IMG/VR virus record: IMGVR_UViG_3300044742_000149
Location: 4,005-68,004 of that record
Direction: 5' to 3' (one strand)
DNA length: 64,000 nucleotides
From: a virus
Below, one piece after another: positions 1 through 64,000 of this stretch (its first letter is position 1; each line of letters starts with the position of its first letter). The notes beneath the pieces are model-generated. The model was given only the letters and a program-made list of their open reading frames with translations. It was not told where the DNA came from and searched no databases. A program made the translations under genes and the position numbers.

Positions 1-2
1 AG

Positions 3-209
3 CTCGAGCACGGCGGGAACGAGGTGCTGGCCTGGATGGCGAGCAACATGAAGGTCCGGACCGACCACAACGAAAACCGGATGCCCTCGAAGAAACATTC
101 CACCGGCAGAATAGACGGCATGTCCGCGCTGATCATGGCGATCGGCCGCTCGATGCTGGACGACATGGGCGAGGGTCTGGAGGGCTTCCTCAGCGGAACC
201 TCCATGTAA
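3..209 (+). CDS. terL: Terminase large subunit, C-terminal end (partial; gene starts before the window)
   Basis: Frame is open from base 3: HGGNEVLAWMASN...STGRIDGMSALIMA, the typical C-terminal nuclease end of HK97-like TerL; directly upstream of the portal. Confidence 0.88.
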   Translation, partial: LEHGGNEVLAWMASNMKVRTDHNENRMPSKKHSTGRIDGMSALIMAIGRSMLDDMGEGLEGFLSGTSM

Positions 210-221
210 TCGGAGGCCGCG

Positions 222-1490
222 ATGAAAAAGCTCTGGCTCAAGGCGGTGACGACCATCGCCAGGGGCATTGGGCTTAACGATCCGCGCCTTTACCGGATGT
301 TTGACGGCCCGGTCGATACTTACGCGGGCGAGACCGTCACCGTGAACTCAGCGATGAGCATGGACACGGTCTGGGCCTGCGTGATGCTGATCGCGCGGAC
401 CATCTCCACGCTGCCGTTGCAGTTCTACAAGTTGGACAAAGACGGACGCGGCGTTTTCGCGAAGGAACACCCTCTCTACTCGATCCTGCACGACGAGCCG
501 AACGCGGACATGACGGCGGTAGCGTTCTGGCAGGCGATCATTGGCTCGCTGTTGCTGTGGGGAAATGCTTACGCGGAGATAAGTCGCAACGGTAATCGCG
601 TTGTCGCGCTCACTCCCCTGGTGCCGGACCGGTTGACGGTGCGCCGCGAGAACGACGGGACGATTGTCTATGAGTATCGCGACTACGCCGGGAAAGTTCT
701 GAAGTTCAGCGAAGATCAAATCTTCCACGTCAAGGGTTTCTCCCTGGACGGCCTGTCGGGGTTGTCGCCGATCAGCCAGGCGCGGCAGACGTTGGGCATC
801 GCCCAGGCGGCGGAGAAGTCGGCGGCCAGCGTATTCCGCAATTCGATGCGGCCCAGCGTGGCGCTGATCTCCCCGAATTTCATGACGAAGGAGCAACGGA
901 AGCAGTACGAGGAAGAACTACGGCCGAAAATGCTCGGCGCGATAAACGCCGGAACGCCCGCGTTGATGGAGGGCGGCTGGGACATCAAGAACATCTCGAT
1001 GAACCCCGACGACGCGCAACTACTCGCGTCACGCGGTTTCTCGGTCGAGCAAATCTGCCGTTGGTTCGGCGTCGCCCCGCCAATGATCGGGCACATGGAG
1101 AAATCGACGGCCTGGGGAACGGGCCTGGAACAGATGAACCTCTGGTTCCTGACATACACCCTGCGACCCTACCTCGAAGCGATCGAGCAGGAGATCAGGC
1201 GCTCGTGCCTGACCGCGGTCGAGAAGCAGAGCTACTACGCCGAATTCAACGTCGAAGGTTTGTTGCGCGCGGATAGCAAGACGCGGGCGGAAATCTTCCA
1301 GCTCTACGTCAACAACGGCCTGCGGACTCACAACGAAGTGCGCGCCCTCGACAATCAGCAACCGTTGGATGGCGGCGACAGGCTGACTGTCGCGAGTTCT
1401 CAGATTCCACTGACCGACATTGAAAAGGTGTCGGCCCCGGCGGCGATCCAGCCGGCCCCTGGAGTGAACGACAATGCAGCAGCGGCTTGA
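222..1490 (+). CDS. Portal protein, HK97 family
   Basis: VWACV..IA.TI..LPL, EPN..MT...FW, LLLWGNAY, IFHVKGFSLDGL.GLSPI, ICRWFGV.P motifs; 422 aa. Confidence 0.96.
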   Translation: MKKLWLKAVTTIARGIGLNDPRLYRMFDGPVDTYAGETVTVNSAMSMDTVWACVMLIARTISTLPLQFYKLDKDGRGVFAKEHPLYSILHDEPNADMTAVAFWQAIIGSLLLWGNAYAEISRNGNRVVALTPLVPDRLTVRRENDGTIVYEYRDYAGKVLKFSEDQIFHVKGFSLDGLSGLSPISQARQTLGIAQAAEKSAASVFRNSMRPSVALISPNFMTKEQRKQYEEELRPKMLGAINAGTPALMEGGWDIKNISMNPDDAQLLASRGFSVEQICRWFGVAPPMIGHMEKSTAWGTGLEQMNLWFLTYTLRPYLEAIEQEIRRSCLTAVEKQSYYAEFNVEGLLRADSKTRAEIFQLYVNNGLRTHNEVRALDNQQPLDGGDRLTVASSQIPLTDIEKVSAPAAIQPAPGVNDNAAAA

Positions 1491-2385
1491 GGTATGTCGC
1501 GTTCCGTTCGACGGCGCGCTGAAGTTTGAGAGCGATGGCGAGGTCGGCGAGATCAGCGGCTACGGCTCGACATTCAATGTAACGGATCTGAACGGCGACA
1601 TGATGATGCCGGGAGCGTTCGACGCCACGCTCGCGGAACACAAATCATCGGGCCGGGTCATGCCCATGTTCGGGGAGCACAGCTTCGCCTTCCTCGGCGG
1701 CGACCCCTACCCCATTGGGGGTTGGACCAAGCTGGAGCCGGACACCAAGGGCCTGCACGTCACCGGCAAGCTGGTCGGGCTCAAGCACCCCGACGTCGCC
1801 CGCGTGTATGAACTGGTAAAAGAGAAGTTGATCAGCGCCATGTCGATCGCTTATCGCGTGCGTGACGGTGGTTACGAAAAGGGCACCAAGGCGGGCGACC
1901 CAAGGCGATGGCTAAAGGCGGTGGATCTGTTCTCCATCGACCTTGTCGGCGATCCGGCGAACCCGCAGGCCACGATCGACAACATTAAGTCCGTGCTGAC
2001 GCTGCCTAACCACCAGAGAGCGGCCTCATGGATCAAGGAAGCGTTCAGTTTGTGCGGTGAAAGTCTCGGCGGCGGCAACGCACCGACCAAGGCCCAGCGC
2101 GACCAACTGAACGGTTACCTACAAGACGCGCATCGCGAACTGACCGGCGAGGAAATTCCGGCGCTGATGCGCTTCGAACAACTGCGTGAGTTCAAGAAGT
2201 GGCTGCATTCCCCTGTGGACCAGGGGGGGCGCGGCTTCACGAACTCGCAGGCTGATGAGCTTGCCACGCTCATCTTCAAGTCAATGCCTCGGGATGAGGA
2301 CGGAGACGCCGCTAAGGCCCGGAAGGAGGCGGTCGGCGATATCGCCCGCGCTCTTTCCGGCTTCTCACTCAAATTCGGGACATGA
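1474..2385 (+). CDS. Prohead protease, HK97 family, with C-terminal extension
   Basis: ISGYGSTFN..D..GD.M.PGAF, H...PIG.W, MSIAY, SIDLVGDPANPQA; lies between portal and capsid. Confidence 0.92.
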   Translation: MQQRLEVCRVPFDGALKFESDGEVGEISGYGSTFNVTDLNGDMMMPGAFDATLAEHKSSGRVMPMFGEHSFAFLGGDPYPIGGWTKLEPDTKGLHVTGKLVGLKHPDVARVYELVKEKLISAMSIAYRVRDGGYEKGTKAGDPRRWLKAVDLFSIDLVGDPANPQATIDNIKSVLTLPNHQRAASWIKEAFSLCGESLGGGNAPTKAQRDQLNGYLQDAHRELTGEEIPALMRFEQLREFKKWLHSPVDQGGRGFTNSQADELATLIFKSMPRDEDGDAAKARKEAVGDIARALSGFSLKFGT

Positions 2386-2389
2386 AACA

Positions 2390-3589
2390 ATGGCTGACGA
2401 TCCGGAACTGGAACTGAAAAATCTTGGCGCCGACCTCAAGAAGGCGACCGACGAGGTCAAGGCGTTTGCCGAGAAGGTGACGACCGAGATGAAGAACCTC
2501 GGCGCGGCGACGGAGGAAACCAAGGCCAATGCCGACAAGGCTCTGACCTCGATGAACGAACTTTCGGCTCGCGTGACCGAGATCGAGCAAAAATCCGCGC
2601 GCCGGCAGCAGGACACGCAGCCAGAGATCAAAAGCATCGGTCAGATGGTTGTTGAGAGTGATGGCGTCAAAGCCCTCATGGAGCGGAAGAACGGTCAGGC
2701 GAGGGTGACGATCGATCTCAAGAACATTCTGACCGGCCCGGCGCTATACGGCACGCACAATAGTATCGCGAACGCGCTCATCTCGCCGACCCGAGGCGAT
2801 ACGGTCATGGTGCCGACACGTCCCTTCTTCATCAGGGATCTGATCACGCCAGGCACCACGAACTCGAACGCGATCGAGTATGCGGTGGAAACCTCCAATC
2901 CGTATGCCACGCAGGCGGCGGTTGTTTCGGAAGGATTACGCAAGCCGCAGTCCGAAAATATCCAGTTCGATCTGAGAACCACGGCGGTCAGGACGATAGC
3001 GCACTTCATGAAGGCGAGCCGTCAGGTGCTCGACGACGTGCCTATGCTGGCGAGCATGATTGATGGAAGGCTGCGATTCGGCCTGCAATACGTCGAGGAG
3101 CAAGAATTGCTGTTTGGCGATGGGACCGGGCAGCATCTACTCGGTATTGTTCCGCAGGCGACGGCCTATGCGGCCGCGTTCACGCCGGCCCTGCCAACCG
3201 CGATCGACACGCTCCGGCTCGCCGCGTTGCAGGCGACTTTGGCGCTCTACCCAGCGACGGGGTATGTTTTGCACCCGACCGATTGGGCCAAGATCGAACT
3301 GACGAAGGACAGCCAAGGCCGCTACATCGTCGGCGATCCGCAAGCGCAGCTGATGAAACGACTTTGGACGCTCCCGGTGGTCGACACCCAGACCATGCTG
3401 GCTGGCAAGTTCTTGACAGGGGCGTTCAGGATGGGCGCGCAGATTTTCGATCGCATGTCCATCGAGGTTTTGGTCTCAACGGAGAACGAGGACGACTTCG
3501 TACGCAACATGATCACGATTCGCGCGGAAGAGCGTCTGGCGCTCGCCGTGTACCGGCCGACCGCGTTCATCTACGGCAACGTGCCGTAA
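2390..3589 (+). CDS. Major capsid protein, HK97 fold with N-terminal coiled-coil delta domain
   Basis: ATG at 2390; IRDLI..G.T.SN.IEY, VSEG..KPQS, RTIAHFMKASRQVLDD, LLFGDGTG, DDFVRNMITIRAEERLAL.VYRP.AF. Confidence 0.97.
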   Translation: MADDPELELKNLGADLKKATDEVKAFAEKVTTEMKNLGAATEETKANADKALTSMNELSARVTEIEQKSARRQQDTQPEIKSIGQMVVESDGVKALMERKNGQARVTIDLKNILTGPALYGTHNSIANALISPTRGDTVMVPTRPFFIRDLITPGTTNSNAIEYAVETSNPYATQAAVVSEGLRKPQSENIQFDLRTTAVRTIAHFMKASRQVLDDVPMLASMIDGRLRFGLQYVEEQELLFGDGTGQHLLGIVPQATAYAAAFTPALPTAIDTLRLAALQATLALYPATGYVLHPTDWAKIELTKDSQGRYIVGDPQAQLMKRLWTLPVVDTQTMLAGKFLTGAFRMGAQIFDRMSIEVLVSTENEDDFVRNMITIRAEERLALAVYRPTAFIYGNVP

Positions 3590-3601
3590 GTTCCACACAC
3601 C

Positions 3602-3886
3602 ATGCCCCTCGTACGCGCGCTGCGCCCTTGGTATAACCGCGAGCACGAGGGGTGGGTGGACCCCGGCCACGAGTTTGAGACCTCGGAGTATCGGGCGACC
3701 GAACTCGTGAACACCGGGTTGGCGGTCTACGCGGTCAGCACCACGGAAAAGATCAGCGTGACGGCGGACCCGCCGGCCGAGCCACCACCGCCGGAGAAAC
3801 CCGCTGTCCCTTTAGCTCCGGAGCCTGCCGAAAGACCGCCACCACAACCAAAATCCCCGAGACCGTCAGGACGAAAGAGAAGTTAG
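3602..3886 (+). CDS. Small capsid-adjacent protein with Pro-rich tail
   Basis: 94 aa; PG.EFE....A.ELV..GLA pattern seen in small post-capsid phage proteins. Confidence 0.7.
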   Translation: MPLVRALRPWYNREHEGWVDPGHEFETSEYRATELVNTGLAVYAVSTTEKISVTADPPAEPPPPEKPAVPLAPEPAERPPPQPKSPRPSGRKRS

Positions 3887-3891
3887 CGCCG

Positions 3892-4773
3892 CTGCATATC
3901 AGGGCGCCGTGGGGCCTGGGGGATACCATCTACGTCCGCCCGCTGGTCGCCGACGCGGCCCGGCGACGGCGCGTCTACATCGACACGCCATGGCCTGAAC
4001 TCTACGCCGATATTGATCTCCAGTTCGTCGCGAGCACGCGGATACTGCGGACGCAGATGCGAAATGTCGCTCTGCAACCAGCCGGAACTTACATAGATCC
4101 GCCGGTCGGCCTGCCCTCGGTGGCTCTCGGCTACGGCCACCTCGAAATGGACCGCGGCGTGTTCGTGGCGATGGAACGAAAGTTGCCTTTAACGAGACGC
4201 CCTAAATGGAACCTGCCGGACATGGGACCGTGTCCGATCGACACCGGGGGTGCCCCTCTCGCCGTCATCCGACCGGTGATGCGCCGCTACGAGTGGGACA
4301 ACGAGGCGCGCAACCCGCTGCCTGAATACGTCAACTGGGTCGCGGGCGACCTGAAGCGGCTTGGCTTCGCCGTCGTCGTGATCGCCGACGAGAGGTTGGG
4401 CTGGGAGTGGATCGAGGGCGGCGTCGTGCCCCCCTGCAACGCCGCGTTTCTCCGCGGGGAGTTCACCGTGCGGCAACTGATGGCGACGGTCAGAGACGCC
4501 GCCGTGGTGGTCGGAGGGGTCGGATGGATCGTGCCGGCGGCGATTGCCCTCGGGACGCCAGCCTTCGTCGTCCTTGGCGGCAACGGCGGCATGAACGCAC
4601 CCGACGTCATCATCGATCAGCGCATGGACGGATCGAAAATCGGGTTCGCCACACCGGAGGTGCTGTGCAGATGCTTCGACATGCGACACCGCTGCGACAA
4701 GAGAATTCCGGACCTCGCCCAGCAGTGGCGCAGTTGGGCGGACTCAAATTTGAGGATGCCCCGCCGATCCTGA
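3892..4773 (+). CDS. Glycosyltransferase, GT9/heptosyltransferase-like (GT-B); start is non-canonical (CTG at 3892) or reached by frameshift
   Basis: In frame upstream of ATG 4057 reads LHIRAPWGLGDTIYVRPL (GLGD motif); C-terminal L.A.VRDAAVVVG..G....AAIALGTPAFVV.G nucleotide-sugar-binding motif. Confidence 0.75.
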   Translation: MHIRAPWGLGDTIYVRPLVADAARRRRVYIDTPWPELYADIDLQFVASTRILRTQMRNVALQPAGTYIDPPVGLPSVALGYGHLEMDRGVFVAMERKLPLTRRPKWNLPDMGPCPIDTGGAPLAVIRPVMRRYEWDNEARNPLPEYVNWVAGDLKRLGFAVVVIADERLGWEWIEGGVVPPCNAAFLRGEFTVRQLMATVRDAAVVVGGVGWIVPAAIALGTPAFVVLGGNGGMNAPDVIIDQRMDGSKIGFATPEVLCRCFDMRHRCDKRIPDLAQQWRSWADSNLRMPRRS

Positions 4774-4775
4774 AA

Positions 4776-5390
4776 ATGCTCGCCGCACGCAGTCTGACGT
4801 GGTTTCCCGAGCTTGAGTGCGGCTATTTCCCGGCGACGCCCGGTTCCCACACCTATGGCCAGGCTTATTTCGACAAGTATGCCGAGTATGCCGCCACCGA
4901 GATGGGAAAACGGCTCAACGCCACGCGGATGGCTCTGGTCAACCGCCATTGGGGCGGTCCGTTGGTCGATATCGGCATCGGCAGCGGCCAATTCGTGACA
5001 TCCCGTCCCGGTACATGCGGTTACGACATCAATCTGACGGCCATGGAGTGGCTCGATCGGCATGAACGCTGGTGGAATCCCTACCAACACCCCTGCGCGG
5101 CCGCGTCGATGTGGGACGCGCTGGAGCATATCGCCGACTTCCCGGCTTTGTTGGAGCAGATCCACGAATACCTGTTCGTCTCCCTGCCGGTTTTCGACGG
5201 TCCTGACCACGTCCTGCGCTCGAAACACTACCGGAAAGACGAGCACTATTGGTATTTCACCGAAGCTGGCTTCGTTCGGCTGATGTCGGGTCTCGGCTGG
5301 AAATGCGTCGAAACCAACCACGATGAGACACGGCTGGGGCGGGACGGCATCGGCTCGTTCGCCTTTGCCCGGCGAGGGTCGACGTCGTGA
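4776..5390 (+). CDS. Class I SAM-dependent methyltransferase
   Basis: Y...YFDKY, LVDIGIGSGQF (motif I), GYDIN, MWDALEHI, EH.WYFT. Confidence 0.85.
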   Translation: MLAARSLTWFPELECGYFPATPGSHTYGQAYFDKYAEYAATEMGKRLNATRMALVNRHWGGPLVDIGIGSGQFVTSRPGTCGYDINLTAMEWLDRHERWWNPYQHPCAAASMWDALEHIADFPALLEQIHEYLFVSLPVFDGPDHVLRSKHYRKDEHYWYFTEAGFVRLMSGLGWKCVETNHDETRLGRDGIGSFAFARRGSTS

Positions 5391-6040
5391 AAAGCACCAT
5401 GCTGAAGGTGCTTGTCGCCGCGCCGACGCACGATCTGACGACGCTTGAGAATGCCTACGAAGAGCTCGGCATCACCGACGACACGCACGATAACAGAATG
5501 GCCCGCTGGATCAGCGCGACGAGCGCGGCCATCGAGAAATGGTGCAACCGCGTCTTCGCGTTGGAGCAAGTGGTTGAAACGTGGCGGGCGGCGGATGGGT
5601 GGACTGTCCACGACACCTACTATCCCGATGCGCTCCATCTGGCCCGCCGGCCGATCGTGCAAATCGACTCGGTCGTCGAGGACCTTAGTGAGCCGCTAAC
5701 GACCGATGACTACGAGTTTGACGCGGAGAACGGACAGTTGTGGCGACTGTCTGGTGGGATCAGGCGGGACTGGTGCCTGTCGCGAGTGACGGTGACGTAC
5801 AGCGGCGGCTACGACGTGCCCGAGCACACGCCATTCGACCTCGAGCAGGCGTGTCTGATGTTGCTGAAAATCCGCAACGACGGGATCACCCGGGACCGCT
5901 CGCTGCGCGCCCTGACCATCCCCGGCGTGCTGGAGGAGCAGTTCCAAACCCCGACCGGGTCTGGGGGCGGCATGTCGGGTGGGTTGGCACCGGAGGTCTG
6001 CACGATCCTCGACGCCTGGCGGGACTACAATCCGCCGTGA
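5387..6040 (+). CDS. Head-tail connector/adaptor
   Basis: LTTLE.A..EL, SAAIEKWCNR.F, RPIV.I.SV, VTVTYSGGY..P..LEQACL; position after capsid module. Confidence 0.82.
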   Translation: MKSTMLKVLVAAPTHDLTTLENAYEELGITDDTHDNRMARWISATSAAIEKWCNRVFALEQVVETWRAADGWTVHDTYYPDALHLARRPIVQIDSVVEDLSEPLTTDDYEFDAENGQLWRLSGGIRRDWCLSRVTVTYSGGYDVPEHTPFDLEQACLMLLKIRNDGITRDRSLRALTIPGVLEEQFQTPTGSGGGMSGGLAPEVCTILDAWRDYNPP

Positions 6041-6381
6041 CGAACTACGTCGCCGACCGCGTGACCTACGCGATGAACAAGGTGGGAGAGACGGGCACGC
6101 TCGTCCGCCTGCCGGGCACCACGGGCACGCGCGTGGAGTTGACGGTGAAGGTGGTGCCGTCCTTCGAGACGCCAACAGAGCCCCTCGGAGGCGTCGTGCA
6201 GAGCCACCGTGAGGCACGGATCGGCAACGCCGAGATCGCCGCCTCGAACTGGCCCGCGCCGATCAAGCGCGGCGACCTGATCATCCTCTCCGGTATCTCA
6301 TACGCCATCCAGGGCGTGCAGACGTCCGCGCCAGACGGCACGCCGGCCATCCACCTGCTCTACCTGATGCGAATGGGCTGA
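6037..6381 (+). CDS. Head-closure/head-tail joining protein
   Basis: GTG at 6037 overlaps upstream stop; P.KRGD.I...G..Y.I..V pattern. Confidence 0.7.
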   Translation: MTNYVADRVTYAMNKVGETGTLVRLPGTTGTRVELTVKVVPSFETPTEPLGGVVQSHREARIGNAEIAASNWPAPIKRGDLIILSGISYAIQGVQTSAPDGTPAIHLLYLMRMG

Positions 6382-7121
6382 TGCCACAACTCCAGTTGTT
6401 CACGCCAACGCGAACGCGTGACTTCGTCGAGCGGGTACACGCGCACACGCGGCGACAGCTCATCGACCTGACGCTGGAGAGAACACGCGCCAATCAGGCG
6501 CTGATACAGCGAGCGTTCGGTCACGAAGCGCCGACTGAGTTGTTCGTCGATGGGCAGAGTGGCAAGCCGCTGATGTCGGCCCAGACCATCACGCTGACCC
6601 AGTTCCACCTACAGAACGGTGTCGTGGACGCCGCCCATCGGATGCTGGTCGAGCGGTCACCATACGGACCCGACAAGCACGGTCATTACCAGGACGATCA
6701 CTGGATATTCGTCAACGGGGTGCGCCGCGATGCCACACGCGAGGGCGGAAAACCGATCGATATCGGGCCGCACGACAAGGTGATCATCGTCAACATGCGG
6801 CCCTACGCCCGAAAGATCGAGGGCGGCCCGAACCAAACCTTCAGGCGGCGGCTGACCGATCGTCGTCCTGGGATCTCCGCGCAGGCGCCGAACGGGGTTT
6901 ACGAGATCACCGCGCGTGATCTGCAACGTGCGTTCGGCAAGGTGGCGGACATCCGATTCACCTACCACGGCGTGATCGGTGGCACCCTGGTATTCGCGCC
7001 TGATCCACGACCGGCGATGCGAGGCCGACACGGTCGCTTCACGGCGCAAGGCGGGCCGCGACCCGCCAACGCGAAATTGAACCGCTTTCCGGCCCTGGAA
7101 ATAGAGTCGCGGTTATTCTGA
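6381..7121 (+). CDS. Neck/tail-completion protein (putative)
   Basis: RSP.....G.Y, N..PYARKIE, S.QAP.GV; synteny. Confidence 0.62.
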   Translation: MPQLQLFTPTRTRDFVERVHAHTRRQLIDLTLERTRANQALIQRAFGHEAPTELFVDGQSGKPLMSAQTITLTQFHLQNGVVDAAHRMLVERSPYGPDKHGHYQDDHWIFVNGVRRDATREGGKPIDIGPHDKVIIVNMRPYARKIEGGPNQTFRRRLTDRRPGISAQAPNGVYEITARDLQRAFGKVADIRFTYHGVIGGTLVFAPDPRPAMRGRHGRFTAQGGPRPANAKLNRFPALEIESRLF

Positions 7122-7122
7122 C

Positions 7123-7560
7123 ATGTTTGTCCCGGCGAAGAACGCGATCCGCGCCTGGATCGAGGCGCACTACTCTGCGCTGCCGATGCGATGGGCGAAT
7201 GAGGACTGGCCGGGGGCCGACCCGCAGGCGACCCGCGATCCCTTCATAGAATGCGAGCTGATCGGCGGCACGAACGAACTGCGCGGCTTCAGCAGTCCAG
7301 GCAATCGTCTTTGGATACATCACGGGGTTTTCCGTTTCTACGTCTGGCAGCCATGGAATACCGGCATGGATGCCGCTTACGCGACGGCGGACGAATTCGC
7401 CGTCTTCATGGAGCGGGCTGAGTTCGGCAGAGACGAAGCGACCGGACGGACTGTCAGAACGCTTGACTTCTCCGTTCACGCCAACGTCGCCGCCGACGAG
7501 GCGGGGAACTACGTCGTGCTGCTTTGCAGCGTGCCGTTCGATTTTTACTACACGAACTAG
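7123..7560 (+). CDS. Tail terminator protein (putative)
   Basis: W.NE, G.F...V..P..TG...A...ADE, VPF.F; immediately precedes tail tube. Confidence 0.7.
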   Translation: MFVPAKNAIRAWIEAHYSALPMRWANEDWPGADPQATRDPFIECELIGGTNELRGFSSPGNRLWIHHGVFRFYVWQPWNTGMDAAYATADEFAVFMERAEFGRDEATGRTVRTLDFSVHANVAADEAGNYVVLLCSVPFDFYYTN

Positions 7561-7611
7561 CCCCGCCGCCCTTGGGCAAGGCCCCTTTCCTTAAAACAGG
7601 ACGGAGTCGAA

Positions 7612-8874
7612 ATGGCTTACCAAACCCAAAGCAATGCCATCGTCGCGTACAAAGCACAAACCGGGCTTGGTGTCCCCGCTACCGGGACGGGCGCGTCCGT
7701 GTTGCGCGTGGCTGGCGGTACCGGTGGCGACCTGACCAAGGCGGCGACCGAGAGCAACGAAGTTCGTTACGATGGAATGCGGACGCGGGGCAGGCATGGC
7801 ATCCAAAAGACGACCGGCGCGTGGAGCGGCGAGGCTTCGCTCGGTAGTTTCGATATCATAGCGGAAGCGATCATGCGCGACACTTTGTCGGCGGCCGATC
7901 TGACGATCACGGAAGTTACCGCCGGCCTGACCAGCATCACCACGACGGCGTACAACCCGGTCGGCCCGGTCCCCGCCACCATCGTGGCCGCCGCCGGATC
8001 GTGGATCACGGCGGGATTGAAGGTGGCCGATATCATCCGCATGACCGGCCACAGCGCGACGGCGAATAACAACCGGAACATGCGGATCACCGGGCTGACC
8101 CCCACGACCATCACGATTGCTGAACAATGGCTGACCGCTTCCGGCACGGGCGACGCGGCGTTCAGCATCATCCGTCCCGGTAAGAAGCTGATCCAGAGCG
8201 GCACCCAGTTGATCAAGCGGTATTTCACCGTCGAGGAATATGAGATCGACATCGATCAGTCGATGGTAATGTCGGATTTCGTTTGGGGCGCGATGCGGGT
8301 CGGCATGGCGCCGAACGGCATCATCACCATGGACCCCAGCGGTATCGGCACCGGGCAGATGAGCGTCAACGACGTGGCCACCTCGCCGGTCTTCACCACG
8401 CCGACCGCGACCACGTCGCTACCATTGGCGGTGGTGGACGCGACCATCCGCATCGGCGGCCGGGACATGGTGGACCTTACCAGTTTCGATCTGACAATGG
8501 ACATCTCGCCGATGAGCCCAGACGTGTTCGGCTCCGGAAATATCAAGTACGGACCTGATGTTTTCACCGGTCAGATGGGCATTGGGATCAACTTCACGGC
8601 GCTACGGAAAGACCTGCAAATGTTGCAGGACTTCATCGCGGAGACGCAATATTCGATCTCGATCCTGGCGGTCGAGAACGAAGCGGAGCCGAAAAGTTTT
8701 CTGTCCATTTATGTCCCGAACCTGACGCTCGGCGGTCTGACCAAATCGGCTTACGCGAAAGAAGGCGGGCCGCGCACGCAGTCCGTCACCGTGCCGATGG
8801 CGCTGATCGGCAAGGACATCACGTCTCCGGAGACGGACGGAACGATGATCAAAATCCAGTCGAGCGCGACCTGA
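7612..8874 (+). CDS. Major tail tube protein
   Basis: RBS GGAG; ESNEVRYDG...R.RHG, YFTVEEY..DID; Thr/Gly-rich 420 aa before chaperone and tape measure. Confidence 0.85.
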   Translation: MAYQTQSNAIVAYKAQTGLGVPATGTGASVLRVAGGTGGDLTKAATESNEVRYDGMRTRGRHGIQKTTGAWSGEASLGSFDIIAEAIMRDTLSAADLTITEVTAGLTSITTTAYNPVGPVPATIVAAAGSWITAGLKVADIIRMTGHSATANNNRNMRITGLTPTTITIAEQWLTASGTGDAAFSIIRPGKKLIQSGTQLIKRYFTVEEYEIDIDQSMVMSDFVWGAMRVGMAPNGIITMDPSGIGTGQMSVNDVATSPVFTTPTATTSLPLAVVDATIRIGGRDMVDLTSFDLTMDISPMSPDVFGSGNIKYGPDVFTGQMGIGINFTALRKDLQMLQDFIAETQYSISILAVENEAEPKSFLSIYVPNLTLGGLTKSAYAKEGGPRTQSVTVPMALIGKDITSPETDGTMIKIQSSAT

Positions 8875-8898
8875 ATTCACCATACCACAAGGAGTGTC

Positions 8899-9381
8899 AT
8901 GGCAGACATCATGTCAGAACCTTTCGACATCGACGAAATAAAAGCCCTGGATACCGCCGAAGTCGCCGTCGTCCATCCGTTCTCCGGGTTGCCGACGACG
9001 TGGATCTGGACGCTCGCCGGCCCCGGTCATCCAAAGGCAATCGCGGCCAGCAATAACGCATTGCGAGAGATGCTTCGGGTGCAAAAGCTGAAGGACCAGG
9101 CGCAGGCCAACCGTAAGAAGTGGATCGAGCCGGACCGCTCGCCCGAGGAAGTGCGCCTGGACAATGTTAAATCATTCGCCTTGCGGGTGCTTGGCTGGAC
9201 ACCCGCGAAGATAAACGGCGCGGACTATCCGTACAGCTACGAAAACGTTGTCGAACTGCTGAACAACCAGGCTTTCACCAAACTATACACGCAATTGCTT
9301 GAGTATTTCACGTCCGATGAAAGTTTTACAAAGCCCTCTGCGACGACCTCGCCGACTTCGCCGAACGAGATTTCGTCCTAG
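8899..9381 (+). CDS. Tail assembly chaperone (G-like)
   Basis: Between tube and tape measure; HP..G.PT......GP, GW....G....YS.EN...LL; ends ..ESFTKPS. Confidence 0.82.
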   Translation: MADIMSEPFDIDEIKALDTAEVAVVHPFSGLPTTWIWTLAGPGHPKAIAASNNALREMLRVQKLKDQAQANRKKWIEPDRSPEEVRLDNVKSFALRVLGWTPAKINGADYPYSYENVVELLNNQAFTKLYTQLLEYFTSDESFTKPSATTSPTSPNEISS

Positions 9382-9713
9382 AGGGCAAGGATAAAAAGGG
9401 CGTCAGCTATCGCGAGACGCTGGAAGGATTGCTCAAGCGGGCGCGCAACCCGAAAAAACGAACGGAATACGAGGCGGAACTGGAAACGGACGATTTTCCC
9501 CTTCCGCTCCTGTATTTATGGGTCGCGTTCAATCGCATTCGGCGACGCAAGGGCGGCAACGGCTTTGGCCCGTCGCCCATCGAAATGACGGATATCGACG
9601 CTTTCAACCGGCTGTCAGGGATGGCGTTCGCGCCGTGGGAGGTCGAGATGATCGAACGCCTCGACGATATCTTCCTCAAATCCCTGGCTGACGCCGCCGA
9701 GAAGGACAAGTAG
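9324..9713 (+). CDS. Tail assembly chaperone GT C-terminal part, expressed by -1 frameshift
   Basis: -1 frame open from 9321 (after TGA 9318-9320) through AGT TTT ACA; LW..F..I.RR...GFGP.PI...DI.AF......PWEV.MI..LD. Confidence 0.8.
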   Translation, partial: FYKALCDDLADFAERDFVLEGKDKKGVSYRETLEGLLKRARNPKKRTEYEAELETDDFPLPLLYLWVAFNRIRRRKGGNGFGPSPIEMTDIDAFNRLSGMAFAPWEVEMIERLDDIFLKSLADAAEKDK

Positions 9714-9718
9714 CGGCG

Positions 9719-12700
9719 GTGTCCGGCACCGAGAGAATAGTCACTGAAATAATCATCGATACCTCGAACGCCGTCCGCAGCACGGCGGAACTCGCGGCGA
9801 TCCAGCGTGTCGCGCAAAAAGCGGCGGACGACTACACGGGACGCGTCGACAGAAACGCCGCGGCGGTAAAAGCCGCCGCCGCCGCTGGCGTGGACGCCGC
9901 CTCGGCGCTCGGACTGACCAGCGCCCAGTACAAAGCGGCCGCCGCCGCGGCTGACTCGTACCGGGGCCGCCTCGATCCCGCCGTGGCGGCGCAGTTGGCG
10001 CTCACCAAGGAACTGCAACTGGCCAGTACGGCATTGTTGGGTCTCGGCAAGCAATACGCGCAGCAACAAGTCAGCGTGAAGGAGTTGGATCAGGGCACGG
10101 TTCAGTTGAAGGCGCGCATGGTGGAGTTGCAAGGCGCGATAGATGGCGTGAAAAGCGGCTCCATGGGGGCGACGCAGGGAATGAATTTCCTGAAGACCTC
10201 CGCGGAACAGGCGGCTGAAACGATCAAGCCTCTCATCGCCGCCACCAATGATCTTCGCCTGAAATACGATGATGTCTATCGTGTCACGAAACAATATGAC
10301 GCCGCCATCGACGGGATAATCGCGGCCAGGAACGCCGAGAAGATTTCCGTCGATCTGGCGTCGGCGGCGATAGCGAAAGAAACAGCGATACGAGACGCGA
10401 ACCTGGCGGCGATCAAGAAGGCGGCGGCGACGCCGGACAAGGCGGCGGAAGCCAATAAATTACGCGCCAGCATCGACCCGCTGTTCGCCGCGTTCCAGAA
10501 ATACGAGGCGGAACTTGAGCGGATCGCCGCGGTGGAGAGCAAGGTCGCCGGGATGACCACCGTGGCGACCGCGGCGCGAGACCGCGCCAAGGCCTCGTAT
10601 CAGAAGGAAGTCGAGGGGGTCATCGGTCTCGGGAAGGCACATGAGGATCTCGGCAAGAAGATGGGGGATGCCGGCGCGTCGGCGAGCCAGATGAAGTTCG
10701 CCACGCAGCAATTGACCGTTCAGATGAGCCAGATGTTTTCCGGCATCGCCACCGGCCAGCCGATCATGATCACGCTGATCCAGCAAGGTCATCAGGTGCT
10801 CGACGTGATGTGGTCGACCGGCACCAGCGTCAAGCAACTCGGCGAACAGTTCATGACGCTGGTCAACGGAGCGTTGAAGGCGATCCTCACGCCAATCGGC
10901 CTCGTGGTCACCGGGGTGCTCGCCGTCGCTGGCGCGATAGCCTACCTGGCGGTGAACGCTGAAACCCAGGCGCGGTCGTTCAACGCTCTGAAGGTCGCCC
11001 TGTCAGCGACACGCGGCGATTACGACGCGGTCGCCACCTCGATTGAGAAGGACTCACGCCGCATCGCCGCTTCGCTTGGCCTGTCGCGCGATGAGGTGAC
11101 CTCGACCATGGGAGCCATAGCGGCGCTGCCGTTGCCGGCGGGGCTGAACTCCTCGCTGGAGGACCTGACCCGCACCGCCGCGAACCTGGGAACGGTGCTG
11201 GGGACCGGGCTGGCGGGTGGCCTGAAGAATGTATCGGCGGCGCTGCAGGACCCCACCAAGGCGGCCATGGCGTTCGCCGACACGGCGGGTGGGTTGCGGA
11301 CCCTGAGTGGCGCGTTGCTGCGGAACATCATCGATCTACAGGCGGCGGGCGACAGGGTCGGCGCGACGAACATCTTGCTGGCGTCGATGAAGGCCGCGGC
11401 CAAGATCGCCGAGGAAGGCCTGACACCGCTGGAAAAGGCGATGCGCGATCTGAGTGTGACATTCGAAAAAGGCAGTACCGGCGGCAAGAATTTTTTCCGG
11501 GATCTGGGCGACGGCATCAACAGCGTCGTCGTCGGCGCGGTGAAGGCGCTCGACGGACTCGTCCAGGCGATCAATAAACTTTACGAACTGGCGAGTAAGT
11601 TTCCGTCGCTTGGCGCGGCCATCACGGGCGCGTTTGGCGCGATGCCAGGTTTGGGACCTTTCGTGACGGCGGGTGTCGGCGTCGCGAATATTTACGACGC
11701 GTTCTTTGGGCAGAATTTCACGACCAAGAGCGTGACGCCCGATAAAGCCGCGCAAATTGAACTGTGGCGCGCCGCGCCGGGAGCGGTGCGGTCGGCGGTG
11801 TCGTCCGCGGGCGCGATTGGCACCGGGCAACTCATGCCTGGCACCGCGATGGACCTTCAGGTCAATCCGATGATCCCCATGGAAAACATCAAGGGGATGA
11901 TGACGTATATCCAGCAACTGTCGAAACGTTTCTCGAGTCAGGGGGAGATCGCCGCGGCTTATCTACAGGGTCCGGCGGGCGCGGGTCTCGGTTCTCAGGC
12001 GGGTAGGACTTACGCCTGGGAGACGAACGCGCAGAACCCGTTGGCCGTGCCGAAAAACACGGCCGAGATGATCCAGTTCTGGGGCAACGCTCTCGGTATG
12101 CCGGCCGACCTCATCATGTTCGGCATGAAGATCGCGATGCAGGAGAACAAGGGGCAGCAAGGTCCCGTCAGCATCATGAGCCGGTTCGTCGATCCCATCG
12201 GCGGCGCCGCCGCCGCCGCGGCCGCCGCGGCTGGCAAGCCAGCGGAGACCGGAGGCAACAAGGACGTGCTGGCGGGCATACAGCAGATCAAGGCTTATAC
12301 CGCGGCCATCGACGCGTTGAAGGAACAGCAACGTCAACTCGACCTGGCGAGAGGGAACGGGGTAAGCGAAAAAGAATACCTCATGCGTTCGAAACAGATC
12401 GCCCTGGAGATCGCCAGGGAGACAGACAAGATGATGGAACTGAACCGCGCCACGCAGCAGAACATCGCGGTGAGCAAGGTGGCGAACGAAGCCGACGCGA
12501 CGATGCTGCGGAACCGTCAGGCGATGGAAGACAGACGCCGCAACGATCCGACCATCACCGACGCGCAGGCGAAGGACCGGCTGATCCAACAAGAAGCGGA
12601 ACTGTTGATCGCGTATAATCAGACCGACATCGAACTCAACAAGAAGATCGCCGCCGACGACAAGGCGGCCAAGGCGCAGGCGGGTGGTGCCGCCGCGACG

Positions 12701-15700
12701 ATGAAGCAAGAAGCCGCGCAAAAGGCTTTGAACGACGTGAGCAAATCCTTCGTCTCCGACAACCCCGCGTTTGTCCAGGCGTTGGCCGCGCGTACCGCGA
12801 AATATCTCGAAGCCGAGTCCGGAGCGCAAAAGATCAATCTGGAAAAGGAAAAGGTCAGAAACCAGGAAACCATCGCCGGCATCAAAACGGAAACCGAGGC
12901 GCTGCACATGCAGGTCGACGTGGGCGCGCTTTACGTGCAGCACAAAAAAGACGCCCTCGCCGTCGAGAAGGAATACGCCGGTCTGTCACCGCAAATTCAG
13001 GCCAACGCGCTGAAGACACGCGATGCCATCGCGGCGATGAATCAGGAACTGAGCAATCAACGCGCCATCGGGCAATACCTCGCCGGTCAGTTCGATACGA
13101 TGTTCAGCACCATCGGCACCGCGATCACGCAGGCGTTCGTGCAGGGTCAGGGCGCCGCGGTGAACTGGGGCAACGTCGTCAAGGGAGTCATCACTCAGGT
13201 ACAGCAAGCGTTTATCCAGCTCGCCATCATCAATCCGATCAAGCAATTGTTCCTGGGTTCCTCCATCGCGTCGGCGCCGACGCTGTCCAATGTCTTTGGC
13301 TATCTGGGTGGCGGTGGCGTGGGTGGCGGCCTGAGCGTGAATTCCGCCACGGGCGAGGTCACCAGGGACGCCGCGGGCACGAGTGGCGGCGGTAGTATTC
13401 TGAGCCTGCTCAGTAGCGGTAGCAGCGCCGTCTCGGGCGGCAACTCCCTGCTTCAAATGCTTGGCTTCAAAGGCCTGGGCGATCAACTGGGCATTTCCAA
13501 CATGTTCAGCGGGGCTGGTCTGTTCGGCTCCGGTGGCTATGTCGCGAACCTGTTGGCGACACCGTTCGCCAGCGTCAGCGGGAGCGCCACGAACGCCGCC
13601 CTCGCCGGTCTTACTCAGGCCGGGAGCGCGGCGCAGTTCGGTCCCGCGACGGCGTCCCAGTTCACCGGAGCCGGCGGTGTCATTCCCGGCACGATTGGCG
13701 GCGCGCTCGGCGGGTTCGGCGCCGGCTTCGCCGCGGGCAGTCTGGCGGGCACGGGGGTTCAGCAGTTGACCGGCAAAACCGGTTACGGTCCCGAGATCGG
13801 CGCCGCCGCCGGGGCGGCGCTGGCCACCGCCGCGGTCGCGCTCGCGCCAGCGACATTCGGCATCTCGCTTCTGGCGGCCGGCTTGCTTGGCGGTGTCGTT
13901 GGCGGCGTCGGTGGCGGTCTCATCGGTCCAAAAGCGCCCTCCGTCTTCTCATCCACCGGAATAGGCCTCGACGAGGCGGGGCGCGCGGTGATCGGCGCGT
14001 CGGTGGGCCAGGGGGTGAACACCGCCGCCGAACGGAAGCAGGCGCTGGACGACGTGATGACGTTGAATTCGTTCCTCGACACCACTGGGGTCAAGCTGAT
14101 GTCGCTCGGCGACGTGGCGCAACTCGGCAGGGGGACCGGCGCGGATAAAGCGGCCAATGTCGGCGCGGCGTTCAGCCAGTTCCGCTTCGCCCCATCGGCC
14201 ACCGATGCCACGTTGAGCGCGTATCTCTCCGGCAAGTCGTTCACCGGCCTTGAGGAGTTTGAAACCACGATCCGGGAATACCGGGCGCTGGTCGACACGG
14301 CGCTGCCGGCGTTGCTGAAAGTCGGCAAGACGACGGGAACCCTGGCTGATTCGTTCGCCGAACTGAACAAGGTGTTCGAACCGGCGGTCGGGATGGCGAA
14401 CAAATACGGCGTGTCGATCACCGAAATAATGAAAGTGCACGCGGAACAGGAAGCCAAACTCCGCGCCGCGGCGAACAAGGAGATCAGCGATTTCGACACG
14501 ACGTTGCGAATTCGCAAGCGTGTCGCGGAAGGCGGCGATCCGCGCGCCATCGAGCTGGAGTCGTTCGACAAGGCGGCGGAAGACCAGCGGGTGGCGTTCA
14601 AGGACAAAATGGTTGGTATCTTCGGCGATGCCATAACGCAAACCGAGTGGTTCGCGCCGCAGATGGCGCTGCTGGAAGAGACGCTCGGAGCGGAACGTCT
14701 CGCCATCGTTAATAAATACGTCGATCAGATCACGCAGCAAGACAGGGCGCTCGGACAAATCCACGAGAACTTCGCGATCCGGCTCATGAATGCCCGCGGC
14801 ACCGGGACCGCGGAAAGCAGGGAATTGTTCGCTTTCGACATCAACGCGGCGCGCGAGCGGATTTCGTTCAGCGAGCAACTCACGAGCATCTTCGGCATCG
14901 CCTACAAGAGCACCGCGGCTTTCGGCCAGGAGATGGCGCGGCTGGAGGAAGTACTCGGCGCGGAGCGGCTCGCGGTGATCAAGAAATACACCGACGCGCT
15001 GGCGTTGGCGGACCAGCAATTGTTCCGCGCGAACGAGGATCTGAACACGCGCATCCTCAACGCGAAGCCTGGCGAGGCGATGGCGAAAGAGCTTCGCGCC
15101 TTCGATATCAACGCGCGGCGCGAGACCGAGGATTTCACAAAGAACTTGCTGAACACCTACGGCGAGGCGTTCGCGACATCGAAGCGTTACGCCGACGAGA
15201 TATCGTTGATGGAAGAGGCTCACGGCGCGGAGCGCGCCGCGATCGTCGAGAAATACTTCGACGCCGCCAGGAAGACGGCGACATCGGCGGTCACCTCGCT
15301 GGCGAATTATGCGACCGGCTTGTCGCTGTCGCAGGCCTCACCGCTGTCGCAGCAGGATCAGCTCGCTCTCGCGCGCGGTCAGTTCAACGCCGTGTCCGGC
15401 GCGGCGGCGGCGGGTGATTTCAACTCGCTCACGCAACTGCAAAGCTATGCCGATAGCTTCTTGAACGCATCGCGCGCCGTTTACGGTTCGGGCGAGGCTT
15501 ATGTCACCGATTTCCAGCGCGTGCTCGCGGCGCTCAGCGCGGTATCCAGCACGTCGTCGGACACGTTGACGGCGTCGGTGATGCAGTCGGAGACACGCAC
15601 CCAGACCGCCGAACTGGTGCAAGAACTCGGCAGGCTGCGTGACGCGGTCAACACCGTGACGACGCAGTTGCGGCAAAACCAGACAGCCCCGGCGAGGATC

Positions 15701-15709
15701 GCGGCATGA
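9719..15709 (+). CDS. Tape measure protein with embedded lytic transglycosylase-like domain
   Basis: 1996 aa, Ala-rich helical; lambda-type QL..Q..Q...G..TGQ....L.QQG.Q segment; AVSSAGAIG.GQLMPGTA; C-terminal S.LS...QL..AR.QF. Confidence 0.95.
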   Translation: MSGTERIVTEIIIDTSNAVRSTAELAAIQRVAQKAADDYTGRVDRNAAAVKAAAAAGVDAASALGLTSAQYKAAAAAADSYRGRLDPAVAAQLALTKELQLASTALLGLGKQYAQQQVSVKELDQGTVQLKARMVELQGAIDGVKSGSMGATQGMNFLKTSAEQAAETIKPLIAATNDLRLKYDDVYRVTKQYDAAIDGIIAARNAEKISVDLASAAIAKETAIRDANLAAIKKAAATPDKAAEANKLRASIDPLFAAFQKYEAELERIAAVESKVAGMTTVATAARDRAKASYQKEVEGVIGLGKAHEDLGKKMGDAGASASQMKFATQQLTVQMSQMFSGIATGQPIMITLIQQGHQVLDVMWSTGTSVKQLGEQFMTLVNGALKAILTPIGLVVTGVLAVAGAIAYLAVNAETQARSFNALKVALSATRGDYDAVATSIEKDSRRIAASLGLSRDEVTSTMGAIAALPLPAGLNSSLEDLTRTAANLGTVLGTGLAGGLKNVSAALQDPTKAAMAFADTAGGLRTLSGALLRNIIDLQAAGDRVGATNILLASMKAAAKIAEEGLTPLEKAMRDLSVTFEKGSTGGKNFFRDLGDGINSVVVGAVKALDGLVQAINKLYELASKFPSLGAAITGAFGAMPGLGPFVTAGVGVANIYDAFFGQNFTTKSVTPDKAAQIELWRAAPGAVRSAVSSAGAIGTGQLMPGTAMDLQVNPMIPMENIKGMMTYIQQLSKRFSSQGEIAAAYLQGPAGAGLGSQAGRTYAWETNAQNPLAVPKNTAEMIQFWGNALGMPADLIMFGMKIAMQENKGQQGPVSIMSRFVDPIGGAAAAAAAAAGKPAETGGNKDVLAGIQQIKAYTAAIDALKEQQRQLDLARGNGVSEKEYLMRSKQIALEIARETDKMMELNRATQQNIAVSKVANEADATMLRNRQAMEDRRRNDPTITDAQAKDRLIQQEAELLIAYNQTDIELNKKIAADDKAAKAQAGGAAATMKQEAAQKALNDVSKSFVSDNPAFVQALAARTAKYLEAESGAQKINLEKEKVRNQETIAGIKTETEALHMQVDVGALYVQHKKDALAVEKEYAGLSPQIQANALKTRDAIAAMNQELSNQRAIGQYLAGQFDTMFSTIGTAITQAFVQGQGAAVNWGNVVKGVITQVQQAFIQLAIINPIKQLFLGSSIASAPTLSNVFGYLGGGGVGGGLSVNSATGEVTRDAAGTSGGGSILSLLSSGSSAVSGGNSLLQMLGFKGLGDQLGISNMFSGAGLFGSGGYVANLLATPFASVSGSATNAALAGLTQAGSAAQFGPATASQFTGAGGVIPGTIGGALGGFGAGFAAGSLAGTGVQQLTGKTGYGPEIGAAAGAALATAAVALAPATFGISLLAAGLLGGVVGGVGGGLIGPKAPSVFSSTGIGLDEAGRAVIGASVGQGVNTAAERKQALDDVMTLNSFLDTTGVKLMSLGDVAQLGRGTGADKAANVGAAFSQFRFAPSATDATLSAYLSGKSFTGLEEFETTIREYRALVDTALPALLKVGKTTGTLADSFAELNKVFEPAVGMANKYGVSITEIMKVHAEQEAKLRAAANKEISDFDTTLRIRKRVAEGGDPRAIELESFDKAAEDQRVAFKDKMVGIFGDAITQTEWFAPQMALLEETLGAERLAIVNKYVDQITQQDRALGQIHENFAIRLMNARGTGTAESRELFAFDINAARERISFSEQLTSIFGIAYKSTAAFGQEMARLEEVLGAERLAVIKKYTDALALADQQLFRANEDLNTRILNAKPGEAMAKELRAFDINARRETEDFTKNLLNTYGEAFATSKRYADEISLMEEAHGAERAAIVEKYFDAARKTATSAVTSLANYATGLSLSQASPLSQQDQLALARGQFNAVSGAAAAGDFNSLTQLQSYADSFLNASRAVYGSGEAYVTDFQRVLAALSAVSSTSSDTLTASVMQSETRTQTAELVQELGRLRDAVNTVTTQLRQNQTAPARIAA

Positions 15710-16080
15710 CCCCAGGCAGCCTCCCGCTCGCGCTCTATCGCGGCGATTCATCTAGCTGGCGGTTCGTGTTGTGGGCTGACACCGCGAAGACGATCCCGGC
15801 TGATCTTGCTGGCGTCGTCGCCAAAGCGGAAATCCGCGACAAACCCGCGGGGAGCAACCTGACCATGCTCACCTGTTCCATCGAAATGCCGAACGCGATC
15901 CTGGTCACACTCGATGCCACGACAAGCGCCAGACTGCCCGCCAAGGGCGTTTGGGACCTGCAGTTGACCTACCCAGAGGGGGCGGTCGCCACGGTCCTGG
16001 CGGGGGCTGTGACAGTCACCGCCGACGTGACCGATAGCGCGCCGATCGTTCGCACGCTCGTGCCGGTGCGCGCGGCATGA
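15706..16080 (+). CDS. Virion structural protein (BppU-N-like Ig fold, putative)
   Basis: L.LYRGD, DL.G....AEIR, WDLQLT...G.V.T.L.G.V.V..DVT. Confidence 0.6.
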   Translation: MTPGSLPLALYRGDSSSWRFVLWADTAKTIPADLAGVVAKAEIRDKPAGSNLTMLTCSIEMPNAILVTLDATTSARLPAKGVWDLQLTYPEGAVATVLAGAVTVTADVTDSAPIVRTLVPVRAA

Positions 16081-16568
16081 GCGACACCATTGTCGAGATC
16101 GTCACGGTCGAGGCATCAACGCTGACCATCGATGTCATCGTGCCGCCACCAGCCGCGGTCGTGATCGAGGTCGTGGCGTTCGCGGGACCGCCCATCGGCT
16201 ATCCACAACTGCCAGAGGAATTGCGGCAACTGCCGATTTCGTTTCCGTTCACCGACAAACCGGGCACGGGGACGACAGTCAACGTACCGATGGGATTCGC
16301 CGTCACCGTTCCGGTTGGGCTGGCGGGCGCGCGGACCTACGCCGGGGTCAAGCCCGCGTTTGGCTCGGTGTTCACGCTTAATCGGGTCAGCGGAGTGGTG
16401 GTGACGGAACTGGGCACCGTGACGCTAACGCCTGCCACGAATACCAGTTGCGTCCTGGCCGGTCCCGGCGGGCCGCTCGCGGCCGGCGACGTGATGCAGT
16501 TGGTCGCGGGCAGCCCGGACGCGAACGCCGCTGACATCGGCATCACCGTCATGGCGAACAGAGTTTAG
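16077..16568 (+). CDS. Hypothetical virion protein
   Basis: ATGA-coupled ORF, beta-rich. Confidence 0.6.
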   Translation: MSDTIVEIVTVEASTLTIDVIVPPPAAVVIEVVAFAGPPIGYPQLPEELRQLPISFPFTDKPGTGTTVNVPMGFAVTVPVGLAGARTYAGVKPAFGSVFTLNRVSGVVVTELGTVTLTPATNTSCVLAGPGGPLAAGDVMQLVAGSPDANAADIGITVMANRV

Positions 16569-16592
16569 CAGCCACACCCGAAAGGAACTTCC

Positions 16593-17024
16593 ATGTCCAT
16601 CGCCAACGTCACCGAGGACGCCATCCTCAACCTCATCTTCTCCGCGACCACCTGGGCCAACTACGCCAACAACGCCACGACCACGCCGGAGACGCAGATC
16701 GTCTGCGTGTTGCACACCGCCGATCCCGGCGAGACGGGGACCGGCTCCACCAGTGAGATCACCTATGCTGGCTACGCGCGCACCAACGTCGCGCGCAGCA
16801 CCGGCTGGACGACCTCGTCGGCGGGCAGCACCAGTCCGGCCGCCATCGTTTCATTCCCCATCGGAACGGCGGGCGGCACGCCCATAGCCACCCACTTCTC
16901 TGTTGGTAAGAGTGGCGGCGGCACCTCGCCCATTCTGTTTTCCGGTACCGTCACGCCGAACATCACCACCGGAAACGGCGTCACGCCGCAGTTGTCGACG
17001 AGCACGACGATCACGCTGGACTGA
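16593..17024 (+). CDS. Small virion/fibre protein (LHTADPG family)
   Basis: Strong RBS AAAGGA; E.AIL...F, LHTADPGE.G...E..Y.GYAR, I.F.G..TP, G.TP. Confidence 0.7.
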   Translation: MSIANVTEDAILNLIFSATTWANYANNATTTPETQIVCVLHTADPGETGTGSTSEITYAGYARTNVARSTGWTTSSAGSTSPAAIVSFPIGTAGGTPIATHFSVGKSGGGTSPILFSGTVTPNITTGNGVTPQLSTSTTITLD

Positions 17025-17416
17025 TGGAACACGCGGCTGAGTTCAGGCGATGTCTGATCGAGATGGACGCGCGCGGCATCCGCGCGGTCTGGAACCATGT
17101 CGCGCCCGGTATGCCGCAGCCGAAAGACGATGAGGAAGCGCTGATCGGCATTCATCTCGCGCGGCTGGATCTTCCTGGGATGACGCGGGGGCAGCGCGAC
17201 TATTCGGCTCGCTTCCTGGCCGAGAGGGAGACCGGACGACGGGCCATGGCGGTCGGGATCAGCGTCAACGCGCCAGCGCACCGAAAGACCCAGGCGTTGT
17301 CGATCCGCCATGAGATGAGCGAGGCGGTCCTGCTGTCGGTGCGCGACGGTCTCGATCTGGACACGGACGCGAAAGAAGTGACGCGGCGGATGAAGATCGC
17401 CAGGGGGAGAGGCTGA
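17024..17416 (+). CDS. Hypothetical protein
   Basis: Stop/start coupled on both sides. Confidence 0.6.
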   Translation: MEHAAEFRRCLIEMDARGIRAVWNHVAPGMPQPKDDEEALIGIHLARLDLPGMTRGQRDYSARFLAERETGRRAMAVGISVNAPAHRKTQALSIRHEMSEAVLLSVRDGLDLDTDAKEVTRRMKIARGRG

Positions 17417-17769
17417 TGGCGAAACAAATCATTATTCTGGATCGCGTCGATGAACCGTCGGACAATTCGTATAACGTCGCCTACTGGCTGACGATCCCCC
17501 CGGCGCGGGTCGCCGCGTACGCGGACCCGAACGCGACAAGTCGGTTCACGCAGGCGACCGCCGCCGAACTCCTCGCGATCCAGAACGGAGAAATCGTGGA
17601 GTATGTCGAGAAGACATCGTTCGTCGCTGGCACGGGCATTCCCGCGATCCAGGCGGCGTTGATCAACCGGTTCAACACGCTTCAGGCCGCCGCGACCTCG
17701 CGCAACCCGTGGGTCCGCTACGGAACGACGTGGGACGGCACCGCGTGGGTGGCGGGAGGAACGGCCTGA
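17416..17769 (+). CDS. Hypothetical virion protein
   Basis: Coupled ORF ending GTTWDGTAW. Confidence 0.62.
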   Translation: MAKQIIILDRVDEPSDNSYNVAYWLTIPPARVAAYADPNATSRFTQATAAELLAIQNGEIVEYVEKTSFVAGTGIPAIQAALINRFNTLQAAATSRNPWVRYGTTWDGTAWVAGGTA

Positions 17770-18269
17770 TGGCGACGGTTAGCACGCTCTACGGCGCTCG
17801 CGCGGTCCTGGCGGTGACCGCGCTGCAAAGCCTCGCGTCGTCCGCGACGGCGGGATGGAAGTCGGTGCTGGTGGACAACACCAGCGCGCTCGCGCTGGAC
17901 TACGAGATTTACGTCAGCCTGACGACGGCCAATGTCGCGCCGGCCAACGACAGGGCGATGTATGTTTATGTATCACCCGCCCATAAAGACAATGGTGGAA
18001 CGTTTCGCTACTCGGACGGCGGCACGACCACGCTACCGACCAGCGCCGACGCGGCCTATACGATCGCCAATCCAAACGATCTGCGCTTGCTCGGCGTGTT
18101 GAATTACACGACGCAACAGCAGATTTGTCAGGGCGTGTTCAACCTGTCGAACGCGGTCGGTAATTCGATGCCGCAGGGCTTTCTCGTTATCGTCGTGAAT
18201 TTCTCGGGCGCGGCGCTCTCGACCGGCTGCGTGGTCGAGGTGATGCCCGTCAACCAAACGGTCACGTAA
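17769..18269 (+). CDS. Hypothetical virion protein
   Basis: ATG at 17769 overlaps upstream TGA; beta-rich. Confidence 0.65.
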   Translation: MATVSTLYGARAVLAVTALQSLASSATAGWKSVLVDNTSALALDYEIYVSLTTANVAPANDRAMYVYVSPAHKDNGGTFRYSDGGTTTLPTSADAAYTIANPNDLRLLGVLNYTTQQQICQGVFNLSNAVGNSMPQGFLVIVVNFSGAALSTGCVVEVMPVNQTVT

Positions 18270-19045
18270 TGGGATCGTTCCTGTTCAACCCGCCGCTCGG
18301 TGCCCGGATCAACTGGAGTCACCCGATCAACCGGGGACTCGTTGGGTGTTGGCTCATGAACGAGGGCGGCGGACAGGTCTATCGTAACCTCGCGGGCAAT
18401 CGAGGCGCGACCGATGGCGTTGGGATCGGCAACCCCGTGCCGGTCATGAGCCCTTACGGAAGAGCGATGTTCTTCGACGGAGCCACCCAGTACGTGGACA
18501 TGGGGTCCTCGATCCCGTTTGACTCGGACAACTGGTCGATGGCGTTGTGGTTCTATCAACCGGGGGGGGAGGGACCCAACAAACGATATTTTAGCTACTA
18601 CGGCGATGGCCCGACCCTGTGGCAGGGAGGGACCACGTTGCAGATAGTGCATTCAGGTGTCGCGGATTTCAATACCAATATCTTACAACTGACCAAACAG
18701 TGGCATCACGTCGTGGTGGCACGCGCTGGCCCCGCGATCAGGGCATATGAAAACGGCAATCTGACGGCGTCGAACGACTCCTTTACCGTTATCTTCAGCG
18801 CCACGAATGGTCCGGTTCACCTGGGTCACTCAAACGCGTTCAATGAATATGGGCTGTGCGGCATGGTTCGCCCCATGCTCTACAACCGCGCGCTTTCTCA
18901 GCAAGAAGCCCAGTTGTTATACGTCCAACCGTTCGTCGGCCTGAACAGCGGTCGTTCGTTTGGCCTGAACTCCCTTCCGTCGTCAGCGCCGTCAGCGCTT
19001 CACCGACGCACCCTGGGTCAACGCACTGGATCGAGGGCCGCCTGA
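18269..19045 (+). CDS. LamG/concanavalin A-like domain protein
   Basis: GLVG.W.MNEG.G, FDG...YV, WHHVV, Y.NG, YNRALS..E. Confidence 0.85.
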   Translation: MGSFLFNPPLGARINWSHPINRGLVGCWLMNEGGGQVYRNLAGNRGATDGVGIGNPVPVMSPYGRAMFFDGATQYVDMGSSIPFDSDNWSMALWFYQPGGEGPNKRYFSYYGDGPTLWQGGTTLQIVHSGVADFNTNILQLTKQWHHVVVARAGPAIRAYENGNLTASNDSFTVIFSATNGPVHLGHSNAFNEYGLCGMVRPMLYNRALSQQEAQLLYVQPFVGLNSGRSFGLNSLPSSAPSALHRRTLGQRTGSRAA

Positions 19046-19587
19046 TGGAAGGTTTTCTGAAACAATCCACCGCCGTGACCGTGACGATCCTGATGATCGA
19101 CAGCGGTGATCATATCACTGGCAAAACGGGACTGGCGGCTGGCCTGACGATTTATTGCAGCAAGGCGGGTGGCACGCCCACGAACGCCACGTTCACCACG
19201 GTCGAACTGGACGCCACCAACTGCAAGGGTCTTTACAGCCTGGCGCTGACCACCGCCGCGACCAACACGCTCGGCGAGTTTCAGTTGCACATCACCGCGG
19301 CCGGCGCCGACCCGACCGACCTCAAGTGGCAGATCGACGTGGCGACACCGGGTGACATGGTCGCCTTCGCCGACGCGCTACTCGACCGTAACATGGCGAC
19401 CGGGACCGACAGCGGCTCACCCACCGTTCGCACCGCGCGCCAGGCGTTGCGGGTGCTGAGAAACAAGGTCGATGTCACCAGCGGAACGATGACGGTGACG
19501 AAGGAGAACGACACCACGGCGTCGTGGACGGCGGCGGTGACCTCCACGCCGGGAGCTGATCCAGTCACGGCAATCGATCCGGCGTAA
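19045..19587 (+). CDS. Hypothetical virion protein
   Basis: ATG at 19045 coupled; D..DH.TG.TGL, ELD.TN..G.Y.L.LT. Confidence 0.65.
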   Translation: MEGFLKQSTAVTVTILMIDSGDHITGKTGLAAGLTIYCSKAGGTPTNATFTTVELDATNCKGLYSLALTTAATNTLGEFQLHITAAGADPTDLKWQIDVATPGDMVAFADALLDRNMATGTDSGSPTVRTARQALRVLRNKVDVTSGTMTVTKENDTTASWTAAVTSTPGADPVTAIDPA

Positions 19588-19593
19588 CAGCCG

Positions 19594-22500
19594 ATGGCAT
19601 TCGGAGACCTTCGCACCGGCACGCTGACCGGCGGTGCCGCGTCGATAACCGGCGGCGCGATGCCGGGTTCCGGCAGCATCACGGTCTCAGTCGGCGATCT
19701 CCTGGTCGTCATGGTCGCCGAGATCACCGCCAACACCGTCACCAGCGTCACGACCGGCGCTTATGGACTGACGTTGACGCCGGTCAACGCGGGCACGTTA
19801 TCGACCGTCGCCGGCAGGCTTTTCTACGGCATCTGCCTGACCGCCGGAACGATCACCGCGATCAGCGCCGCGGCGACCACGTCAGCGAACGACTGGGCGA
19901 TTGCCGGCGCGGCGTTCGAGGGTCCGTTCAACACCATCGACCGGGCTCCGGCCAACACGGTCGACGCCGCCACGCCGTTTACCTGCGCCGCGACCACGAC
20001 GTTATCTCAGGCCAATGAAATAATCATCGCGGGTTTGGCTCTCACCAGGGGCCAGACCGCGACCACGGCGACCTCGCCGTTGTTGCTGGCGGTCAACGCC
20101 GCGTCATCTACCGCAAACGCGGCGAACTCGGCGTCGGCGTCCATCGGCAGACAGGTCGTCGCCGCCACGACATCGGTCACCCCGGTTTTCGCCAGCACCG
20201 GCACGATCAATGGCGGCGTGCAGATCGTCGCGACGTTCCGGCAGGGTTCTCCCCCCGGAACCGGCGCGGCGGCCGGCGTCGGCGCGGCGACGGGCGATGG
20301 AGACTCGTTGCGACGGGCGACCGGCGACAACGCCGGAGCGGTGGGCACCGCGACCGGCGTCGGTGTGTCGGCGATCACGGCGACCGGCTCGGCGGCGGGT
20401 GTCGGCGCGGCGGCGGCGGTCCAGAACGTCCTCGTGGGGTTCCGCTCGGCGTTGTTCCGCTGGACCGGCGGCTTCGCGGCGGCGGCGGTCGATCCCGGTC
20501 TCGCGACCGGCACCGCCGCCGGAACCGGCGCGGCGCGAGCCGACGCGCTGACCATCGGCGTGGCGGCGGGAACGGGCGCGGCGACGGCGGTGGCGGTCGT
20601 TCCCATGGCGCCCCTCGACGCCAACACGGTGTTGCTGTGCCACGCGGATTACGACGGCTCGAATCCGCTGGCGTTCGTTGACAATTCTTTCAGCGCGCAT
20701 TCGCTGACATCAACCAACAGCGCCCAGGTCAATCACACCGCCGGAGCACAGAAGTTCGGGAGTGGGGGTCTTTGGACGCCGTTCAGCGACAGTTATGTCG
20801 ATGTCGCGGGAAGCGTCTCGGACTTCAATTTCGGTTCCGGGCCGTTCACCATCGAGGCATGGATTTTTCTCGCCGCGACACCGCCTGGCTACGTTCCGGT
20901 AATAACGCAAGCATCGAACACCGGTTCGGATAACGGCTGGGCGTTTCTTGTTGAACCTACTGGATACGCCTTCTTCTACACCACCAATGGGACCATTTGG
21001 AACGCCGTTGGAGAAACCAGGAGTTGGGCGTCCGATCTGAATACATGGACGCATTTCGCGGTCGATAGAGATGCCAGTAACAATCTACGCTTCTACATCA
21101 ACGGAGCGGTTGTTCTTAACACCAGCCTCGCAAGCTCCATCTATCCATCGACCAGAAACGCCGCGCTTGGAAACTACGATGCCGGCGCGTCGAATTTCCC
21201 CGGCTACATCGATGAGATAAGGGTTTCAAAAGGCGTCGCTCGTTACGGCGGCGCGTTCACGCCAGCGACCGCGCCATTCGCGGACGGCACCGTGTCGGCG
21301 GTCGGCGCCGGGTCGGCGGCTGGCGTGGGAGCCGCCACCGCGACGGGTATTGGGCTGGCGCGCGCCGATGGCGCCGCCGCGGGTCTGGGAGTCGCGCAGG
21401 CTACCGGCATCGCGCTGACACGTTCGGATGGTGCCACCAGCGGTCTGGGAGCCGCCCAGGCGGTAGGCGTTCGCCTGGCACGCGCGGATGGTGCCACCGC
21501 CGGTCTCGGTGCCGCCACGGCGGCTGGGATCGGCCTGACGGCGGGGGCTGGAGCCGCCAGTGGCATCGGCGCGGCGAATGGGACCGGCGCCTCCCTGTTC
21601 ATCGGAACCGGCGCGGCGGCCGGCATTGGTGCCGCTACTGGTTCCGCGTCCGCCGGTCTGGCTTCCGGAGCGGCGACAGGCCTTGGGACCTCCACCGGGA
21701 TCGGCGCTTCACTGGCGCGGTCGGATGGGGCCGCGGCTGGTATCGGAGCGGCGACGGCGCGCTCTCTGGGAATTGGTGCCGCCACCGGCCTGGGAGCCGC
21801 GCAGGCGACCGGGATCTGGCAGACGCGGGCTGACGGTGCCGCCACCGGCATCGGCGTGGCGACCGGCGTCGGTGCCTCGCTCGCGGCTGGTGTCGGCGCG
21901 GCGGCGGGCGTCGGCGAAGCTATCGGCTCACCTTCAGCGGGCTTTGCTTCCGGCGCGGCGGTGGGTCTGGGGACCGCTACCGGAGTTGGTGCTTCGCTGG
22001 CGCGCTCGGATGGTGTCGCCAGCGGCGTTGGGGCCGTCACCGCTCGACCGCTCGGGCTTGGTGCCGCCGCCGGCCTTGGGGTCGCCACTGCGACCGGTAT
22101 CGCGCTGGTGCGCGCCGATGGTGTCGCCATCGGCATCGGCGCCGCCACGGCGCGCCCCGTGTGGCTCGGCGTGGCGACCGGCGTGGGCACCGCCCAGGCG
22201 ACCGGCATCGCGCTTACGCGGGTTGATGGTGCCGCCAGTGGTGCTGGCGTGGCGACCGGCATCGGCGCCTCGCTCGCTTCCGGGGTCGGCGCGGCGGCGG
22301 GACTTGGAGCCGCAACCGGCTCACCGTCCGCCGGTTTCGCTTCCGCGACGGCGGCCGGTCTGGGCGCCGCGACGGCGGTCGGGCGCGCCCTGGCGCGGGC
22401 GGATGGGGCCGTCAGCGGCGCGGGAGCCGCGACCGGCGTCGGCGCTTCCCTGGTCGTCACGACCGGTGTGGCGGCGGGCCTGGGCGCGGCGTTTGGATCG

Positions 22501-22830
22501 CCGTCCGCTGGCTTCGCTTCCGCCGCGGCTTCCGGCACGGGTACCGCCACGGCGGTGGGTTCCTGGCTGTTCGCCGGGACCGGCGCGGCGGCGGGCGTTG
22601 GGACAGCTACCGCGCGACCCATGGGGATCGGTGCCGCGACGGGTCTGGGAACCGCCCAGGCGGTCGGGCGTGCGTTGGTGGACGCGGTGGGCACGGCCAG
22701 CGGTCTGGGCGTGGCGACCGGTCTCGGTGCCTCGCGGATCGTCGGCGTCGGCGCGGCGGCGGGTGTCGGTCTGGCGAGCGCGCGGGGACGCGTTCGTGAC
22801 GCCCAGGTGCGCGTGATGGTCATGGCATGA
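19594..22830 (+). CDS. Large virion protein: LamG-like domain plus long Gly/Ala/Thr repeat region
   Basis: TVLL.H.D, FG...FTIE.W, WTHFAV.R, GYIDE.RVSKG.ARY...FTP; GxAxGxGxAxG repeats from about 21290 to 22790. Confidence 0.85.
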   Translation: MAFGDLRTGTLTGGAASITGGAMPGSGSITVSVGDLLVVMVAEITANTVTSVTTGAYGLTLTPVNAGTLSTVAGRLFYGICLTAGTITAISAAATTSANDWAIAGAAFEGPFNTIDRAPANTVDAATPFTCAATTTLSQANEIIIAGLALTRGQTATTATSPLLLAVNAASSTANAANSASASIGRQVVAATTSVTPVFASTGTINGGVQIVATFRQGSPPGTGAAAGVGAATGDGDSLRRATGDNAGAVGTATGVGVSAITATGSAAGVGAAAAVQNVLVGFRSALFRWTGGFAAAAVDPGLATGTAAGTGAARADALTIGVAAGTGAATAVAVVPMAPLDANTVLLCHADYDGSNPLAFVDNSFSAHSLTSTNSAQVNHTAGAQKFGSGGLWTPFSDSYVDVAGSVSDFNFGSGPFTIEAWIFLAATPPGYVPVITQASNTGSDNGWAFLVEPTGYAFFYTTNGTIWNAVGETRSWASDLNTWTHFAVDRDASNNLRFYINGAVVLNTSLASSIYPSTRNAALGNYDAGASNFPGYIDEIRVSKGVARYGGAFTPATAPFADGTVSAVGAGSAAGVGAATATGIGLARADGAAAGLGVAQATGIALTRSDGATSGLGAAQAVGVRLARADGATAGLGAATAAGIGLTAGAGAASGIGAANGTGASLFIGTGAAAGIGAATGSASAGLASGAATGLGTSTGIGASLARSDGAAAGIGAATARSLGIGAATGLGAAQATGIWQTRADGAATGIGVATGVGASLAAGVGAAAGVGEAIGSPSAGFASGAAVGLGTATGVGASLARSDGVASGVGAVTARPLGLGAAAGLGVATATGIALVRADGVAIGIGAATARPVWLGVATGVGTAQATGIALTRVDGAASGAGVATGIGASLASGVGAAAGLGAATGSPSAGFASATAAGLGAATAVGRALARADGAVSGAGAATGVGASLVVTTGVAAGLGAAFGSPSAGFASAAASGTGTATAVGSWLFAGTGAAAGVGTATARPMGIGAATGLGTAQAVGRALVDAVGTASGLGVATGLGASRIVGVGAAAGVGLASARGRVRDAQVRVMVMA

Positions 22831-22840
22831 GAGGATCGAA

Positions 22841-24226
22841 ATGAAAATCTCCGAATTCGAGCCGCTTAGTTCCGGTTTCACGCCGACATTGGATATCGTG
22901 CCACTGGTTCACGCCGGCAAAAATTATTCAATGCGGATCAGCGATCTACAGATATCCGCCGAGGGTTCCAACTTCCTTCCGACCACGGGCGGAATACTCA
23001 CGGGGCCGTTATATTTGTACGCGGCGCCATCAGATCCGCTCGAAGCGGCGACGAAGGCTTATGTCGATGAACATGTATCGCCAAGCGGTGACGCGCTGCC
23101 TTTGACCGGCGGTGAGTTGTCAGGTCCTTTGTTTTTATCGCGCGATCCGCTCGACGCGAACGAAGCGACGACCAAGAGTTATACCGACGCGATGTTCGCC
23201 GACGCCGCGATGGGTGGCGTGTCGGTGCTGGAATACAGACTGAAAACCGTGACCACGTTCGCCGATCCTGGCCCCGGCAATATGGGATTCAATAGCGCGA
23301 CGCAGGAAGAAGCGACCATGCTGTACATCGACCAGGTGTCGATGGCCGGACGCGACTGGACGAACCTGCTACTGACTCTGCGGGTCGGCCAGAGGATCTC
23401 GATCCAGAGCATTTCCGATCACAACCGCGTGGCGCGTTTCGCCGTTTCCGGCACGGTGCTGGACCAGGGCGGCTGGACGACGGTCCCGGTCACGCCGGTC
23501 AATGCCACGGGCTTCCCGCTGGCCAACAACACCGACGTGGCCATCGCCGTGCTCGGCATGAATTCGGATTTGTGGTTGCCTCTGGAAGGCGGCACCCTCA
23601 CCGGACCCCTCCATATCCAGCATCCGACCGACGCGAATATCTACGTGACCGCGACTGGCAGTTCATGGCCAGGCATCAAATGGGACACGACGACGACCGG
23701 CACGGCCTGCGGATACTTCGAGTCCAAGCGACAGGGTCTGTCGCGTTGGGCGGTCGAGTTCGGCTCGACGGAAGCGGAGACGACCGGAACCAACCAGGGC
23801 TCCAATTTTCATATCCGCCCTTTCAATGATAACGGCTCGGCGCAGCCGCTGATATTCGGCCTGTATCGAAACGACCGTCACGGCTACATGGACGGGGCGT
23901 TTACTTTCGGCCTGGGTTTGAAGAACGCGGTCACCATCACGCCCGGCAGCAACACCGCCAACGCCGCCGTCATCTCGGCGACCGGCGCCGCCGGCATCAG
24001 CGTCACCTCCCGGCTTTACCTACAGGGCAACCCGACCGCGAACCTGGAAGCGGTGCCGAAACAATGGGTCGAGGCGAACTACACGACGGCGACGAACGTC
24101 GTGCAAAAATCCGGGGACACGATGCTGGGGCGATTACAGTTGTCCGATCAGATACCCATCACCGCGTCGGAAGCGGCGAGTAAATTCTACGTCGAGAACC
24201 ATACCGTGGACGGAGGTAATTTTTAG
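22841..24226 (+). CDS. Tail fibre-like protein 1
   Basis: Repeated LP..GG.LTGPL.L..DP....EA.TK.Y.D fibre motifs; ends VDGGNF. Confidence 0.8.
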   Translation: MKISEFEPLSSGFTPTLDIVPLVHAGKNYSMRISDLQISAEGSNFLPTTGGILTGPLYLYAAPSDPLEAATKAYVDEHVSPSGDALPLTGGELSGPLFLSRDPLDANEATTKSYTDAMFADAAMGGVSVLEYRLKTVTTFADPGPGNMGFNSATQEEATMLYIDQVSMAGRDWTNLLLTLRVGQRISIQSISDHNRVARFAVSGTVLDQGGWTTVPVTPVNATGFPLANNTDVAIAVLGMNSDLWLPLEGGTLTGPLHIQHPTDANIYVTATGSSWPGIKWDTTTTGTACGYFESKRQGLSRWAVEFGSTEAETTGTNQGSNFHIRPFNDNGSAQPLIFGLYRNDRHGYMDGAFTFGLGLKNAVTITPGSNTANAAVISATGAAGISVTSRLYLQGNPTANLEAVPKQWVEANYTTATNVVQKSGDTMLGRLQLSDQIPITASEAASKFYVENHTVDGGNF

Positions 24227-25573
24227 ATGACCGATGTCCTTCGCATCAAGCGCCGTGTCAGCGGCGGGGCCGGTGCCCCATCCGGTCTGGCGAACGCCGA
24301 GTTGGCATATAACGAAGTCGATCATATCCTCTATTACGGCGAGGGAACGGGTGGCTCGGGCGGCTCCGCGTCGGTGATCGCCGCCATCGCCGGACAGGGT
24401 CTGGCCTATAATTCCAATCCGACGATGAACGGTTCCGTGGCGGCCGGCGCCGCTTCGCTTTGGGCGCGCGGCGATCATGTCCATCCCGTGGACACCTCGC
24501 GCGCGTCGGTCGCGTCCGTGCCGCTGGCGCAGACCGATCTGCCGCTGGTGGACAGCGGGACCGGTGTCACCGGCACCGGCACGACCTACGCGCGGAACGA
24601 TCACCGCCATCCGATCGATCTGACCCGCGCGCCCCTGGATAATCCCGTGTTCACCGGGGACGCGCGTCTGACGACATCGCCGGTCAATACCGACAACGAC
24701 AAGAGCATCGCCTCGACGGAATTCGTGAAGGGCCAGCGGCTCGATCAGTTCGCGTTGCCGACCGCGACCGTGAACATGAATGGCCAGATCGTCAGCAACG
24801 TCCAGCAAGGCACCGCCGGGACGGATGTCGCGACCAGGGCTTACGTCGATGCGAACTCGGCCGGTCTGGTGGCGCACACCGCCGTCGCGGCGGCGACCGT
24901 GGCGAATATCACGCTGTCGGGAGCGCAGACCATCGACGGGGTCGCGGTGACCACTTCCAACCGGGTGCTGGTGAAGGACCAGGCGGCGGCTCAGACGAAT
25001 GGCATTTACGTGGTGCAGACGGGAGCGTGGTCACGCGCCGCGGACATGGATGTCTGGACCGAGGTGCCGCAGGCCTACGTGTTGGTCAGCAACGGCACGG
25101 TCAACGCCGCCAGCGGCTGGGTCTGCAATTCATCGCCTGGCGGCACGCTGGAAACCACGCCGATCACCTGGCAGCAGTTCAGCCAGCAAACGCAGGTCAC
25201 CGCCGGGGCCGGTCTCACGCGCACGGGCAACCAGTTCGATGTCGTCGGTGTCGCCAACCAGATCATCGTCAACGCCGATGATATCGGCATCCATTCCGGT
25301 TATGTCGGACAATCCTCGATCACCACGCTGGGTACCATCGCCGGGAGCGCGGTCTGGAACGCCACCACCATCGCCATGGGCAAGGGCGGCACGGGTGCCA
25401 CGTCCATCGCCAGCGGTTACGTGACCTCCAACGGATCATTGCTTTCGTCGGTTTCGACCATCCCCAACACCGCGATCAACGGGCTCGGCACGATGTCCAC
25501 GCAGGCCGCCAACAACGTGGCCATCACGGGCGGTACGATCGAGAACGTCGTATTCGATATGGGCACGTTTTAG
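24227..25573 (+). CDS. Tail fibre-like protein 2 (Mtd_N-like N-terminus)
   Basis: LRIKRR..G.G.P..L..AELAYNE....LY.G; ANITLSG.QTIDGV...RVLVKDQ...NGIYV...W.RA.D; ends DMGTF. Confidence 0.85.
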   Translation: MTDVLRIKRRVSGGAGAPSGLANAELAYNEVDHILYYGEGTGGSGGSASVIAAIAGQGLAYNSNPTMNGSVAAGAASLWARGDHVHPVDTSRASVASVPLAQTDLPLVDSGTGVTGTGTTYARNDHRHPIDLTRAPLDNPVFTGDARLTTSPVNTDNDKSIASTEFVKGQRLDQFALPTATVNMNGQIVSNVQQGTAGTDVATRAYVDANSAGLVAHTAVAAATVANITLSGAQTIDGVAVTTSNRVLVKDQAAAQTNGIYVVQTGAWSRAADMDVWTEVPQAYVLVSNGTVNAASGWVCNSSPGGTLETTPITWQQFSQQTQVTAGAGLTRTGNQFDVVGVANQIIVNADDIGIHSGYVGQSSITTLGTIAGSAVWNATTIAMGKGGTGATSIASGYVTSNGSLLSSVSTIPNTAINGLGTMSTQAANNVAITGGTIENVVFDMGTF

Positions 25574-25591
25574 AACGGTATCGGAACATAG

Positions 25592-28500
25592 ATGACCGAC
25601 ACGCTTCGCATCAAGCGACGACCGGCCGGGGGCGCCGCCGGGGCGCCCACGTCCCTGTCGTCGTCCGAGATCGCGTTCAACGAGGTTGACGACACGCTCT
25701 GGTATGGCAAGGGCGACAGCGGCGGGCTGGCGACCAGCATCATCCCCATCGCGGGAGCGGGCGCGTTCCCCGCGCTCGGTGATGGACGGTGGGTAAAAAA
25801 AGCCGGCGACACGATGGTGGGCGGGCTGAGTTTTGGTCAGCAGACTTCGCCCGGTGACGTGGCGACCAACGTTTCAAGGCACATCTCGCTTTACGACGGG
25901 TTCGGCGGGTTCTCGATCACGCCCGGCACGATGAACGTCGTGTCCGGCGGGGATCTGTCACTGTTCGGCGGCTGGAACAAAGGGCTGACGCTGAACGGCA
26001 CCACGCTATGGTCTTACGTTCCCATCTCGCTGCCATCGCCAAACCCGACGGATGGACTGCACGCGGCGCACAGGAACTACGTGGATGGCGCGGTCACGCG
26101 CGCGGGTGGGCCGTTCCTGGCTCTCGCTGGTGGATCGATGCTCGGCCAGTTGAACATAACCAACAACACCAATTTCGTCCTCAAGGACGCTTCCGGCGGC
26201 GATGTTCGGTTCGTTGTCGGCAGCGATAATCATTTCGGACTTTACAGCACCAACGCGGCGGGCGCGACCGCTATCACGGTGTGGGACTTCTACGCGCGCA
26301 CCGATAGTCCAACGCAGACGTTCCGGTTGAGGACTTACTTTTCCCAGATGACGCATCACGACGGCGGCCTGGCCTGGCCAACCGCTGGCGGCGACTTTAG
26401 GCAAGGCTCGCTCTACGCGGACGCCAACTGGGGCGGTCTGTTCCGGGGCTTCGCTGGCAACATGGCTGATCTCGGCCTCGCGGACAGAGATGGCAACATC
26501 ATGTTGCGGATACGCCAGGGTTGGATTGAGTTCACCGAGGCTGTCAGCGTCACGAATACGGCCGTTACCCTGACGCTGAGTAAAGACCCGACAGAAGACA
26601 TGCACGCGGTGACGCGGCGCTACGCCACTACCAATTTCGCGCCCATCGTGAGCGGCGGCTATCTCGCGCTCACTGGCGGCGCGATGACCGGGGCGATCCA
26701 GTTCAACGCCAGCGGGAATAATAATTACATCGGCCAGGGCGCCGATGGCGTCGGGGCGGTCAACAACAACATCAAGATATCGTCGTGGTGGGGCGTCGGC
26801 TTCTACAACAACGTTGGTGTTGGGTCGGTGCCGGGCGGACAGGCTGGCATTTGGTTCGATACCCGTGAGGGCAACGCGACATTCCGCAATGTGAGCACGA
26901 CCGGTCTCTATGTCGGCGGCGACAGCACGACGCACAACATCTACCACGACGGCAGCGTCGGCATCATGTATCGCGGCGTCGCGGGCGCCGATTGGTTCGC
27001 CTTCAAATGGGACGGTACTTATTCGCACATAATCGTCAATGGCGGCGATCAGGGCACGCTCGCCACCCAGGCCTGGACGAATACCAACTTCGCGGCTTCG
27101 GGCGCGCTTGGTAGCTATGTCGCCAAGGCCGGCGATGTCATGTCCGGCGGACTCCGAATTAATTACACGCCGACCAACACGTCGGCGCAGCTTTGGTTGA
27201 GCCCAAACAGCGGCAACGCCGGGGCCAGCATCATCCGTTTCAACGGCACGTTCGCCGCGCCCCAGCCGGATACGGGGCCGCGCTACGCCACTTCGATCCG
27301 TTCCGGTCAGTCCACGACCGGTTGGGGCGGTGAATACCTGGACGTTTGGATAACGGACCAGGTCAACGACGTGAACTCCGACGCCAGACAAACACGCGCC
27401 GCGCGTTTCACGTTGGGTCAGACGACATTCGACACGCCGGTCGTCATCAACCGCAATCTGTTCGTCAACGGGGCCGCGGGCGATCCGGTTTCCATAAGTG
27501 CCCCCAACGGAAGCTGGGGACGCTATTTCTCAACCGTCGTTGGTACGCGGACCTGGGCGGCGGGGACGAGTTATTATGGTGCTTATGTCATCAGCGACGA
27601 GAACGTGCCAGCGGTTCGTTTCCAGATCGGCACGGATGGAAACGCGGATGTCGCGCAGGGATTGACGGTCGGCGCGAACCTCAACATCCCGAATGGCGGT
27701 ATCAACCTCATCAACGGCGTTTCAACCGGCAGCGCGCAGAACAGCACGCGCGGGATCACGTTCTGGGGGCCGGTCACGGGACCGAATTACGGCATCGTGG
27801 TGACCGGCAACACGCTGAACTACAACACCGACAACACCTTGGGCGCGCACGACTTTTACTCGGGTGGTGGATCGGTTCTGTTCCGCATAAAGGGCGGCGA
27901 CCGGGTCACTTCAAATCTGCCGATCTTCGCCAGGAACAACATTCAGATCGATGGCACGGCCGGCGCGAGCGTTGGCCTGACCCTCAACAATGGCGGCGGC
28001 GGTGGCGTAAACGATATCCTTGGCTACAACAACAGCTCGCTGCGCTGGATCATGCGGTTGGGCGGCGCCAATGACCAGACTGGTGATCCCATCACCGGGA
28101 CCGGCGGCTCGGCCTTCGCGCTATTTGCTTATCGCAATGATGGCAACTTCCTCGGCCAGCCGTTCTACATCACGCGTTCCGCGACCGGCGGCGACACGAC
28201 GATCAACGGCTATGGCTACGTCGCCAACAGTCCGAATGGGGCTAATGGCATCGTCAACCTCGGATATCTCCAGGCGAACTACATCTCGGCGACCGCCGGA
28301 GACGCGCGATGGGTGAACCAGAGCGGCGACGAGATCACCGGACAACTTGTCGTGACCGGCACGACCTTCGCCAACGGACGCTTCCTGTTCAACGATCAAA
28401 TGGGTCACGTTCCGGTTCCGTCCGCTGGCGCTGGCTATCTTGGATGGAACGTCAGCAATGGTTGGGGCGAGGTCAATTTCGTCAATGGTTGCTACTGGGC

Positions 28501-31171
28501 ACCCGCCGGATTTGATTGGAAACAGGTGACAGGCGAGGGCACCTGGAAGACGCTGATGACCATGCGTAACGATGGTCATTTGCATATGTATGGTTACGGC
28601 GTCGGCTACGATGGCCTGACCGGCGGCGGCAACATCATTGGTTTCACCTGGACCGGAAGCGTGATCCGCGCGTTCGTGGACGGCGGCAGCGGTATCGGCG
28701 ACCTCGCGACGCAGGGTTGGGCCGGTGGTCAGTTCCTGAACAAGACGACCGGCGGCACCGTGACCGGAACGACCACCTTCACGCCGGACATCGGAATAGA
28801 CAGTGCTCCCGCGCGCCTCTGGATTTCCGCCAGCTTCGGAGGTGGGTGGAACCCAATCGTGACGGCTGGCGACACCACGATCTTCGCGCGCCGGGACGCC
28901 GGGGCCGATCTGGGCGCGCTCACCCTCATGACGTGGAGCAATTCAGCGCTGGGCATCCGCATCGACGGAGCGTCGCACACCATCGGGATGCACGCCGCCA
29001 GCGGAATTAACATCAATAACACTTTGACCGTTAACGCGAGTGCCAGGGTTTTTACGGGGGATGGTATTCCGCTCGTTGTCAGCGGCGCGACCAAGGGCGT
29101 GCGCTTCCTGGTTGACGGCACCGCGATGGCTATCGAGGGCGTGGATAACACTGGGACCGCGTCATATCAGCCGCTCAGAATTGGCGGTTCGTCGGTTACT
29201 CTCACCGCGCCGGTCACGGTTCAATCGGGCCAGTCTTTCACGCTTGGCAAAGACCCGGCTAACGCCATGGAAGCGGTCACGCGACAGTATCTTGAAGCCA
29301 ACGCCGTCACATTGACCGCCGGGGACGCGCGGTGGATCAACGTCAATGGTGACGCGATGGCGGGCGGACTTGGGTTTGGCGCGGCCAACGTGGGGCCTCT
29401 CGATGTGACGCGCCACATCCGGCTGTATGACGGAGGCGTGCCGAATAACCAATACGGCTTCAGCGTGTCATGGGACGGCGTGGCCACCGCTCGGCTGAAT
29501 TATGTCGTGACGGAACCGGGCCATACCTACCACGCGTTTTGGGTGGGTTCATCAAACGTCCTGGAGATCGGACCCACCGAGACCAAGGTTTACAATCAAC
29601 TCACCGCCACTGGTAACCTCAGTGTCAGTGGCGGCATCAACCTCAACAACGGCGTGTCCGGTCCTCAGAACAGTTCGCGCGGCATCACGTTCTGGGGGTC
29701 TCCGACCGGTCCCAATTACAGCATCGTCGTCAGCGGGAGCACGCTGAATTACAATGTGAACAACACCAATGATAAGCACGATTTCTATAGTGGTGGTGTG
29801 TTGCGCCTTACCGTGACTGACTCGATCGTTTCGTCGGTTCCGGTTACCGTGAACAACGGTGTTCAGGTCAACGGTCAGCTTTCAACCGGCGGCTGGCTGC
29901 GCGCCGCTTACAACACCAACATCACGCCACCACCGGATGGCGCTGGTCTCATTTCATGGAACCGCAGCCAGGGTGAGGGCGAGGTCAATTTTTATAATGG
30001 GTGGAACGGCAGCGGAAGGATTTTCGACTGGCGGCAGGTAACCGGCGTGGGGACCGAGAAGACCCTGATGCACCTCAACACCACGGGCAGTCTGACATTG
30101 GCCGGCACGCTTGAGGTCATGCCGCCGACCGGCCAGTTCTTCGTGCAGAATGGAGCCAAGGTAACGCGCATCGCGGATCGGCTGTTCGTTGGTCCCGCGA
30201 CCGCCAATGATGGACGCTATCCGAATGTGAGCAAGGATTGGTTGCAGGCGTTTCTCATCACGCCGAACGGCGGTTCCATAGTCGGTCCCATGGTGGGCAC
30301 GATGATGTCGGTCTTATCAAGCAACGGTCAGTTCGGGTTCGTCTCGGGATCGAGATCAAGCGACAACGACACCCCACCGGCCTCCGAGAACACCATCGGT
30401 ATCGGCAGCTTCGCGATCAACGATAATACCACCACATTCCGCACGGTTTACGCCTATTACGGCGAAGGCCGACGCCTGCAAGGCGTGAACGGTGTCACGT
30501 TCGGCCTGGAACTGGACGTTTCCAACCAGGACAGCCTCGTGAGTCCGACGCCCTACGGACAGTTACCCGGCCAGACGGTCGGTATCCAGATGGCGAGCGG
30601 CTGCGGGGTCACGCTGCCAAACGCCAACGATACCTCGATTGGCATCGCGTTCCAGAGCAACCCGACGAAGTTCTGCACGGGCATCCTGTTCGGTGCCACA
30701 TCGATCCGGGGAACGGACGGCAATACCGGCGCGGGTGATGCCATCGCTTTCGCGAAAGGGCATACGCTGACGTGGTACTCCCCCGGCGGTCAGCAGACGG
30801 CGAAAATCCAGTGTCAGATCGAAGATCCCGCGCTATCGATGAACCTCATATTCGACAACAATGGAGTAAACTTCACCAGGATTCCGGGCGGCGTTCCCCT
30901 GGTTAATATCCCGCCGGTCGCGAACCCCGCGAACTGGCTGGTCCTGGTGGGCGCCCCGGCGGGCGGCGCGGTGGGTATCGTGGCCGGTGGTGGGGATACG
31001 AATATCAATCTCGCGCTGCATCCCAAGGGTACTGGTGTTCCCGACATGAAATCACAGGCGACGGTGGGCGCCAACGCGGGTAGCGCCGCCGCCCTGCCCG
31101 CCAATCCGTCGGGATATATGGTTCTGATACTCAACGGAGCCATCGTTAAGATTCCATATTATAATCCCTGA
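25592..31171 (+). CDS. Long modular tail fibre (1859 aa, Mtd_N-like N-terminus)
   Basis: LRIKRR N-terminus; repeated V.K.GD.M.G.L and KDP...M.AVTR.Y linkers separating beta-rich modules. Confidence 0.87.
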   Translation: MTDTLRIKRRPAGGAAGAPTSLSSSEIAFNEVDDTLWYGKGDSGGLATSIIPIAGAGAFPALGDGRWVKKAGDTMVGGLSFGQQTSPGDVATNVSRHISLYDGFGGFSITPGTMNVVSGGDLSLFGGWNKGLTLNGTTLWSYVPISLPSPNPTDGLHAAHRNYVDGAVTRAGGPFLALAGGSMLGQLNITNNTNFVLKDASGGDVRFVVGSDNHFGLYSTNAAGATAITVWDFYARTDSPTQTFRLRTYFSQMTHHDGGLAWPTAGGDFRQGSLYADANWGGLFRGFAGNMADLGLADRDGNIMLRIRQGWIEFTEAVSVTNTAVTLTLSKDPTEDMHAVTRRYATTNFAPIVSGGYLALTGGAMTGAIQFNASGNNNYIGQGADGVGAVNNNIKISSWWGVGFYNNVGVGSVPGGQAGIWFDTREGNATFRNVSTTGLYVGGDSTTHNIYHDGSVGIMYRGVAGADWFAFKWDGTYSHIIVNGGDQGTLATQAWTNTNFAASGALGSYVAKAGDVMSGGLRINYTPTNTSAQLWLSPNSGNAGASIIRFNGTFAAPQPDTGPRYATSIRSGQSTTGWGGEYLDVWITDQVNDVNSDARQTRAARFTLGQTTFDTPVVINRNLFVNGAAGDPVSISAPNGSWGRYFSTVVGTRTWAAGTSYYGAYVISDENVPAVRFQIGTDGNADVAQGLTVGANLNIPNGGINLINGVSTGSAQNSTRGITFWGPVTGPNYGIVVTGNTLNYNTDNTLGAHDFYSGGGSVLFRIKGGDRVTSNLPIFARNNIQIDGTAGASVGLTLNNGGGGGVNDILGYNNSSLRWIMRLGGANDQTGDPITGTGGSAFALFAYRNDGNFLGQPFYITRSATGGDTTINGYGYVANSPNGANGIVNLGYLQANYISATAGDARWVNQSGDEITGQLVVTGTTFANGRFLFNDQMGHVPVPSAGAGYLGWNVSNGWGEVNFVNGCYWAPAGFDWKQVTGEGTWKTLMTMRNDGHLHMYGYGVGYDGLTGGGNIIGFTWTGSVIRAFVDGGSGIGDLATQGWAGGQFLNKTTGGTVTGTTTFTPDIGIDSAPARLWISASFGGGWNPIVTAGDTTIFARRDAGADLGALTLMTWSNSALGIRIDGASHTIGMHAASGININNTLTVNASARVFTGDGIPLVVSGATKGVRFLVDGTAMAIEGVDNTGTASYQPLRIGGSSVTLTAPVTVQSGQSFTLGKDPANAMEAVTRQYLEANAVTLTAGDARWINVNGDAMAGGLGFGAANVGPLDVTRHIRLYDGGVPNNQYGFSVSWDGVATARLNYVVTEPGHTYHAFWVGSSNVLEIGPTETKVYNQLTATGNLSVSGGINLNNGVSGPQNSSRGITFWGSPTGPNYSIVVSGSTLNYNVNNTNDKHDFYSGGVLRLTVTDSIVSSVPVTVNNGVQVNGQLSTGGWLRAAYNTNITPPPDGAGLISWNRSQGEGEVNFYNGWNGSGRIFDWRQVTGVGTEKTLMHLNTTGSLTLAGTLEVMPPTGQFFVQNGAKVTRIADRLFVGPATANDGRYPNVSKDWLQAFLITPNGGSIVGPMVGTMMSVLSSNGQFGFVSGSRSSDNDTPPASENTIGIGSFAINDNTTTFRTVYAYYGEGRRLQGVNGVTFGLELDVSNQDSLVSPTPYGQLPGQTVGIQMASGCGVTLPNANDTSIGIAFQSNPTKFCTGILFGATSIRGTDGNTGAGDAIAFAKGHTLTWYSPGGQQTAKIQCQIEDPALSMNLIFDNNGVNFTRIPGGVPLVNIPPVANPANWLVLVGAPAGGAVGIVAGGGDTNINLALHPKGTGVPDMKSQATVGANAGSAAALPANPSGYMVLILNGAIVKIPYYNP

Positions 31172-31211
31172 CACACTGAAGCACTCGCCAACCAACAAGG
31201 AGTAAACCAAC

Positions 31212-31574
31212 ATGGCCGCTCTCATCATTCCGAACTCGACACCGTTTGGTGGCATGACCAACCAGACCGTCTCTGGACTGCTGCGTCTGCACACGACGGT
31301 GGAGCGTCTTCAGGACGCCATCGCCACCGCGTCAGCCGGCTATACCGGCGTGGACGGCACACAGTTCGAAGCACAGTCCATGGGCATGATGCCGACCGGC
31401 ATGACGGCTTACGCGGGACCGAACAATTTCGGCGTGCAGCCCGACCCCACCACGCCGGGTAAGAACGGCACCGACTATGCGTATGCCATGAACGTGCTGG
31501 CGGCCGCCTGGGCGACGTTCTGGACCGCGGCCGAGGCCAGCATCAACCAGTTGGACAATGGCGGGTCGTATTGA
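31212..31574 (+). CDS. Hypothetical protein (possible fibre accessory)
   Basis: RBS AAGGAG; 120 aa. Confidence 0.65.
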   Translation: MAALIIPNSTPFGGMTNQTVSGLLRLHTTVERLQDAIATASAGYTGVDGTQFEAQSMGMMPTGMTAYAGPNNFGVQPDPTTPGKNGTDYAYAMNVLAAAWATFWTAAEASINQLDNGGSY

Positions 31575-31612
31575 GTCCGACGCTTTCCGGCTGAGACGAG
31601 GAGCGCCATGCG

Positions 31613-33385
31613 ATGCGATGGATTTTCGGCGGTCCTTACGCGATCCGAATGGAAGAACCCGACGGGGAGGAAGCGCTGACCATGGAAGACAGTGTTACTC
31701 CCATCGAGATCGAGCACTACGATGACATCCCAGGACCGGACATTCGGTTTTTCGTGGTGGAACTGGATGTCTACAAACCCGGCGTGACCACGGTGACGAC
31801 GACCGAGAGCCATCTCAGTCATCCACATCTCGCGCTCGCCGAGTTCGAGGACCCGGCCGAGATTTCATCGCGCATTCTCGCCAGCGATCTTGGCTATCGC
31901 ACGTTGGCGAGCGATGCCGGCGGCATCGTGCCCTACCCGCCGATCCTCGATCAGGCGTTCCAGGTTGACAACAAAATCAATCTCGATCTCGCCGCGTCCG
32001 GCGTCGGCGCGGCCTGGGGCAACATCATATTGTCCAACGCCGACGACCAGTTCGACGCGCTGGCCGGGACGTTCAATTCGGATGGACGGAACCTCAAGAT
32101 CCTGACGGGCGTGAAAACCTGGGACAGCTCACGGCAATATCATCGCGACCCCGCCTACGCCTCGCTGGAATTCATGTGGGCCGGCGTGGCGACGCCGTGG
32201 TTCCTGTCGGACACGGCGCTGACCATCCCCGTGCGGGACGCCACGTACTGGCTCGACAGGCCTTACCAGAACTCCGTCTATACCGGCGCGGGAACTTACT
32301 TCGGCACGCCCACCCTGGCGGGGAAGCCGCTGCCACGCGCGCGGGGCGGCACCACCGCGGAGCCGGTGCGGAACGTCTCGCCGGTCCTCGTCGATCCGGT
32401 CAACCGAATCTACCAGTACACCGATGGGCCGGGGACGGTGGTGGCGCTCTATGAGGGTGGCGCTCAGGTCATCACCTTCGATTCCAACACCACGAATCTT
32501 TATTCTGGCGGCACGCCGGCCGGGAAATATCGCACCGACAATTCGCGCGGCTTGTTCCAGCTTGGCAGCATCGCCGTGCATGCGATCACCTGCGACGTGA
32601 CCGGGCAGTTCCCGGTGGCCGGCGCGGTCACCACGTTCAGCCAGATCGCGCGCTACGTGCTCACCGAGGATCTGCTGCTGCCGCCGGAACTGATCGACAT
32701 CGGGTCGTTCAACACGATCGACGCGTCGTGGCCTTATACCGCCGGGGGTTACTACGGGGCCGACACCGCGGTGACCGGCATCGACGTGCTGACCTCTTTG
32801 GTGGCGGGACCGGGTTGCAAATTGATCTCCAAACGCGACGGCAGGCTGGGGCTCTATATGCCACGGGCGCTGGCGGCGGACGCGCATTCCGACGCGATCC
32901 TCGATCTCTCCAACATCATCCAGATCGATCCGGTGCCGCTGCCCGCCTCGCTTGATCCGCCGCCTTACCGCATTCGTTCCGAATACGATCATAACTTCAC
33001 CACGCAGACCAGTGACATGAACACCGCCTCGATGACGGCGGCGCACAAGCAATATGTCGAGATGACCGGTAGCTTCGCTTACTGGTCGTCCACGGCGGTG
33101 CTGACGGCGTTCCGGCGTCCCAACGACCCGCCGCCGATCCAGGGCTTGCTGTTGAAGCAAGACGAGGCGCAGACCGTCGTGAACGACCTGGGGGCGTTGT
33201 GGGGCGTCAGGCGGCGGCTCTACGACGTCACCCTGCCCGCCTTCGAAAATACCAGCCTCGACATCGGTCACGTCGTGACCCTGGTTTATCCGATGGACGA
33301 CCTGACGAACGGTAAAATGGGCCAGATCGTTGGCTACTCGTTCCGATCGCCGAATGCCTCGATCATCATGCGGGTGCTGGTCTGA
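31613..33385 (+). CDS. Tail tip/baseplate hub-like protein (start could be 31649 or 31682)
   Basis: G.I.L.N.D..FD, Y.G.G...G...L.GKP.PR..G....NV.PVLVD....IYQ, C-terminal L.IG.VV.L.YP...L..G. Confidence 0.75.
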   Translation: MRWIFGGPYAIRMEEPDGEEALTMEDSVTPIEIEHYDDIPGPDIRFFVVELDVYKPGVTTVTTTESHLSHPHLALAEFEDPAEISSRILASDLGYRTLASDAGGIVPYPPILDQAFQVDNKINLDLAASGVGAAWGNIILSNADDQFDALAGTFNSDGRNLKILTGVKTWDSSRQYHRDPAYASLEFMWAGVATPWFLSDTALTIPVRDATYWLDRPYQNSVYTGAGTYFGTPTLAGKPLPRARGGTTAEPVRNVSPVLVDPVNRIYQYTDGPGTVVALYEGGAQVITFDSNTTNLYSGGTPAGKYRTDNSRGLFQLGSIAVHAITCDVTGQFPVAGAVTTFSQIARYVLTEDLLLPPELIDIGSFNTIDASWPYTAGGYYGADTAVTGIDVLTSLVAGPGCKLISKRDGRLGLYMPRALAADAHSDAILDLSNIIQIDPVPLPASLDPPPYRIRSEYDHNFTTQTSDMNTASMTAAHKQYVEMTGSFAYWSSTAVLTAFRRPNDPPPIQGLLLKQDEAQTVVNDLGALWGVRRRLYDVTLPAFENTSLDIGHVVTLVYPMDDLTNGKMGQIVGYSFRSPNASIIMRVLV

Positions 33386-34170
33386 TGGGCAATACCGTCC
33401 TCGGCGTCAACAACCTGATCAAATCCGGCGCGCTGATCGCCGGCTCTTACGCGCCGACCATGCCGATCACGAATTTGCAGACGGATTCGGGCGCGGCTTC
33501 CATGGCGTGGCAGACCGTCTCGGGTGTCCTCACGCCCGCGGCCGGCGCGACGTTCCGCTGCACGCCCTCGAGGCAGCTCTGGCGGCTGTTCGGCCTGTTC
33601 CGCACCAATCTCTCGCAGGGCGCCAGCGTGACCTTCAGCGTCTATCTGAACCCCGGCACGCTGGTGTGGAGCGGCACGGTGACCGGCCCGCAACCCGGCT
33701 ACGGCCAGGTCGTCGCGGTCGCGCCCGATAACATGTTCGCGGACTATTGCGTGGTCGATATCACCGATACGGCCAACCCGGACGGCTTCATCAACATCCC
33801 CCTCGCTTACGCGGGACCGGCGTGGATACCCAGGTTGGGATTTACGTGGAATTCAACCTATGGCCGTGATTCAACGGTCGATGAGATGATCAGCCGCGGC
33901 GGTCAGGAATATCCGACCTATCGTTTCCAACAACGCCGCTGGGAAGCAGCGTTCGACGCGATCAGTGACACTGAACTATGGACAGAGGCGCAGAACCTCG
34001 ATCGCGTGTCGCGCTACGGCGGCAACATCCTTTTCGTGCCGGACCTCGCCTCGATCACGAGCAGCAACGAGGCGGTATTCGGTCGTGTGACAGTGACCGC
34101 CGATGTCAGCTACATCGCCGGGTTTCATGATCGTCACGCCTGGAAGTTCCGAATAAAGGAGCGCCTCTGA
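33385..34170 (+). CDS. Tail tip protein (distal-tail-like)
   Basis: L..TNL, D..NPDG.I.I....GP.W.P, S.GGQ.Y, ends IKERL. Confidence 0.7.
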   Translation: MGNTVLGVNNLIKSGALIAGSYAPTMPITNLQTDSGAASMAWQTVSGVLTPAAGATFRCTPSRQLWRLFGLFRTNLSQGASVTFSVYLNPGTLVWSGTVTGPQPGYGQVVAVAPDNMFADYCVVDITDTANPDGFINIPLAYAGPAWIPRLGFTWNSTYGRDSTVDEMISRGGQEYPTYRFQQRRWEAAFDAISDTELWTEAQNLDRVSRYGGNILFVPDLASITSSNEAVFGRVTVTADVSYIAGFHDRHAWKFRIKERL

Positions 34171-35867
34171 TGCTCGGCAACCTCATCCTCGAAATGTGCA
34201 ACGCGCCGGGGACGGCGGCGGACTGCAATCTGCTTGGTCCGACTTCCGGTCGCCTGCCCTTTGGTTTCTGGTTCGCGACGGGCGCGCAATGTTTTTACGT
34301 GATGACCGATGGCACCCAGGAGGAATGGGGAATCGGCACTTACACCGCCGGATCGCCGAATAAGTTGAACAGAACGACGGTCATCAAGAATTCCGCCAAC
34401 TCGACAGCCCGCCTGAATTTCCTGGGCACGACCAAGATTTACAACGAGACACCGGCTGAACGCTCGCTATGGATCGACAACAGCAACAATCTCAATATTT
34501 CTGGCGTGATCACCGCGCAGAGCATGTCGGTGAGCAACGCCGTCGGACCCTTGCTCGCGCTTCAGCACACGGCGGCGGCGCTCGACGCGAAGAACTGGGA
34601 GATCGTGTCACAGTCCGGCAACTTTTATGGGCGTTCGGCCAACGATACCAATAACGCCTGGACGAACTGGCTGACCGTCACCCGTGGCACCGGCACCGCC
34701 ATCGGCGCCATCACCCTGGCGGGGACGAACATCACGCTGGCTGGCGCGGTGGCGACCAACGCGTTGGCGGTGACCGGCGCGCTCACCGCGAGCGGCGACA
34801 TCACCAGCGGCGGCATCGCGACGGCCCAGTTCGTCAGAGCGCGACAGGTCGCCGGTTATCCCCAGGTCCAATTCTGGAACACCACGGGATCGACCGATCA
34901 GAAGCGCACCGTTTTGTTTCAGGACCCAACCGGCAACTTTCAGGCGCAGTTCAACAGCGACAATGACGCCGCGGCGGCGGCCTTCCTACAGGTGACCCGC
35001 TCGGGATACGCCGTCGCGACGATGACGCTGACCGCGCCGACGATCAACCTGACCGGCGCGGTCATGGCGTCGGCCAATGTCAGCGTCAGCCAGGGCGTCG
35101 TTTATCGTTCGCTCAACACCAATATCATGGGATTCGGCTGGGACGCCGGCAACAGTATCATCAATGCCTATGTCGATACCTTCTATCAGGGCGGCATCGC
35201 GATGCGGGGATGGGTCAGCGGCAACTTTATCCCCGTCGGCACCTACACGCCCAATCAGAACGTGAATACGGGGCAAAGTCCGAGTTTCAATACCATCTAC
35301 GCATGCAACGATGTGAGTTGCTATTGGGGTTCCGGCGGCTCCGGTCGCGTCTTTGAGTATGCCATCGGCTGGTACTGGGACTGGAATATCAGCAACGGCA
35401 CGATCCAGTGGATCGCCAGCGGCACCGGCAATCTCAGCATGCGCGCGGGTCCGGACTGGCTGGTCTGGAACGCCTCTGGGCCGGTCGCCGGCTACGGCGC
35501 GTATCAGAACCTCTCGGATATCCGCGGCAAGCGTGATGTACAGCCAGCCGCGGTCGGTCTCGCGGAGGTGCTTCGCATCGAACCGGTCAGCTTTCGCCGC
35601 GTGCGTAAGGCCGGAACACCCTTGCCCGATCATGAGGAGATTGGATTCTCGGCGCAGCAATTGCGTGATATAATTCCGCTGTCGGTTCGTGTCGTCGGGC
35701 TCGAACTGCCCGATGGAACCGGCGGGCTCGACAGTGACGAGCCTTCCCTCGCGGTAAGCACTGACGGGATCGTCGCGGCCCTGGTCAACGCCATCAGGGA
35801 GATGCACGAAAAACTAAGCGAGGCGAATGATCGCATCGCCAATCTGGAACGCCGCGCCGCGGCATAG
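34170..35867 (+). CDS. Tail fibre/spike with C-terminal intramolecular chaperone (peptidase S74-like)
   Basis: N-terminal EWG.GTY...L.RT.V..S anchor; C-terminal SDIRGKRDV...GL..V....PV.F...IGFSAQ.L and coiled coil. Confidence 0.88.
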   Translation: MLGNLILEMCNAPGTAADCNLLGPTSGRLPFGFWFATGAQCFYVMTDGTQEEWGIGTYTAGSPNKLNRTTVIKNSANSTARLNFLGTTKIYNETPAERSLWIDNSNNLNISGVITAQSMSVSNAVGPLLALQHTAAALDAKNWEIVSQSGNFYGRSANDTNNAWTNWLTVTRGTGTAIGAITLAGTNITLAGAVATNALAVTGALTASGDITSGGIATAQFVRARQVAGYPQVQFWNTTGSTDQKRTVLFQDPTGNFQAQFNSDNDAAAAAFLQVTRSGYAVATMTLTAPTINLTGAVMASANVSVSQGVVYRSLNTNIMGFGWDAGNSIINAYVDTFYQGGIAMRGWVSGNFIPVGTYTPNQNVNTGQSPSFNTIYACNDVSCYWGSGGSGRVFEYAIGWYWDWNISNGTIQWIASGTGNLSMRAGPDWLVWNASGPVAGYGAYQNLSDIRGKRDVQPAAVGLAEVLRIEPVSFRRVRKAGTPLPDHEEIGFSAQQLRDIIPLSVRVVGLELPDGTGGLDSDEPSLAVSTDGIVAALVNAIREMHEKLSEANDRIANLERRAAA

Positions 35868-35875
35868 GAGAGAAA

Positions 35876-36115
35876 ATGGAAGCTACACAACAACTGATGA
35901 TTGGCCTTGAAGTCCGCCAGTGGAACGACGTGGTCGAGGCGCTGAACAACGCGCCATTCCGGATCGCCGCCCCGCTCATACAAGAGATCGTGCGCCAGCA
36001 TAACGAAGCCGAGATGAGGGCTCAGGCGGCGAAGGAGACCGGTCCCGACATCGAAATCACCCGCCCCACCCCCAGGACCAATGGCGCCGCCGCGTCTGAT
36101 CATCAAATGAGATGA
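35876..36115 (+). CDS. Hypothetical protein
   Basis: RBS AGGAG; W..V..AL...PFR..APLI. Confidence 0.65.
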   Translation: MEATQQLMIGLEVRQWNDVVEALNNAPFRIAAPLIQEIVRQHNEAEMRAQAAKETGPDIEITRPTPRTNGAAASDHQMR

Positions 36116-36738
36116 GCGATCCCCCGCCGCCGCCACCTGGGGCCGTGGCGGGGACCATAGATCGCGTCCTGCGTTTCATCGACGAGCCATGGAAAGCAGT
36201 CGTGGTCGTCGTGCTGATCCTGATCGTGGGCGTTGGCTGGTTCGCCTGGGACAAACGCGACACGCTGTTCGAGGCCTGGCTGACACCCAGTGCGCCGGAA
36301 CTGAAGACGGCGATGATTCCCGAGGCGCTCGACAAACTCACCTCCGAAACCAACGCCGACATCGTTCAAATCTGGGCGGTCGACCTCTCGGCCAACAGTC
36401 AATGGTTCCTCGGCGCGCGACTGCACAGCGGCGAGCGTCCCGTCATTCCGTCGCCGCGACGGTTGCCGATAATCGTCGCGTCTTCCGACGTGAAAGCTCT
36501 ACTCGATGTTCTGGAGGGCACGCCGACCTGCAAGGACCTGGAGTCGAACGGCTCACCACTGGCGCGGCGGCTTGAAGCGCGTGGCATGAAGCGCGGCTGC
36601 GCGATCCCCATCCCGCCGGGACCGCAGGCTTTCGTGGGCGTCATCTATATCGCCTGGGCGACCGCGACCGACGCCAGCAACGAGAACGTGGCCGTCGGCG
36701 CGGCGCGTGAGATCGCGACGAAACTCGCGACACACTGA
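36112..36738 (+). CDS. Putative holin: single TM helix plus GAF-like domain
   Basis: TM AVVVVVLILIVGVGWFAW; C-terminal GCAIPIPP...FVGVIYIAW; immediately upstream of endolysin. Confidence 0.6.
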   Translation: MSDPPPPPPGAVAGTIDRVLRFIDEPWKAVVVVVLILIVGVGWFAWDKRDTLFEAWLTPSAPELKTAMIPEALDKLTSETNADIVQIWAVDLSANSQWFLGARLHSGERPVIPSPRRLPIIVASSDVKALLDVLEGTPTCKDLESNGSPLARRLEARGMKRGCAIPIPPGPQAFVGVIYIAWATATDASNENVAVGAAREIATKLATH

Positions 36739-36750
36739 AAGGATACGGCC

Positions 36751-37332
36751 ATGGTAGATCGTGACAAGTTCTTCGACGCCGTGAGAAATAATCCGTTCCC
36801 GGGATCACTCACCCAGGAGCAGGTGAACGGAATGAACTACCTGCTCGACACCTGGGAAAAACACTTCGCCAAAGCGAACCCGAACGATGGAGACATGTGG
36901 TTGGCTTACGCTCTCGCGACCACGTTCCACGAGACGGCGCAACGAATGGAGCCCATCGAGGAATACGGAAAGGGGGCCGGCAAGTCCTACGGACAGCCAA
37001 CGGGTCCGTACGGGAAATGCTACTATGGTCGAGGACACGTTCAACTCACATGGGAAACTAATTACATCAAGGCCCAGCGTCAGTTGCTGGCGTATGGCGT
37101 GACAGCACCTCTGCACCGCGAGCCGGACCTGATGCTGCGCGACGAAACATCGGCGCTGGTGCTGTATGATGGCTCCATTGATGGTTGGTTCACTGGTGTG
37201 GGTTTGCCGAAATATTTCAACGCCGCGAAAGGCATCGAGGACCCGTACAATGCCCGTCGGGTGATCAATGGGACGGATCAGGCTTCGCTCATTGAAGGCT
37301 ACTATTGGGACTTTAAGAAAGCCATTATGTAG
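36751..37332 (+). CDS. Endolysin, glycoside hydrolase family 19-like
   Basis: LAY.LAT.FHET...M.PIEEYG, YYGRGHVQLTW..NY, ARR.INGTD. Confidence 0.92.
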   Translation: MVDRDKFFDAVRNNPFPGSLTQEQVNGMNYLLDTWEKHFAKANPNDGDMWLAYALATTFHETAQRMEPIEEYGKGAGKSYGQPTGPYGKCYYGRGHVQLTWETNYIKAQRQLLAYGVTAPLHREPDLMLRDETSALVLYDGSIDGWFTGVGLPKYFNAAKGIEDPYNARRVINGTDQASLIEGYYWDFKKAIM

Positions 37333-37495
37333 TCCGCGGCGGCTTCAGGACCCCGGTAAGGCTAAGGTATCGAACGTTGTCGTCCTGAGCGGCCCCGTTC
37401 AGGTCACTGTTCCCAACCTCGTCAATGAATAGGCGGCACGAAGAGCCACAGTGCCGGCAGGGAATGACTGCCATGGCAGATCAGAAATCATCCTC

Positions 37496-37735
37496 TCAGG
37501 GGCGACGTCGGTCCATCTGATTTTCCATCTCCAGGCGCAATTCGACCAAACCGACCTTGGCGCGGGAGATGCGGCGACACAGGTCGGCGACATTGGCCGA
37601 GAGCCGGTCGAGAGCCCTGTCCGCCGTTTCCTTTTCCGGGGAGTTTGGCATTCGGTCGAGGATGCGTCGGATTACCGCGATGTCAGCCCGTGGATCGCTC
37701 ATGTCCGGTCCAGCCAGTATTTCCATGACGCTCAT
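37496..37735 (-). CDS. Hypothetical protein
   Basis: ATGA-coupled small ORF. Confidence 0.5.
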   Translation of the reverse strand: MSVMEILAGPDMSDPRADIAVIRRILDRMPNSPEKETADRALDRLSANVADLCRRISRAKVGLVELRLEMENQMDRRRP

Positions 37736-38022
37736 GCCCTGCCACCTCGCCCGCGCGTCAGGTCTTTGCGAATCGCCCGGCCCCTGGCCCGCTCGGCGTC
37801 GCCGAGAAGCTCGACATACTCTAGCTCGAGAGCGGCGCGCTCCGCATCAGTCATCGGCACCCATTGGTCGGCATGGCGGACGTAGTATTCGCCGCAGTTC
37901 ATGCACAGCGACAGATCGTCTTCTCGCGGCGCGCGGAACTGGCCCTCCCACGCGCTCGCGGCGTCCATCGTGTAACCGCAGGCAAAGCACATCCACGGTT
38001 TGTCGCGCGTGACGTCGCTCAT
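37732..38022 (-). CDS. Zn-ribbon protein
   Basis: CFACG...CMNCG. Confidence 0.6.
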   Translation of the reverse strand: MSDVTRDKPWMCFACGYTMDAASAWEGQFRAPREDDLSLCMNCGEYYVRHADQWVPMTDAERAALELEYVELLGDAERARGRAIRKDLTRGRGGRA

Positions 38023-38121
38023 GCCCTGCCCCCGCTCCAACTTCCCGGCGCCGCATCTCGTCATACTGACGAAAAGCCTTCCTCGGATCCATGGCCGTCC
38101 GGAGACGGCCTGGTCTGTCAG

Positions 38122-38298
38122 TCATGGCAAAGCCTTGAGAGTGTCGAGCACGTTCCGGTAGGCGTCACGCGCGCCGCGGCGGTAGGCCAGAGTCTCGGCG
38201 GTGTCGCCGTTCTCGGGCAGCGCCAGGAACGGCGGTTCCAGTTCCGAGATAGCCTTCTCCAGGCCCTCGATGATCGCGGCGGTGATAGCGTCAGTCAT
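38122..38298 (-). CDS. Hypothetical protein
   Basis: RBS GGAGGAG before ATG at 38298. Confidence 0.55.
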   Translation of the reverse strand: MTDAITAAIIEGLEKAISELEPPFLALPENGDTAETLAYRRGARDAYRNVLDTLKALP

Positions 38299-38418
38299 GG
38301 GCACTCCTCCCGTCCCGACAGTCCCGATTCCCGTTCGTCGTAATTCTGGCTTCCCATTCCATGACGCCTCCATCGCATTGCCATTCCCAGCTTTCCCAGG
38401 GTGGGAAGGCTGGGAAAG

Positions 38419-38892
38419 CTAACTAACACCAGCGTTCCCCATTCCCCGTGTCCTGCCCGCGAGCCATTCCTGAGCAGCCTTTTTCGTTCGCTCCGCCGCG
38501 ATCCGCGCCAAGGAGACCCGTGCGTCACTCGAATCGGGCGCAGTAAGGAAGAAAAGATTCTCCTGTGTAGCTACTCCGAATTGTTTTCCGTTAGGCGGTT
38601 TTCCTGGGTTTTCGATCAACAGCGTGTAGAGGTTGGAGGTCCGCTCGGTACCCCACGAGGCCGGTTTGCGGCGCGCTATCCATCCGACGATGCCCAGGCC
38701 CCTCGCCGCCTTCAGGGCGTTCCCGACGGTCTTGGCGCAGCACTTCGCTCGTTTGGCGATCGCCTCGTGTGACGGGAAAATCCCGCCGCGGCCGCGAAAT
38801 TTTGCCAGACAAAGTAGCACATCGCGGAAGGCCCGGGTGAGTTCGCCGGTCCTGAACAACGCCCATATCTTGTTTTCCCACGTATTTCCCAT
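38419..38892 (-). CDS. Winged-HTH replication-initiator-like protein
   Basis: LT......LL.L......G.IFPSHEAIA..A.C..KTV..ALK.....G.V.W..R......RTSN.Y.L. Confidence 0.75.
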   Translation of the reverse strand: MGNTWENKIWALFRTGELTRAFRDVLLCLAKFRGRGGIFPSHEAIAKRAKCCAKTVGNALKAARGLGIVGWIARRKPASWGTERTSNLYTLLIENPGKPPNGKQFGVATQENLFFLTAPDSSDARVSLARIAAERTKKAAQEWLAGRTRGMGNAGVS

Positions 38893-39086
38893 GTCTTCCC
38901 CCTTGGCGAGGGCGGCACGGAGGGCGCGTCGCAACTGTTGCAACGGGCTTGCATTCCAAAACATTTTGTAGGAGGGTCAGGACAACACAGCTACCAACTG
39001 TTGTTTGACCCATCCGGGTTTGTGTTTTGGCGGTGCCCCTCGGTGCCGCCATTCGCATTTTTACCTCATGTCAATCTCCAGCGAGT

Positions 39087-39108
39087 CGGCGGGAGTTCCG
39101 CCGCTTTT
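39087..39108 (+). terminator. Intrinsic terminator, antisense to the rep-like gene leader
   Basis: CGGCGG-GAGTT-CCGCCG followed by CTTTT. Confidence 0.5.
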
Positions 39109-39295
39109 CGGCCATTGTTACGCTGCGGGCTTTGTAACAGGCATGTCAAGACCGCATTGCTCAACGCCTCTGACATCTGTATTCCGATGGCGCGAGGCGG
39201 CGCGGATTCCAGCCGAATACCAGCTCGAAAAACGCCTCAAGATCGTCCATGAGCAGACCGCGCTTCGACCTCGGGGGTGAGTTTGTCGAACGCCA

Positions 39296-39493
39296 TCAGA
39301 ACACTTTGAATATGCTTTTTTCGATGGTCTTGCCGCACCGCATACAACGGCGGCGCTGGTAAAGTGAACCATCGTAGTTAGCCTCCCACATCGTCCAACG
39401 GTGGAACCAGAGCCAGCATTTCTCGGCTCGTGGCGAGTATATTTCGCGGGCGGCTTCCTTGGCGAGACGCCGTAGGTCATTTACCGGGGTCAT
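39296..39493 (-). CDS. Small Cys/His (Zn-binding) protein
   Basis: RBS GGAGG; C....H.W..W...Q.R.C.RCG. Confidence 0.6.
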   Translation of the reverse strand: MTPVNDLRRLAKEAAREIYSPRAEKCWLWFHRWTMWEANYDGSLYQRRRCMRCGKTIEKSIFKVF

Positions 39494-39580
39494 ATTTCCT
39501 CCACGGCCAGCATCCAAGGCACCCACGCGACCGATGGTGCCTGATGCGGTATCCTATCGCCGCTTGCATCTCGGAGCGGG

Positions 39581-40021
39581 TCATACTTCCCCCACCTGCG
39601 CGTCTGACTTCTTACCCCTCCTAGTCTGACCGCCCCGCTTCAGGGCTTTGAGCCTTCCACGCACGAGGTCATACCCGAGCTTCCGCACGTCCTCTGGCAG
39701 GGGGTCGCCGCTAACCTCCTGGAGATCCCGCGCGATGGCGATCACCCCCTTGATTTCCTCCAGGTCGGCCTTCGGGTCTGACGGTGTGACCGGCTGGTCC
39801 GCCACGACGGTCACGCGGGTTTGTTGGCGGTTTTGCTGGATTATCGCCGGTATGTTGCGCTCGAACCATTTACCGATAGGCAGACCATCCCGGTCGGCGG
39901 CGGAGATGGCGGCGTTGCGGATTTCGATCGGAATGCCCTTGATCGTCCACGGCTTGATCCGGTCCGACTGGTCCGATTCTGGCGCGGCAAAGTCTGCCTC
40001 CGGAATTACCTGCACATCCAT
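39581..40021 (-). CDS. Ribbon-helix-helix-like DNA-binding protein
   Basis: KPWTIKGIP.E.R.AA..AA.RDG..IG.W, resembling the PWSVKG..RHH-like module at the PodJ N-terminus; RBS GGGGAGG. Confidence 0.65.
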   Translation of the reverse strand: MDVQVIPEADFAAPESDQSDRIKPWTIKGIPIEIRNAAISAADRDGLPIGKWFERNIPAIIQQNRQQTRVTVVADQPVTPSDPKADLEEIKGVIAIARDLQEVSGDPLPEDVRKLGYDLVRGRLKALKRGGQTRRGKKSDAQVGEV

Positions 40022-40052
40022 GGTCTGACTTTCCTCCCCGAAAGTCTGACCG
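39602..40052. repeat. GTCTGAC repeat cluster (5 exact copies plus variants)
   Basis: GTCTGAC at 39602, 39624, 39776, 40023, 40044; GTCCGAC at 39962; GTCCGAT at 39971. Confidence 0.85.
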
Positions 40053-40148
40053 ATGCCCCGATTCGGTCTTCCTGACAACAAGTTGTTTGGACCATGCGTC
40101 CCCCACGAATCGCTATTCCGGAATTAGTGGCGGATCAGCAACAGCGGG

Positions 40149-40304
40149 TCACTCATCGCGTGCTCCTCCGGGTTCCAACTTCGGGTAGGCGTAGCCGATG
40201 CCGATGGCGAGAGCTTCGGCGCGGGCGTATTCGCGCATCTTCTCGGGGAAGATATGGCGCTCCATCGCATCCAGCATGGCGCGCGATCCTCCAGATGGCG
40301 TCAT
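40149..40304 (-). CDS. Hypothetical small protein
   Basis: Start directly adjoins the upstream gene end. Confidence 0.4.
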   Translation of the reverse strand: MTPSGGSRAMLDAMERHIFPEKMREYARAEALAIGIGYAYPKLEPGGARDE

Positions 40305-40528
40305 GTCACACCCCCACCAACACCCCGCTCCATCTCCCGTAGCACCAGCCACGTTATGACCGCGGCATGATGATCCCTGCCACGCGCCCGTTCCATGGCG
40401 TCGCGCAGCGCCGCCGGGTCGCCGTCGAACGTCCCATCGGCGTGCAGCGTGAACCTCACCGCGTCGTCTCCGGTGCCAAAAACGATTTTGACCGGGAACG
40501 TCGGCTCGCCGCTGAAGAAGCTGGTCAT
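40301..40528 (-). CDS. Hypothetical protein
   Basis: ATG at 40528 coupled to upstream stop. Confidence 0.5.
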   Translation of the reverse strand: MTSFFSGEPTFPVKIVFGTGDDAVRFTLHADGTFDGDPAALRDAMERARGRDHHAAVITWLVLREMERGVGGGVT

Positions 40529-40770
40529 CACACCCCCACCAGAACCAAACCCTTCGCCGCGCGCGTGCTGCCCGTGTAAAGCAGCCGCCGCACCTCCAGC
40601 GGGTTGTCGGCCATCCGCGCCCGCGTGTTGGGAATGTCCAGAAACACCCATTGGAACGTCGATCCCTGGCTGGCATGCAGGGTCATCGCATAGATGCTCT
40701 GGGCGCGGATGAACGACGCGGTGAACTCGTGCAGCCGCGCGGCGGCGAGGGGGATCGTGGCTTCGGTCAT
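40528..40770 (-). pseudogene. Stand-alone C-terminal fragment of an SF1B (RecD/Dda-like) helicase
   Basis: YAMTLHASQGSTF..VF.D and RRLLYTG.TRA (motifs V and VI) with no Walker A/B part. Confidence 0.7.
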
Positions 40771-40962
40771 GCCGTGACCCTCCATTGCATCAGAGCCTCC
40801 GCGAGCAAATCTCGCTCCTCGACTGTCAGGGTTGACCAGGGCGGCGTGACGACCCGATCCTTTCCACGCTTGGCGGCGTATCGGTTGCAGATAGGCTCAC
40901 GGTCCAACCGTTGCGCAGCCGAAGCCAGCATGTATCATTTATGTAGCCCGCCGCGTTCGCGC

Positions 40963-41220
40963 TCACCTCCTCCTCCTCCCGCGCCTGGGGGCAGGGGAGG
41001 GCGCTTTAGCGATGCCTGGCATTCGCAGCCCGTCAAGCCGGGCGTGCGCCAGGCAGCACCAGCCCAGCAGCCCGTCGTCGGCGGAGAGCGCCGTCACCGT
41101 GACGACGGGTGCGTCGCACCAGCGGCAGTCCATCAGCGCCAAGCAGGGCGTCTGGAACACGGTGCGGACGGTGCCACTCATCGTGTGGACCCCGCGATCG
41201 GCGAAGTCGCCGCCGGTCAC
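40963..41220 (-). CDS. Hypothetical Cys-containing protein
   Basis: GTGA coupling; CRWC...WCC..H. Confidence 0.45.
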   Translation of the reverse strand: MTGGDFADRGVHTMSGTVRTVFQTPCLALMDCRWCDAPVVTVTALSADDGLLGWCCLAHARLDGLRMPGIAKAPSPAPRRGRRRR

Positions 41221-41555
41221 CGCCTGGGCCTCCGGGGCGGCACGGTGACGGGGACCACATCGTCGGCCACACGTTTCAGCGCGGCGGCGAAGTCGTGGAC
41301 CCAGGCCAATTGAGCCGCGGTTTGCCGGCTCCGGTTTGCGACAATGTAGAGGGCCAACAGCCCTATCGCCGGCTCATGCCGAAAGAGCGTCTCCGACAAT
41401 TCTCGGACCGCGTCGCCGATCGTCTGCTCCCGTTCCGTTGCCCACATGCGAGCGGCGTTGTCCCAGAGGCCCGCCCAGGTGTGTTCCTCGACAGCATCTT
41501 GAGGGAAGTCTTTGGCCAGTTTCGCGAACATCGCGAGCGCTTCTTTGTAGGCCAT
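41217..41555 (-). CDS. Hypothetical protein
   Basis: RBS AGGAGGAG. Confidence 0.6.
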   Translation of the reverse strand: MAYKEALAMFAKLAKDFPQDAVEEHTWAGLWDNAARMWATEREQTIGDAVRELSETLFRHEPAIGLLALYIVANRSRQTAAQLAWVHDFAAALKRVADDVVPVTVPPRRPRR

Positions 41556-41831
41556 TCACTCCTCCTGTGCGGTGCGTTGCCCCCGCTTGGTCGGCTTGGC
41601 TGGTTGTGGTGGCGCGCGATCCACGGCCACAACCACCTCGGCGGCGGGCCAGTAGATCCGGCCCTTGCGCGGGGCGTCGGCCAGCAGCGGCTCACCGTTC
41701 AGTTCCTCGATCACCTGGAGCGCCTCGATGCCACGTTCCTCCAGCGCATCCCGAAGGTGATCCCGTATCTGCGTGACATGCAGCGCGTCGTCGGCGGGAA
41801 ACCTGACCGTCAGTCGCACCATCTTTGTCAC
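41556..41831 (-). CDS. Hypothetical protein
   Basis: GTG at 41831 overlaps upstream TGA; RBS GAGGAG. Confidence 0.55.
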   Translation of the reverse strand: MTKMVRLTVRFPADDALHVTQIRDHLRDALEERGIEALQVIEELNGEPLLADAPRKGRIYWPAAEVVVAVDRAPPQPAKPTKRGQRTAQEE

Positions 41832-42982
41832 AACGGTAGCTCCTCGGTTTGCTCGGTGGGCTGTTGAGTGGGCGCGCCCGACGGCGAATTGCGCTGCACG
41901 CTGGCGTCGATCGCGGGCTTGAGCCTCGTCCGGTAGAGGTCCCGTTGGTTGTTTCGCAGCCATTCGATGCGGGTCCGCATTTCCGCGTCATCGACGATCG
42001 CGAGATGCGCCTGGAGATCCGGCGTGCCGAGAAACCGCTCGACCATACTATCCACCCAAGCGATCATCTTTGGATCGGGTCCGGATGACGCTGCTCCATC
42101 GGGTGGTGGGGTCACCTCCTCATCGGGCGGTCCGGACGCATAATCTGGCGCATAATCCGGTGACCCATCCGGTGCCTCCTCGGTCGGCACATCGCCGCGC
42201 GAGGTCCGTTGTCGGGCGGGGCGTGTGGCGATGGGAGCTACGGTATCGCCCCTGGCCCAGGCAGCGATGCGCTCGCCGGTCGCCTCGTCCAGCGGCGCGG
42301 TGAGGTCGATCATGTGATCCAACTTGTCGAGCCGCTTCAGCCACGTCGGCACGCCAGGGTTCTTCGCGTCGAGCAAGAAGCTGCACGTCATCGCGAACGG
42401 GATGTCGGGCGCGCAAACCGGCGTCGGCGTGGCGTCGGGGTTTGGCACCATCTTGCCGCGCCGGTCCTTGATCAGGTCCAGCTTCTTTTCGGCGTGGCAA
42501 CACAACACGATGTGCGCGTTCAATTGCCAGAGACGCTGGAGCAAATGCTTATGCTCCATCTTCGGCTTGATCCACGCGGCGTATTTGAGAGCTTCCTGCT
42601 TGGAGAGATCACCCTTCGTCATCCGATTCAGTTCGTCATTGAACATGTCCAGAACGCCACCGGGGCCGACATGTTCATGGCTGAATGAGTCACAGACCCA
42701 GACCGAGTGACCCGCGCGCTGCGAGGCCACCGCGGCCGCCTCGAACCGCTTCGGCGTGAACGGTTCCTTCAATTCCCCGTGCAGGAAACTGAACTCGTCG
42801 GCGTAATAAAGTGCGCGGCCATGTTCGGTGTCGCAGAAGCCAATAAGCTTACCGCCAGCGAGACCGGTGGCCAGACGCAGCGCGGACTTCGTCTTGCCCG
42901 AACCCGACGGTCCCGCGAGCATGATCAGAACGCCGACATTGCCTCGTTTCGCTGGGGAATAGATGAGGTCGCCGTCAGCCAC
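41828..42982 (-). CDS. AAA-type P-loop ATPase (Sak4-like recombination/annealing protein)
   Basis: GPSGSGKT Walker A, DTE.GR...YAD.F, DSFSHEH.G.GG.L; GTG at 42982; next to RecE-like nuclease. Confidence 0.85.
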   Translation of the reverse strand: MADGDLIYSPAKRGNVGVLIMLAGPSGSGKTKSALRLATGLAGGKLIGFCDTEHGRALYYADEFSFLHGELKEPFTPKRFEAAAVASQRAGHSVWVCDSFSHEHVGPGGVLDMFNDELNRMTKGDLSKQEALKYAAWIKPKMEHKHLLQRLWQLNAHIVLCCHAEKKLDLIKDRRGKMVPNPDATPTPVCAPDIPFAMTCSFLLDAKNPGVPTWLKRLDKLDHMIDLTAPLDEATGERIAAWARGDTVAPIATRPARQRTSRGDVPTEEAPDGSPDYAPDYASGPPDEEVTPPPDGAASSGPDPKMIAWVDSMVERFLGTPDLQAHLAIVDDAEMRTRIEWLRNNQRDLYRTRLKPAIDASVQRNSPSGAPTQQPTEQTEELPL

Positions 42983-43172
42983 ACCGACGCTCCACCTCGG
43001 CCAAGAGCAACTGAGCTTCCTCAACACACGTTGACATCTCCCCCTTGACGATCGGCTGGCCGCGCACCGCGACGATCCGGGCGCCAAGCAGGATGGTGGC
43101 CATGATTGCCAGCATCATCTCCCGGTCCAGAGGAGCGATCTCGACGTTGTCGTTGACCAGGTCCATCGTCAT
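42975..43172 (-). CDS. Hypothetical small protein
   Basis: ATGA-coupled; RBS GGGAGG. Confidence 0.5.
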   Translation of the reverse strand: MTMDLVNDNVEIAPLDREMMLAIMATILLGARIVAVRGQPIVKGEMSTCVEEAQLLLAEVERRCG

Positions 43173-44104
43173 CCTCCCAGGTTTCCCGTGTCGAGCATCA
43201 TCTTCACGGCGGCGTTGTCCGCTTCCGACCGCACGCGGCCACGACCGGATTGCCGTTGCCACATCCGTTCTTTTAGTTTCCACGGTGGAATGTCGATCCA
43301 TTCTACGTCGTCGGGATAAGCCGGCCACTCGTCGGTCTCGCGGCAGCGTTGCCACAGCGCGATGGCGTCGTGAATTTCTTCGTTCGCGTCATCGAGCGCG
43401 GCGGGCGTGTACTCAAATACGCGAATGCCATATGGCGGCTTCGTTTCGATCACGCAGAACCGCATTCCCTCTGGCGGTTCGCCGCGCACGCACTCAGCGC
43501 CACGAGGGTAGTAGGCCGCTTGCATGTCATAACCGAATGCCGACCGGGCGAACGTGTCGGCGGAAGCGAGGCCGCTCGTCGTCTTCAGATCCCAGAGAAA
43601 AGCGCCGGGTTCATCAGGCAGCCAGTCGACCTTGCAGCGGCCCCACTCGTTTCCCTCAGTCCATATCAGGGTCTGTTCGGGTTTGCCGGCGGTGAACGCA
43701 CCCGTGCGCAGCCGGAACCGTTCCAGCTCGTCGACGACGCGACGGACACCCTCATAGCTGGTCAGCTTGAGTGGGATTTTTCCCTCCGCGATGGCGGCTT
43801 CGCGCATCTCCTTGGCTTTGTTCGTTCTGAAGTCGGTTACGTTCAGGACGCGGACGCGGTCCTCTCCCTGGAGAAACATCGCGTGGGCCACGGTCCCGAC
43901 GTCCTGCGCGTCGGTAGAGTCCCACTCCGCATCCGGTGCGCCGCCGAGCCGTGGGTGCGCGGCCCAGGCGTGGCGCGGAGAGACCAGCATCAGGCGAGCG
44001 GTCGTGTTGTTGAGTGAAGGCACGACGACCGGGTCAGCGAGGTAGGCCGGATCGCTGATCTGGTAGATGCCCGGCTGATCGATACGTGGGGCGGTCTCGC
44101 TCAT
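43169..44104 (-). CDS. RecE-like PD-(D/E)XK exonuclease (DUF3799-like)
   Basis: PGIY.I....Y.ADP, SP.H, GT.AH...L, PEQTL.W, RCKVDWL, DLKTT, YD.QAAYY. Confidence 0.88.
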   Translation of the reverse strand: MSETAPRIDQPGIYQISDPAYLADPVVVPSLNNTTARLMLVSPRHAWAAHPRLGGAPDAEWDSTDAQDVGTVAHAMFLQGEDRVRVLNVTDFRTNKAKEMREAAIAEGKIPLKLTSYEGVRRVVDELERFRLRTGAFTAGKPEQTLIWTEGNEWGRCKVDWLPDEPGAFLWDLKTTSGLASADTFARSAFGYDMQAAYYPRGAECVRGEPPEGMRFCVIETKPPYGIRVFEYTPAALDDANEEIHDAIALWQRCRETDEWPAYPDDVEWIDIPPWKLKERMWQRQSGRGRVRSEADNAAVKMMLDTGNLGG

Positions 44105-45468
44105 GGCGTGGCCTCTTGTGGGGCGCGCTTACGAACCCTGCCGGCGACAAGTTCGATCCCGGTCGGGCTGTCGGAGCCAACGCGCTCCAGCCAGACCTGA
44201 TACCCACGCTCCCGCGCCATCTGCCTGACGAGTTCCATCCCATCAGAGTCCAGCAATGAACCGTCACGAACCCGGATCACCTTCAGCCGCGGGTTCAATG
44301 CCATTGCCAGGGCGATGCTGGTACGGAGTTGCTCAGCGTCGGAGGCCTGATCGAACGGTAGATCGTTGAGCCGCACACCGCCCTCGGTGGTGAGCGTAAG
44401 GCCTGGGATTGGCATCTCGGCCGCGGCGATCTTCGCGTCCGCCTCATGCCTGCGAGCCGCCATCGCGTCAGTCAGAGCCTTCGCCTCGCCGTCCAGGCGC
44501 TTGGCCTCGACCTCTGCTTCACGACGTTGCCGTGCCACATCGATCCGCGTGTTGATACCGCGCGCCTGGTTCACTTTGTTCAGTATCAGGTTGGTGTCCA
44601 CGATTTCCGGCAGCGGCGGGGCGTCGTGCAATTTCTGTCGGAGTTCCTCGGCGTCCAACCGGAGCAGTTCAGCGGCGGCGCCTGTCTCACTGGCCTTCTT
44701 GGCCAGGGCGTGTGCTTCGGCGAGCATTTCCTCGGCCCGCCGCAGCTTGACCTCAATCTCTGTCTCCACGTTCTCGCGACGGACGCGCCTTGTCTCTGTC
44801 TCGGTGTTCAGCTTCCCCGCCGCGATGAATTCCTGCTCCATGGCTCCGAGATCGATCGGAGCCTCGGGCAGTTCGTGTTCACCAGGGACAACGAATTTGG
44901 CGATCAGACCTTTGAGTTGTCGCACTTGCGTATTGAGATCGCGACGCGCGTTGAAGTCGGCGTTGTTCGCCATCTCGATCGCTTCGAAGTCGACATCAGG
45001 AACGAACTGGCGCAGCAGCGCGAACTGCTCCTTCTGGTCCATTCTCAGAAACCCCAGCGGATCGAGGCTCAACTTATTAAAAAAGCTGTCTACGAGTTCC
45101 TGCGGGCGCCGATATTCAGCACCGGCCGCGTTGCGAACGGACAACGAGGTCGTGACACCACTCGCGCCCTGGCTGATATTTCGACGCACGACGAATTCGC
45201 CGAGGTCGATCTGACAGAATCCTTCGTCGGCGCCGCGGCGGATCGGCTCGGCGGCGATCTCCCTCGACCCGGCGAGGGTCCAGAACAGCGCGTCGAGCAC
45301 GCTGGTCTTGCCGCTGCCGTTCTTGCCGGTGAGTTCCACTATCTCCCCGTCGGGGCGGATGTGGACGACCTCGAGCCGCTTGATATTTTCGGCAATGAAT
45401 TCCACAATTCTCATGCCGCCCGCCTCTGCTGGAGGCTGCCCGGCATCATCCCTCGAAATGTCAGCCAT
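44101..45468 (-). CDS. SMC/Rad50-like coiled-coil ATPase
   Basis: ENIKRL, GKNGSGKTSVLDA, long coiled coil, QAS.AEQLR, VIRVRDGSLLD. Confidence 0.85.
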   Translation of the reverse strand: MADISRDDAGQPPAEAGGMRIVEFIAENIKRLEVVHIRPDGEIVELTGKNGSGKTSVLDALFWTLAGSREIAAEPIRRGADEGFCQIDLGEFVVRRNISQGASGVTTSLSVRNAAGAEYRRPQELVDSFFNKLSLDPLGFLRMDQKEQFALLRQFVPDVDFEAIEMANNADFNARRDLNTQVRQLKGLIAKFVVPGEHELPEAPIDLGAMEQEFIAAGKLNTETETRRVRRENVETEIEVKLRRAEEMLAEAHALAKKASETGAAAELLRLDAEELRQKLHDAPPLPEIVDTNLILNKVNQARGINTRIDVARQRREAEVEAKRLDGEAKALTDAMAARRHEADAKIAAAEMPIPGLTLTTEGGVRLNDLPFDQASDAEQLRTSIALAMALNPRLKVIRVRDGSLLDSDGMELVRQMARERGYQVWLERVGSDSPTGIELVAGRVRKRAPQEATP

Positions 45469-45500
45469 CGTACCTCGCCCCTTTTCAGGGAGGCGATTAA

Positions 45501-45594
45501 GGGACATTATGTCCCCATGGTCAAGAACGCCACGTCCCGGCACGTTCCCGCGTGGATTGCTAAAGGACAATGCCACTTTGGGACGATACGTCAC
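45501..45594. promoter_or_regulatory. Left operator region: three GGGAC-N5-GTCCC sites
   Basis: GGGACATTATGTCCC at 45501, AGAACGCCACGTCCC at 45524, GGGACGATACGTCAC at 45580. Confidence 0.7.
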
Positions 45595-45699
45595 CCTCGC
45601 CGGTCTGGCGCTCGCCGTGTGTTACGTTAAGATTACCGGAGAGGAGTCCGACCGTGCCGTCAGTCTCGTTTACCCCGGCCGGTTCGGATCGGCCTCAAT

Positions 45700-46374
45700 C
45701 TATCCGTTTGACGTCGGACGCGCCCTTTTTCTTGCGGGGGCGATATTGCGTGGCCGGCTGCGTGTGCGATGCCCACTCGGTTTTACGTCCGAAGGTGCGG
45801 ACCCTGGAAGCAGGCCAGGATTACGCCGCAGCAATTCCTCTCCAAACTCAGCGGCGATTCCGTCGAGGATGCCTCGATACAGGAAGTCAAGCCCCACCCG
45901 ATGCTGATCACCGAACTGGCGCGAAAATTGTATCAATGTATCAACCGGGGGTATTGCCGCGCCACTCTCCCAGGACAGCCAGGTAGCAACGTCAACATCC
46001 ATGAGAGCCGCGGTCTTTTCGACTGACGGCTCAAGGATCAGGCGCACCATTCGCAGCCTGTCGCCGACCGAATACTCGCCTTCGGCGAGCCCGCGTCTAT
46101 CTATCAAAGTGTCGTTCCCCGCGACTCGGCCAGCGATCAGCATGTCCAGTGACACGCCGGTCAATTTCTGGATCGCGATAAGAACTTCCATCGGCGCCCC
46201 GAGTTCCGCCCGCTCGTAGCGAGAGTAACGCTCCCGCTTGATCCCGAGCGCGGCCGAGAACGCGGCGATAGAATAATCCGTCACACCTAATTTTGCCCCG
46301 TGGGCATAGCGAAGGGCGCGCAATCGACGCGCCACCGCTGCCAGCACGGCATGATCTCTCGTGCCATTTTCCAT
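45700..46374 (-). CDS. CI-like repressor with two tandem XRE HTH domains
   Basis: RLRALR...FS.ALGI....YSRYER...VSLD.LI.G and GDRLR.VR...A.LM.V...TW..WESG...P...GLDFLY.G; divergent from cro. Confidence 0.85.
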   Translation of the reverse strand: MENGTRDHAVLAAVARRLRALRYAHGAKLGVTDYSIAAFSAALGIKRERYSRYERAELGAPMEVLIAIQKLTGVSLDMLIAGRVAGNDTLIDRRGLAEGEYSVGDRLRMVRLILEPSVEKTAALMDVDVATWLSWESGAAIPPVDTLIQFSRQFGDQHRVGLDFLYRGILDGIAAEFGEELLRRNPGLLPGSAPSDVKPSGHRTRSRPRNIAPARKRARPTSNG

Positions 46375-46389
46375 ATTACGCAGTCATAA

Positions 46390-46450
46390 GGGACCACACG
46401 TCCCCTGTCCGGGGGGGTGTTCGGGCTTGCCTTTGGAGACGCTACGTCCC
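46390..46450. promoter_or_regulatory. Right operator region: two GGGAC-N5-GTCCC sites between repressor and cro
   Basis: GGGACCACACGTCCC at 46390, GAGACGCTACGTCCC at 46436; TTGCCT -35-like at 46427. Confidence 0.72.
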
Positions 46451-46463
46451 AATGTCGCGGGCC

Positions 46464-46706
46464 ATGACGTCCTTCTCAACCCTCCTGGCCCACCACAACG
46501 TGACCGAGGCCGACGTCGCCGCCGCTCTCGGGGTCACCCCGAAAGCCGTGCGGAACTGGCGCAATGGCGCCTACGGGCCGTCGCCGGCCATGGCACGCGC
46601 CATCGAAAAAGAATTCGGCATCCCGAAGCATCTGCTGCGACCGGACATCTGGGACGCGCCAGTCGAACCGAAAAGCAGTCGCCGAAACGAAAAAGAACCC
46701 GCTTAA
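46464..46706 (+). CDS. cro: Cro/YdaS-like HTH regulator
   Basis: VAAALGVTPKAVRNWRNG...PS...A..IE...GIP...LRPDIW. Confidence 0.85.
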   Translation: MTSFSTLLAHHNVTEADVAAALGVTPKAVRNWRNGAYGPSPAMARAIEKEFGIPKHLLRPDIWDAPVEPKSSRRNEKEPA

Positions 46707-46731
46707 TTCCAAACTCGAGGGGCTAAAAATA

Positions 46732-47316
46732 ATGTCAGACGATCCAGCAGCCAGCGTGATGGCCGTAAAACCCGAAACATTCCTCGGCCACTGGCGCGAC
46801 ATGCGCGACGCCAAAGATGAGGCGGGCACTGCCGCGACGGAGGTCGCGCGACGGAAAAAGGCGGCGAAACGGGCCGGCGTGGATCTGGACGTGGTCAAGC
46901 TGGTCGAGAAACTCAGTGACCTGGAAGACGACGAGCGTCAGGCGTTCCTCTCCAAGGTCGAGACATATTGCGGCTGGCTGAAGCTGCCGCTCGGCGCGTT
47001 CTCGGCGGGGATCGTTATCGAGGAGCCGAAAGAATCATCGCGCGAAGCCTTCAACCGATGGGAGGCCGGTCAGGATGGACACGAGGCCGGGCTCAACGGC
47101 TCACCGAAAGAAGCCAACCCGCATCGTAACGGGTCGCCGGAAGCCCAAGAGTGGGCGAAGAAGTGGAAGATCGGCTTCGACGCCAACCAGCGAAAGATCG
47201 CGGCGAAGTTGGCGAAGGGTACCGGCGCTCCGAGGAAAGGGGCGAACAAACCGAACGCCGCGGTGAGCGGCAAGATGGCCGCGGCTGGCGAAGGGCTGAC
47301 ATCCACGATCAACTAA
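46732..47316 (+). CDS. GapR/DUF2312-like domain fused to an Rmf-like motif
   Basis: K.AK..G.D..V.K.V..L......ER......E.Y...L, then G..AG..G.....NP...GSP..Q.W...W..G. Confidence 0.6.
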   Translation: MSDDPAASVMAVKPETFLGHWRDMRDAKDEAGTAATEVARRKKAAKRAGVDLDVVKLVEKLSDLEDDERQAFLSKVETYCGWLKLPLGAFSAGIVIEEPKESSREAFNRWEAGQDGHEAGLNGSPKEANPHRNGSPEAQEWAKKWKIGFDANQRKIAAKLAKGTGAPRKGANKPNAAVSGKMAAAGEGLTSTIN

Positions 47317-47329
47317 ATGGGGTGCCGTC

Positions 47330-47770
47330 GTGGGGCACCCCGCGTTTCAGCTCGATGAATGGGTCGTACCCGAAGTCGACCTACAGGCTGCTGGCGCACA
47401 GGCATTCGATCGCCTGTTGCGTCCACCAGCCATGTGGACGGCCATCGCGCTCGGGCACATCGAACTAACCGGGCAGCAAGCAGCACGGCTCTCTCGCATC
47501 GGGCTCAAACGATCGTGGCCCGACCACCTGGTCATTTGGCCTGGGAATGTCGTCGGCATTGAGTGGAAGACCGGCGACGGCAAGCTATCGATCTCGCGCA
47601 TGGTTCACTCGAAACGCGGCAAGCCTCGTTGGGTGGAGGGCCAGCGCGAAACATTTCCGAAACTCAAAGCGGCGGGGATGCGGATCTACGTCTGCATCAG
47701 CGTCGGCCATGCGCTGCGCATTCTGAAGGCGCTCGAATGTCCAATGGTGAAGTGGGAGATCACCGCATGA
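47330..47770 (+). CDS. VRR-NUC-like nuclease (possible Holliday junction resolvase)
   Basis: G.K..WPD.L.......GIEWKT..GKLS...Q. Confidence 0.75.
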   Translation: MGHPAFQLDEWVVPEVDLQAAGAQAFDRLLRPPAMWTAIALGHIELTGQQAARLSRIGLKRSWPDHLVIWPGNVVGIEWKTGDGKLSISRMVHSKRGKPRWVEGQRETFPKLKAAGMRIYVCISVGHALRILKALECPMVKWEITA

Positions 47771-48432
47771 CAACTCCCAGCTTCGCCATGGCACGCGGGT
47801 TTTCTTTCAAAGTCCTCCACACCGAGGACGGCACCCGCAAAGTCGCGCGATTTATTTGTTCCACGTGCGGCGATTGCCTCGACATCACGAACGGAAGTGG
47901 CGGCAAGGCCGCTGAATTCTTCGTTGCTCGCGCGGACCGTATGGGTTGGGCCGCGGACGCCCGCAAGCGATCGAAATGCTACTGCCCCCGCTGCCTGGGG
48001 GACATGAAAGCAAAACAATTCGCTCCGGAACGATCTCCGCCGCAGACCTCATTGCCGCTTGGGCCGGTCGTGATCTCACCACCACCGTCTGTCATCGACG
48101 ACCAACCGAAGCAGAAGGAAGCAGTGACAGTGCAGACAGCTATCAAACCCCGCGAGCCCACTGCCGAAGAACGGATGCGCATCAGAGGCTTTTTCGACAA
48201 GTGTTTCGATGACGCACAAGGCGTCTATCTCGACGATATGTCCGATCAAAAGATCGGCGAGGAAATCAACGTGCCCTGGTCGCTCGTCACGCGCATTCGC
48301 GAGATGGCGTACGGACCTATCCGCTCCGATCCGGAACTCGCGGCGCTGAAGACACGGCAAGCCGCACTGCAAACGCAGATGGATCAACTCAAAGCCGACA
48401 TCGAGGCATTCGGAAAGAGGCGGGCGGCGTAA
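47767..48432 (+). CDS. Zn-finger plus HTH-like hypothetical protein
   Basis: CSTCG, CPRC; Y....SDQ.I.....VP...V...RE..YG. Confidence 0.65.
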   Translation: MTTPSFAMARGFSFKVLHTEDGTRKVARFICSTCGDCLDITNGSGGKAAEFFVARADRMGWAADARKRSKCYCPRCLGDMKAKQFAPERSPPQTSLPLGPVVISPPPSVIDDQPKQKEAVTVQTAIKPREPTAEERMRIRGFFDKCFDDAQGVYLDDMSDQKIGEEINVPWSLVTRIREMAYGPIRSDPELAALKTRQAALQTQMDQLKADIEAFGKRRAA

Positions 48433-48472
48433 TGGCGCTCAACTGTCCAATGTTGAACTGGGAGATAACGGC

Positions 48473-48748
48473 GTGAAGATTGCGAAAGCCCAATCAGCGC
48501 CTCCAACCTGCAAGATCGTAGGAAGAAACGCTCGCACGAAACGTGAACGTCTCATAGAGCAATATCTTTCCTGGCCGACTGGTGATGGTGGCTATCCGCC
48601 GCAATTCCTCTTCGTTGGGTCAGACATCATCGTTGCTGACGTCGACCACGACGGTGGTGCGGAGTTGACCATCGTCACCATCGACGAGTTTGCCTCCGAT
48701 CATGACTGGATCTTCGAGGATGACTGGAAGCCGTACCATGAGCGGTGA
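48473..48748 (+). CDS. Hypothetical protein
   Basis: GTG start with GGAG RBS. Confidence 0.45.
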   Translation: MKIAKAQSAPPTCKIVGRNARTKRERLIEQYLSWPTGDGGYPPQFLFVGSDIIVADVDHDGGAELTIVTIDEFASDHDWIFEDDWKPYHER

Positions 48749-49334
48749 GCTGGTTCGTTACGATGCGATGTGTCATGCGATCGCGGCGGCGTACCAGATC
48801 GATGAGGTCAAGGACATCCGCGACAAGGCCATCGCGCTGGAAGTGTACGCCAGACAGGCACGCAACACGGAAGCGGAACGGCAGGCGTGCGAGATCAGAC
48901 TGCGAGCTGAACGTAAGGCGGGACAGCTAACCGCGAAACTTCCAACGGCACGAGGCGAGCGGACGGATTTAACTTCATCGCATGGCGCGACGAAGTTCGA
49001 TGCATTGGCGGAAGCTGGGATCAGTCCTGATCAGGCGTCCAAATGGGAAAGGCTCGGTGGCATTCCCGACGATGTGTTTGAAACCGCGTTGCACGACGGG
49101 AAGCCAACTACGAACGGCATCATCTCCGCATACGCGCCGTCCCCCGAACGCGACGCGCTCAAAACCAAGGCGCTCTGGCTGTGGGGCCGCCTGCAAGACT
49201 TCGAGCGCGAAGGACTGCTCGAAGAACGCCCCGCCGATCTGCTCGCGGTGATGTCCGATCACATGCGAGCAACAACGCTGGCGTTATCACCACGGGTAAT
49301 AGAATGGTTGGGAGGGTTAAACGATGACGGCTGA
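48738..49334 (+). CDS. Hypothetical protein (helical N-terminus plus HTH-like segment)
   Basis: LVRYDA.C.AIA....DEVKDIRDKA.AL..YA.QA...E.RLRAER.AG; L..AGIS..Q.S.W..L. Confidence 0.65.
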   Translation: MSGELVRYDAMCHAIAAAYQIDEVKDIRDKAIALEVYARQARNTEAERQACEIRLRAERKAGQLTAKLPTARGERTDLTSSHGATKFDALAEAGISPDQASKWERLGGIPDDVFETALHDGKPTTNGIISAYAPSPERDALKTKALWLWGRLQDFEREGLLEERPADLLAVMSDHMRATTLALSPRVIEWLGGLNDDG

Positions 49335-49770
49335 GGAACTGCTTTATGCGGCTGTGCAGAAGGTCATCGATGACTATTCCCATGTGGGTGAGGTTAGCCC
49401 GTCGTGGGTCGCCACACAGGTCATGCGCGATATACATTTCGCGCGAGAGCTACACGAGTTGGGCTATGTCGGCTGTCACCTTGAGGTCCGGCAAATAGCG
49501 CGACACAAGCTGCGGAAGCAGCACGATCCAAACGTCCGTATTGACGACGTAATCAAAGATGAGCAGCAGGAGATGTTTCCTGAAACACTTCAGGACCGTT
49601 ATCCGCGGAGGCAGAAGCCGGGAGAAGAACCGATCTATGCCCTGCGACATCTACTGACTCATGACGACGTTCAGTTCAATACTGACCGGATGCGCCGCGG
49701 TGGACGAGCTTTGTTGAAACACGCTGACGCGCTCGACGAGTGGGATCTGTCCAGGCGGGGGGCGGCATGA
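49324..49770 (+). CDS. Hypothetical protein
   Basis: RBS GGGAGG; LQ.RYP, HADAL. Confidence 0.65.
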   Translation: MTAEELLYAAVQKVIDDYSHVGEVSPSWVATQVMRDIHFARELHELGYVGCHLEVRQIARHKLRKQHDPNVRIDDVIKDEQQEMFPETLQDRYPRRQKPGEEPIYALRHLLTHDDVQFNTDRMRRGGRALLKHADALDEWDLSRRGAA

Positions 49771-49958
49771 CCGATCCCCCGATCCGCATCCTCACCGCCG
49801 AAGAATGGGACGAGATGATGCTGGCGCCGCTGCGCGAGTATTGGCGGCTGCAATCTCTCGCGTACCAGCGGAATTCCCTCGGGCTGACCTGCCTGGGCGG
49901 CGATCCATACCCGACCGGCGATTGGTCGACGATAGCCAGGAAGGACGACGCGCCATGA
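49767..49958 (+). CDS. Hypothetical protein
   Basis: ATGA coupled on both sides. Confidence 0.5.
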   Translation: MTDPPIRILTAEEWDEMMLAPLREYWRLQSLAYQRNSLGLTCLGGDPYPTGDWSTIARKDDAP

Positions 49959-50221
49959 CCGTGTACCGAGCAGACGGAACCGAACTGCTGCACCCCGCGG
50001 ACTGGCCATACGAACGCGCCGAGCATCCGATGCCCGAAGTCCCCAAGCTGACGTTCACCCGCGATCGCGATCACCTCGTCATCTACGCGGCCGGCGATGG
50101 CGTCACGTTGGATCGCAACACCATCCGCGCGATCGGCATCATGATGGTCAATCTGGCAAACGACATCGAGGCTGAGGACAGCCGAAACCATTCACAAGCC
50201 ACGAAACCCTCTGACCAATAG
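49955..50221 (+). CDS. Hypothetical protein
   Basis: ATGA coupled. Confidence 0.5.
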   Translation: MTVYRADGTELLHPADWPYERAEHPMPEVPKLTFTRDRDHLVIYAAGDGVTLDRNTIRAIGIMMVNLANDIEAEDSRNHSQATKPSDQ

Positions 50222-50232
50222 GACTAGGCGTT

Positions 50233-51012
50233 ATGGCCGCGTTCGATCATTGGCTTCCGTTGCATGTCGGGGATTATCTCGCTGACACGATGCACCTCAG
50301 CACGTTGCAGCATGGCATCTACATCCGCCTGATCATGCACTATTGGAAACGACGCGGCCTGCCCGCCGACGAGCGGTCGCTTGCCCAGATCGCCGGGATA
50401 CCGACGCTCAAGTTCCGGGTCCATGGAGGGCCGGTGATGGCGCTGTTTACCCCGGTCGGCGTCGGATCTGAGTCAAAACTCCTGGGGACTTTGAATAAAA
50501 AAGTAGACACGAACGACGGGGTATCTGGCGAGTCAAAACCCCATGGGGTTAATGGTGTCGACCATGTTACGGTTCCCGACATGGCGCCGACCCTGTCTCA
50601 CAAGCGCCTCGATGCCGAATTGGCCCGTGCCGTGGGCATTTTCGAGCACCGCAAGGACGTCGCTACCCGCTCAGCGGCAGCACGCCGAGGTGGCAAAACC
50701 AACGGTCACAAGAGTGAGCATTTGCTCAACGGAAAAGCAGTCGAATCCCCGACTCCCGCGCCTCAGCGCGCACGCGACTCTACCACCACAACCTCTGAAG
50801 AGTCCCCCCTAACGCCCCCCCAGGGGGGCAAGCGCGAGCGTGGAATTTCAAAACCTCGACCAACAAAACCAGAGCCCGTCACTTTCCGGTGCGGGTTTGG
50901 CGCAAGCGCCGTCAGCGACATGCAGGAGGCAGTCGACTATGCCGAACCAAGCAACCCACCTACCGGTCGTCCGCAACTGGTGTCAGTCGCTGGGCGTCTT
51001 GTCAGCGGTTAG
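50233..51012 (+). CDS. YdaU/DUF1376 family replication initiator
   Basis: W.PL.VGDYLADT.HLS...HG.Y..L.M.YW...GLP.D...LA.I; HKR.D.EL. Confidence 0.88.
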   Translation: MAAFDHWLPLHVGDYLADTMHLSTLQHGIYIRLIMHYWKRRGLPADERSLAQIAGIPTLKFRVHGGPVMALFTPVGVGSESKLLGTLNKKVDTNDGVSGESKPHGVNGVDHVTVPDMAPTLSHKRLDAELARAVGIFEHRKDVATRSAAARRGGKTNGHKSEHLLNGKAVESPTPAPQRARDSTTTTSEESPLTPPQGGKRERGISKPRPTKPEPVTFRCGFGASAVSDMQEAVDYAEPSNPPTGRPQLVSVAGRLVSG

Positions 51013-51427
51013 CATTTCTCGCGCCGAGGCCGAAATGAAGCTGGCGGCGTTCGTTCCGCTGCTCATGCGGGAGTTCCCCGACGGCGCGTTCACGGCTGAT
51101 TCGTTGAGCCATTGCGCCAAGGCAGCGATCAAGGGGTTCCCGACCTATGGCGAGCTGGTGCACTCGCTCAGCGAATGGTGGCGCGAGCATCAGCCGGTGC
51201 GGCCGGCGTTGCCACCACCGGAGCCGCTGCCGTTTCACGTTCCGACACCGGAAGAACTCGCCCACATCCGCGCCTGCGTCGAGGAAGTGACTGCCAGGGT
51301 CAGCGCCCACGCCGACGAGGCCGCGGCCGCGTCCCGTTTCGGCGCGCGGCATCTCTCGCCCGGCGTGCTCGATCAGATCAACCCGCTGCCGAATGGGCGC
51401 AAGCGCGTCATGGACGGCGTGTCGTGA
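50939..51427 (+). CDS. Replication accessory (helicase loader/P-like) protein, putative
   Basis: Follows initiator; FP..AFT..SL...A....FPT..EL. Confidence 0.5.
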   Translation: MPNQATHLPVVRNWCQSLGVLSAVSISRAEAEMKLAAFVPLLMREFPDGAFTADSLSHCAKAAIKGFPTYGELVHSLSEWWREHQPVRPALPPPEPLPFHVPTPEELAHIRACVEEVTARVSAHADEAAAASRFGARHLSPGVLDQINPLPNGRKRVMDGVS

Positions 51428-51603
51428 GCATCGATTACGACCACGCCACGATGAACTTGTTGATCAGCCTGCGCGGTGGCTTGCCCGACGCGTGCGACTT
51501 CTGCGGCCAGCCGTTCACCGATCAGCGTTGGCCGGTGCCCGAAGAAGCGGGCGAGTGGGCATGCAGCGAATGCGAGGCACGTTGGGCGAAGGAGGTGAAA
51601 TGA
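51424..51603 (+). CDS. Small Zn-finger protein
   Basis: CDFC...CSEC; GTGA coupling. Confidence 0.55.
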   Translation: MSIDYDHATMNLLISLRGGLPDACDFCGQPFTDQRWPVPEEAGEWACSECEARWAKEVK

Positions 51604-52163
51604 CAACGCTGGCAGAGGCCCCGAATGATCGGCTGGTGATGTATCTCCAGGTCCGTTTCGACCTCAACACGCTGATCGAAACCGGGACCTTCGAGGGCAC
51701 GAGCACGGTCTGGGCGGCTGAGCGGTTCCGCGAGGTTCTCACGATCGACATTCGTCGGGACTTCCTCGATCAGGCCCAAACCGCCTGTTCGGATCATCAA
51801 AACGTCCTGTTCATGGTTGGCGATACGCGGTTCTGGCTGCGCAACCTCGTCCCGACGCAGGAGGTGCCAGTGATGTTCTGGCTCGATGCGCACTCCGCCC
51901 CAGGGATGTTCGGGGATCACGACGACTGGCCGGTGCTGGACGAACTGGCGATCATCACCCAGTCGCCGTCGCGCCATTTCATTCTGATCGACGACGCGCA
52001 TTGTTTTCTCGCCGGAACGCCATTCCCGGCTTGCCCGAAGTTCGACGAGGTTTTCGATTTCGCGACCGACAACGGCTATGCGACCCGGATCATCGGCGAC
52101 GTGATCGTGCTGGTGCCGCAGGCCTCGGTCGGAGCCCTCGACGAGTTCGAGGCCGCGGCATGA
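51600..52163 (+). CDS. Class I SAM-dependent methyltransferase-like protein
   Basis: LIETGT..G.ST, V.TID, GD.., FWLDAH, ILIDDA. Confidence 0.78.
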   Translation: MTTLAEAPNDRLVMYLQVRFDLNTLIETGTFEGTSTVWAAERFREVLTIDIRRDFLDQAQTACSDHQNVLFMVGDTRFWLRNLVPTQEVPVMFWLDAHSAPGMFGDHDDWPVLDELAIITQSPSRHFILIDDAHCFLAGTPFPACPKFDEVFDFATDNGYATRIIGDVIVLVPQASVGALDEFEAAA

Positions 52164-53110
52164 CGACGATCACGCTCCGCGCCCGCCAACTCGACCAGCC
52201 GCTCGCTGTAGGCGATCTCGTGCGCAGAGCGGCGCCGGGGGCGGTCTACCGCGTCGTGTCGCTCACCAGAGTCCGCGTTTCCGGCGAGGTCGGCAAAGAT
52301 CACTTTCGGTTGATCCTGGAACGACTTCAGGAGCAACTTACCCCCCCCGGGGCCGAGGTCCGGCCGTGGCCCCGCGACCGGACCGCGCCACGACAGAGGC
52401 GTTCCGTTTGTTCAGGAGCAACGACCGACCCTGGCCCCCCAGAGCCCGCGACCGCCCGGCTCGCGCGCATTCGGGCGAAAGCGCCGCTGATGCTCGACAT
52501 GGCGCTCGAAGCGATCCGAAAGGGCCGCGTCACGGATCATCTGGCCCAACTCGCCAGAGTGGCGCGCGTCGGCCGGGACGACGGGGTTCGCGAGGGAAGG
52601 GACTACGGGCCGGGGATACGGCTGCGACCGGTGCGAGGGCGGCGACAGTCCGGCGTTCTGCGCGAAGCGGACGTCGAGGTCGTCACCGGAGCCGATCCCA
52701 CCAAACCCAACATCAACGTCTCTCGTGCGCGGCGCTGCGATCCGCTGGTCAAACTGCAGAAAGCCGGGACGATCGGCGGGCGGCACGTCGACGCGGCGGA
52801 GATGCTCCGTGAGCAGATGGAGGCGTCCGAGGCGGGGGTCTGCGCGGGCGACCTGTCGTCGGTGCATTTGCCGGCCCACCAGCGCGCCAACATCACAGAC
52901 AGGCAAATCCTGGCCCTGGGGAGGGCCAGGGAGGCCCTGGGGGCTGTCGCCGCACCCAACAGGCCATCCGTGCTCTGGACCGTCTCAGGGGGCAACGTGG
53001 CGGGCTACGCGGCCTATGTCGGAATGCGCCACACGACCGCGGCGAGCCGTCTCCTGACCGGGCTCGAGGAACTGGCCGACCACTATCGCCTGCCGGGAGG
53101 GGGCAACTGA
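52160..53110 (+). CDS. Hypothetical protein with DUF6456-like C-terminus (possible late regulator)
   Basis: DPL..L...G.I......AAE.LR; C-terminal HTH-like L..GL..LA.HY. Confidence 0.55.
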   Translation: MTTITLRARQLDQPLAVGDLVRRAAPGAVYRVVSLTRVRVSGEVGKDHFRLILERLQEQLTPPGAEVRPWPRDRTAPRQRRSVCSGATTDPGPPEPATARLARIRAKAPLMLDMALEAIRKGRVTDHLAQLARVARVGRDDGVREGRDYGPGIRLRPVRGRRQSGVLREADVEVVTGADPTKPNINVSRARRCDPLVKLQKAGTIGGRHVDAAEMLREQMEASEAGVCAGDLSSVHLPAHQRANITDRQILALGRAREALGAVAAPNRPSVLWTVSGGNVAGYAAYVGMRHTTAASRLLTGLEELADHYRLPGGGN

Positions 53111-53718
53111 TGGCCAAAGCAGCCGCCAAGGCAAAGCCGGAGAACGGCGAACTCACCGAGGACATCTTCGACATCGAAGCCCTGGTCGAGAACCCGCGCA
53201 ACCCCAACCAGCACCCGGAGGAGCAGATCGTCCGCCTGATGGCGAGCCTGCGGGTCAACGGCCTCTACAAGCCGGTGCTGGCGCGGCGAGCGAACCGAAT
53301 GTTGATCGCCGGTCACGGTATCCGTCAGGCCGCGATGCGGCTCGGCTGGACGACGATACGGGTCGCGTTCTGGGACGTGGATCAGGTGACGGCCGATCGG
53401 ACCATGCTCGGCGACAATCGGCTCGGGGAGTTGTCCAGGCCGAACCAGGATCGCGTGGCTGAACTGCTGCGCGAGATCCCCGAGGACGACTGGCTGAGCG
53501 TCGGCTTCTCCGACGACGAGGCCGCGAAGCTGATGTCCGATCTGCGCGACGGCGAGATCCAGGTCTACGAGGTGGACGCCGGCATCGTGCATGACACGTT
53601 CTGGATCAATGTTCGCGGGCCGCTGCCGAAGCAGGCGGATGTCTTGCAGCACATGAAAACGCTACTCGGTCAATACCGCGACGTTACGATCGAGATCGGT
53701 CTGACGGAGCAACCGTGA
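53110..53718 (+). CDS. ParB/Srx-like N-terminal domain protein
   Basis: NPRNPN.HP.EQI..L..SL...G...PV......LIAGHG...AA..LG, DNRL.ELS, GF...E. Confidence 0.88.
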   Translation: MAKAAAKAKPENGELTEDIFDIEALVENPRNPNQHPEEQIVRLMASLRVNGLYKPVLARRANRMLIAGHGIRQAAMRLGWTTIRVAFWDVDQVTADRTMLGDNRLGELSRPNQDRVAELLREIPEDDWLSVGFSDDEAAKLMSDLRDGEIQVYEVDAGIVHDTFWINVRGPLPKQADVLQHMKTLLGQYRDVTIEIGLTEQP

Positions 53719-53719
53719 G

Positions 53720-54397
53720 ATGGTCAAACGTCTTCGCGAGAAACTACAGCACGTCAAGAAGCGCAACAGCACGCCGGCCGCCGTGCGCGCCAAGGCGAAG
53801 ATCCGACAGTCGATCCTCGACAAGATCGGCGCGGAGAACGCTCACGTCTTCGACGCTTATTGCGGCGATGGTCAGCTCTATCGGGCGGTGTGGCACAAGG
53901 CGGCGACCTGTGTCGGATGCGACATGGAATTCTATCCCGACGAGCGGATCGCGTTCAAAGCCGACAACCGCCGCGTGATGCGGGCGATCGACCTGCAACA
54001 ATTCAACATATTCGACATGGATTCCTATGGCTCGCCGTGGGAGCAGCTTTACATCCTGGCTTACCGCCGGCGGATGAAACCCGGGGAACTCGTGGCGATC
54101 GTGCTGACCGAGGGCCAGGGAATGAAACTCAAGCTGGGCGGCATGTCACTGCCGTTGTCCCGGCTCGCGGGCGTCCGTCACTGGCTGCCCGGTCTCCCGA
54201 AATTTCAAAAGGAACTCATCGACCGGGCATTGCTGCGGGTGGCGAAGATGATGAACGCCACTCCAATCTACCGCGAGGAAGGTAATGAAGCCCAGGGCTC
54301 GACGATGAACTATGTCGGCGTGATCATGCGCGGGAATGATCCGGTGGAGGTTCCCAGCGGGCAGCCTGAGGCGACTGCCCAACTGGTCGCGGCTTAA
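53720..54397 (+). CDS. SAM-dependent methyltransferase-like protein (TcmP/Trm1-like motifs)
   Basis: VFDAYCGDG (motif I), GCD, DN, FNIFDMDSYGSPW. Confidence 0.68.
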   Translation: MVKRLREKLQHVKKRNSTPAAVRAKAKIRQSILDKIGAENAHVFDAYCGDGQLYRAVWHKAATCVGCDMEFYPDERIAFKADNRRVMRAIDLQQFNIFDMDSYGSPWEQLYILAYRRRMKPGELVAIVLTEGQGMKLKLGGMSLPLSRLAGVRHWLPGLPKFQKELIDRALLRVAKMMNATPIYREEGNEAQGSTMNYVGVIMRGNDPVEVPSGQPEATAQLVAA

Positions 54398-54612
54398 ATC
54401 CACTTAAAGCCGTGTGCCATGACGCCGAGTAGCGTGGCGAAGCCGGTAATTCCTCCACCCACCACCAGGCCAAGCAAGCTGATGATCCAGCGGAAGTCCG
54501 TCACCTGACGCGCGGCGATACGTTCGATCGACCGTTCCAGGCGGAGAATGCTTGCTTCGGTGCCGCGCGCGATCTGTTCCAGCACGGCGACCCGTGTTTC
54601 AATATCGTCCAT
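54394..54612 (-). CDS. Small coiled-coil plus TM membrane protein
   Basis: E.RV..LE coiled coil; DFRWI...hydrophobic...MAHGFKWI. Confidence 0.7.
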   Translation of the reverse strand: MDDIETRVAVLEQIARGTEASILRLERSIERIAARQVTDFRWIISLLGLVVGGGITGFATLLGVMAHGFKWI

Positions 54613-54646
54613 GTCGATTGCTCCTTTCCCGAGCATGAGAGGGGTT

Positions 54647-54684
54647 GCCGACCAGGGATCTCCACGGCCCCTGGTCGGCTTTTT
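54647..54684 (+). terminator. Intrinsic terminator
   Basis: GCCGACCAGGG/CCCTGGTCGGC stem followed by TTTTT. Confidence 0.75.
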
Positions 54685-54687
54685 CCG

Positions 54688-54891
54688 TCAGGCGTCTTTG
54701 TCGAACAGGTCCAGGGCGTCGAGCACCGCCGCCTCGGCATACTGGCGGGGGACGCTCAACGTCAGGGCCATAATCCCACCGATGGTTGAGTTGCCGAGCG
54801 GCGCTCCCTGGCGAGCGTCGTCAACGAAGTCTGGATCGGAGGTCTTCATCAACTCCAGCGCGTGCCGGACCAGCCTGCAATGATCGCTCAT
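54688..54891 (-). CDS. Hypothetical protein
   Basis: ATG just after upstream stop; RBS GAGG. Confidence 0.5.
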   Translation of the reverse strand: MSDHCRLVRHALELMKTSDPDFVDDARQGAPLGNSTIGGIMALTLSVPRQYAEAAVLDALDLFDKDA

Positions 54892-54893
54892 GG

Positions 54894-55208
54894 TCAGCCC
54901 TCTTCCGGCTCGCCGAAGACCTCGGCGTAGAGGGCGGGGCGACCGTGGTGTTCGACCATGGAACGCGCGTCGGACTCGTCCACCAGACGGAGGCCGTCGC
55001 CGCCTGACCAACTGCCTTGCCCGGTGCTCACGGCCCACCGAGAGCGAGGCCCGCCGTGACCGGAGATGAAGAACTGACCCTTGCGAGTGCGATACAACCG
55101 CGTCTCGTCGTAGTTAAACTTTCCCCGGTCGGAGATATTCCCGCTGACGTTGCATATTTCCTCGGCTGTCTCGGTGTCGTAGACTTTGCCGTCAATGACT
55201 TTACGCAT
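54894..55208 (-). CDS. Conserved phage hypothetical protein
   Basis: MRK.IDGK.YDTETA...E..LYRT.KG.FF..G.GG..S.W; RBS AAGGAG. Confidence 0.75.
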   Translation of the reverse strand: MRKVIDGKVYDTETAEEICNVSGNISDRGKFNYDETRLYRTRKGQFFISGHGGPRSRWAVSTGQGSWSGGDGLRLVDESDARSMVEHHGRPALYAEVFGEPEEG

Positions 55209-55241
55209 GTTGGTTGCTCCTTTCACGAGCAATGAGACTTT

Positions 55242-55278
55242 CCGGCCGGGAAGGGGCAACCTCCCGGCCGGTTTCTTT
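55242..55278 (+). terminator. Intrinsic terminator
   Basis: CCGGCCGGGA/TCCCGGCCGG stem followed by TTTCTTT. Confidence 0.68.
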
Positions 55279-55279
55279 A

Positions 55280-55960
55280 TCAGGCGAACGGTAGAAGCTG
55301 CACAGCCCGCAGCTTCGGCGGCATCGTGATCGGATCGACCGGACCCGCCTCGACGATCCGGCGCAGCCATTCGTTCTCGGCCAGCGCCTTGGTGGCGTCC
55401 TCTATTCCCTCGGCGAAAACGTGAAACAGGCTGAACTTCTTCTGCCGCGAGATCGTTTCCAGTTCGTCGCGGATCATCTGGCGCAGGTTCACGTCGCCAC
55501 GGCTCGGGTGGAGGTAGAGGCTTTGAAAGCCCTGGGCATTGATCCACTGCTCGGCCGGATCGCACATCCGCAGGCTCCCGCTGAGGTCCAGGAAGCCGGC
55601 CCATGTCACCAGCACCGGCACGTAGCCGATCCACTCGACCCATGAACCAGGGCGCGCGAGGCTCGGGACGGTGCCGCCGGGACGCGCGAGGCCGGCGAAA
55701 AACAAATCGACAGCTTCCAGGTTCATCTCGTCTTCGATCAGGACATCCATGCGCCGGACGATGGCGTCCATTTCCTCGCGCTCCTTCGCCAGCGGGCCGT
55801 TACCCCACCGCCAGTTCAGGACTTTCAACGTCGGCAGCAGCTCGTCGACGCGATCGAGCAACTCGCCCATCTCGGCGATCAGGCTCTCGCGTGTGTCAGC
55901 GGTTTTCGGCTTCTTCGTCCGCTTTGGTCGCGGCTTTGGGTTTATCGCGGCTTTCGCCAT
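55280..55960 (-). CDS. Hypothetical protein
   Basis: RBS GGAG; 226 aa. Confidence 0.65.
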   Translation of the reverse strand: MAKAAINPKPRPKRTKKPKTADTRESLIAEMGELLDRVDELLPTLKVLNWRWGNGPLAKEREEMDAIVRRMDVLIEDEMNLEAVDLFFAGLARPGGTVPSLARPGSWVEWIGYVPVLVTWAGFLDLSGSLRMCDPAEQWINAQGFQSLYLHPSRGDVNLRQMIRDELETISRQKKFSLFHVFAEGIEDATKALAENEWLRRIVEAGPVDPITMPPKLRAVQLLPFA

Positions 55961-56023
55961 TTTAGGTCTCCAATTGGATTCAGCCCGACGAATGTCGGAA
56001 CCGTCCGCGAACTGGCGCGGAGA

Positions 56024-56126
56024 GAAGCTGTGCGGTGGTCCGTGCGGCGGTCCGTACGGCACTTCGCAAACCGTTGACGTTGCAGGTGCGGCGCATCTGC
56101 GGCGGTCTGCGGCGGTTCACAGCTTC
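56024..56126. repeat. TGCGG(C/T)GGT array bounded by a 9-bp inverted repeat
   Basis: GAAGCTGTG at 56024 and CACAGCTTC at 56118; repeats at 56031, 56043, 56098, 56108, partial at 56087. Confidence 0.7.
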
Positions 56127-56134
56127 CCCCTTCG

Positions 56135-57031
56135 TCAGATCAGCTCGACTTTCTTGTTCAACGCCGCCGTCGCCGTGTGGTAGTGCGCCGGGAACTCCCG
56201 CCAGGTGACCTTGTTCGCCAGCGTGGCCCCGCCTTTTTCGTTCAGGAGCAACTCATGCCCCTGGTCCACCAGCCATTGGAACCGGAACCGGATGCCCCCA
56301 GGGGGCGACAGTGGTAACAGCGGGTGTGACCAGGGCGTGCCGTGCTGCTTGTGGTAGACGGCCGCCCCGGCCAGCTTGGCGTTCTCAATGGCCGGCAGCA
56401 GCCATTCGGGTCGCATGATCCGGGCGCCGCCGCCGCTCTCGCCGCCAGTGATGACCCAATCCATCCCGGTAAAGTTCAGGGCGTCGGTTGGGCCAATGAT
56501 CGGCTCGACCGAGACGAATGCCGTCATGTTCCCGCCGGTGCGCTCCTTGATCGAGCGCAGGACGTTCAGCCTCGCGGCAACTCGGTTGTCCTCCGCGGAC
56601 ACCCCGATCCAGAAGTTGGCCGGGATGCCGCTGTTGCCGTAGCGATCGACGAGGATTTTGCGGGCTCTGATCGGACGTTTACTGAGGATTTGCATGATTA
56701 CGGTTGGGTGCTGCTCGAAGGCATCCAGGGCCTTGTGGATCGCGTCATCCGGCACTTGCTCGTGGAAAAAGTCGCTCATGCTATTCACGAAGTTCAGGAA
56801 CGGGCGGAGCGTGCCGTCATCGGCGACATGAGGTTTCATTCGCCTCAACTGTGACAGCCGATGCAGATGCAGCTTCACGTCCTCGAACTTATGTCCGAAG
56901 TTGAAGCGCGTGTTCCCAACCAAAGCGGCCGCATAGCAGTTGTCGCAACCGGCGCTGACCTTCGTGCAGCCGACCCAGGCGTTGAGCGTGCCGGAACACC
57001 AACTGATATTCGAGTTCAGCACGACCATCAT
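56135..57031 (-). CDS. DUF5131 / phage Gp37-Gp68 family (three-Cys, radical-SAM-like)
   Basis: S.I.W...T.N.W.GCTKVSAGCDNCYA, FVNSMSDFFHE, Q.L.KR, W.GVS.E, FVS.EP.IG, DWVI.GGESG..AR. Confidence 0.93.
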   Translation of the reverse strand: MMVVLNSNISWCSGTLNAWVGCTKVSAGCDNCYAAALVGNTRFNFGHKFEDVKLHLHRLSQLRRMKPHVADDGTLRPFLNFVNSMSDFFHEQVPDDAIHKALDAFEQHPTVIMQILSKRPIRARKILVDRYGNSGIPANFWIGVSAEDNRVAARLNVLRSIKERTGGNMTAFVSVEPIIGPTDALNFTGMDWVITGGESGGGARIMRPEWLLPAIENAKLAGAAVYHKQHGTPWSHPLLPLSPPGGIRFRFQWLVDQGHELLLNEKGGATLANKVTWREFPAHYHTATAALNKKVELI

Positions 57032-57747
57032 GAGTCTCCTGGCGCGAATAAGAAACTTTGCCCGTTGGCCTCCATCGCCTCCCGCTCGTGGCGCTTCCTC
57101 GTGCGCCAAAGGCGTTTGACGGCTTCCGCAGGCATCGGGATGCCACTACGGCTCGCGCTCATCTTCTTCTTGGTTTCCGGCGATCGAGCTACTCCTGTTC
57201 GTGTTGCAATTTCAGCCTGGCCTTCCGGCGAAGAGAAATATCTCTTCCGGGCCGCTGATATTTTGGCCCCGACGCTCGGATCGCGCTTCCTCCCGAGTTG
57301 GTGTGAGGCGTGCGCGACTTTCATCTCCGGGGTCGCTGCCGCCCAGCGCAGTGTGTGTGATCTCGACTTTTTTCGGCGCGTGACGTCGCTATCCTTGTGA
57401 CCCTTTTTCAAATCACTGAGCAGCTTCTTTGTGTATTCGGTGAGCCTGAAAGCGCCCTGGTGTGGATCAGGGATCGTGCCGTTGAAGTAAGCCGCGAAAT
57501 GATAGGCGTATTTGGACTCCACAAACCCGAGTGCCGCCGGCTCGACGTCATGTGCCAAAACAACGAACGCGAAGGCGGACTCCCCGTACTTGGCCCATGC
57601 GCGCTGCAATTTAACACTGTGATGTTGCCCATTGCGCAACGCCAAACGATGCGCCTGCCAGCGCAAATCGACTTCTCGACTGGTTTTGCCGACGTACCAG
57701 CGGTCCGTCCCGCGTTGATTGATGCCATAGATTATCCCGGTCATCAT
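57028..57747 (-). CDS. GIY-YIG homing endonuclease with NUMOD3-like repeats
   Basis: IIY.I......WYVG, RW..H...L..G.HHS..LQRAW.KYG...F.F; RSPETKKKMS.S. Confidence 0.88.
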   Translation of the reverse strand: MMTGIIYGINQRGTDRWYVGKTSREVDLRWQAHRLALRNGQHHSVKLQRAWAKYGESAFAFVVLAHDVEPAALGFVESKYAYHFAAYFNGTIPDPHQGAFRLTEYTKKLLSDLKKGHKDSDVTRRKKSRSHTLRWAAATPEMKVAHASHQLGRKRDPSVGAKISAARKRYFSSPEGQAEIATRTGVARSPETKKKMSASRSGIPMPAEAVKRLWRTRKRHEREAMEANGQSFLFAPGDS

Positions 57748-57950
57748 GCTTCGTTCTCCTCCAGCACGCCCTCGATCATGCCAAGCACGATCCCCGCTTC
57801 CTCCCTCAACTCGGCGAGAGATTCGCGGGCTCCCCTCACGTCGCCGGTCAGAGTGAGCGAAGTAACCCGGCGTGCGAGCAGGGTAACTCGCCCGCTGTGC
57901 CGGATCACGACTGCCATGGCCGCTCGCATTTCGATTTCGGTGTCGCTCAT
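57744..57950 (-). CDS. Hypothetical protein
   Basis: ATGA coupled. Confidence 0.6.
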   Translation of the reverse strand: MSDTEIEMRAAMAVVIRHSGRVTLLARRVTSLTLTGDVRGARESLAELREEAGIVLGMIEGVLEENEA

Positions 57951-58168
57951 GCCTTCCCTTTCGCCTTGGCGATTACGAAGTCGATCTTAGCCAGCACGGC
58001 TTCGTCCCTGGCTATGACTTCCGCCTCCATGGCATCGAGCGTTTCACGGATCGGGTTGTTGGCGTCGTCAGGCACGCAGAACGATTGCAGCAGGCTCAGG
58101 ATGTTGTCCGCGATGTAGTCGCGCGCCATGTTCAGCGCGCGTAACAGTTCGGCTTCTCGCTTGGTCAT
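57947..58168 (-). CDS. Hypothetical protein
   Basis: ATGA coupled; ends IAKAKG. Confidence 0.6.
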   Translation of the reverse strand: MTKREAELLRALNMARDYIADNILSLLQSFCVPDDANNPIRETLDAMEAEVIARDEAVLAKIDFVIAKAKGKA

Positions 58169-58386
58169 TCTGGCTCCTTATCGCAGGCGGGGGAAACATT
58201 CACTTGCACGTCACCGTGCCGGCCGAGCCGATAGAGACTCACAATCAGTGCGCCATTGGCATTGCGACGGAAGCTAATCAGCCCGCCGCGACCGTGACCG
58301 TCGTTGGAATCGAATTCAATGATTCTTTCATCCCGGCCGGCATACTGATTCGCGACGCATCGCGTGGTTACTTTCGGTCTGATCAT
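58165..58386 (-). CDS. Hypothetical protein
   Basis: RBS GAGGA; coupled. Confidence 0.6.
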   Translation of the reverse strand: MIRPKVTTRCVANQYAGRDERIIEFDSNDGHGRGGLISFRRNANGALIVSLYRLGRHGDVQVNVSPACDKEPE

Positions 58387-58392
58387 GCGCCA

Positions 58393-58872
58393 TTATTCCT
58401 CGTCTTTCGGGCGTGGCACATTGCGGAACAGCGATCCCATCCGCTGGAGGACTTCGGGCTCATCCAGCGTCCCGTCAGGGTTGATGGTCGAGAACGTGAT
58501 CGCCGGCTCGCTGGCGTTCGCCTTGCCCCAGGCATCGAACTGGACGCGATCCAGGAACCGGACGAACTGCGCCAGGCTTCGCGGAGAGCAACCGGGCGGG
58601 TCGGTCCGAACGTATTCGCCGTCGCGGTCGTGAACTTCCGGACCAACGATCACCCCGTTGCCAGCGATCGGAGCCGCGTGTCCGTGGATCATGAAGAACG
58701 ATGTCTGCGGCTTGAACATGCCTTCCTCGTCAACGTAGAGCACGTCCCCGTTGGGCAGGCCCAGATACACGGCCTCGATCCAGCCGCCGACGAACCTTTG
58801 CAGGTCCGCCGTCGTGGAATACTCAACCTCGCGGATTTCCCTGGCCGCGCTGTCGATCAACATCGCTTTCAT
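58393..58872 (-). CDS. DUF3846-like protein
   Basis: LQ..VGG.IE.V.......LYVDEEG...I.G..VI.G. Confidence 0.75.
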   Translation of the reverse strand: MKAMLIDSAAREIREVEYSTTADLQRFVGGWIEAVYLGLPNGDVLYVDEEGMFKPQTSFFMIHGHAAPIAGNGVIVGPEVHDRDGEYVRTDPPGCSPRSLAQFVRFLDRVQFDAWGKANASEPAITFSTINPDGTLDEPEVLQRMGSLFRNVPRPKDEE

Positions 58873-59303
58873 GGCTTGTACTCCGTCCAGCTCAGGTCCA
58901 ACGCCTCCACGGCGGCCACCAGCAGCTCGTGTGGGCTGTTTTCGTCGGTCATCCTGGTATGATCCCGCCCCCAGTCCAGCAACGCCCTCAGCGCCTCCTC
59001 CAGGCGGCTCTCGCGGGGTGCCGTCTCGGCCAGGGTCCGGACCGCCACGTCATAGGTGGCGTGCAGGTCCGGCCACTCGTCAGCGAGGTCCGGCGCACCT
59101 TTCCCGTGCGCCGCCTCGATGTCCTTGACGAACTCCTGCGCGATCTCGCGCAGGGTCCAGCCCGTCCGATCTACCGGCTCGGCCAGAGTCGCGACCGCGG
59201 CCTCGTAAGCCGTGTCCAGATCGGACCAATCGACCGACTCTCCGCAGCCCGTGCCGCGCTCATACGCGGCAACGAGCAACTCACAGACCTCTCTGGCGGT
59301 CAT
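58869..59303 (-). CDS. Hypothetical protein with internal duplication
   Basis: DW.DL..AY..AV.TLAE repeated as EW.DL.ATY..AV.TLAE. Confidence 0.6.
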   Translation of the reverse strand: MTAREVCELLVAAYERGTGCGESVDWSDLDTAYEAAVATLAEPVDRTGWTLREIAQEFVKDIEAAHGKGAPDLADEWPDLHATYDVAVRTLAETAPRESRLEEALRALLDWGRDHTRMTDENSPHELLVAAVEALDLSWTEYKP

Positions 59304-60019
59304 CTGATCCTCCCCGACGTCTGCGCCCGACCGGCGATGCCCTGGTTGATGGAAACGCTCTCAGCTGCGGTTCGACCGGCGTTGTATGCCGCCGGATCGG
59401 CCACCCTCCGACCATGGCTCCCGCCGGCCAGCCTCATGCCCAGCGCCGCGAATGCCTCATCGACCAGGGGAGCCTTGATCAGCACCAGGTCGCGGCCAGT
59501 GGTCCGTTGCGTGAAGTCTCGTGCTGACTTCAGTTCCAGCAGCCGCTCACCCAGACGTGCCGCCATGCCCATTTTGAAGCTGGACAGCATACCGGACTGC
59601 CCGTGCTTCTTGAGCGCCATGTAATCCGGGTTGAACAACACGAAATGGTCGCTCTCCCGGTCGATCGCGCGCTTGAACACCAGCGTCAGATACTCGGCGA
59701 TCTCGGTATCAACCTTGAAGCCGAAGTAAACAACGCCGGAGCCTTGCGCCCAGGCTTTGCAGTCGGTGAACGCCGCGATCCGCAGCACCGCGCCGCTGAT
59801 CTCATGGTGCCGGACGTTCGCCACCTCCTGCTGGAAGATTACCTGTTCCTTGACGGTGACCTCGTCGAGGTCGATCTCGTATTTGGCCAGGAGACGATCG
59901 ACCGCCGCCGCGGCTTCCTTCGCCTCGGCCTCGGTGCATCCGTTGTCCACGGTCCGCGCCATCATAGCGCGGATTTGCGCGAGCTTACTTTCGCGCTGCT
60001 CTTTCGCTTTATCGGTCAT
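59300..60019 (-). CDS. DUF2786-like protein
   Basis: I.A..A.T..NGCTE.EA..A.....LL.KY.I; F..G....L.ERL; AY.AG...A. Confidence 0.78.
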   Translation of the reverse strand: MTDKAKEQRESKLAQIRAMMARTVDNGCTEAEAKEAAAAVDRLLAKYEIDLDEVTVKEQVIFQQEVANVRHHEISGAVLRIAAFTDCKAWAQGSGVVYFGFKVDTEIAEYLTLVFKRAIDRESDHFVLFNPDYMALKKHGQSGMLSSFKMGMAARLGERLLELKSARDFTQRTTGRDLVLIKAPLVDEAFAALGMRLAGGSHGRRVADPAAYNAGRTAAESVSINQGIAGRAQTSGRIR

Positions 60020-60073
60020 TTTGGAACCTTTACTTGGAGGGGAGGGGAGCGGTTGGCACCGCCCCCCAGCCAG

Positions 60074-61141
60074 TCACTCGGCGGCGTGGCGGTACTCGTC
60101 CTCGTCGTCGTCCTCGTCCCGTTCCTCGCGACCGAACTCCACTTCCGCCGTCGGCTCGTCCTGGGTCGGAGCCGCCAGCATTGGGATGCCGGGAGCCCGC
60201 TTCAGGATCTCCGCGACGCGATTGCGGAACCCCTCGGCTTTCGTCAGGAAGTTCGCCTTCGTGACGTCGTCCTCGGCCTTCTCGGCCCATGCGATGTTGC
60301 GCGTCTCATGGGCGCGCAGCGCCGCCAGGGTCAGCCGGATCGCCGGGGCCAGCAGCGCCGCCGTTTCCGGAGACGTCGCCTTCGTGTCCAGCTTGGACGT
60401 CCCGACGATCAGGATCACGCCAGGCCATGTCGAGAAGTCGAACACCAGCGGAGAGGTTGACGATCCGGCATTGTAGGCCCGGACCACCATGCCGCCCTTC
60501 GAGCGAAGATCCTTCGGCAAGCCAGCCTCGAGCGTCTTGGCGATCTCGCCGATGTGCTTCAGGTAAGCCGAGTTGATGCCGACCGGCTCCCACTCGCGCC
60601 CCTGAGCAGCTCCCTCGCCGTCCAGATTGGCGAACGCGGCTGTCGGAATACTCCGCTCGTAGTCGGGGAACTCCTCGTCCACGATCGCCACCTGGAAGGC
60701 CATGGTGCGCCGCGCGTCAGTCAACTCCGCGCTCGCCATCCCAGCAGCGAACCGCAGCCGGACTTTCCCGGCCGACGAGTCGTTTTTGGAAATCATGGCG
60801 ATGCGAGCCTTCAGACCATCGTTGGAAATGATGATCCCCGGCGTCATCCAGGCCGGGGCTTCCGTCCCGATCTTGAACGATGCCACGAACATCTTCGCGC
60901 CGTCGCTCGAAGCGATCCGCCCGACCCCTTCGTGGGCATGAAGGAAAACGCCCTCATACTTCGCGAAATTGCCCTTGTGGTCGGACGCCGAGTCCGCCGC
61001 CATCAGCAGCGCCGCCGGAATGAGCAGGTCTTCCGGCTCGGGCAGCTTCTCCACCTTTTCGGTTTCCGTTTCGTCAGCGTCGTCGCGCATGACCTCCGTA
61101 TGCACCGTCATATCGGTGCCGGGACGTGTTCGTTTAGCCAA
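60074..61141 (-). CDS. DNA polymerase III beta-clamp-like domain protein
   Basis: TTG at 61141 with GGAG RBS; GV.L.......ASSDG, VD..FPDY.R.IP, GIN..YL. Confidence 0.6.
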   Translation of the reverse strand: MAKRTRPGTDMTVHTEVMRDDADETETEKVEKLPEPEDLLIPAALLMAADSASDHKGNFAKYEGVFLHAHEGVGRIASSDGAKMFVASFKIGTEAPAWMTPGIIISNDGLKARIAMISKNDSSAGKVRLRFAAGMASAELTDARRTMAFQVAIVDEEFPDYERSIPTAAFANLDGEGAAQGREWEPVGINSAYLKHIGEIAKTLEAGLPKDLRSKGGMVVRAYNAGSSTSPLVFDFSTWPGVILIVGTSKLDTKATSPETAALLAPAIRLTLAALRAHETRNIAWAEKAEDDVTKANFLTKAEGFRNRVAEILKRAPGIPMLAAPTQDEPTAEVEFGREERDEDDDEDEYRHAAE

Positions 61142-61304
61142 TGTCTTTACTCCGGGTCGCGGCAGCCTCATTGACTGGCCGGATGTGCTTTCCTGGCACA
61201 TCGGAAAATGGGTCCGTCCCGCTTTCCGATTCCGTCAGGTGCGCAATGGGAAATTGTCCGCCGGTCAATTGTTTCCGTCAAGTAAATTACTGGTCCGCAA
61301 CTAG

Positions 61305-61370
61305 TTTTTTTGTCAGGAGCAACCCGGTGGGGTGGGTCATTTTTTGGTCAGGAGCAACTCAGGGGGGGGG
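61305..61370. repeat. Two copies of the T-tract-TCAGGAGCAAC-G-tract unit, 35 bp apart
   Basis: TCAGGAGCAAC at 61313 and 61348. Confidence 0.8.
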
Positions 61371-61404
61371 CCGTGCGCTGACCTTCGCCAGCGCACTCCC
61401 GAAG

Positions 61405-61803
61405 CTACTTCATCATCGTCAGCGTGATCGCTCGCGGCGTGACATCGATGGCCAGGGTGCCTTGCCACGGTGGCAGTTTTAGCGCGGCCTCGACGTCCTC
61501 GATCGGGAGGAATTCGCAACCATCGTCGCCTCCAAACCATGCCCGCTTCCGCTCATACCAGGTGTCGAACTCGAACTTCGAAGGGTCGATCTCCCTCGCG
61601 TAGACCACGAAGGAGCGGTGGTCGGACTTGTCCTCGTACAGGCCTGGCAGCCCGTTGGACATCAGGTAAACGCCGTGGTCGCCAACGAGCCAGAGACCCG
61701 CCCCGATCGGGGGCTCCTGGCCGTAAGTGGCGCCGTGCTTGGTCGCGGCCTTGGCGTGCGCCACCAACTTGCGCACGCCCTCCACGTCGAAGTGCAGCAT
61801 CAT
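61405..61803 (-). CDS. DUF3085-like protein
   Basis: LWLVGDHGVYLMSNG, VYA....P, FGGDD..EF. Confidence 0.8.
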   Translation of the reverse strand: MMLHFDVEGVRKLVAHAKAATKHGATYGQEPPIGAGLWLVGDHGVYLMSNGLPGLYEDKSDHRSFVVYAREIDPSKFEFDTWYERKRAWFGGDDGCEFLPIEDVEAALKLPPWQGTLAIDVTPRAITLTMMK

Positions 61804-62015
61804 GAGCGAACTCCTTCCATTTCCTCGTAGACCTCGACCTCGACCCGGTAGTCATCCGGTCGGGCGAACATGAATTCACGGCGGAACTGAGCGAGAGCTA
61901 TGGCCTTGTCCTTCGCCGCGTAGAGATACCGACCGGCGAGGTTGGCTCGCCGATCAGCAGGCGTCAGCTTATCGTCAGGAACGATCTGCCGGACGATGAC
62001 CCGGAAGCGGGTCAT
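61800..62015 (-). CDS. Hypothetical protein
   Basis: ATGA coupled. Confidence 0.55.
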   Translation of the reverse strand: MTRFRVIVRQIVPDDKLTPADRRANLAGRYLYAAKDKAIALAQFRREFMFARPDDYRVEVEVYEEMEGVRS

Positions 62016-62212
62016 TGCGCCTTCGCCATGACGTTCAGAGCGAAACCAACCGCCCAGCCCTTGGGCGATGTGATCGGCAACTGACCGCCGGTCGTGCCGA
62101 CCAGCTTGGTCTTGCCCGTGGACGAACTGGGTGCCGCGGCGCAAGCGCCCGCTCCCACATCCACGGTGATGATCAGCTTGTCGCCCTCGACCTTGTGAGT
62201 GACGTTGTGCAT
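62012..62212 (-). CDS. Conserved small phage protein
   Basis: NV...VEG.KL.I.VD......S.TGKT.LV.TT.G. Confidence 0.72.
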   Translation of the reverse strand: MHNVTHKVEGDKLIITVDVGAGACAAAPSSSTGKTKLVGTTGGQLPITSPKGWAVGFALNVMAKAQ

Positions 62213-62228
62213 CGAATGTCTCCGCTAC

Positions 62229-62299
62229 CGCCGGCATAAGCACCGACGTTCTGCGCTCCTGGCGCATACGCAGGGAGGCGGACGAACCGCCTCCCGTCG
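62229..62299 (-). ncRNA. Structured 5' leader, copy A (three hairpins)
   Basis: Near-identical to 63224-63295; stems preserved with G-U pairs on the minus strand. Confidence 0.6.
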
Positions 62300-62305
62300 T
62301 AACCG

Positions 62306-62617
62306 TCAGGTGTGGATCAGCCACTCCCGACTTCTCTCGTGGAAGATGAAACCGCCGACCATGCCGCAGCCGCGCCAGGAGAAAGACGGAGCGTTCTGGG
62401 CGTCCGGCCAGATAACGCCGCCTTCCTGAGCGAGCAGGTGCAACAACCGAGTGAACGCTTTCGAGAACTCATCGTGCAGCTCGTTTTGGTAGGCGAAAGC
62501 CATCGTGCGCATGAAATGCCGAGGATCGGCGATCTCGACGTTCACCGCCGCGTCCCCCACTCGGGACCAGCCGCAGGTTGTCGGCATCGGCTTCAGATCG
62601 GGCAACGTGCCGCTCAT
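62306..62617 (-). CDS. Hypothetical protein
   Basis: ATGA coupled; SF.W...M.GG.I.H.....W..HT. Confidence 0.65.
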   Translation of the reverse strand: MSGTLPDLKPMPTTCGWSRVGDAAVNVEIADPRHFMRTMAFAYQNELHDEFSKAFTRLLHLLAQEGGVIWPDAQNAPSFSWRGCGMVGGFIFHERSREWLIHT

Positions 62618-63204
62618 GGCTTCGTCCCCCACGGCAGGCCGAACCGCTTGGCGCAGGATGGGCCGTATCCGACTTCCTTCGAGCGATCGTCGGTTAGTTC
62701 CAGCCCGCAGAAGCAACATTCGCCGGTTGTCTGGCCGTAGGCCGACGCCGTGCCGGCCGGATCGTCAGCCAGCGCCCGCAGCAGTTCCAGGATCACGCCG
62801 AGGTTATCCAACGTCAGATCCCGGCCTGGAATGAACTTACCCTGTGGCGTGATCCGCCCGTAGAACTTGCGATAGCCGAAGCCCTTATCGGTGGACGTCA
62901 CCGCCACGGTTCCCGGCCATTGCGATTGCGCGCCGGAGATCGACAACCTGATCTTCAGCTCGTCTTTTCCCAGCGTCACCCGCGGGCGTTTCCCAGCCCG
63001 CACCAGGAATGCCAGCACTCCCCCGACATCGCCGATCTGTTCCGGGGGCGTCGTCGCCCGCATCACCAGCCTGTCTACCCAGGGCATTTGCTTCGCCGAC
63101 AGCCCGCGTCCAGCGGCCTGTTCTAGCAGGGATTGAGCGAAGCCCCGGTCGCGCTCATCGAGGCGACCGAGGTTGTCGCGCAATGCTTCGAGATTACTTA
63201 GCAT
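62614..63204 (-). CDS. DUF6011-like Zn-finger protein
   Basis: FA.SL......LS.KQ; C..CG.ELTD..S...GYGP.CA. Confidence 0.78.
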   Translation of the reverse strand: MLSNLEALRDNLGRLDERDRGFAQSLLEQAAGRGLSAKQMPWVDRLVMRATTPPEQIGDVGGVLAFLVRAGKRPRVTLGKDELKIRLSISGAQSQWPGTVAVTSTDKGFGYRKFYGRITPQGKFIPGRDLTLDNLGVILELLRALADDPAGTASAYGQTTGECCFCGLELTDDRSKEVGYGPSCAKRFGLPWGTKP

Positions 63205-63223
63205 TGTTTCGGTTACTCCACTC

Positions 63224-63295
63224 CGATCGGCATAGGCACCGATCGTTCTGCGCCTGGCGCATACGCAGGGAGGCGAGCGAACCCGCCTCCCGTCG
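63224..63295 (-). ncRNA. Structured 5' leader, copy B (three hairpins)
   Basis: Near-identical to copy A at 62229-62299. Confidence 0.6.
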
Positions 63296-63301
63296 CATGG
63301 G

Positions 63302-63520
63302 TCAGACCCCGACGAACCGATTCAGGATGCGCTCGCGGGCCTTGTCCGAAATCGCCCGGCTCGCGGTCTTGGTCGTGCCAGCCCGGAATGACCCGGCCTT
63401 GCCGAGGTAGACCTTCGCTTCCTTTTGGGGATGCGAGAAAACCCAGGAACGATCGGACCAAAAAATCCGGGTGTAGCCGTTGTCGGTCAGGTACTGAGCG
63501 AACTGTTCGCGAAGTGTCAT
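63302..63520 (-). CDS. Hypothetical protein
   Basis: ATG at 63520; Y.GKAG.FR.G.T...S. Confidence 0.6.
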   Translation of the reverse strand: MTLREQFAQYLTDNGYTRIFWSDRSWVFSHPQKEAKVYLGKAGSFRAGTTKTASRAISDKARERILNRFVGV

Positions 63521-63614
63521 TGTCTCAACCTTCATTTCCGCCAGCAGACTCGCCGGTCGGCATACGCTCCGGGCGTATGGGAAAGAGGCTTGCCGCTTTC
63601 CAATGGGTCCGGAA

Positions 63615-63748
63615 TTTTGAATCAGGAGCAACTTAGGGGTCGGGCCGTTTTTTGAATCAGGAGCAACTCGGGGTGGAGCCTGAATTTTTGAATCAGGTGC
63701 AACTCAGGGGGGCATCGATTTTTTGAATCAGGTGCAACTCAGGGGGGG
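63615..63748. repeat. Tandem array of four TTTTGAATCAGG(A/T)GCAACT(C/T)-G-tract units, 35-36 bp period
   Basis: TCAGG core starts at 63622, 63657, 63693, 63728. Confidence 0.92.
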
Positions 63749-63790
63749 CGGGCTTTTTTCGCAGCTGTGAATCGGGCCGCCAGGGGTGCC

Positions 63791-64000
63791 GTGGAGCATC
63801 GCACTCGACCGCTCCACGCGCCGCTCCACGGGCGCTCCACGGGTCGCCGGGTCGCCGCTCCACAGGTCCGCTCCACGGGTCGCCGGTCGCACCCCTGGCG
63901 GGGTCCGAGGGGTGCCAGGGTGCCGGTCGCCGGGGTCCGAGGGTGCCGGGTCGCCGGTCGCACCCCTGGCGGGGTCCGAGGGGTGCCAGGGTGCCGGTCG
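63791..64000. repeat. GC-rich repeat region: CGCTCCAC x5 and a 53-bp direct repeat
   Basis: CGCTCCAC at 63810, 63822, 63833, 63856, 63869, inverted GTGGAGC at 63791; 63877-63929 equals 63948-64000. Confidence 0.9.

Follow-up and report, generated by a model that had tools for sequence, protein, structure and literature searches.

A candidate plasmid-type replication-control cassette at the integrase position of an integrase-less soil siphophage

What does a phage without an integrase carry at the far end of its leftward early operon, where lambda-like phages keep int, and could this locus maintain the phage as a prophage? We addressed this question in a virus record of 68,004 bp, of which 64,000 bp form the window, i.e., the whole stretch of DNA that was analyzed. 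The original prediction held that the slot between the lysis and recombination genes contains no integrase and that no ParA lies nearby. That slot is indeed occupied by another cassette at 38.4 to 40.1 kb. The integrase search was extended to the entire 68,004-bp record, including the 4 kb outside the window, which hold terminase genes and end repeats, and no match at E ≤ 1 was obtained for tyrosine recombinases (PF00589), serine recombinases (PF00239), DDE transposases (PF00665) or protelomerases (PF16684). Likewise, the ParA families PF13614 and PF01656 gave no match at E ≤ 1 anywhere in the record. The phage is an integrase-less siphophage, and the absence of an integrase is equally expected of a virulent phage.

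The full set of structural, packaging and lysis genes required of a phage-plasmid is present, as seen from the portal protein (at most 47% identity to any phage or plasmid record), the terminase (32% identity to an annotated terminase), a plus-strand ORF map with two giant ORFs of 1,996 and 1,859 aa, and a CheckV completeness of 100%. The following genes of the window lie outside the cassette.

36751 to 37332: lysozyme-like ORF, named by eye
40528 to 40785, minus strand: stand-alone C-terminal fragment (85 aa) of an SF1 helicase, located upstream of the cassette (UvrD_C_2, E 1.5e-14)
45700 to 46374, minus strand: XRE/CI-like HTH protein, in divergent orientation to the rightward operon (HTH_31, 1.1e-9; HTH_3, 1.6e-9)
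50233 to 51012, plus strand: DUF1376 (YdaU-type) replication/primosome protein in the rightward early operon (PF07120, E 1.2e-14)

The separate YdaU-type initiator predicted at 50.2 kb was recovered with this DUF1376 match, and the protein also matched phrog_3992, "primosomal protein" (3.2e-17). The predicted CI/Cro switch with operators stood only in part: the HTH_3 protein at 45700 to 46374 is real, but no clear repeated operator was found at the CI/Cro-like divergent pair. The same protein matched the RstR family at 3.6e-9, below the family cut-off, and no cleavage domain was detected in it. The helicase fragment aligned with positions 808 to 868 of 986 of the Dda-like helicase phrog_325. 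A ParB_N-like protein is encoded at 53110 to 53718 without a ParA partner; no partition system of ParA with a ParB- or ParG-type partner was found in the whole record, and no toxin-antitoxin pair was found in the phage. Four copies of a 35-nt direct repeat lie at 63615 to 63745.

We propose, at slightly under an even chance, that the locus at 38.4 to 40.1 kb is a plasmid-type replication-control cassette that gives an extrachromosomal prophage at a controlled low copy number. The RHH protein would bind GTCAGAC heptads, which bracket the start of its gene about two helical turns apart, and would repress its own operon. The winged-helix protein, a homologue of candidate plasmid initiators, would be expressed from a long conserved leader, and a short antisense RNA ending at conserved hairpins would oppose translation from this leader, as in countertranscript copy control. 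Both genes together would confer low-copy, controlled replication on the phage genome as an extrachromosomal prophage, with lytic replication left to the DUF1376 module at 50.2 kb. Sequence comparison gives good support for kinship of the cassette with plasmids, and the plasmid prophage state of the phage itself is proposed tentatively, as possible but short of even. Of the extrachromosomal lysogeny with minimal copy control and stability that had been claimed originally, the copy-control traits were found, but a stability or partition function was not. The features of the cassette are listed below.

38384 to 38416, minus strand: inverted repeat directly 3' of the winged-helix stop codon (I10; 15-nt arms, 93% complementary, 3-nt loop)
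38419 to 38892, minus strand: protein of 157 aa with a single winged helix; candidate for a plasmid-type initiator or regulator
38893 to 39295, minus strand: non-coding leader of the winged-helix gene, 403 nt, with no convincing ORF inside
39007 to 39050, plus strand: two hairpins, more stable antisense to the gene; candidate 3' end of a countertranscript
39296 to 39493, minus strand: 65-aa ORF with a C-terminal CxxC, overlapping the 35-codon ORF
39477 to 39584, minus strand: 35-codon candidate ORF; its ATG and the stop codon of the RHH gene overlap (ATGA)
39581 to 40021, minus strand: RHH-like gene, putative autoregulator, 146 aa, identical to the source's call P0016
39602 to 39630, minus strand: a further GTCAGAC pair with 22-nt spacing, within the 3' end of the RHH gene
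39776 to 39782, minus strand: single heptad; TCGGAC variants at 39962 to 39967 and 39971 to 39976
40023 to 40050, minus strand: candidate operator pair, reading GTCAGAC, 14 nt with the ribosome-binding site, GTCAGAC, C, ATG

According to its model, the 146-aa gene encodes an RHH dimer, in agreement with the RHH-like gene of the original prediction, although curated families gave no such match (no Pfam RHH family at E ≤ 1, and no RHH family in PHROGs or NCBIfam). Three parts can be distinguished in the protein, namely, a disordered acidic tail, the RHH core (residues ~22 to 64) and a C-terminal part of two helices, and the core motif D-R-I-K-P-W-T-I-K-G-I is invariant across 13 sequences. An AF2 monomer places helices at residues 32-45, 49-69, 83-104 and 110-131 (pLDDT 59). 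The dimer model of residues 16 to 72 scored 0.49, compared to 0.00 for the best of three controls; the mark applied to this score is passed by 20 of 30 solved homodimers and by 1 of 23 single chains. Runs agreed in at least 96% of contacts, with a partner pLDDT of at least 73, and contacts 26-26', 25-27' and 24-27' correspond to an antiparallel ribbon. RHH dimers have already been solved many times, and a pass of the dimer model denotes likeness to them. Atlas neighbours of the protein are named CopG-family (score 0.89), which serves as a lead only. A search of six cassette proteins against NCBIfam returned nothing, the 65-aa ORF included, and this ORF gave only weak PHROG matches (best E 0.0068).

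The claim that the RHH gene is covered in its own repeat motif held as well. Five of the 14 GTCAGAC matches of the window lie within 39602 to 40050, all on the minus strand, as do 7 of its 71 TCRGAC matches. Taken alone, the heptad count is unremarkable (some 7-mer reached five copies within 450 nt in 5 of 40 Markov nulls), and the weight lies in the conservation of the layout in relatives. The order heptad, ribosome-binding site, heptad, ATG, with heptads at 40044 to 40050 and 40023 to 40029 in the phage, was also observed in the plasmids L007, L017, L018 and L020 and in the viral contigs L028 and L030, and it is kept in plasmid and phage homologues that are only 31 to 41% identical. Given its recurrence on these four plasmids and both viral contigs, we read the heptad pair as a putative autoregulatory operator. 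At this position, a diverged RHH homologue (L029) carries another repeat, and Roseomonas p5 has an xxCAGAC array with a 22-nt period. In the relatives P0025-P0027, C-terminal peptide repeats G-[QR]-T-E recur every 7 to 8 residues, which would fit expanded DNA repeats of the heptad type and period.

The long structured leader predicted for the winged-helix gene was also recovered. Its 403 nt fold with z = -3.1 (0 of 100 shuffles fold as well), and the part from ~38893 to 39095 is kept in relatives as about 180 nt with invariant blocks (blastn and alignment, six loci). A search of 36.5 to 41.5 kb against Rfam gave no match. Pairing of a small hairpin over the ribosome-binding site is kept through two-sided changes in 2 of 6 rows. 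The two hairpins at 39007 to 39050 fold at -22.0 kcal/mol in antisense versus -18.4 kcal/mol in sense orientation, and antisense was the better folder at 13 of 14 loci examined. Scans of 37.2 to 40.5 kb gave two terminator-like sites versus 2.9, one of them at 39007 to 39020 (plus strand), and one promoter-like site versus a mean of 0.8, both at chance level. Only in five plasmids is the hairpin followed by a clear T-run, which is interrupted in the phage family; in L007, an antisense promoter TTGAAA-17-TACTAT could be read by eye. The antisense-oriented hairpin, together with the antisense terminator of the plasmids, suggests countertranscript control of the winged-helix gene.

The winged-HTH Rep-like gene named in the original prediction is real as a gene and as a fold, but it belongs to no characterized Rep family. 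Alignment of 16 family members set its start to M25, reducing the ORF from 38419-38964 to 38419-38892. The protein matched HTH_36 (PF13730) at E 2.9e-5 and 24.2 bits, with a gathering cut-off of 25 bits; the homologues L007, L009, L008, L004 and L003 scored 25.9 to 33.3 bits, and the domain is present in 7 of 15 database homologues. It also matched the PHROG "replication initiation O-like" family (2e-5). No curated Rep profile recognized the phage, NCBIfam giving nothing and HTH_36 remaining below cut-off, and a PDB sequence profile search gave nothing significant. Membership in Rep_3 was rejected (hhalign probability 0.35%), as was RepL, a lead from the Atlas (P1 RepL family), for which PF05732 gave no match at E ≤ 10. 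The AF2 model of the 157-aa protein comprises one winged helix and a C-terminal helix, and not the WH1 and WH2 domains with adjoining iterons of an iteron-type initiator. Near the gene in the phage, we observed neither a direct-repeat family above chance quality nor an AT-rich island (GC profile, 0.49 to 0.71). Weak profile matches and a tiny-plasmid context are what the label "Rep-like" is based on. Literature on pAC5, on Acetobacter plasmid replication and iterons, and on small plasmids of acetic acid bacteria yielded no experimental work on the winged-helix family.

A protein of this kind could also belong to a shuffled regulatory cassette without replicon function, i.e., to mobile transcription factors acting, for example, as an autoregulated repressor pair, in exclusion of or incompatibility with resident plasmids, or as a late-gene regulator, in a phage that is virulent or lysogenic by other means. 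We regard this as a serious possibility, if a doubtful one. Foldseek returned only generic winged-helix regulators (best E 9.7e-3), with MarR, Fur and TFE regulators as the nearest folds, and the family, with its 1,411 representative clusters at E ≤ 1e-3, is very large and consists mostly of small single-domain proteins of 100 to 230 aa without functional names; in 10 remote clusters, every name was "hypothetical" or "Helix-turn-helix domain." Moreover, homologues occur in phages with their own PolA, primase and helicase, the winged-helix gene alone is common to the loci and its neighbours never are, and the window has neither iterons nor partition genes. If the cassette were merely a regulator, it would be an ordinary accessory module of an integrase-less, possibly virulent phage. 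Against this stands the antisense-oriented terminator hairpin in the leader, which is known mainly from rep genes (the pMV158, pIP501 and R1 systems). All PHROG matches, though weak, are to replication-initiator families, which also argues against a mere regulator.

Comparison with alphaproteobacterial plasmid proteins, as had been suggested, identified relatives of both proteins. Winged-helix homologues were found in 28 plasmid records (Acetobacter, 19; Gluconobacter, 6; Komagataeibacter, 2; Sphingopyxis, 1) and RHH homologues in 8, all from Acetobacteraceae; among 50,697 phage records there were none of either. Three plasmids carry both genes (NC_016029, NC_021977 and NZ_CP023659). The 5.1-kb plasmid pAC5 contains only the winged-helix gene, a Tn3 transposase and a resolvase, and no other annotated Rep is present on pGXY050 or pGO128. 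We infer an initiator role for the plasmid homologues, the winged-helix protein being the only candidate initiator of these 4- to 5-kb Acetobacteraceae plasmids, and the lack of another annotated initiator there speaks against a shuffled regulator. MOB-suite gives no replicon type for these small plasmids. Adjoining replication helicases point in the same direction (VapE-like in pGO128, 2.8e-78; AAA_25 in L003, 2.1e-25). Iteron-like repeats adjoin the gene in pAC5, and L007 and L017 have 2.2 copies of a 23-nt repeat in the interval between the two genes. The Acetobacteraceae plasmids (pAC5, pGXY050, pGO128, Apa386Bp4 and pApBDGP5B) carry true homologues of both proteins (35 to 44% identity) and resemble the phage in the heptad layout at the RHH start and in the antisense-oriented hairpin upstream of the winged-helix gene. 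They differ from it in that the genes are convergent or apart, whereas they lie on the same strand in the phage, and in having an AT-rich repeat between or beside both genes, of which there is none near in the phage.

Both families are not restricted to plasmids, since they also occur on other uncultivated viral contigs (five loci each). Several of the contigs, G003 among them, have the appearance of lytic-type podophages that encode a polymerase of their own. G003 is a 60.7-kb viral record (96% complete) with an SU10-type portal, a capsid and PolA, in which the cassette homologue adjoins a ParA gene (AAA_31, 2.1e-22) and a small RHH-looking ORF; the adjoining ParA cassette again argues against a mere regulator. 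No recombinase was found in G002 or G003, and G001-G003 had no match to an HK97-type capsid; G003 was recognized as a phage through other families. Roseomonas mucosa p5 (NZ_CP147878.1) is a 49.7-kb circular record from a cultured strain with terminase, portal, capsid, tail and lysozyme genes, an RHH homologue with its heptad array, and a small serine recombinase. Both p5 and G003 share only one of the two genes with the phage and are otherwise unrelated phages, and each has a plasmid trait beside that gene, namely, a circular extrachromosomal record in p5 and the ParA cassette in G003. A broader idea, which we consider rather unlikely, is that the phage, G003 and p5 represent unrecognized groups of alphaproteobacterial phage-plasmids on a minimal, hitherto uncharacterized replicon, made of a ~160-aa initiator with a single winged helix, antisense-RNA control and an RHH autoregulator recognizing GTCAGAC-type heptads two helical turns apart, that would also run the smallest cryptic plasmids of acetic acid bacteria and would lack partition in the phage. 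The search for circular, unintegrated relatives of the phage that had been suggested found no close relatives, integrated or circular, and nothing among phage records was matched by 22 kb in megablast. The AAA_24 neighbour led to only 7 distant viral loci, sharing at most the recombination pair; with distant relatives only, the int slot is not comparable across relatives. In a genome collection, the winged-helix protein was present at a single locus; as this lies on a contig of only 6.4 kb from a metagenome-assembled genome, its surroundings are uninformative.

The proposed replication-control cassette has parallels in three known systems. In copG-repB of pMV158/pLS1, an RHH repressor encoded upstream of the initiator on the same strand acts at its own promoter, and the antisense RNAII is complementary to the initiator leader, resulting in dual copy control. 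Similarly, the phage RHH gene lies upstream of the initiator candidate on the same strand, with a putative antisense RNA. However, the pMV158 initiator is a rolling-circle HUH enzyme and not a 157-aa winged-helix candidate, CopG has 45 aa compared to 146 aa with an extra C-terminal part in the phage, CopG acts on one pseudo-symmetric element in place of spaced direct heptads, and in the phage the two genes are set apart by 403 nt and two small ORFs. Omega of pSM19035 (Inc18), an RHH dimer whose N-terminal tail is disordered, binds 7-bp heptads in direct or inverted arrays, represses its own operon and copy-control genes, and has the ParA protein delta as its partner. The phage protein resembles Omega in its disordered tail and in the 7-bp heptads at its own gene start; in contrast, its heptads have another sequence and are spaced 13 to 22 nt apart, those of Omega being contiguous, and the phage has no ParA to match delta. 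Sequence similarity of the RHH protein to Omega was not detected. Finally, P1, N15 and SSU5 are tailed phages without integrase that combine a lytic module with a plasmid-type module, and they have iterons with a recognized Rep, partition by ParAB/SopAB and, in many cases, addiction systems. Our phage is like them in lacking an integrase and in pairing a lytic replication module with a second, candidate plasmid-type module, and it is unlike them in its uncharacterized initiator family and its lack of partition, iterons and addiction.

Alternatively, the winged-helix protein might bind an origin as an accessory factor in lytic replication of the phage, together with the DUF1376 module or at the end repeats, and there would be no plasmid state. 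Its PHROG matches are indeed to lambda O-like initiator N-domains, its gene belongs to the early operon and adjoins recombination genes, and the four 35-nt direct repeats could form a binding array. However, the gene is located at the far end of the recombination operon, distant from the DUF1376 module, the named homologues are plasmid-borne, and tight autoregulation combined with antisense control would suit low-copy maintenance and not burst replication. We consider this role improbable.

It is very unlikely that the RHH gene, with or without the two small ORFs, encodes an antitoxin-toxin pair or a centromere-binding protein with no relation to the winged-helix gene. Centromere binders and antitoxins do exist among the RHH proteins that have disordered tails and bind heptad arrays, two overlapping small ORFs lie 3' of the gene, and a PDB profile search with the RHH protein, which gave nothing significant, had a weak ParD antitoxin at E 1.2. 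Nevertheless, the small ORFs were not found beside the plasmid homologues, there is no ParA partner in the phage or in the 4.6-kb plasmid, and heptads on the gene's own start constitute an autoregulation layout.

Lastly, an incomplete record with an integrase in an unassembled part past the terminal repeat array, as might be suspected from its IMG/VR class (linear, without end repeats) and from the break of the assembly inside that array, is highly improbable given the CheckV estimate of 100% and the continuous gene order from terminase through structure and lysis to early genes. One and the same G-rich short-unit array interrupts the record at both ends, as if cut by the assembler, and since both ends lie inside it, little is likely missing.

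If the preferred reading of a plasmid-type replication-control cassette is correct, its implications reach beyond this phage. Most of the phage-plasmids known so far are from enterobacteria, vibrios and Firmicutes, and their discovery relies on curated profiles for Rep and Par; if such profiles miss a replicon, whole phage-plasmid groups would stay hidden in soil Alphaproteobacteria. The two genes may also define an untyped replicon of the small plasmids of Acetobacter, Gluconobacter and Komagataeibacter, plasmids that have practical value as vectors. Together with its heptads, the RHH protein makes up a clean, testable protein-site pair common to plasmids and phages.

Concerning the assembly, contigs of the source run cover 35926 to 50000 without change, and 39539 to 40144 is present in an independent run with three differences. 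A contig joint leaving out 39584 to 40112 was too weak for use, its shorter side having only 33 letters. Contigs of runs X3 and X5 leave out 40281 to 40736. The virus was seen in contigs of soil and rhizosphere metagenomes only.

The cassette at 38.4-40.1 kb is real, and both its plasmid kinship and the pairing of its RHH (ribbon-helix-helix) protein with a putative operator are well supported. It lies on the minus strand, in a leftward operon, and the gene order is as follows:

Up to 37332, plus strand: structural genes, the last a lysozyme-like ORF (36751-37332)
45594 down to 37496: leftward operon, whose first genes encode an SbcC-like ATPase, a PDDEXK nuclease (DUF3799) and an AAA_24 ATPase
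403 nt between a 65-aa ORF and the winged-helix start: leader
39581-40021, minus strand: RHH gene (146 aa), called identically by the source
45700-46374: XRE/CI-like HTH protein
50233-51012, rightward operon: DUF1376 protein
53110-53718, rightward operon: lone ParB_N-like protein

The winged-helix ORF was called at 38419-38964 (181 aa). Its true start is most likely M25, which would give 38419-38892 (157 aa), since this methionine is invariant and is the start of 13 of 16 family members. The protein matched 28 plasmid records (Acetobacter, 19; Gluconobacter, 6; Komagataeibacter, 2; Sphingopyxis, 1) with about 38% identity over residues 1-94, and the RHH protein matched eight (two each from Roseomonas, Acetobacter, Komagataeibacter and Novacetimonas); neither had any match among 50,697 phage records. 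Both genes are present on three plasmids, one of which, Apa386Bp4, has them side by side in convergent orientation. Among the small plasmids of Acetobacteraceae, pAC5 (5,123 bp) encodes only the winged-helix protein, a Tn3 transposase and a resolvase, with repeats at 21-nt spacing beside the winged-helix gene. No other annotated initiator was found on pGXY050 or on pGO128, which additionally encodes a VapE-like helicase; because the PLSDB gene tables are incomplete, this lack of another Rep is a strong hint, short of proof. On pKHC110_1, the RHH gene comes after a Rep_3 initiator.

The winged-helix protein scored 24.2 bits against HTH_36 (cut-off, 25), and its top PHROG matches were replication-initiator families, at 2e-5 and weaker. 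In the AF2 model (pLDDT 59.6), a single winged helix is followed by a long helix at the C terminus, and Foldseek retrieved nothing with it other than generic winged-helix proteins (best E, 9.7e-3). A profile search at E <= 1e-3 gathered 1,411 representative clusters, almost all of 100-230 aa; the ten that were looked up bore no functional name. Kinship with a Rep_3 initiator (hhalign probability 0.35%) or with RepL was not detectable.

The RHH protein matched no curated family. The 13 sequences compared share the invariant core D-R-I-K-P-W-T-I-K-G-I...R-N-A-A, and the monomer model shows an unstructured strand followed by two helices. When residues 16-72 were modeled in two copies, the score was 0.49 versus 0.00 for the best of three controls, passing a mark that 20 of 30 solved homodimers reached, as did 1 of 23 single chains. 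Contact agreement between runs was at least 96% and partner pLDDT at least 73, and the predicted contacts (26-26', 25-27' and 24-27') correspond to an antiparallel ribbon. Since solved structures are rich in RHH dimers, this pass shows likeness to them.

We observed 14 copies of GTCAGAC in the window, five of which lie within 39602-40050, all on the strand of the RHH gene; for the motif TCRGAC the count there is 7 of 71. The count alone is not extreme, as 5 of 40 Markov nulls reached five copies of some 7-mer in 450 nt; the weight of the heptads is in their placement. The first pair flanks the ribosome-binding site of the RHH gene, the second heptad ending 1 base before the ATG, and the 3' end of the gene contains another pair, spaced by 22 nt. 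The order heptad, ribosome-binding site, heptad and ATG was also found in four plasmids (L007, L017, L018 and L020) and, as GTC[ACG]GAC with a 22-nt period, in the viral contigs L028 and L030, and it recurs as a three-unit xxCAGAC array in Roseomonas plasmid p5. In L029 (~9850-10003), the region upstream of an RHH homologue that has diverged to 31% identity (strand W-T-I-K-S-V) carries about six CAACTTGTT-type repeats in the same place instead of GTCAGAC, which suggests that protein and operator specificity may shift together. The heptads thus fit the pattern of a putative autoregulatory operator that changes with its protein. In three further relatives (P0025-P0027), the protein ends in a tail of G-[QR]-T-E repeats, one per 7-8 residues; from the protein sequences alone, we read this tail as the product of an expanded heptad array.

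The predicted fold of the leader RNA was better than that of all 100 shuffles (z = -3.1). Across six loci, about 180 nt of it are kept, even with protein identities of only 55-64%. RNAalifold found an invariant hairpin and a second, small one covering the ribosome-binding site, the pairing of the latter being kept despite two-sided changes in 2 of 6 rows. We then compared the strongest hairpin within 260 nt upstream of each winged-helix homologue in 14 loci. The antisense strand gave the more stable version in 13 (L006 and L012 being identical in sequence; the exception was L004), and in 10 the hairpin lay 155-201 nt ahead of the start codon. In five plasmids a T-run follows it on the antisense strand, making it an intrinsic terminator, and in L007 a promoter found by eye (TTGAAA-17-TACTAT) faces it. 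Among members of the phage family this T-run is broken, and the promoter scan gave no passing site. We propose from these sequence features a candidate antisense RNA, a predicted countertranscript that would oppose the winged-helix leader.

The original prediction placed a plasmid-maintenance-like module in the slot of an integrase and proposed a candidate phage-plasmid. The lack of an integrase extends to the whole 68,004-bp record (IMG/VR class linear; CheckV completeness 100%), in which tyrosine and serine recombinase, rve transposase and protelomerase families were unmatched at E <= 1, with control genomes positive; the earlier worry about an integrase beyond the window is thereby largely removed. 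The window takes in bases 4005-68004 of the record; in the remaining 4 kb lie a repeat array and three ORFs, two of them HNH-like and small-terminase-like by eye and the third a 588-aa terminase with 32% identity to an annotated large terminase. One array of short G-rich units occurs at both record ends (~360 nt left, ~200 nt right), most likely a single array cut by the assembler, so little sequence is likely missing. The best single explanation, a tentative one, is that the cassette turns this phage into a plasmid prophage. It is held back because there is no partition system (ParA families AAA_31 and CbiA unmatched at E <= 1 in the whole record, control genomes positive), because there are no iterons and because the role of the plasmid homologues is itself putative. 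Against it stands the simple alternative that a phage without an integrase is just virulent.

Winged-helix and RHH families each occur at five loci on uncultivated viral contigs, which have just that one gene in common with the window. Two cases are informative about lifestyle. The first, viral record G003 (60.7 kb, 96% complete), encodes an SU10-type portal, a capsid protein, PolA, a DUF927 primase-helicase and an SNF2 helicase, and no recombinase was found in it. At 3290-4686 of locus L004 (with L034-L036), its winged-helix gene adjoins a ParA (AAA_31, 2.1e-22) and a small ORF resembling an RHH centromere binder by eye; the podophage-like G003 looks lytic otherwise, yet has a partition cassette. 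The second is plasmid p5 of the cultured strain Roseomonas mucosa GlSt084 (L033, NZ_CP147878.1), a circular replicon of 49.7 kb that looks like an unrecognised phage-plasmid. Besides the RHH homologue it has genes for terminase, portal, capsid, tail and lysozyme, and its tailed-phage genome appears complete. A restriction-modification pair, two IS5 copies and a small serine recombinase are also present. In another R. mucosa strain, plasmid pTT14-8 (L019, 16.9 kb) has, apart from the RHH homologue, head and terminase genes only.

Several minor features were also observed. An 85-aa stand-alone ORF (40528-40785, minus strand) matches just the end of the C-terminal domain of an SF1 (UvrD/Dda-like) helicase and is probably a remnant. 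The stretch 40281-40736 varies between relatives, since contigs from two other metagenome runs (X3 and X5) skip it; a 22-nt tandem repeat (2.3 copies, 40254-40300) lies inside the variable stretch, ~200 nt upstream of the RHH gene. A terminal repeat region, within which the assembly broke, covers 63615-64000 and runs on into the record's first ~360 nt, immediately ahead of the genes for HNH and terminase:

From 63615: four copies of a 35-nt direct repeat, TTTTGAATCAGG[AT]GCAACTC...GGGG, with T-runs between copies
After these, across both record ends: G-rich short-unit array of at least 560 nt, with units GGGTGCC, GGGTCCGA and GGTCGCC

It may be a packaging region, an origin region or G-quadruplex-prone DNA. 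The structural region contains two giant plus-strand ORFs (9719-15709, 1,996 aa; 25592-31171, 1,859 aa). The G+C maximum of the window (0.67-0.68) is at 20000-22840, a stretch left without any ORF in the crude gene map. Tandem repeats of 60 nt and 108 nt lie there, at 21326-21522 and 21995-22238, and it may be a repetitive structural gene that the gene-map filter missed.
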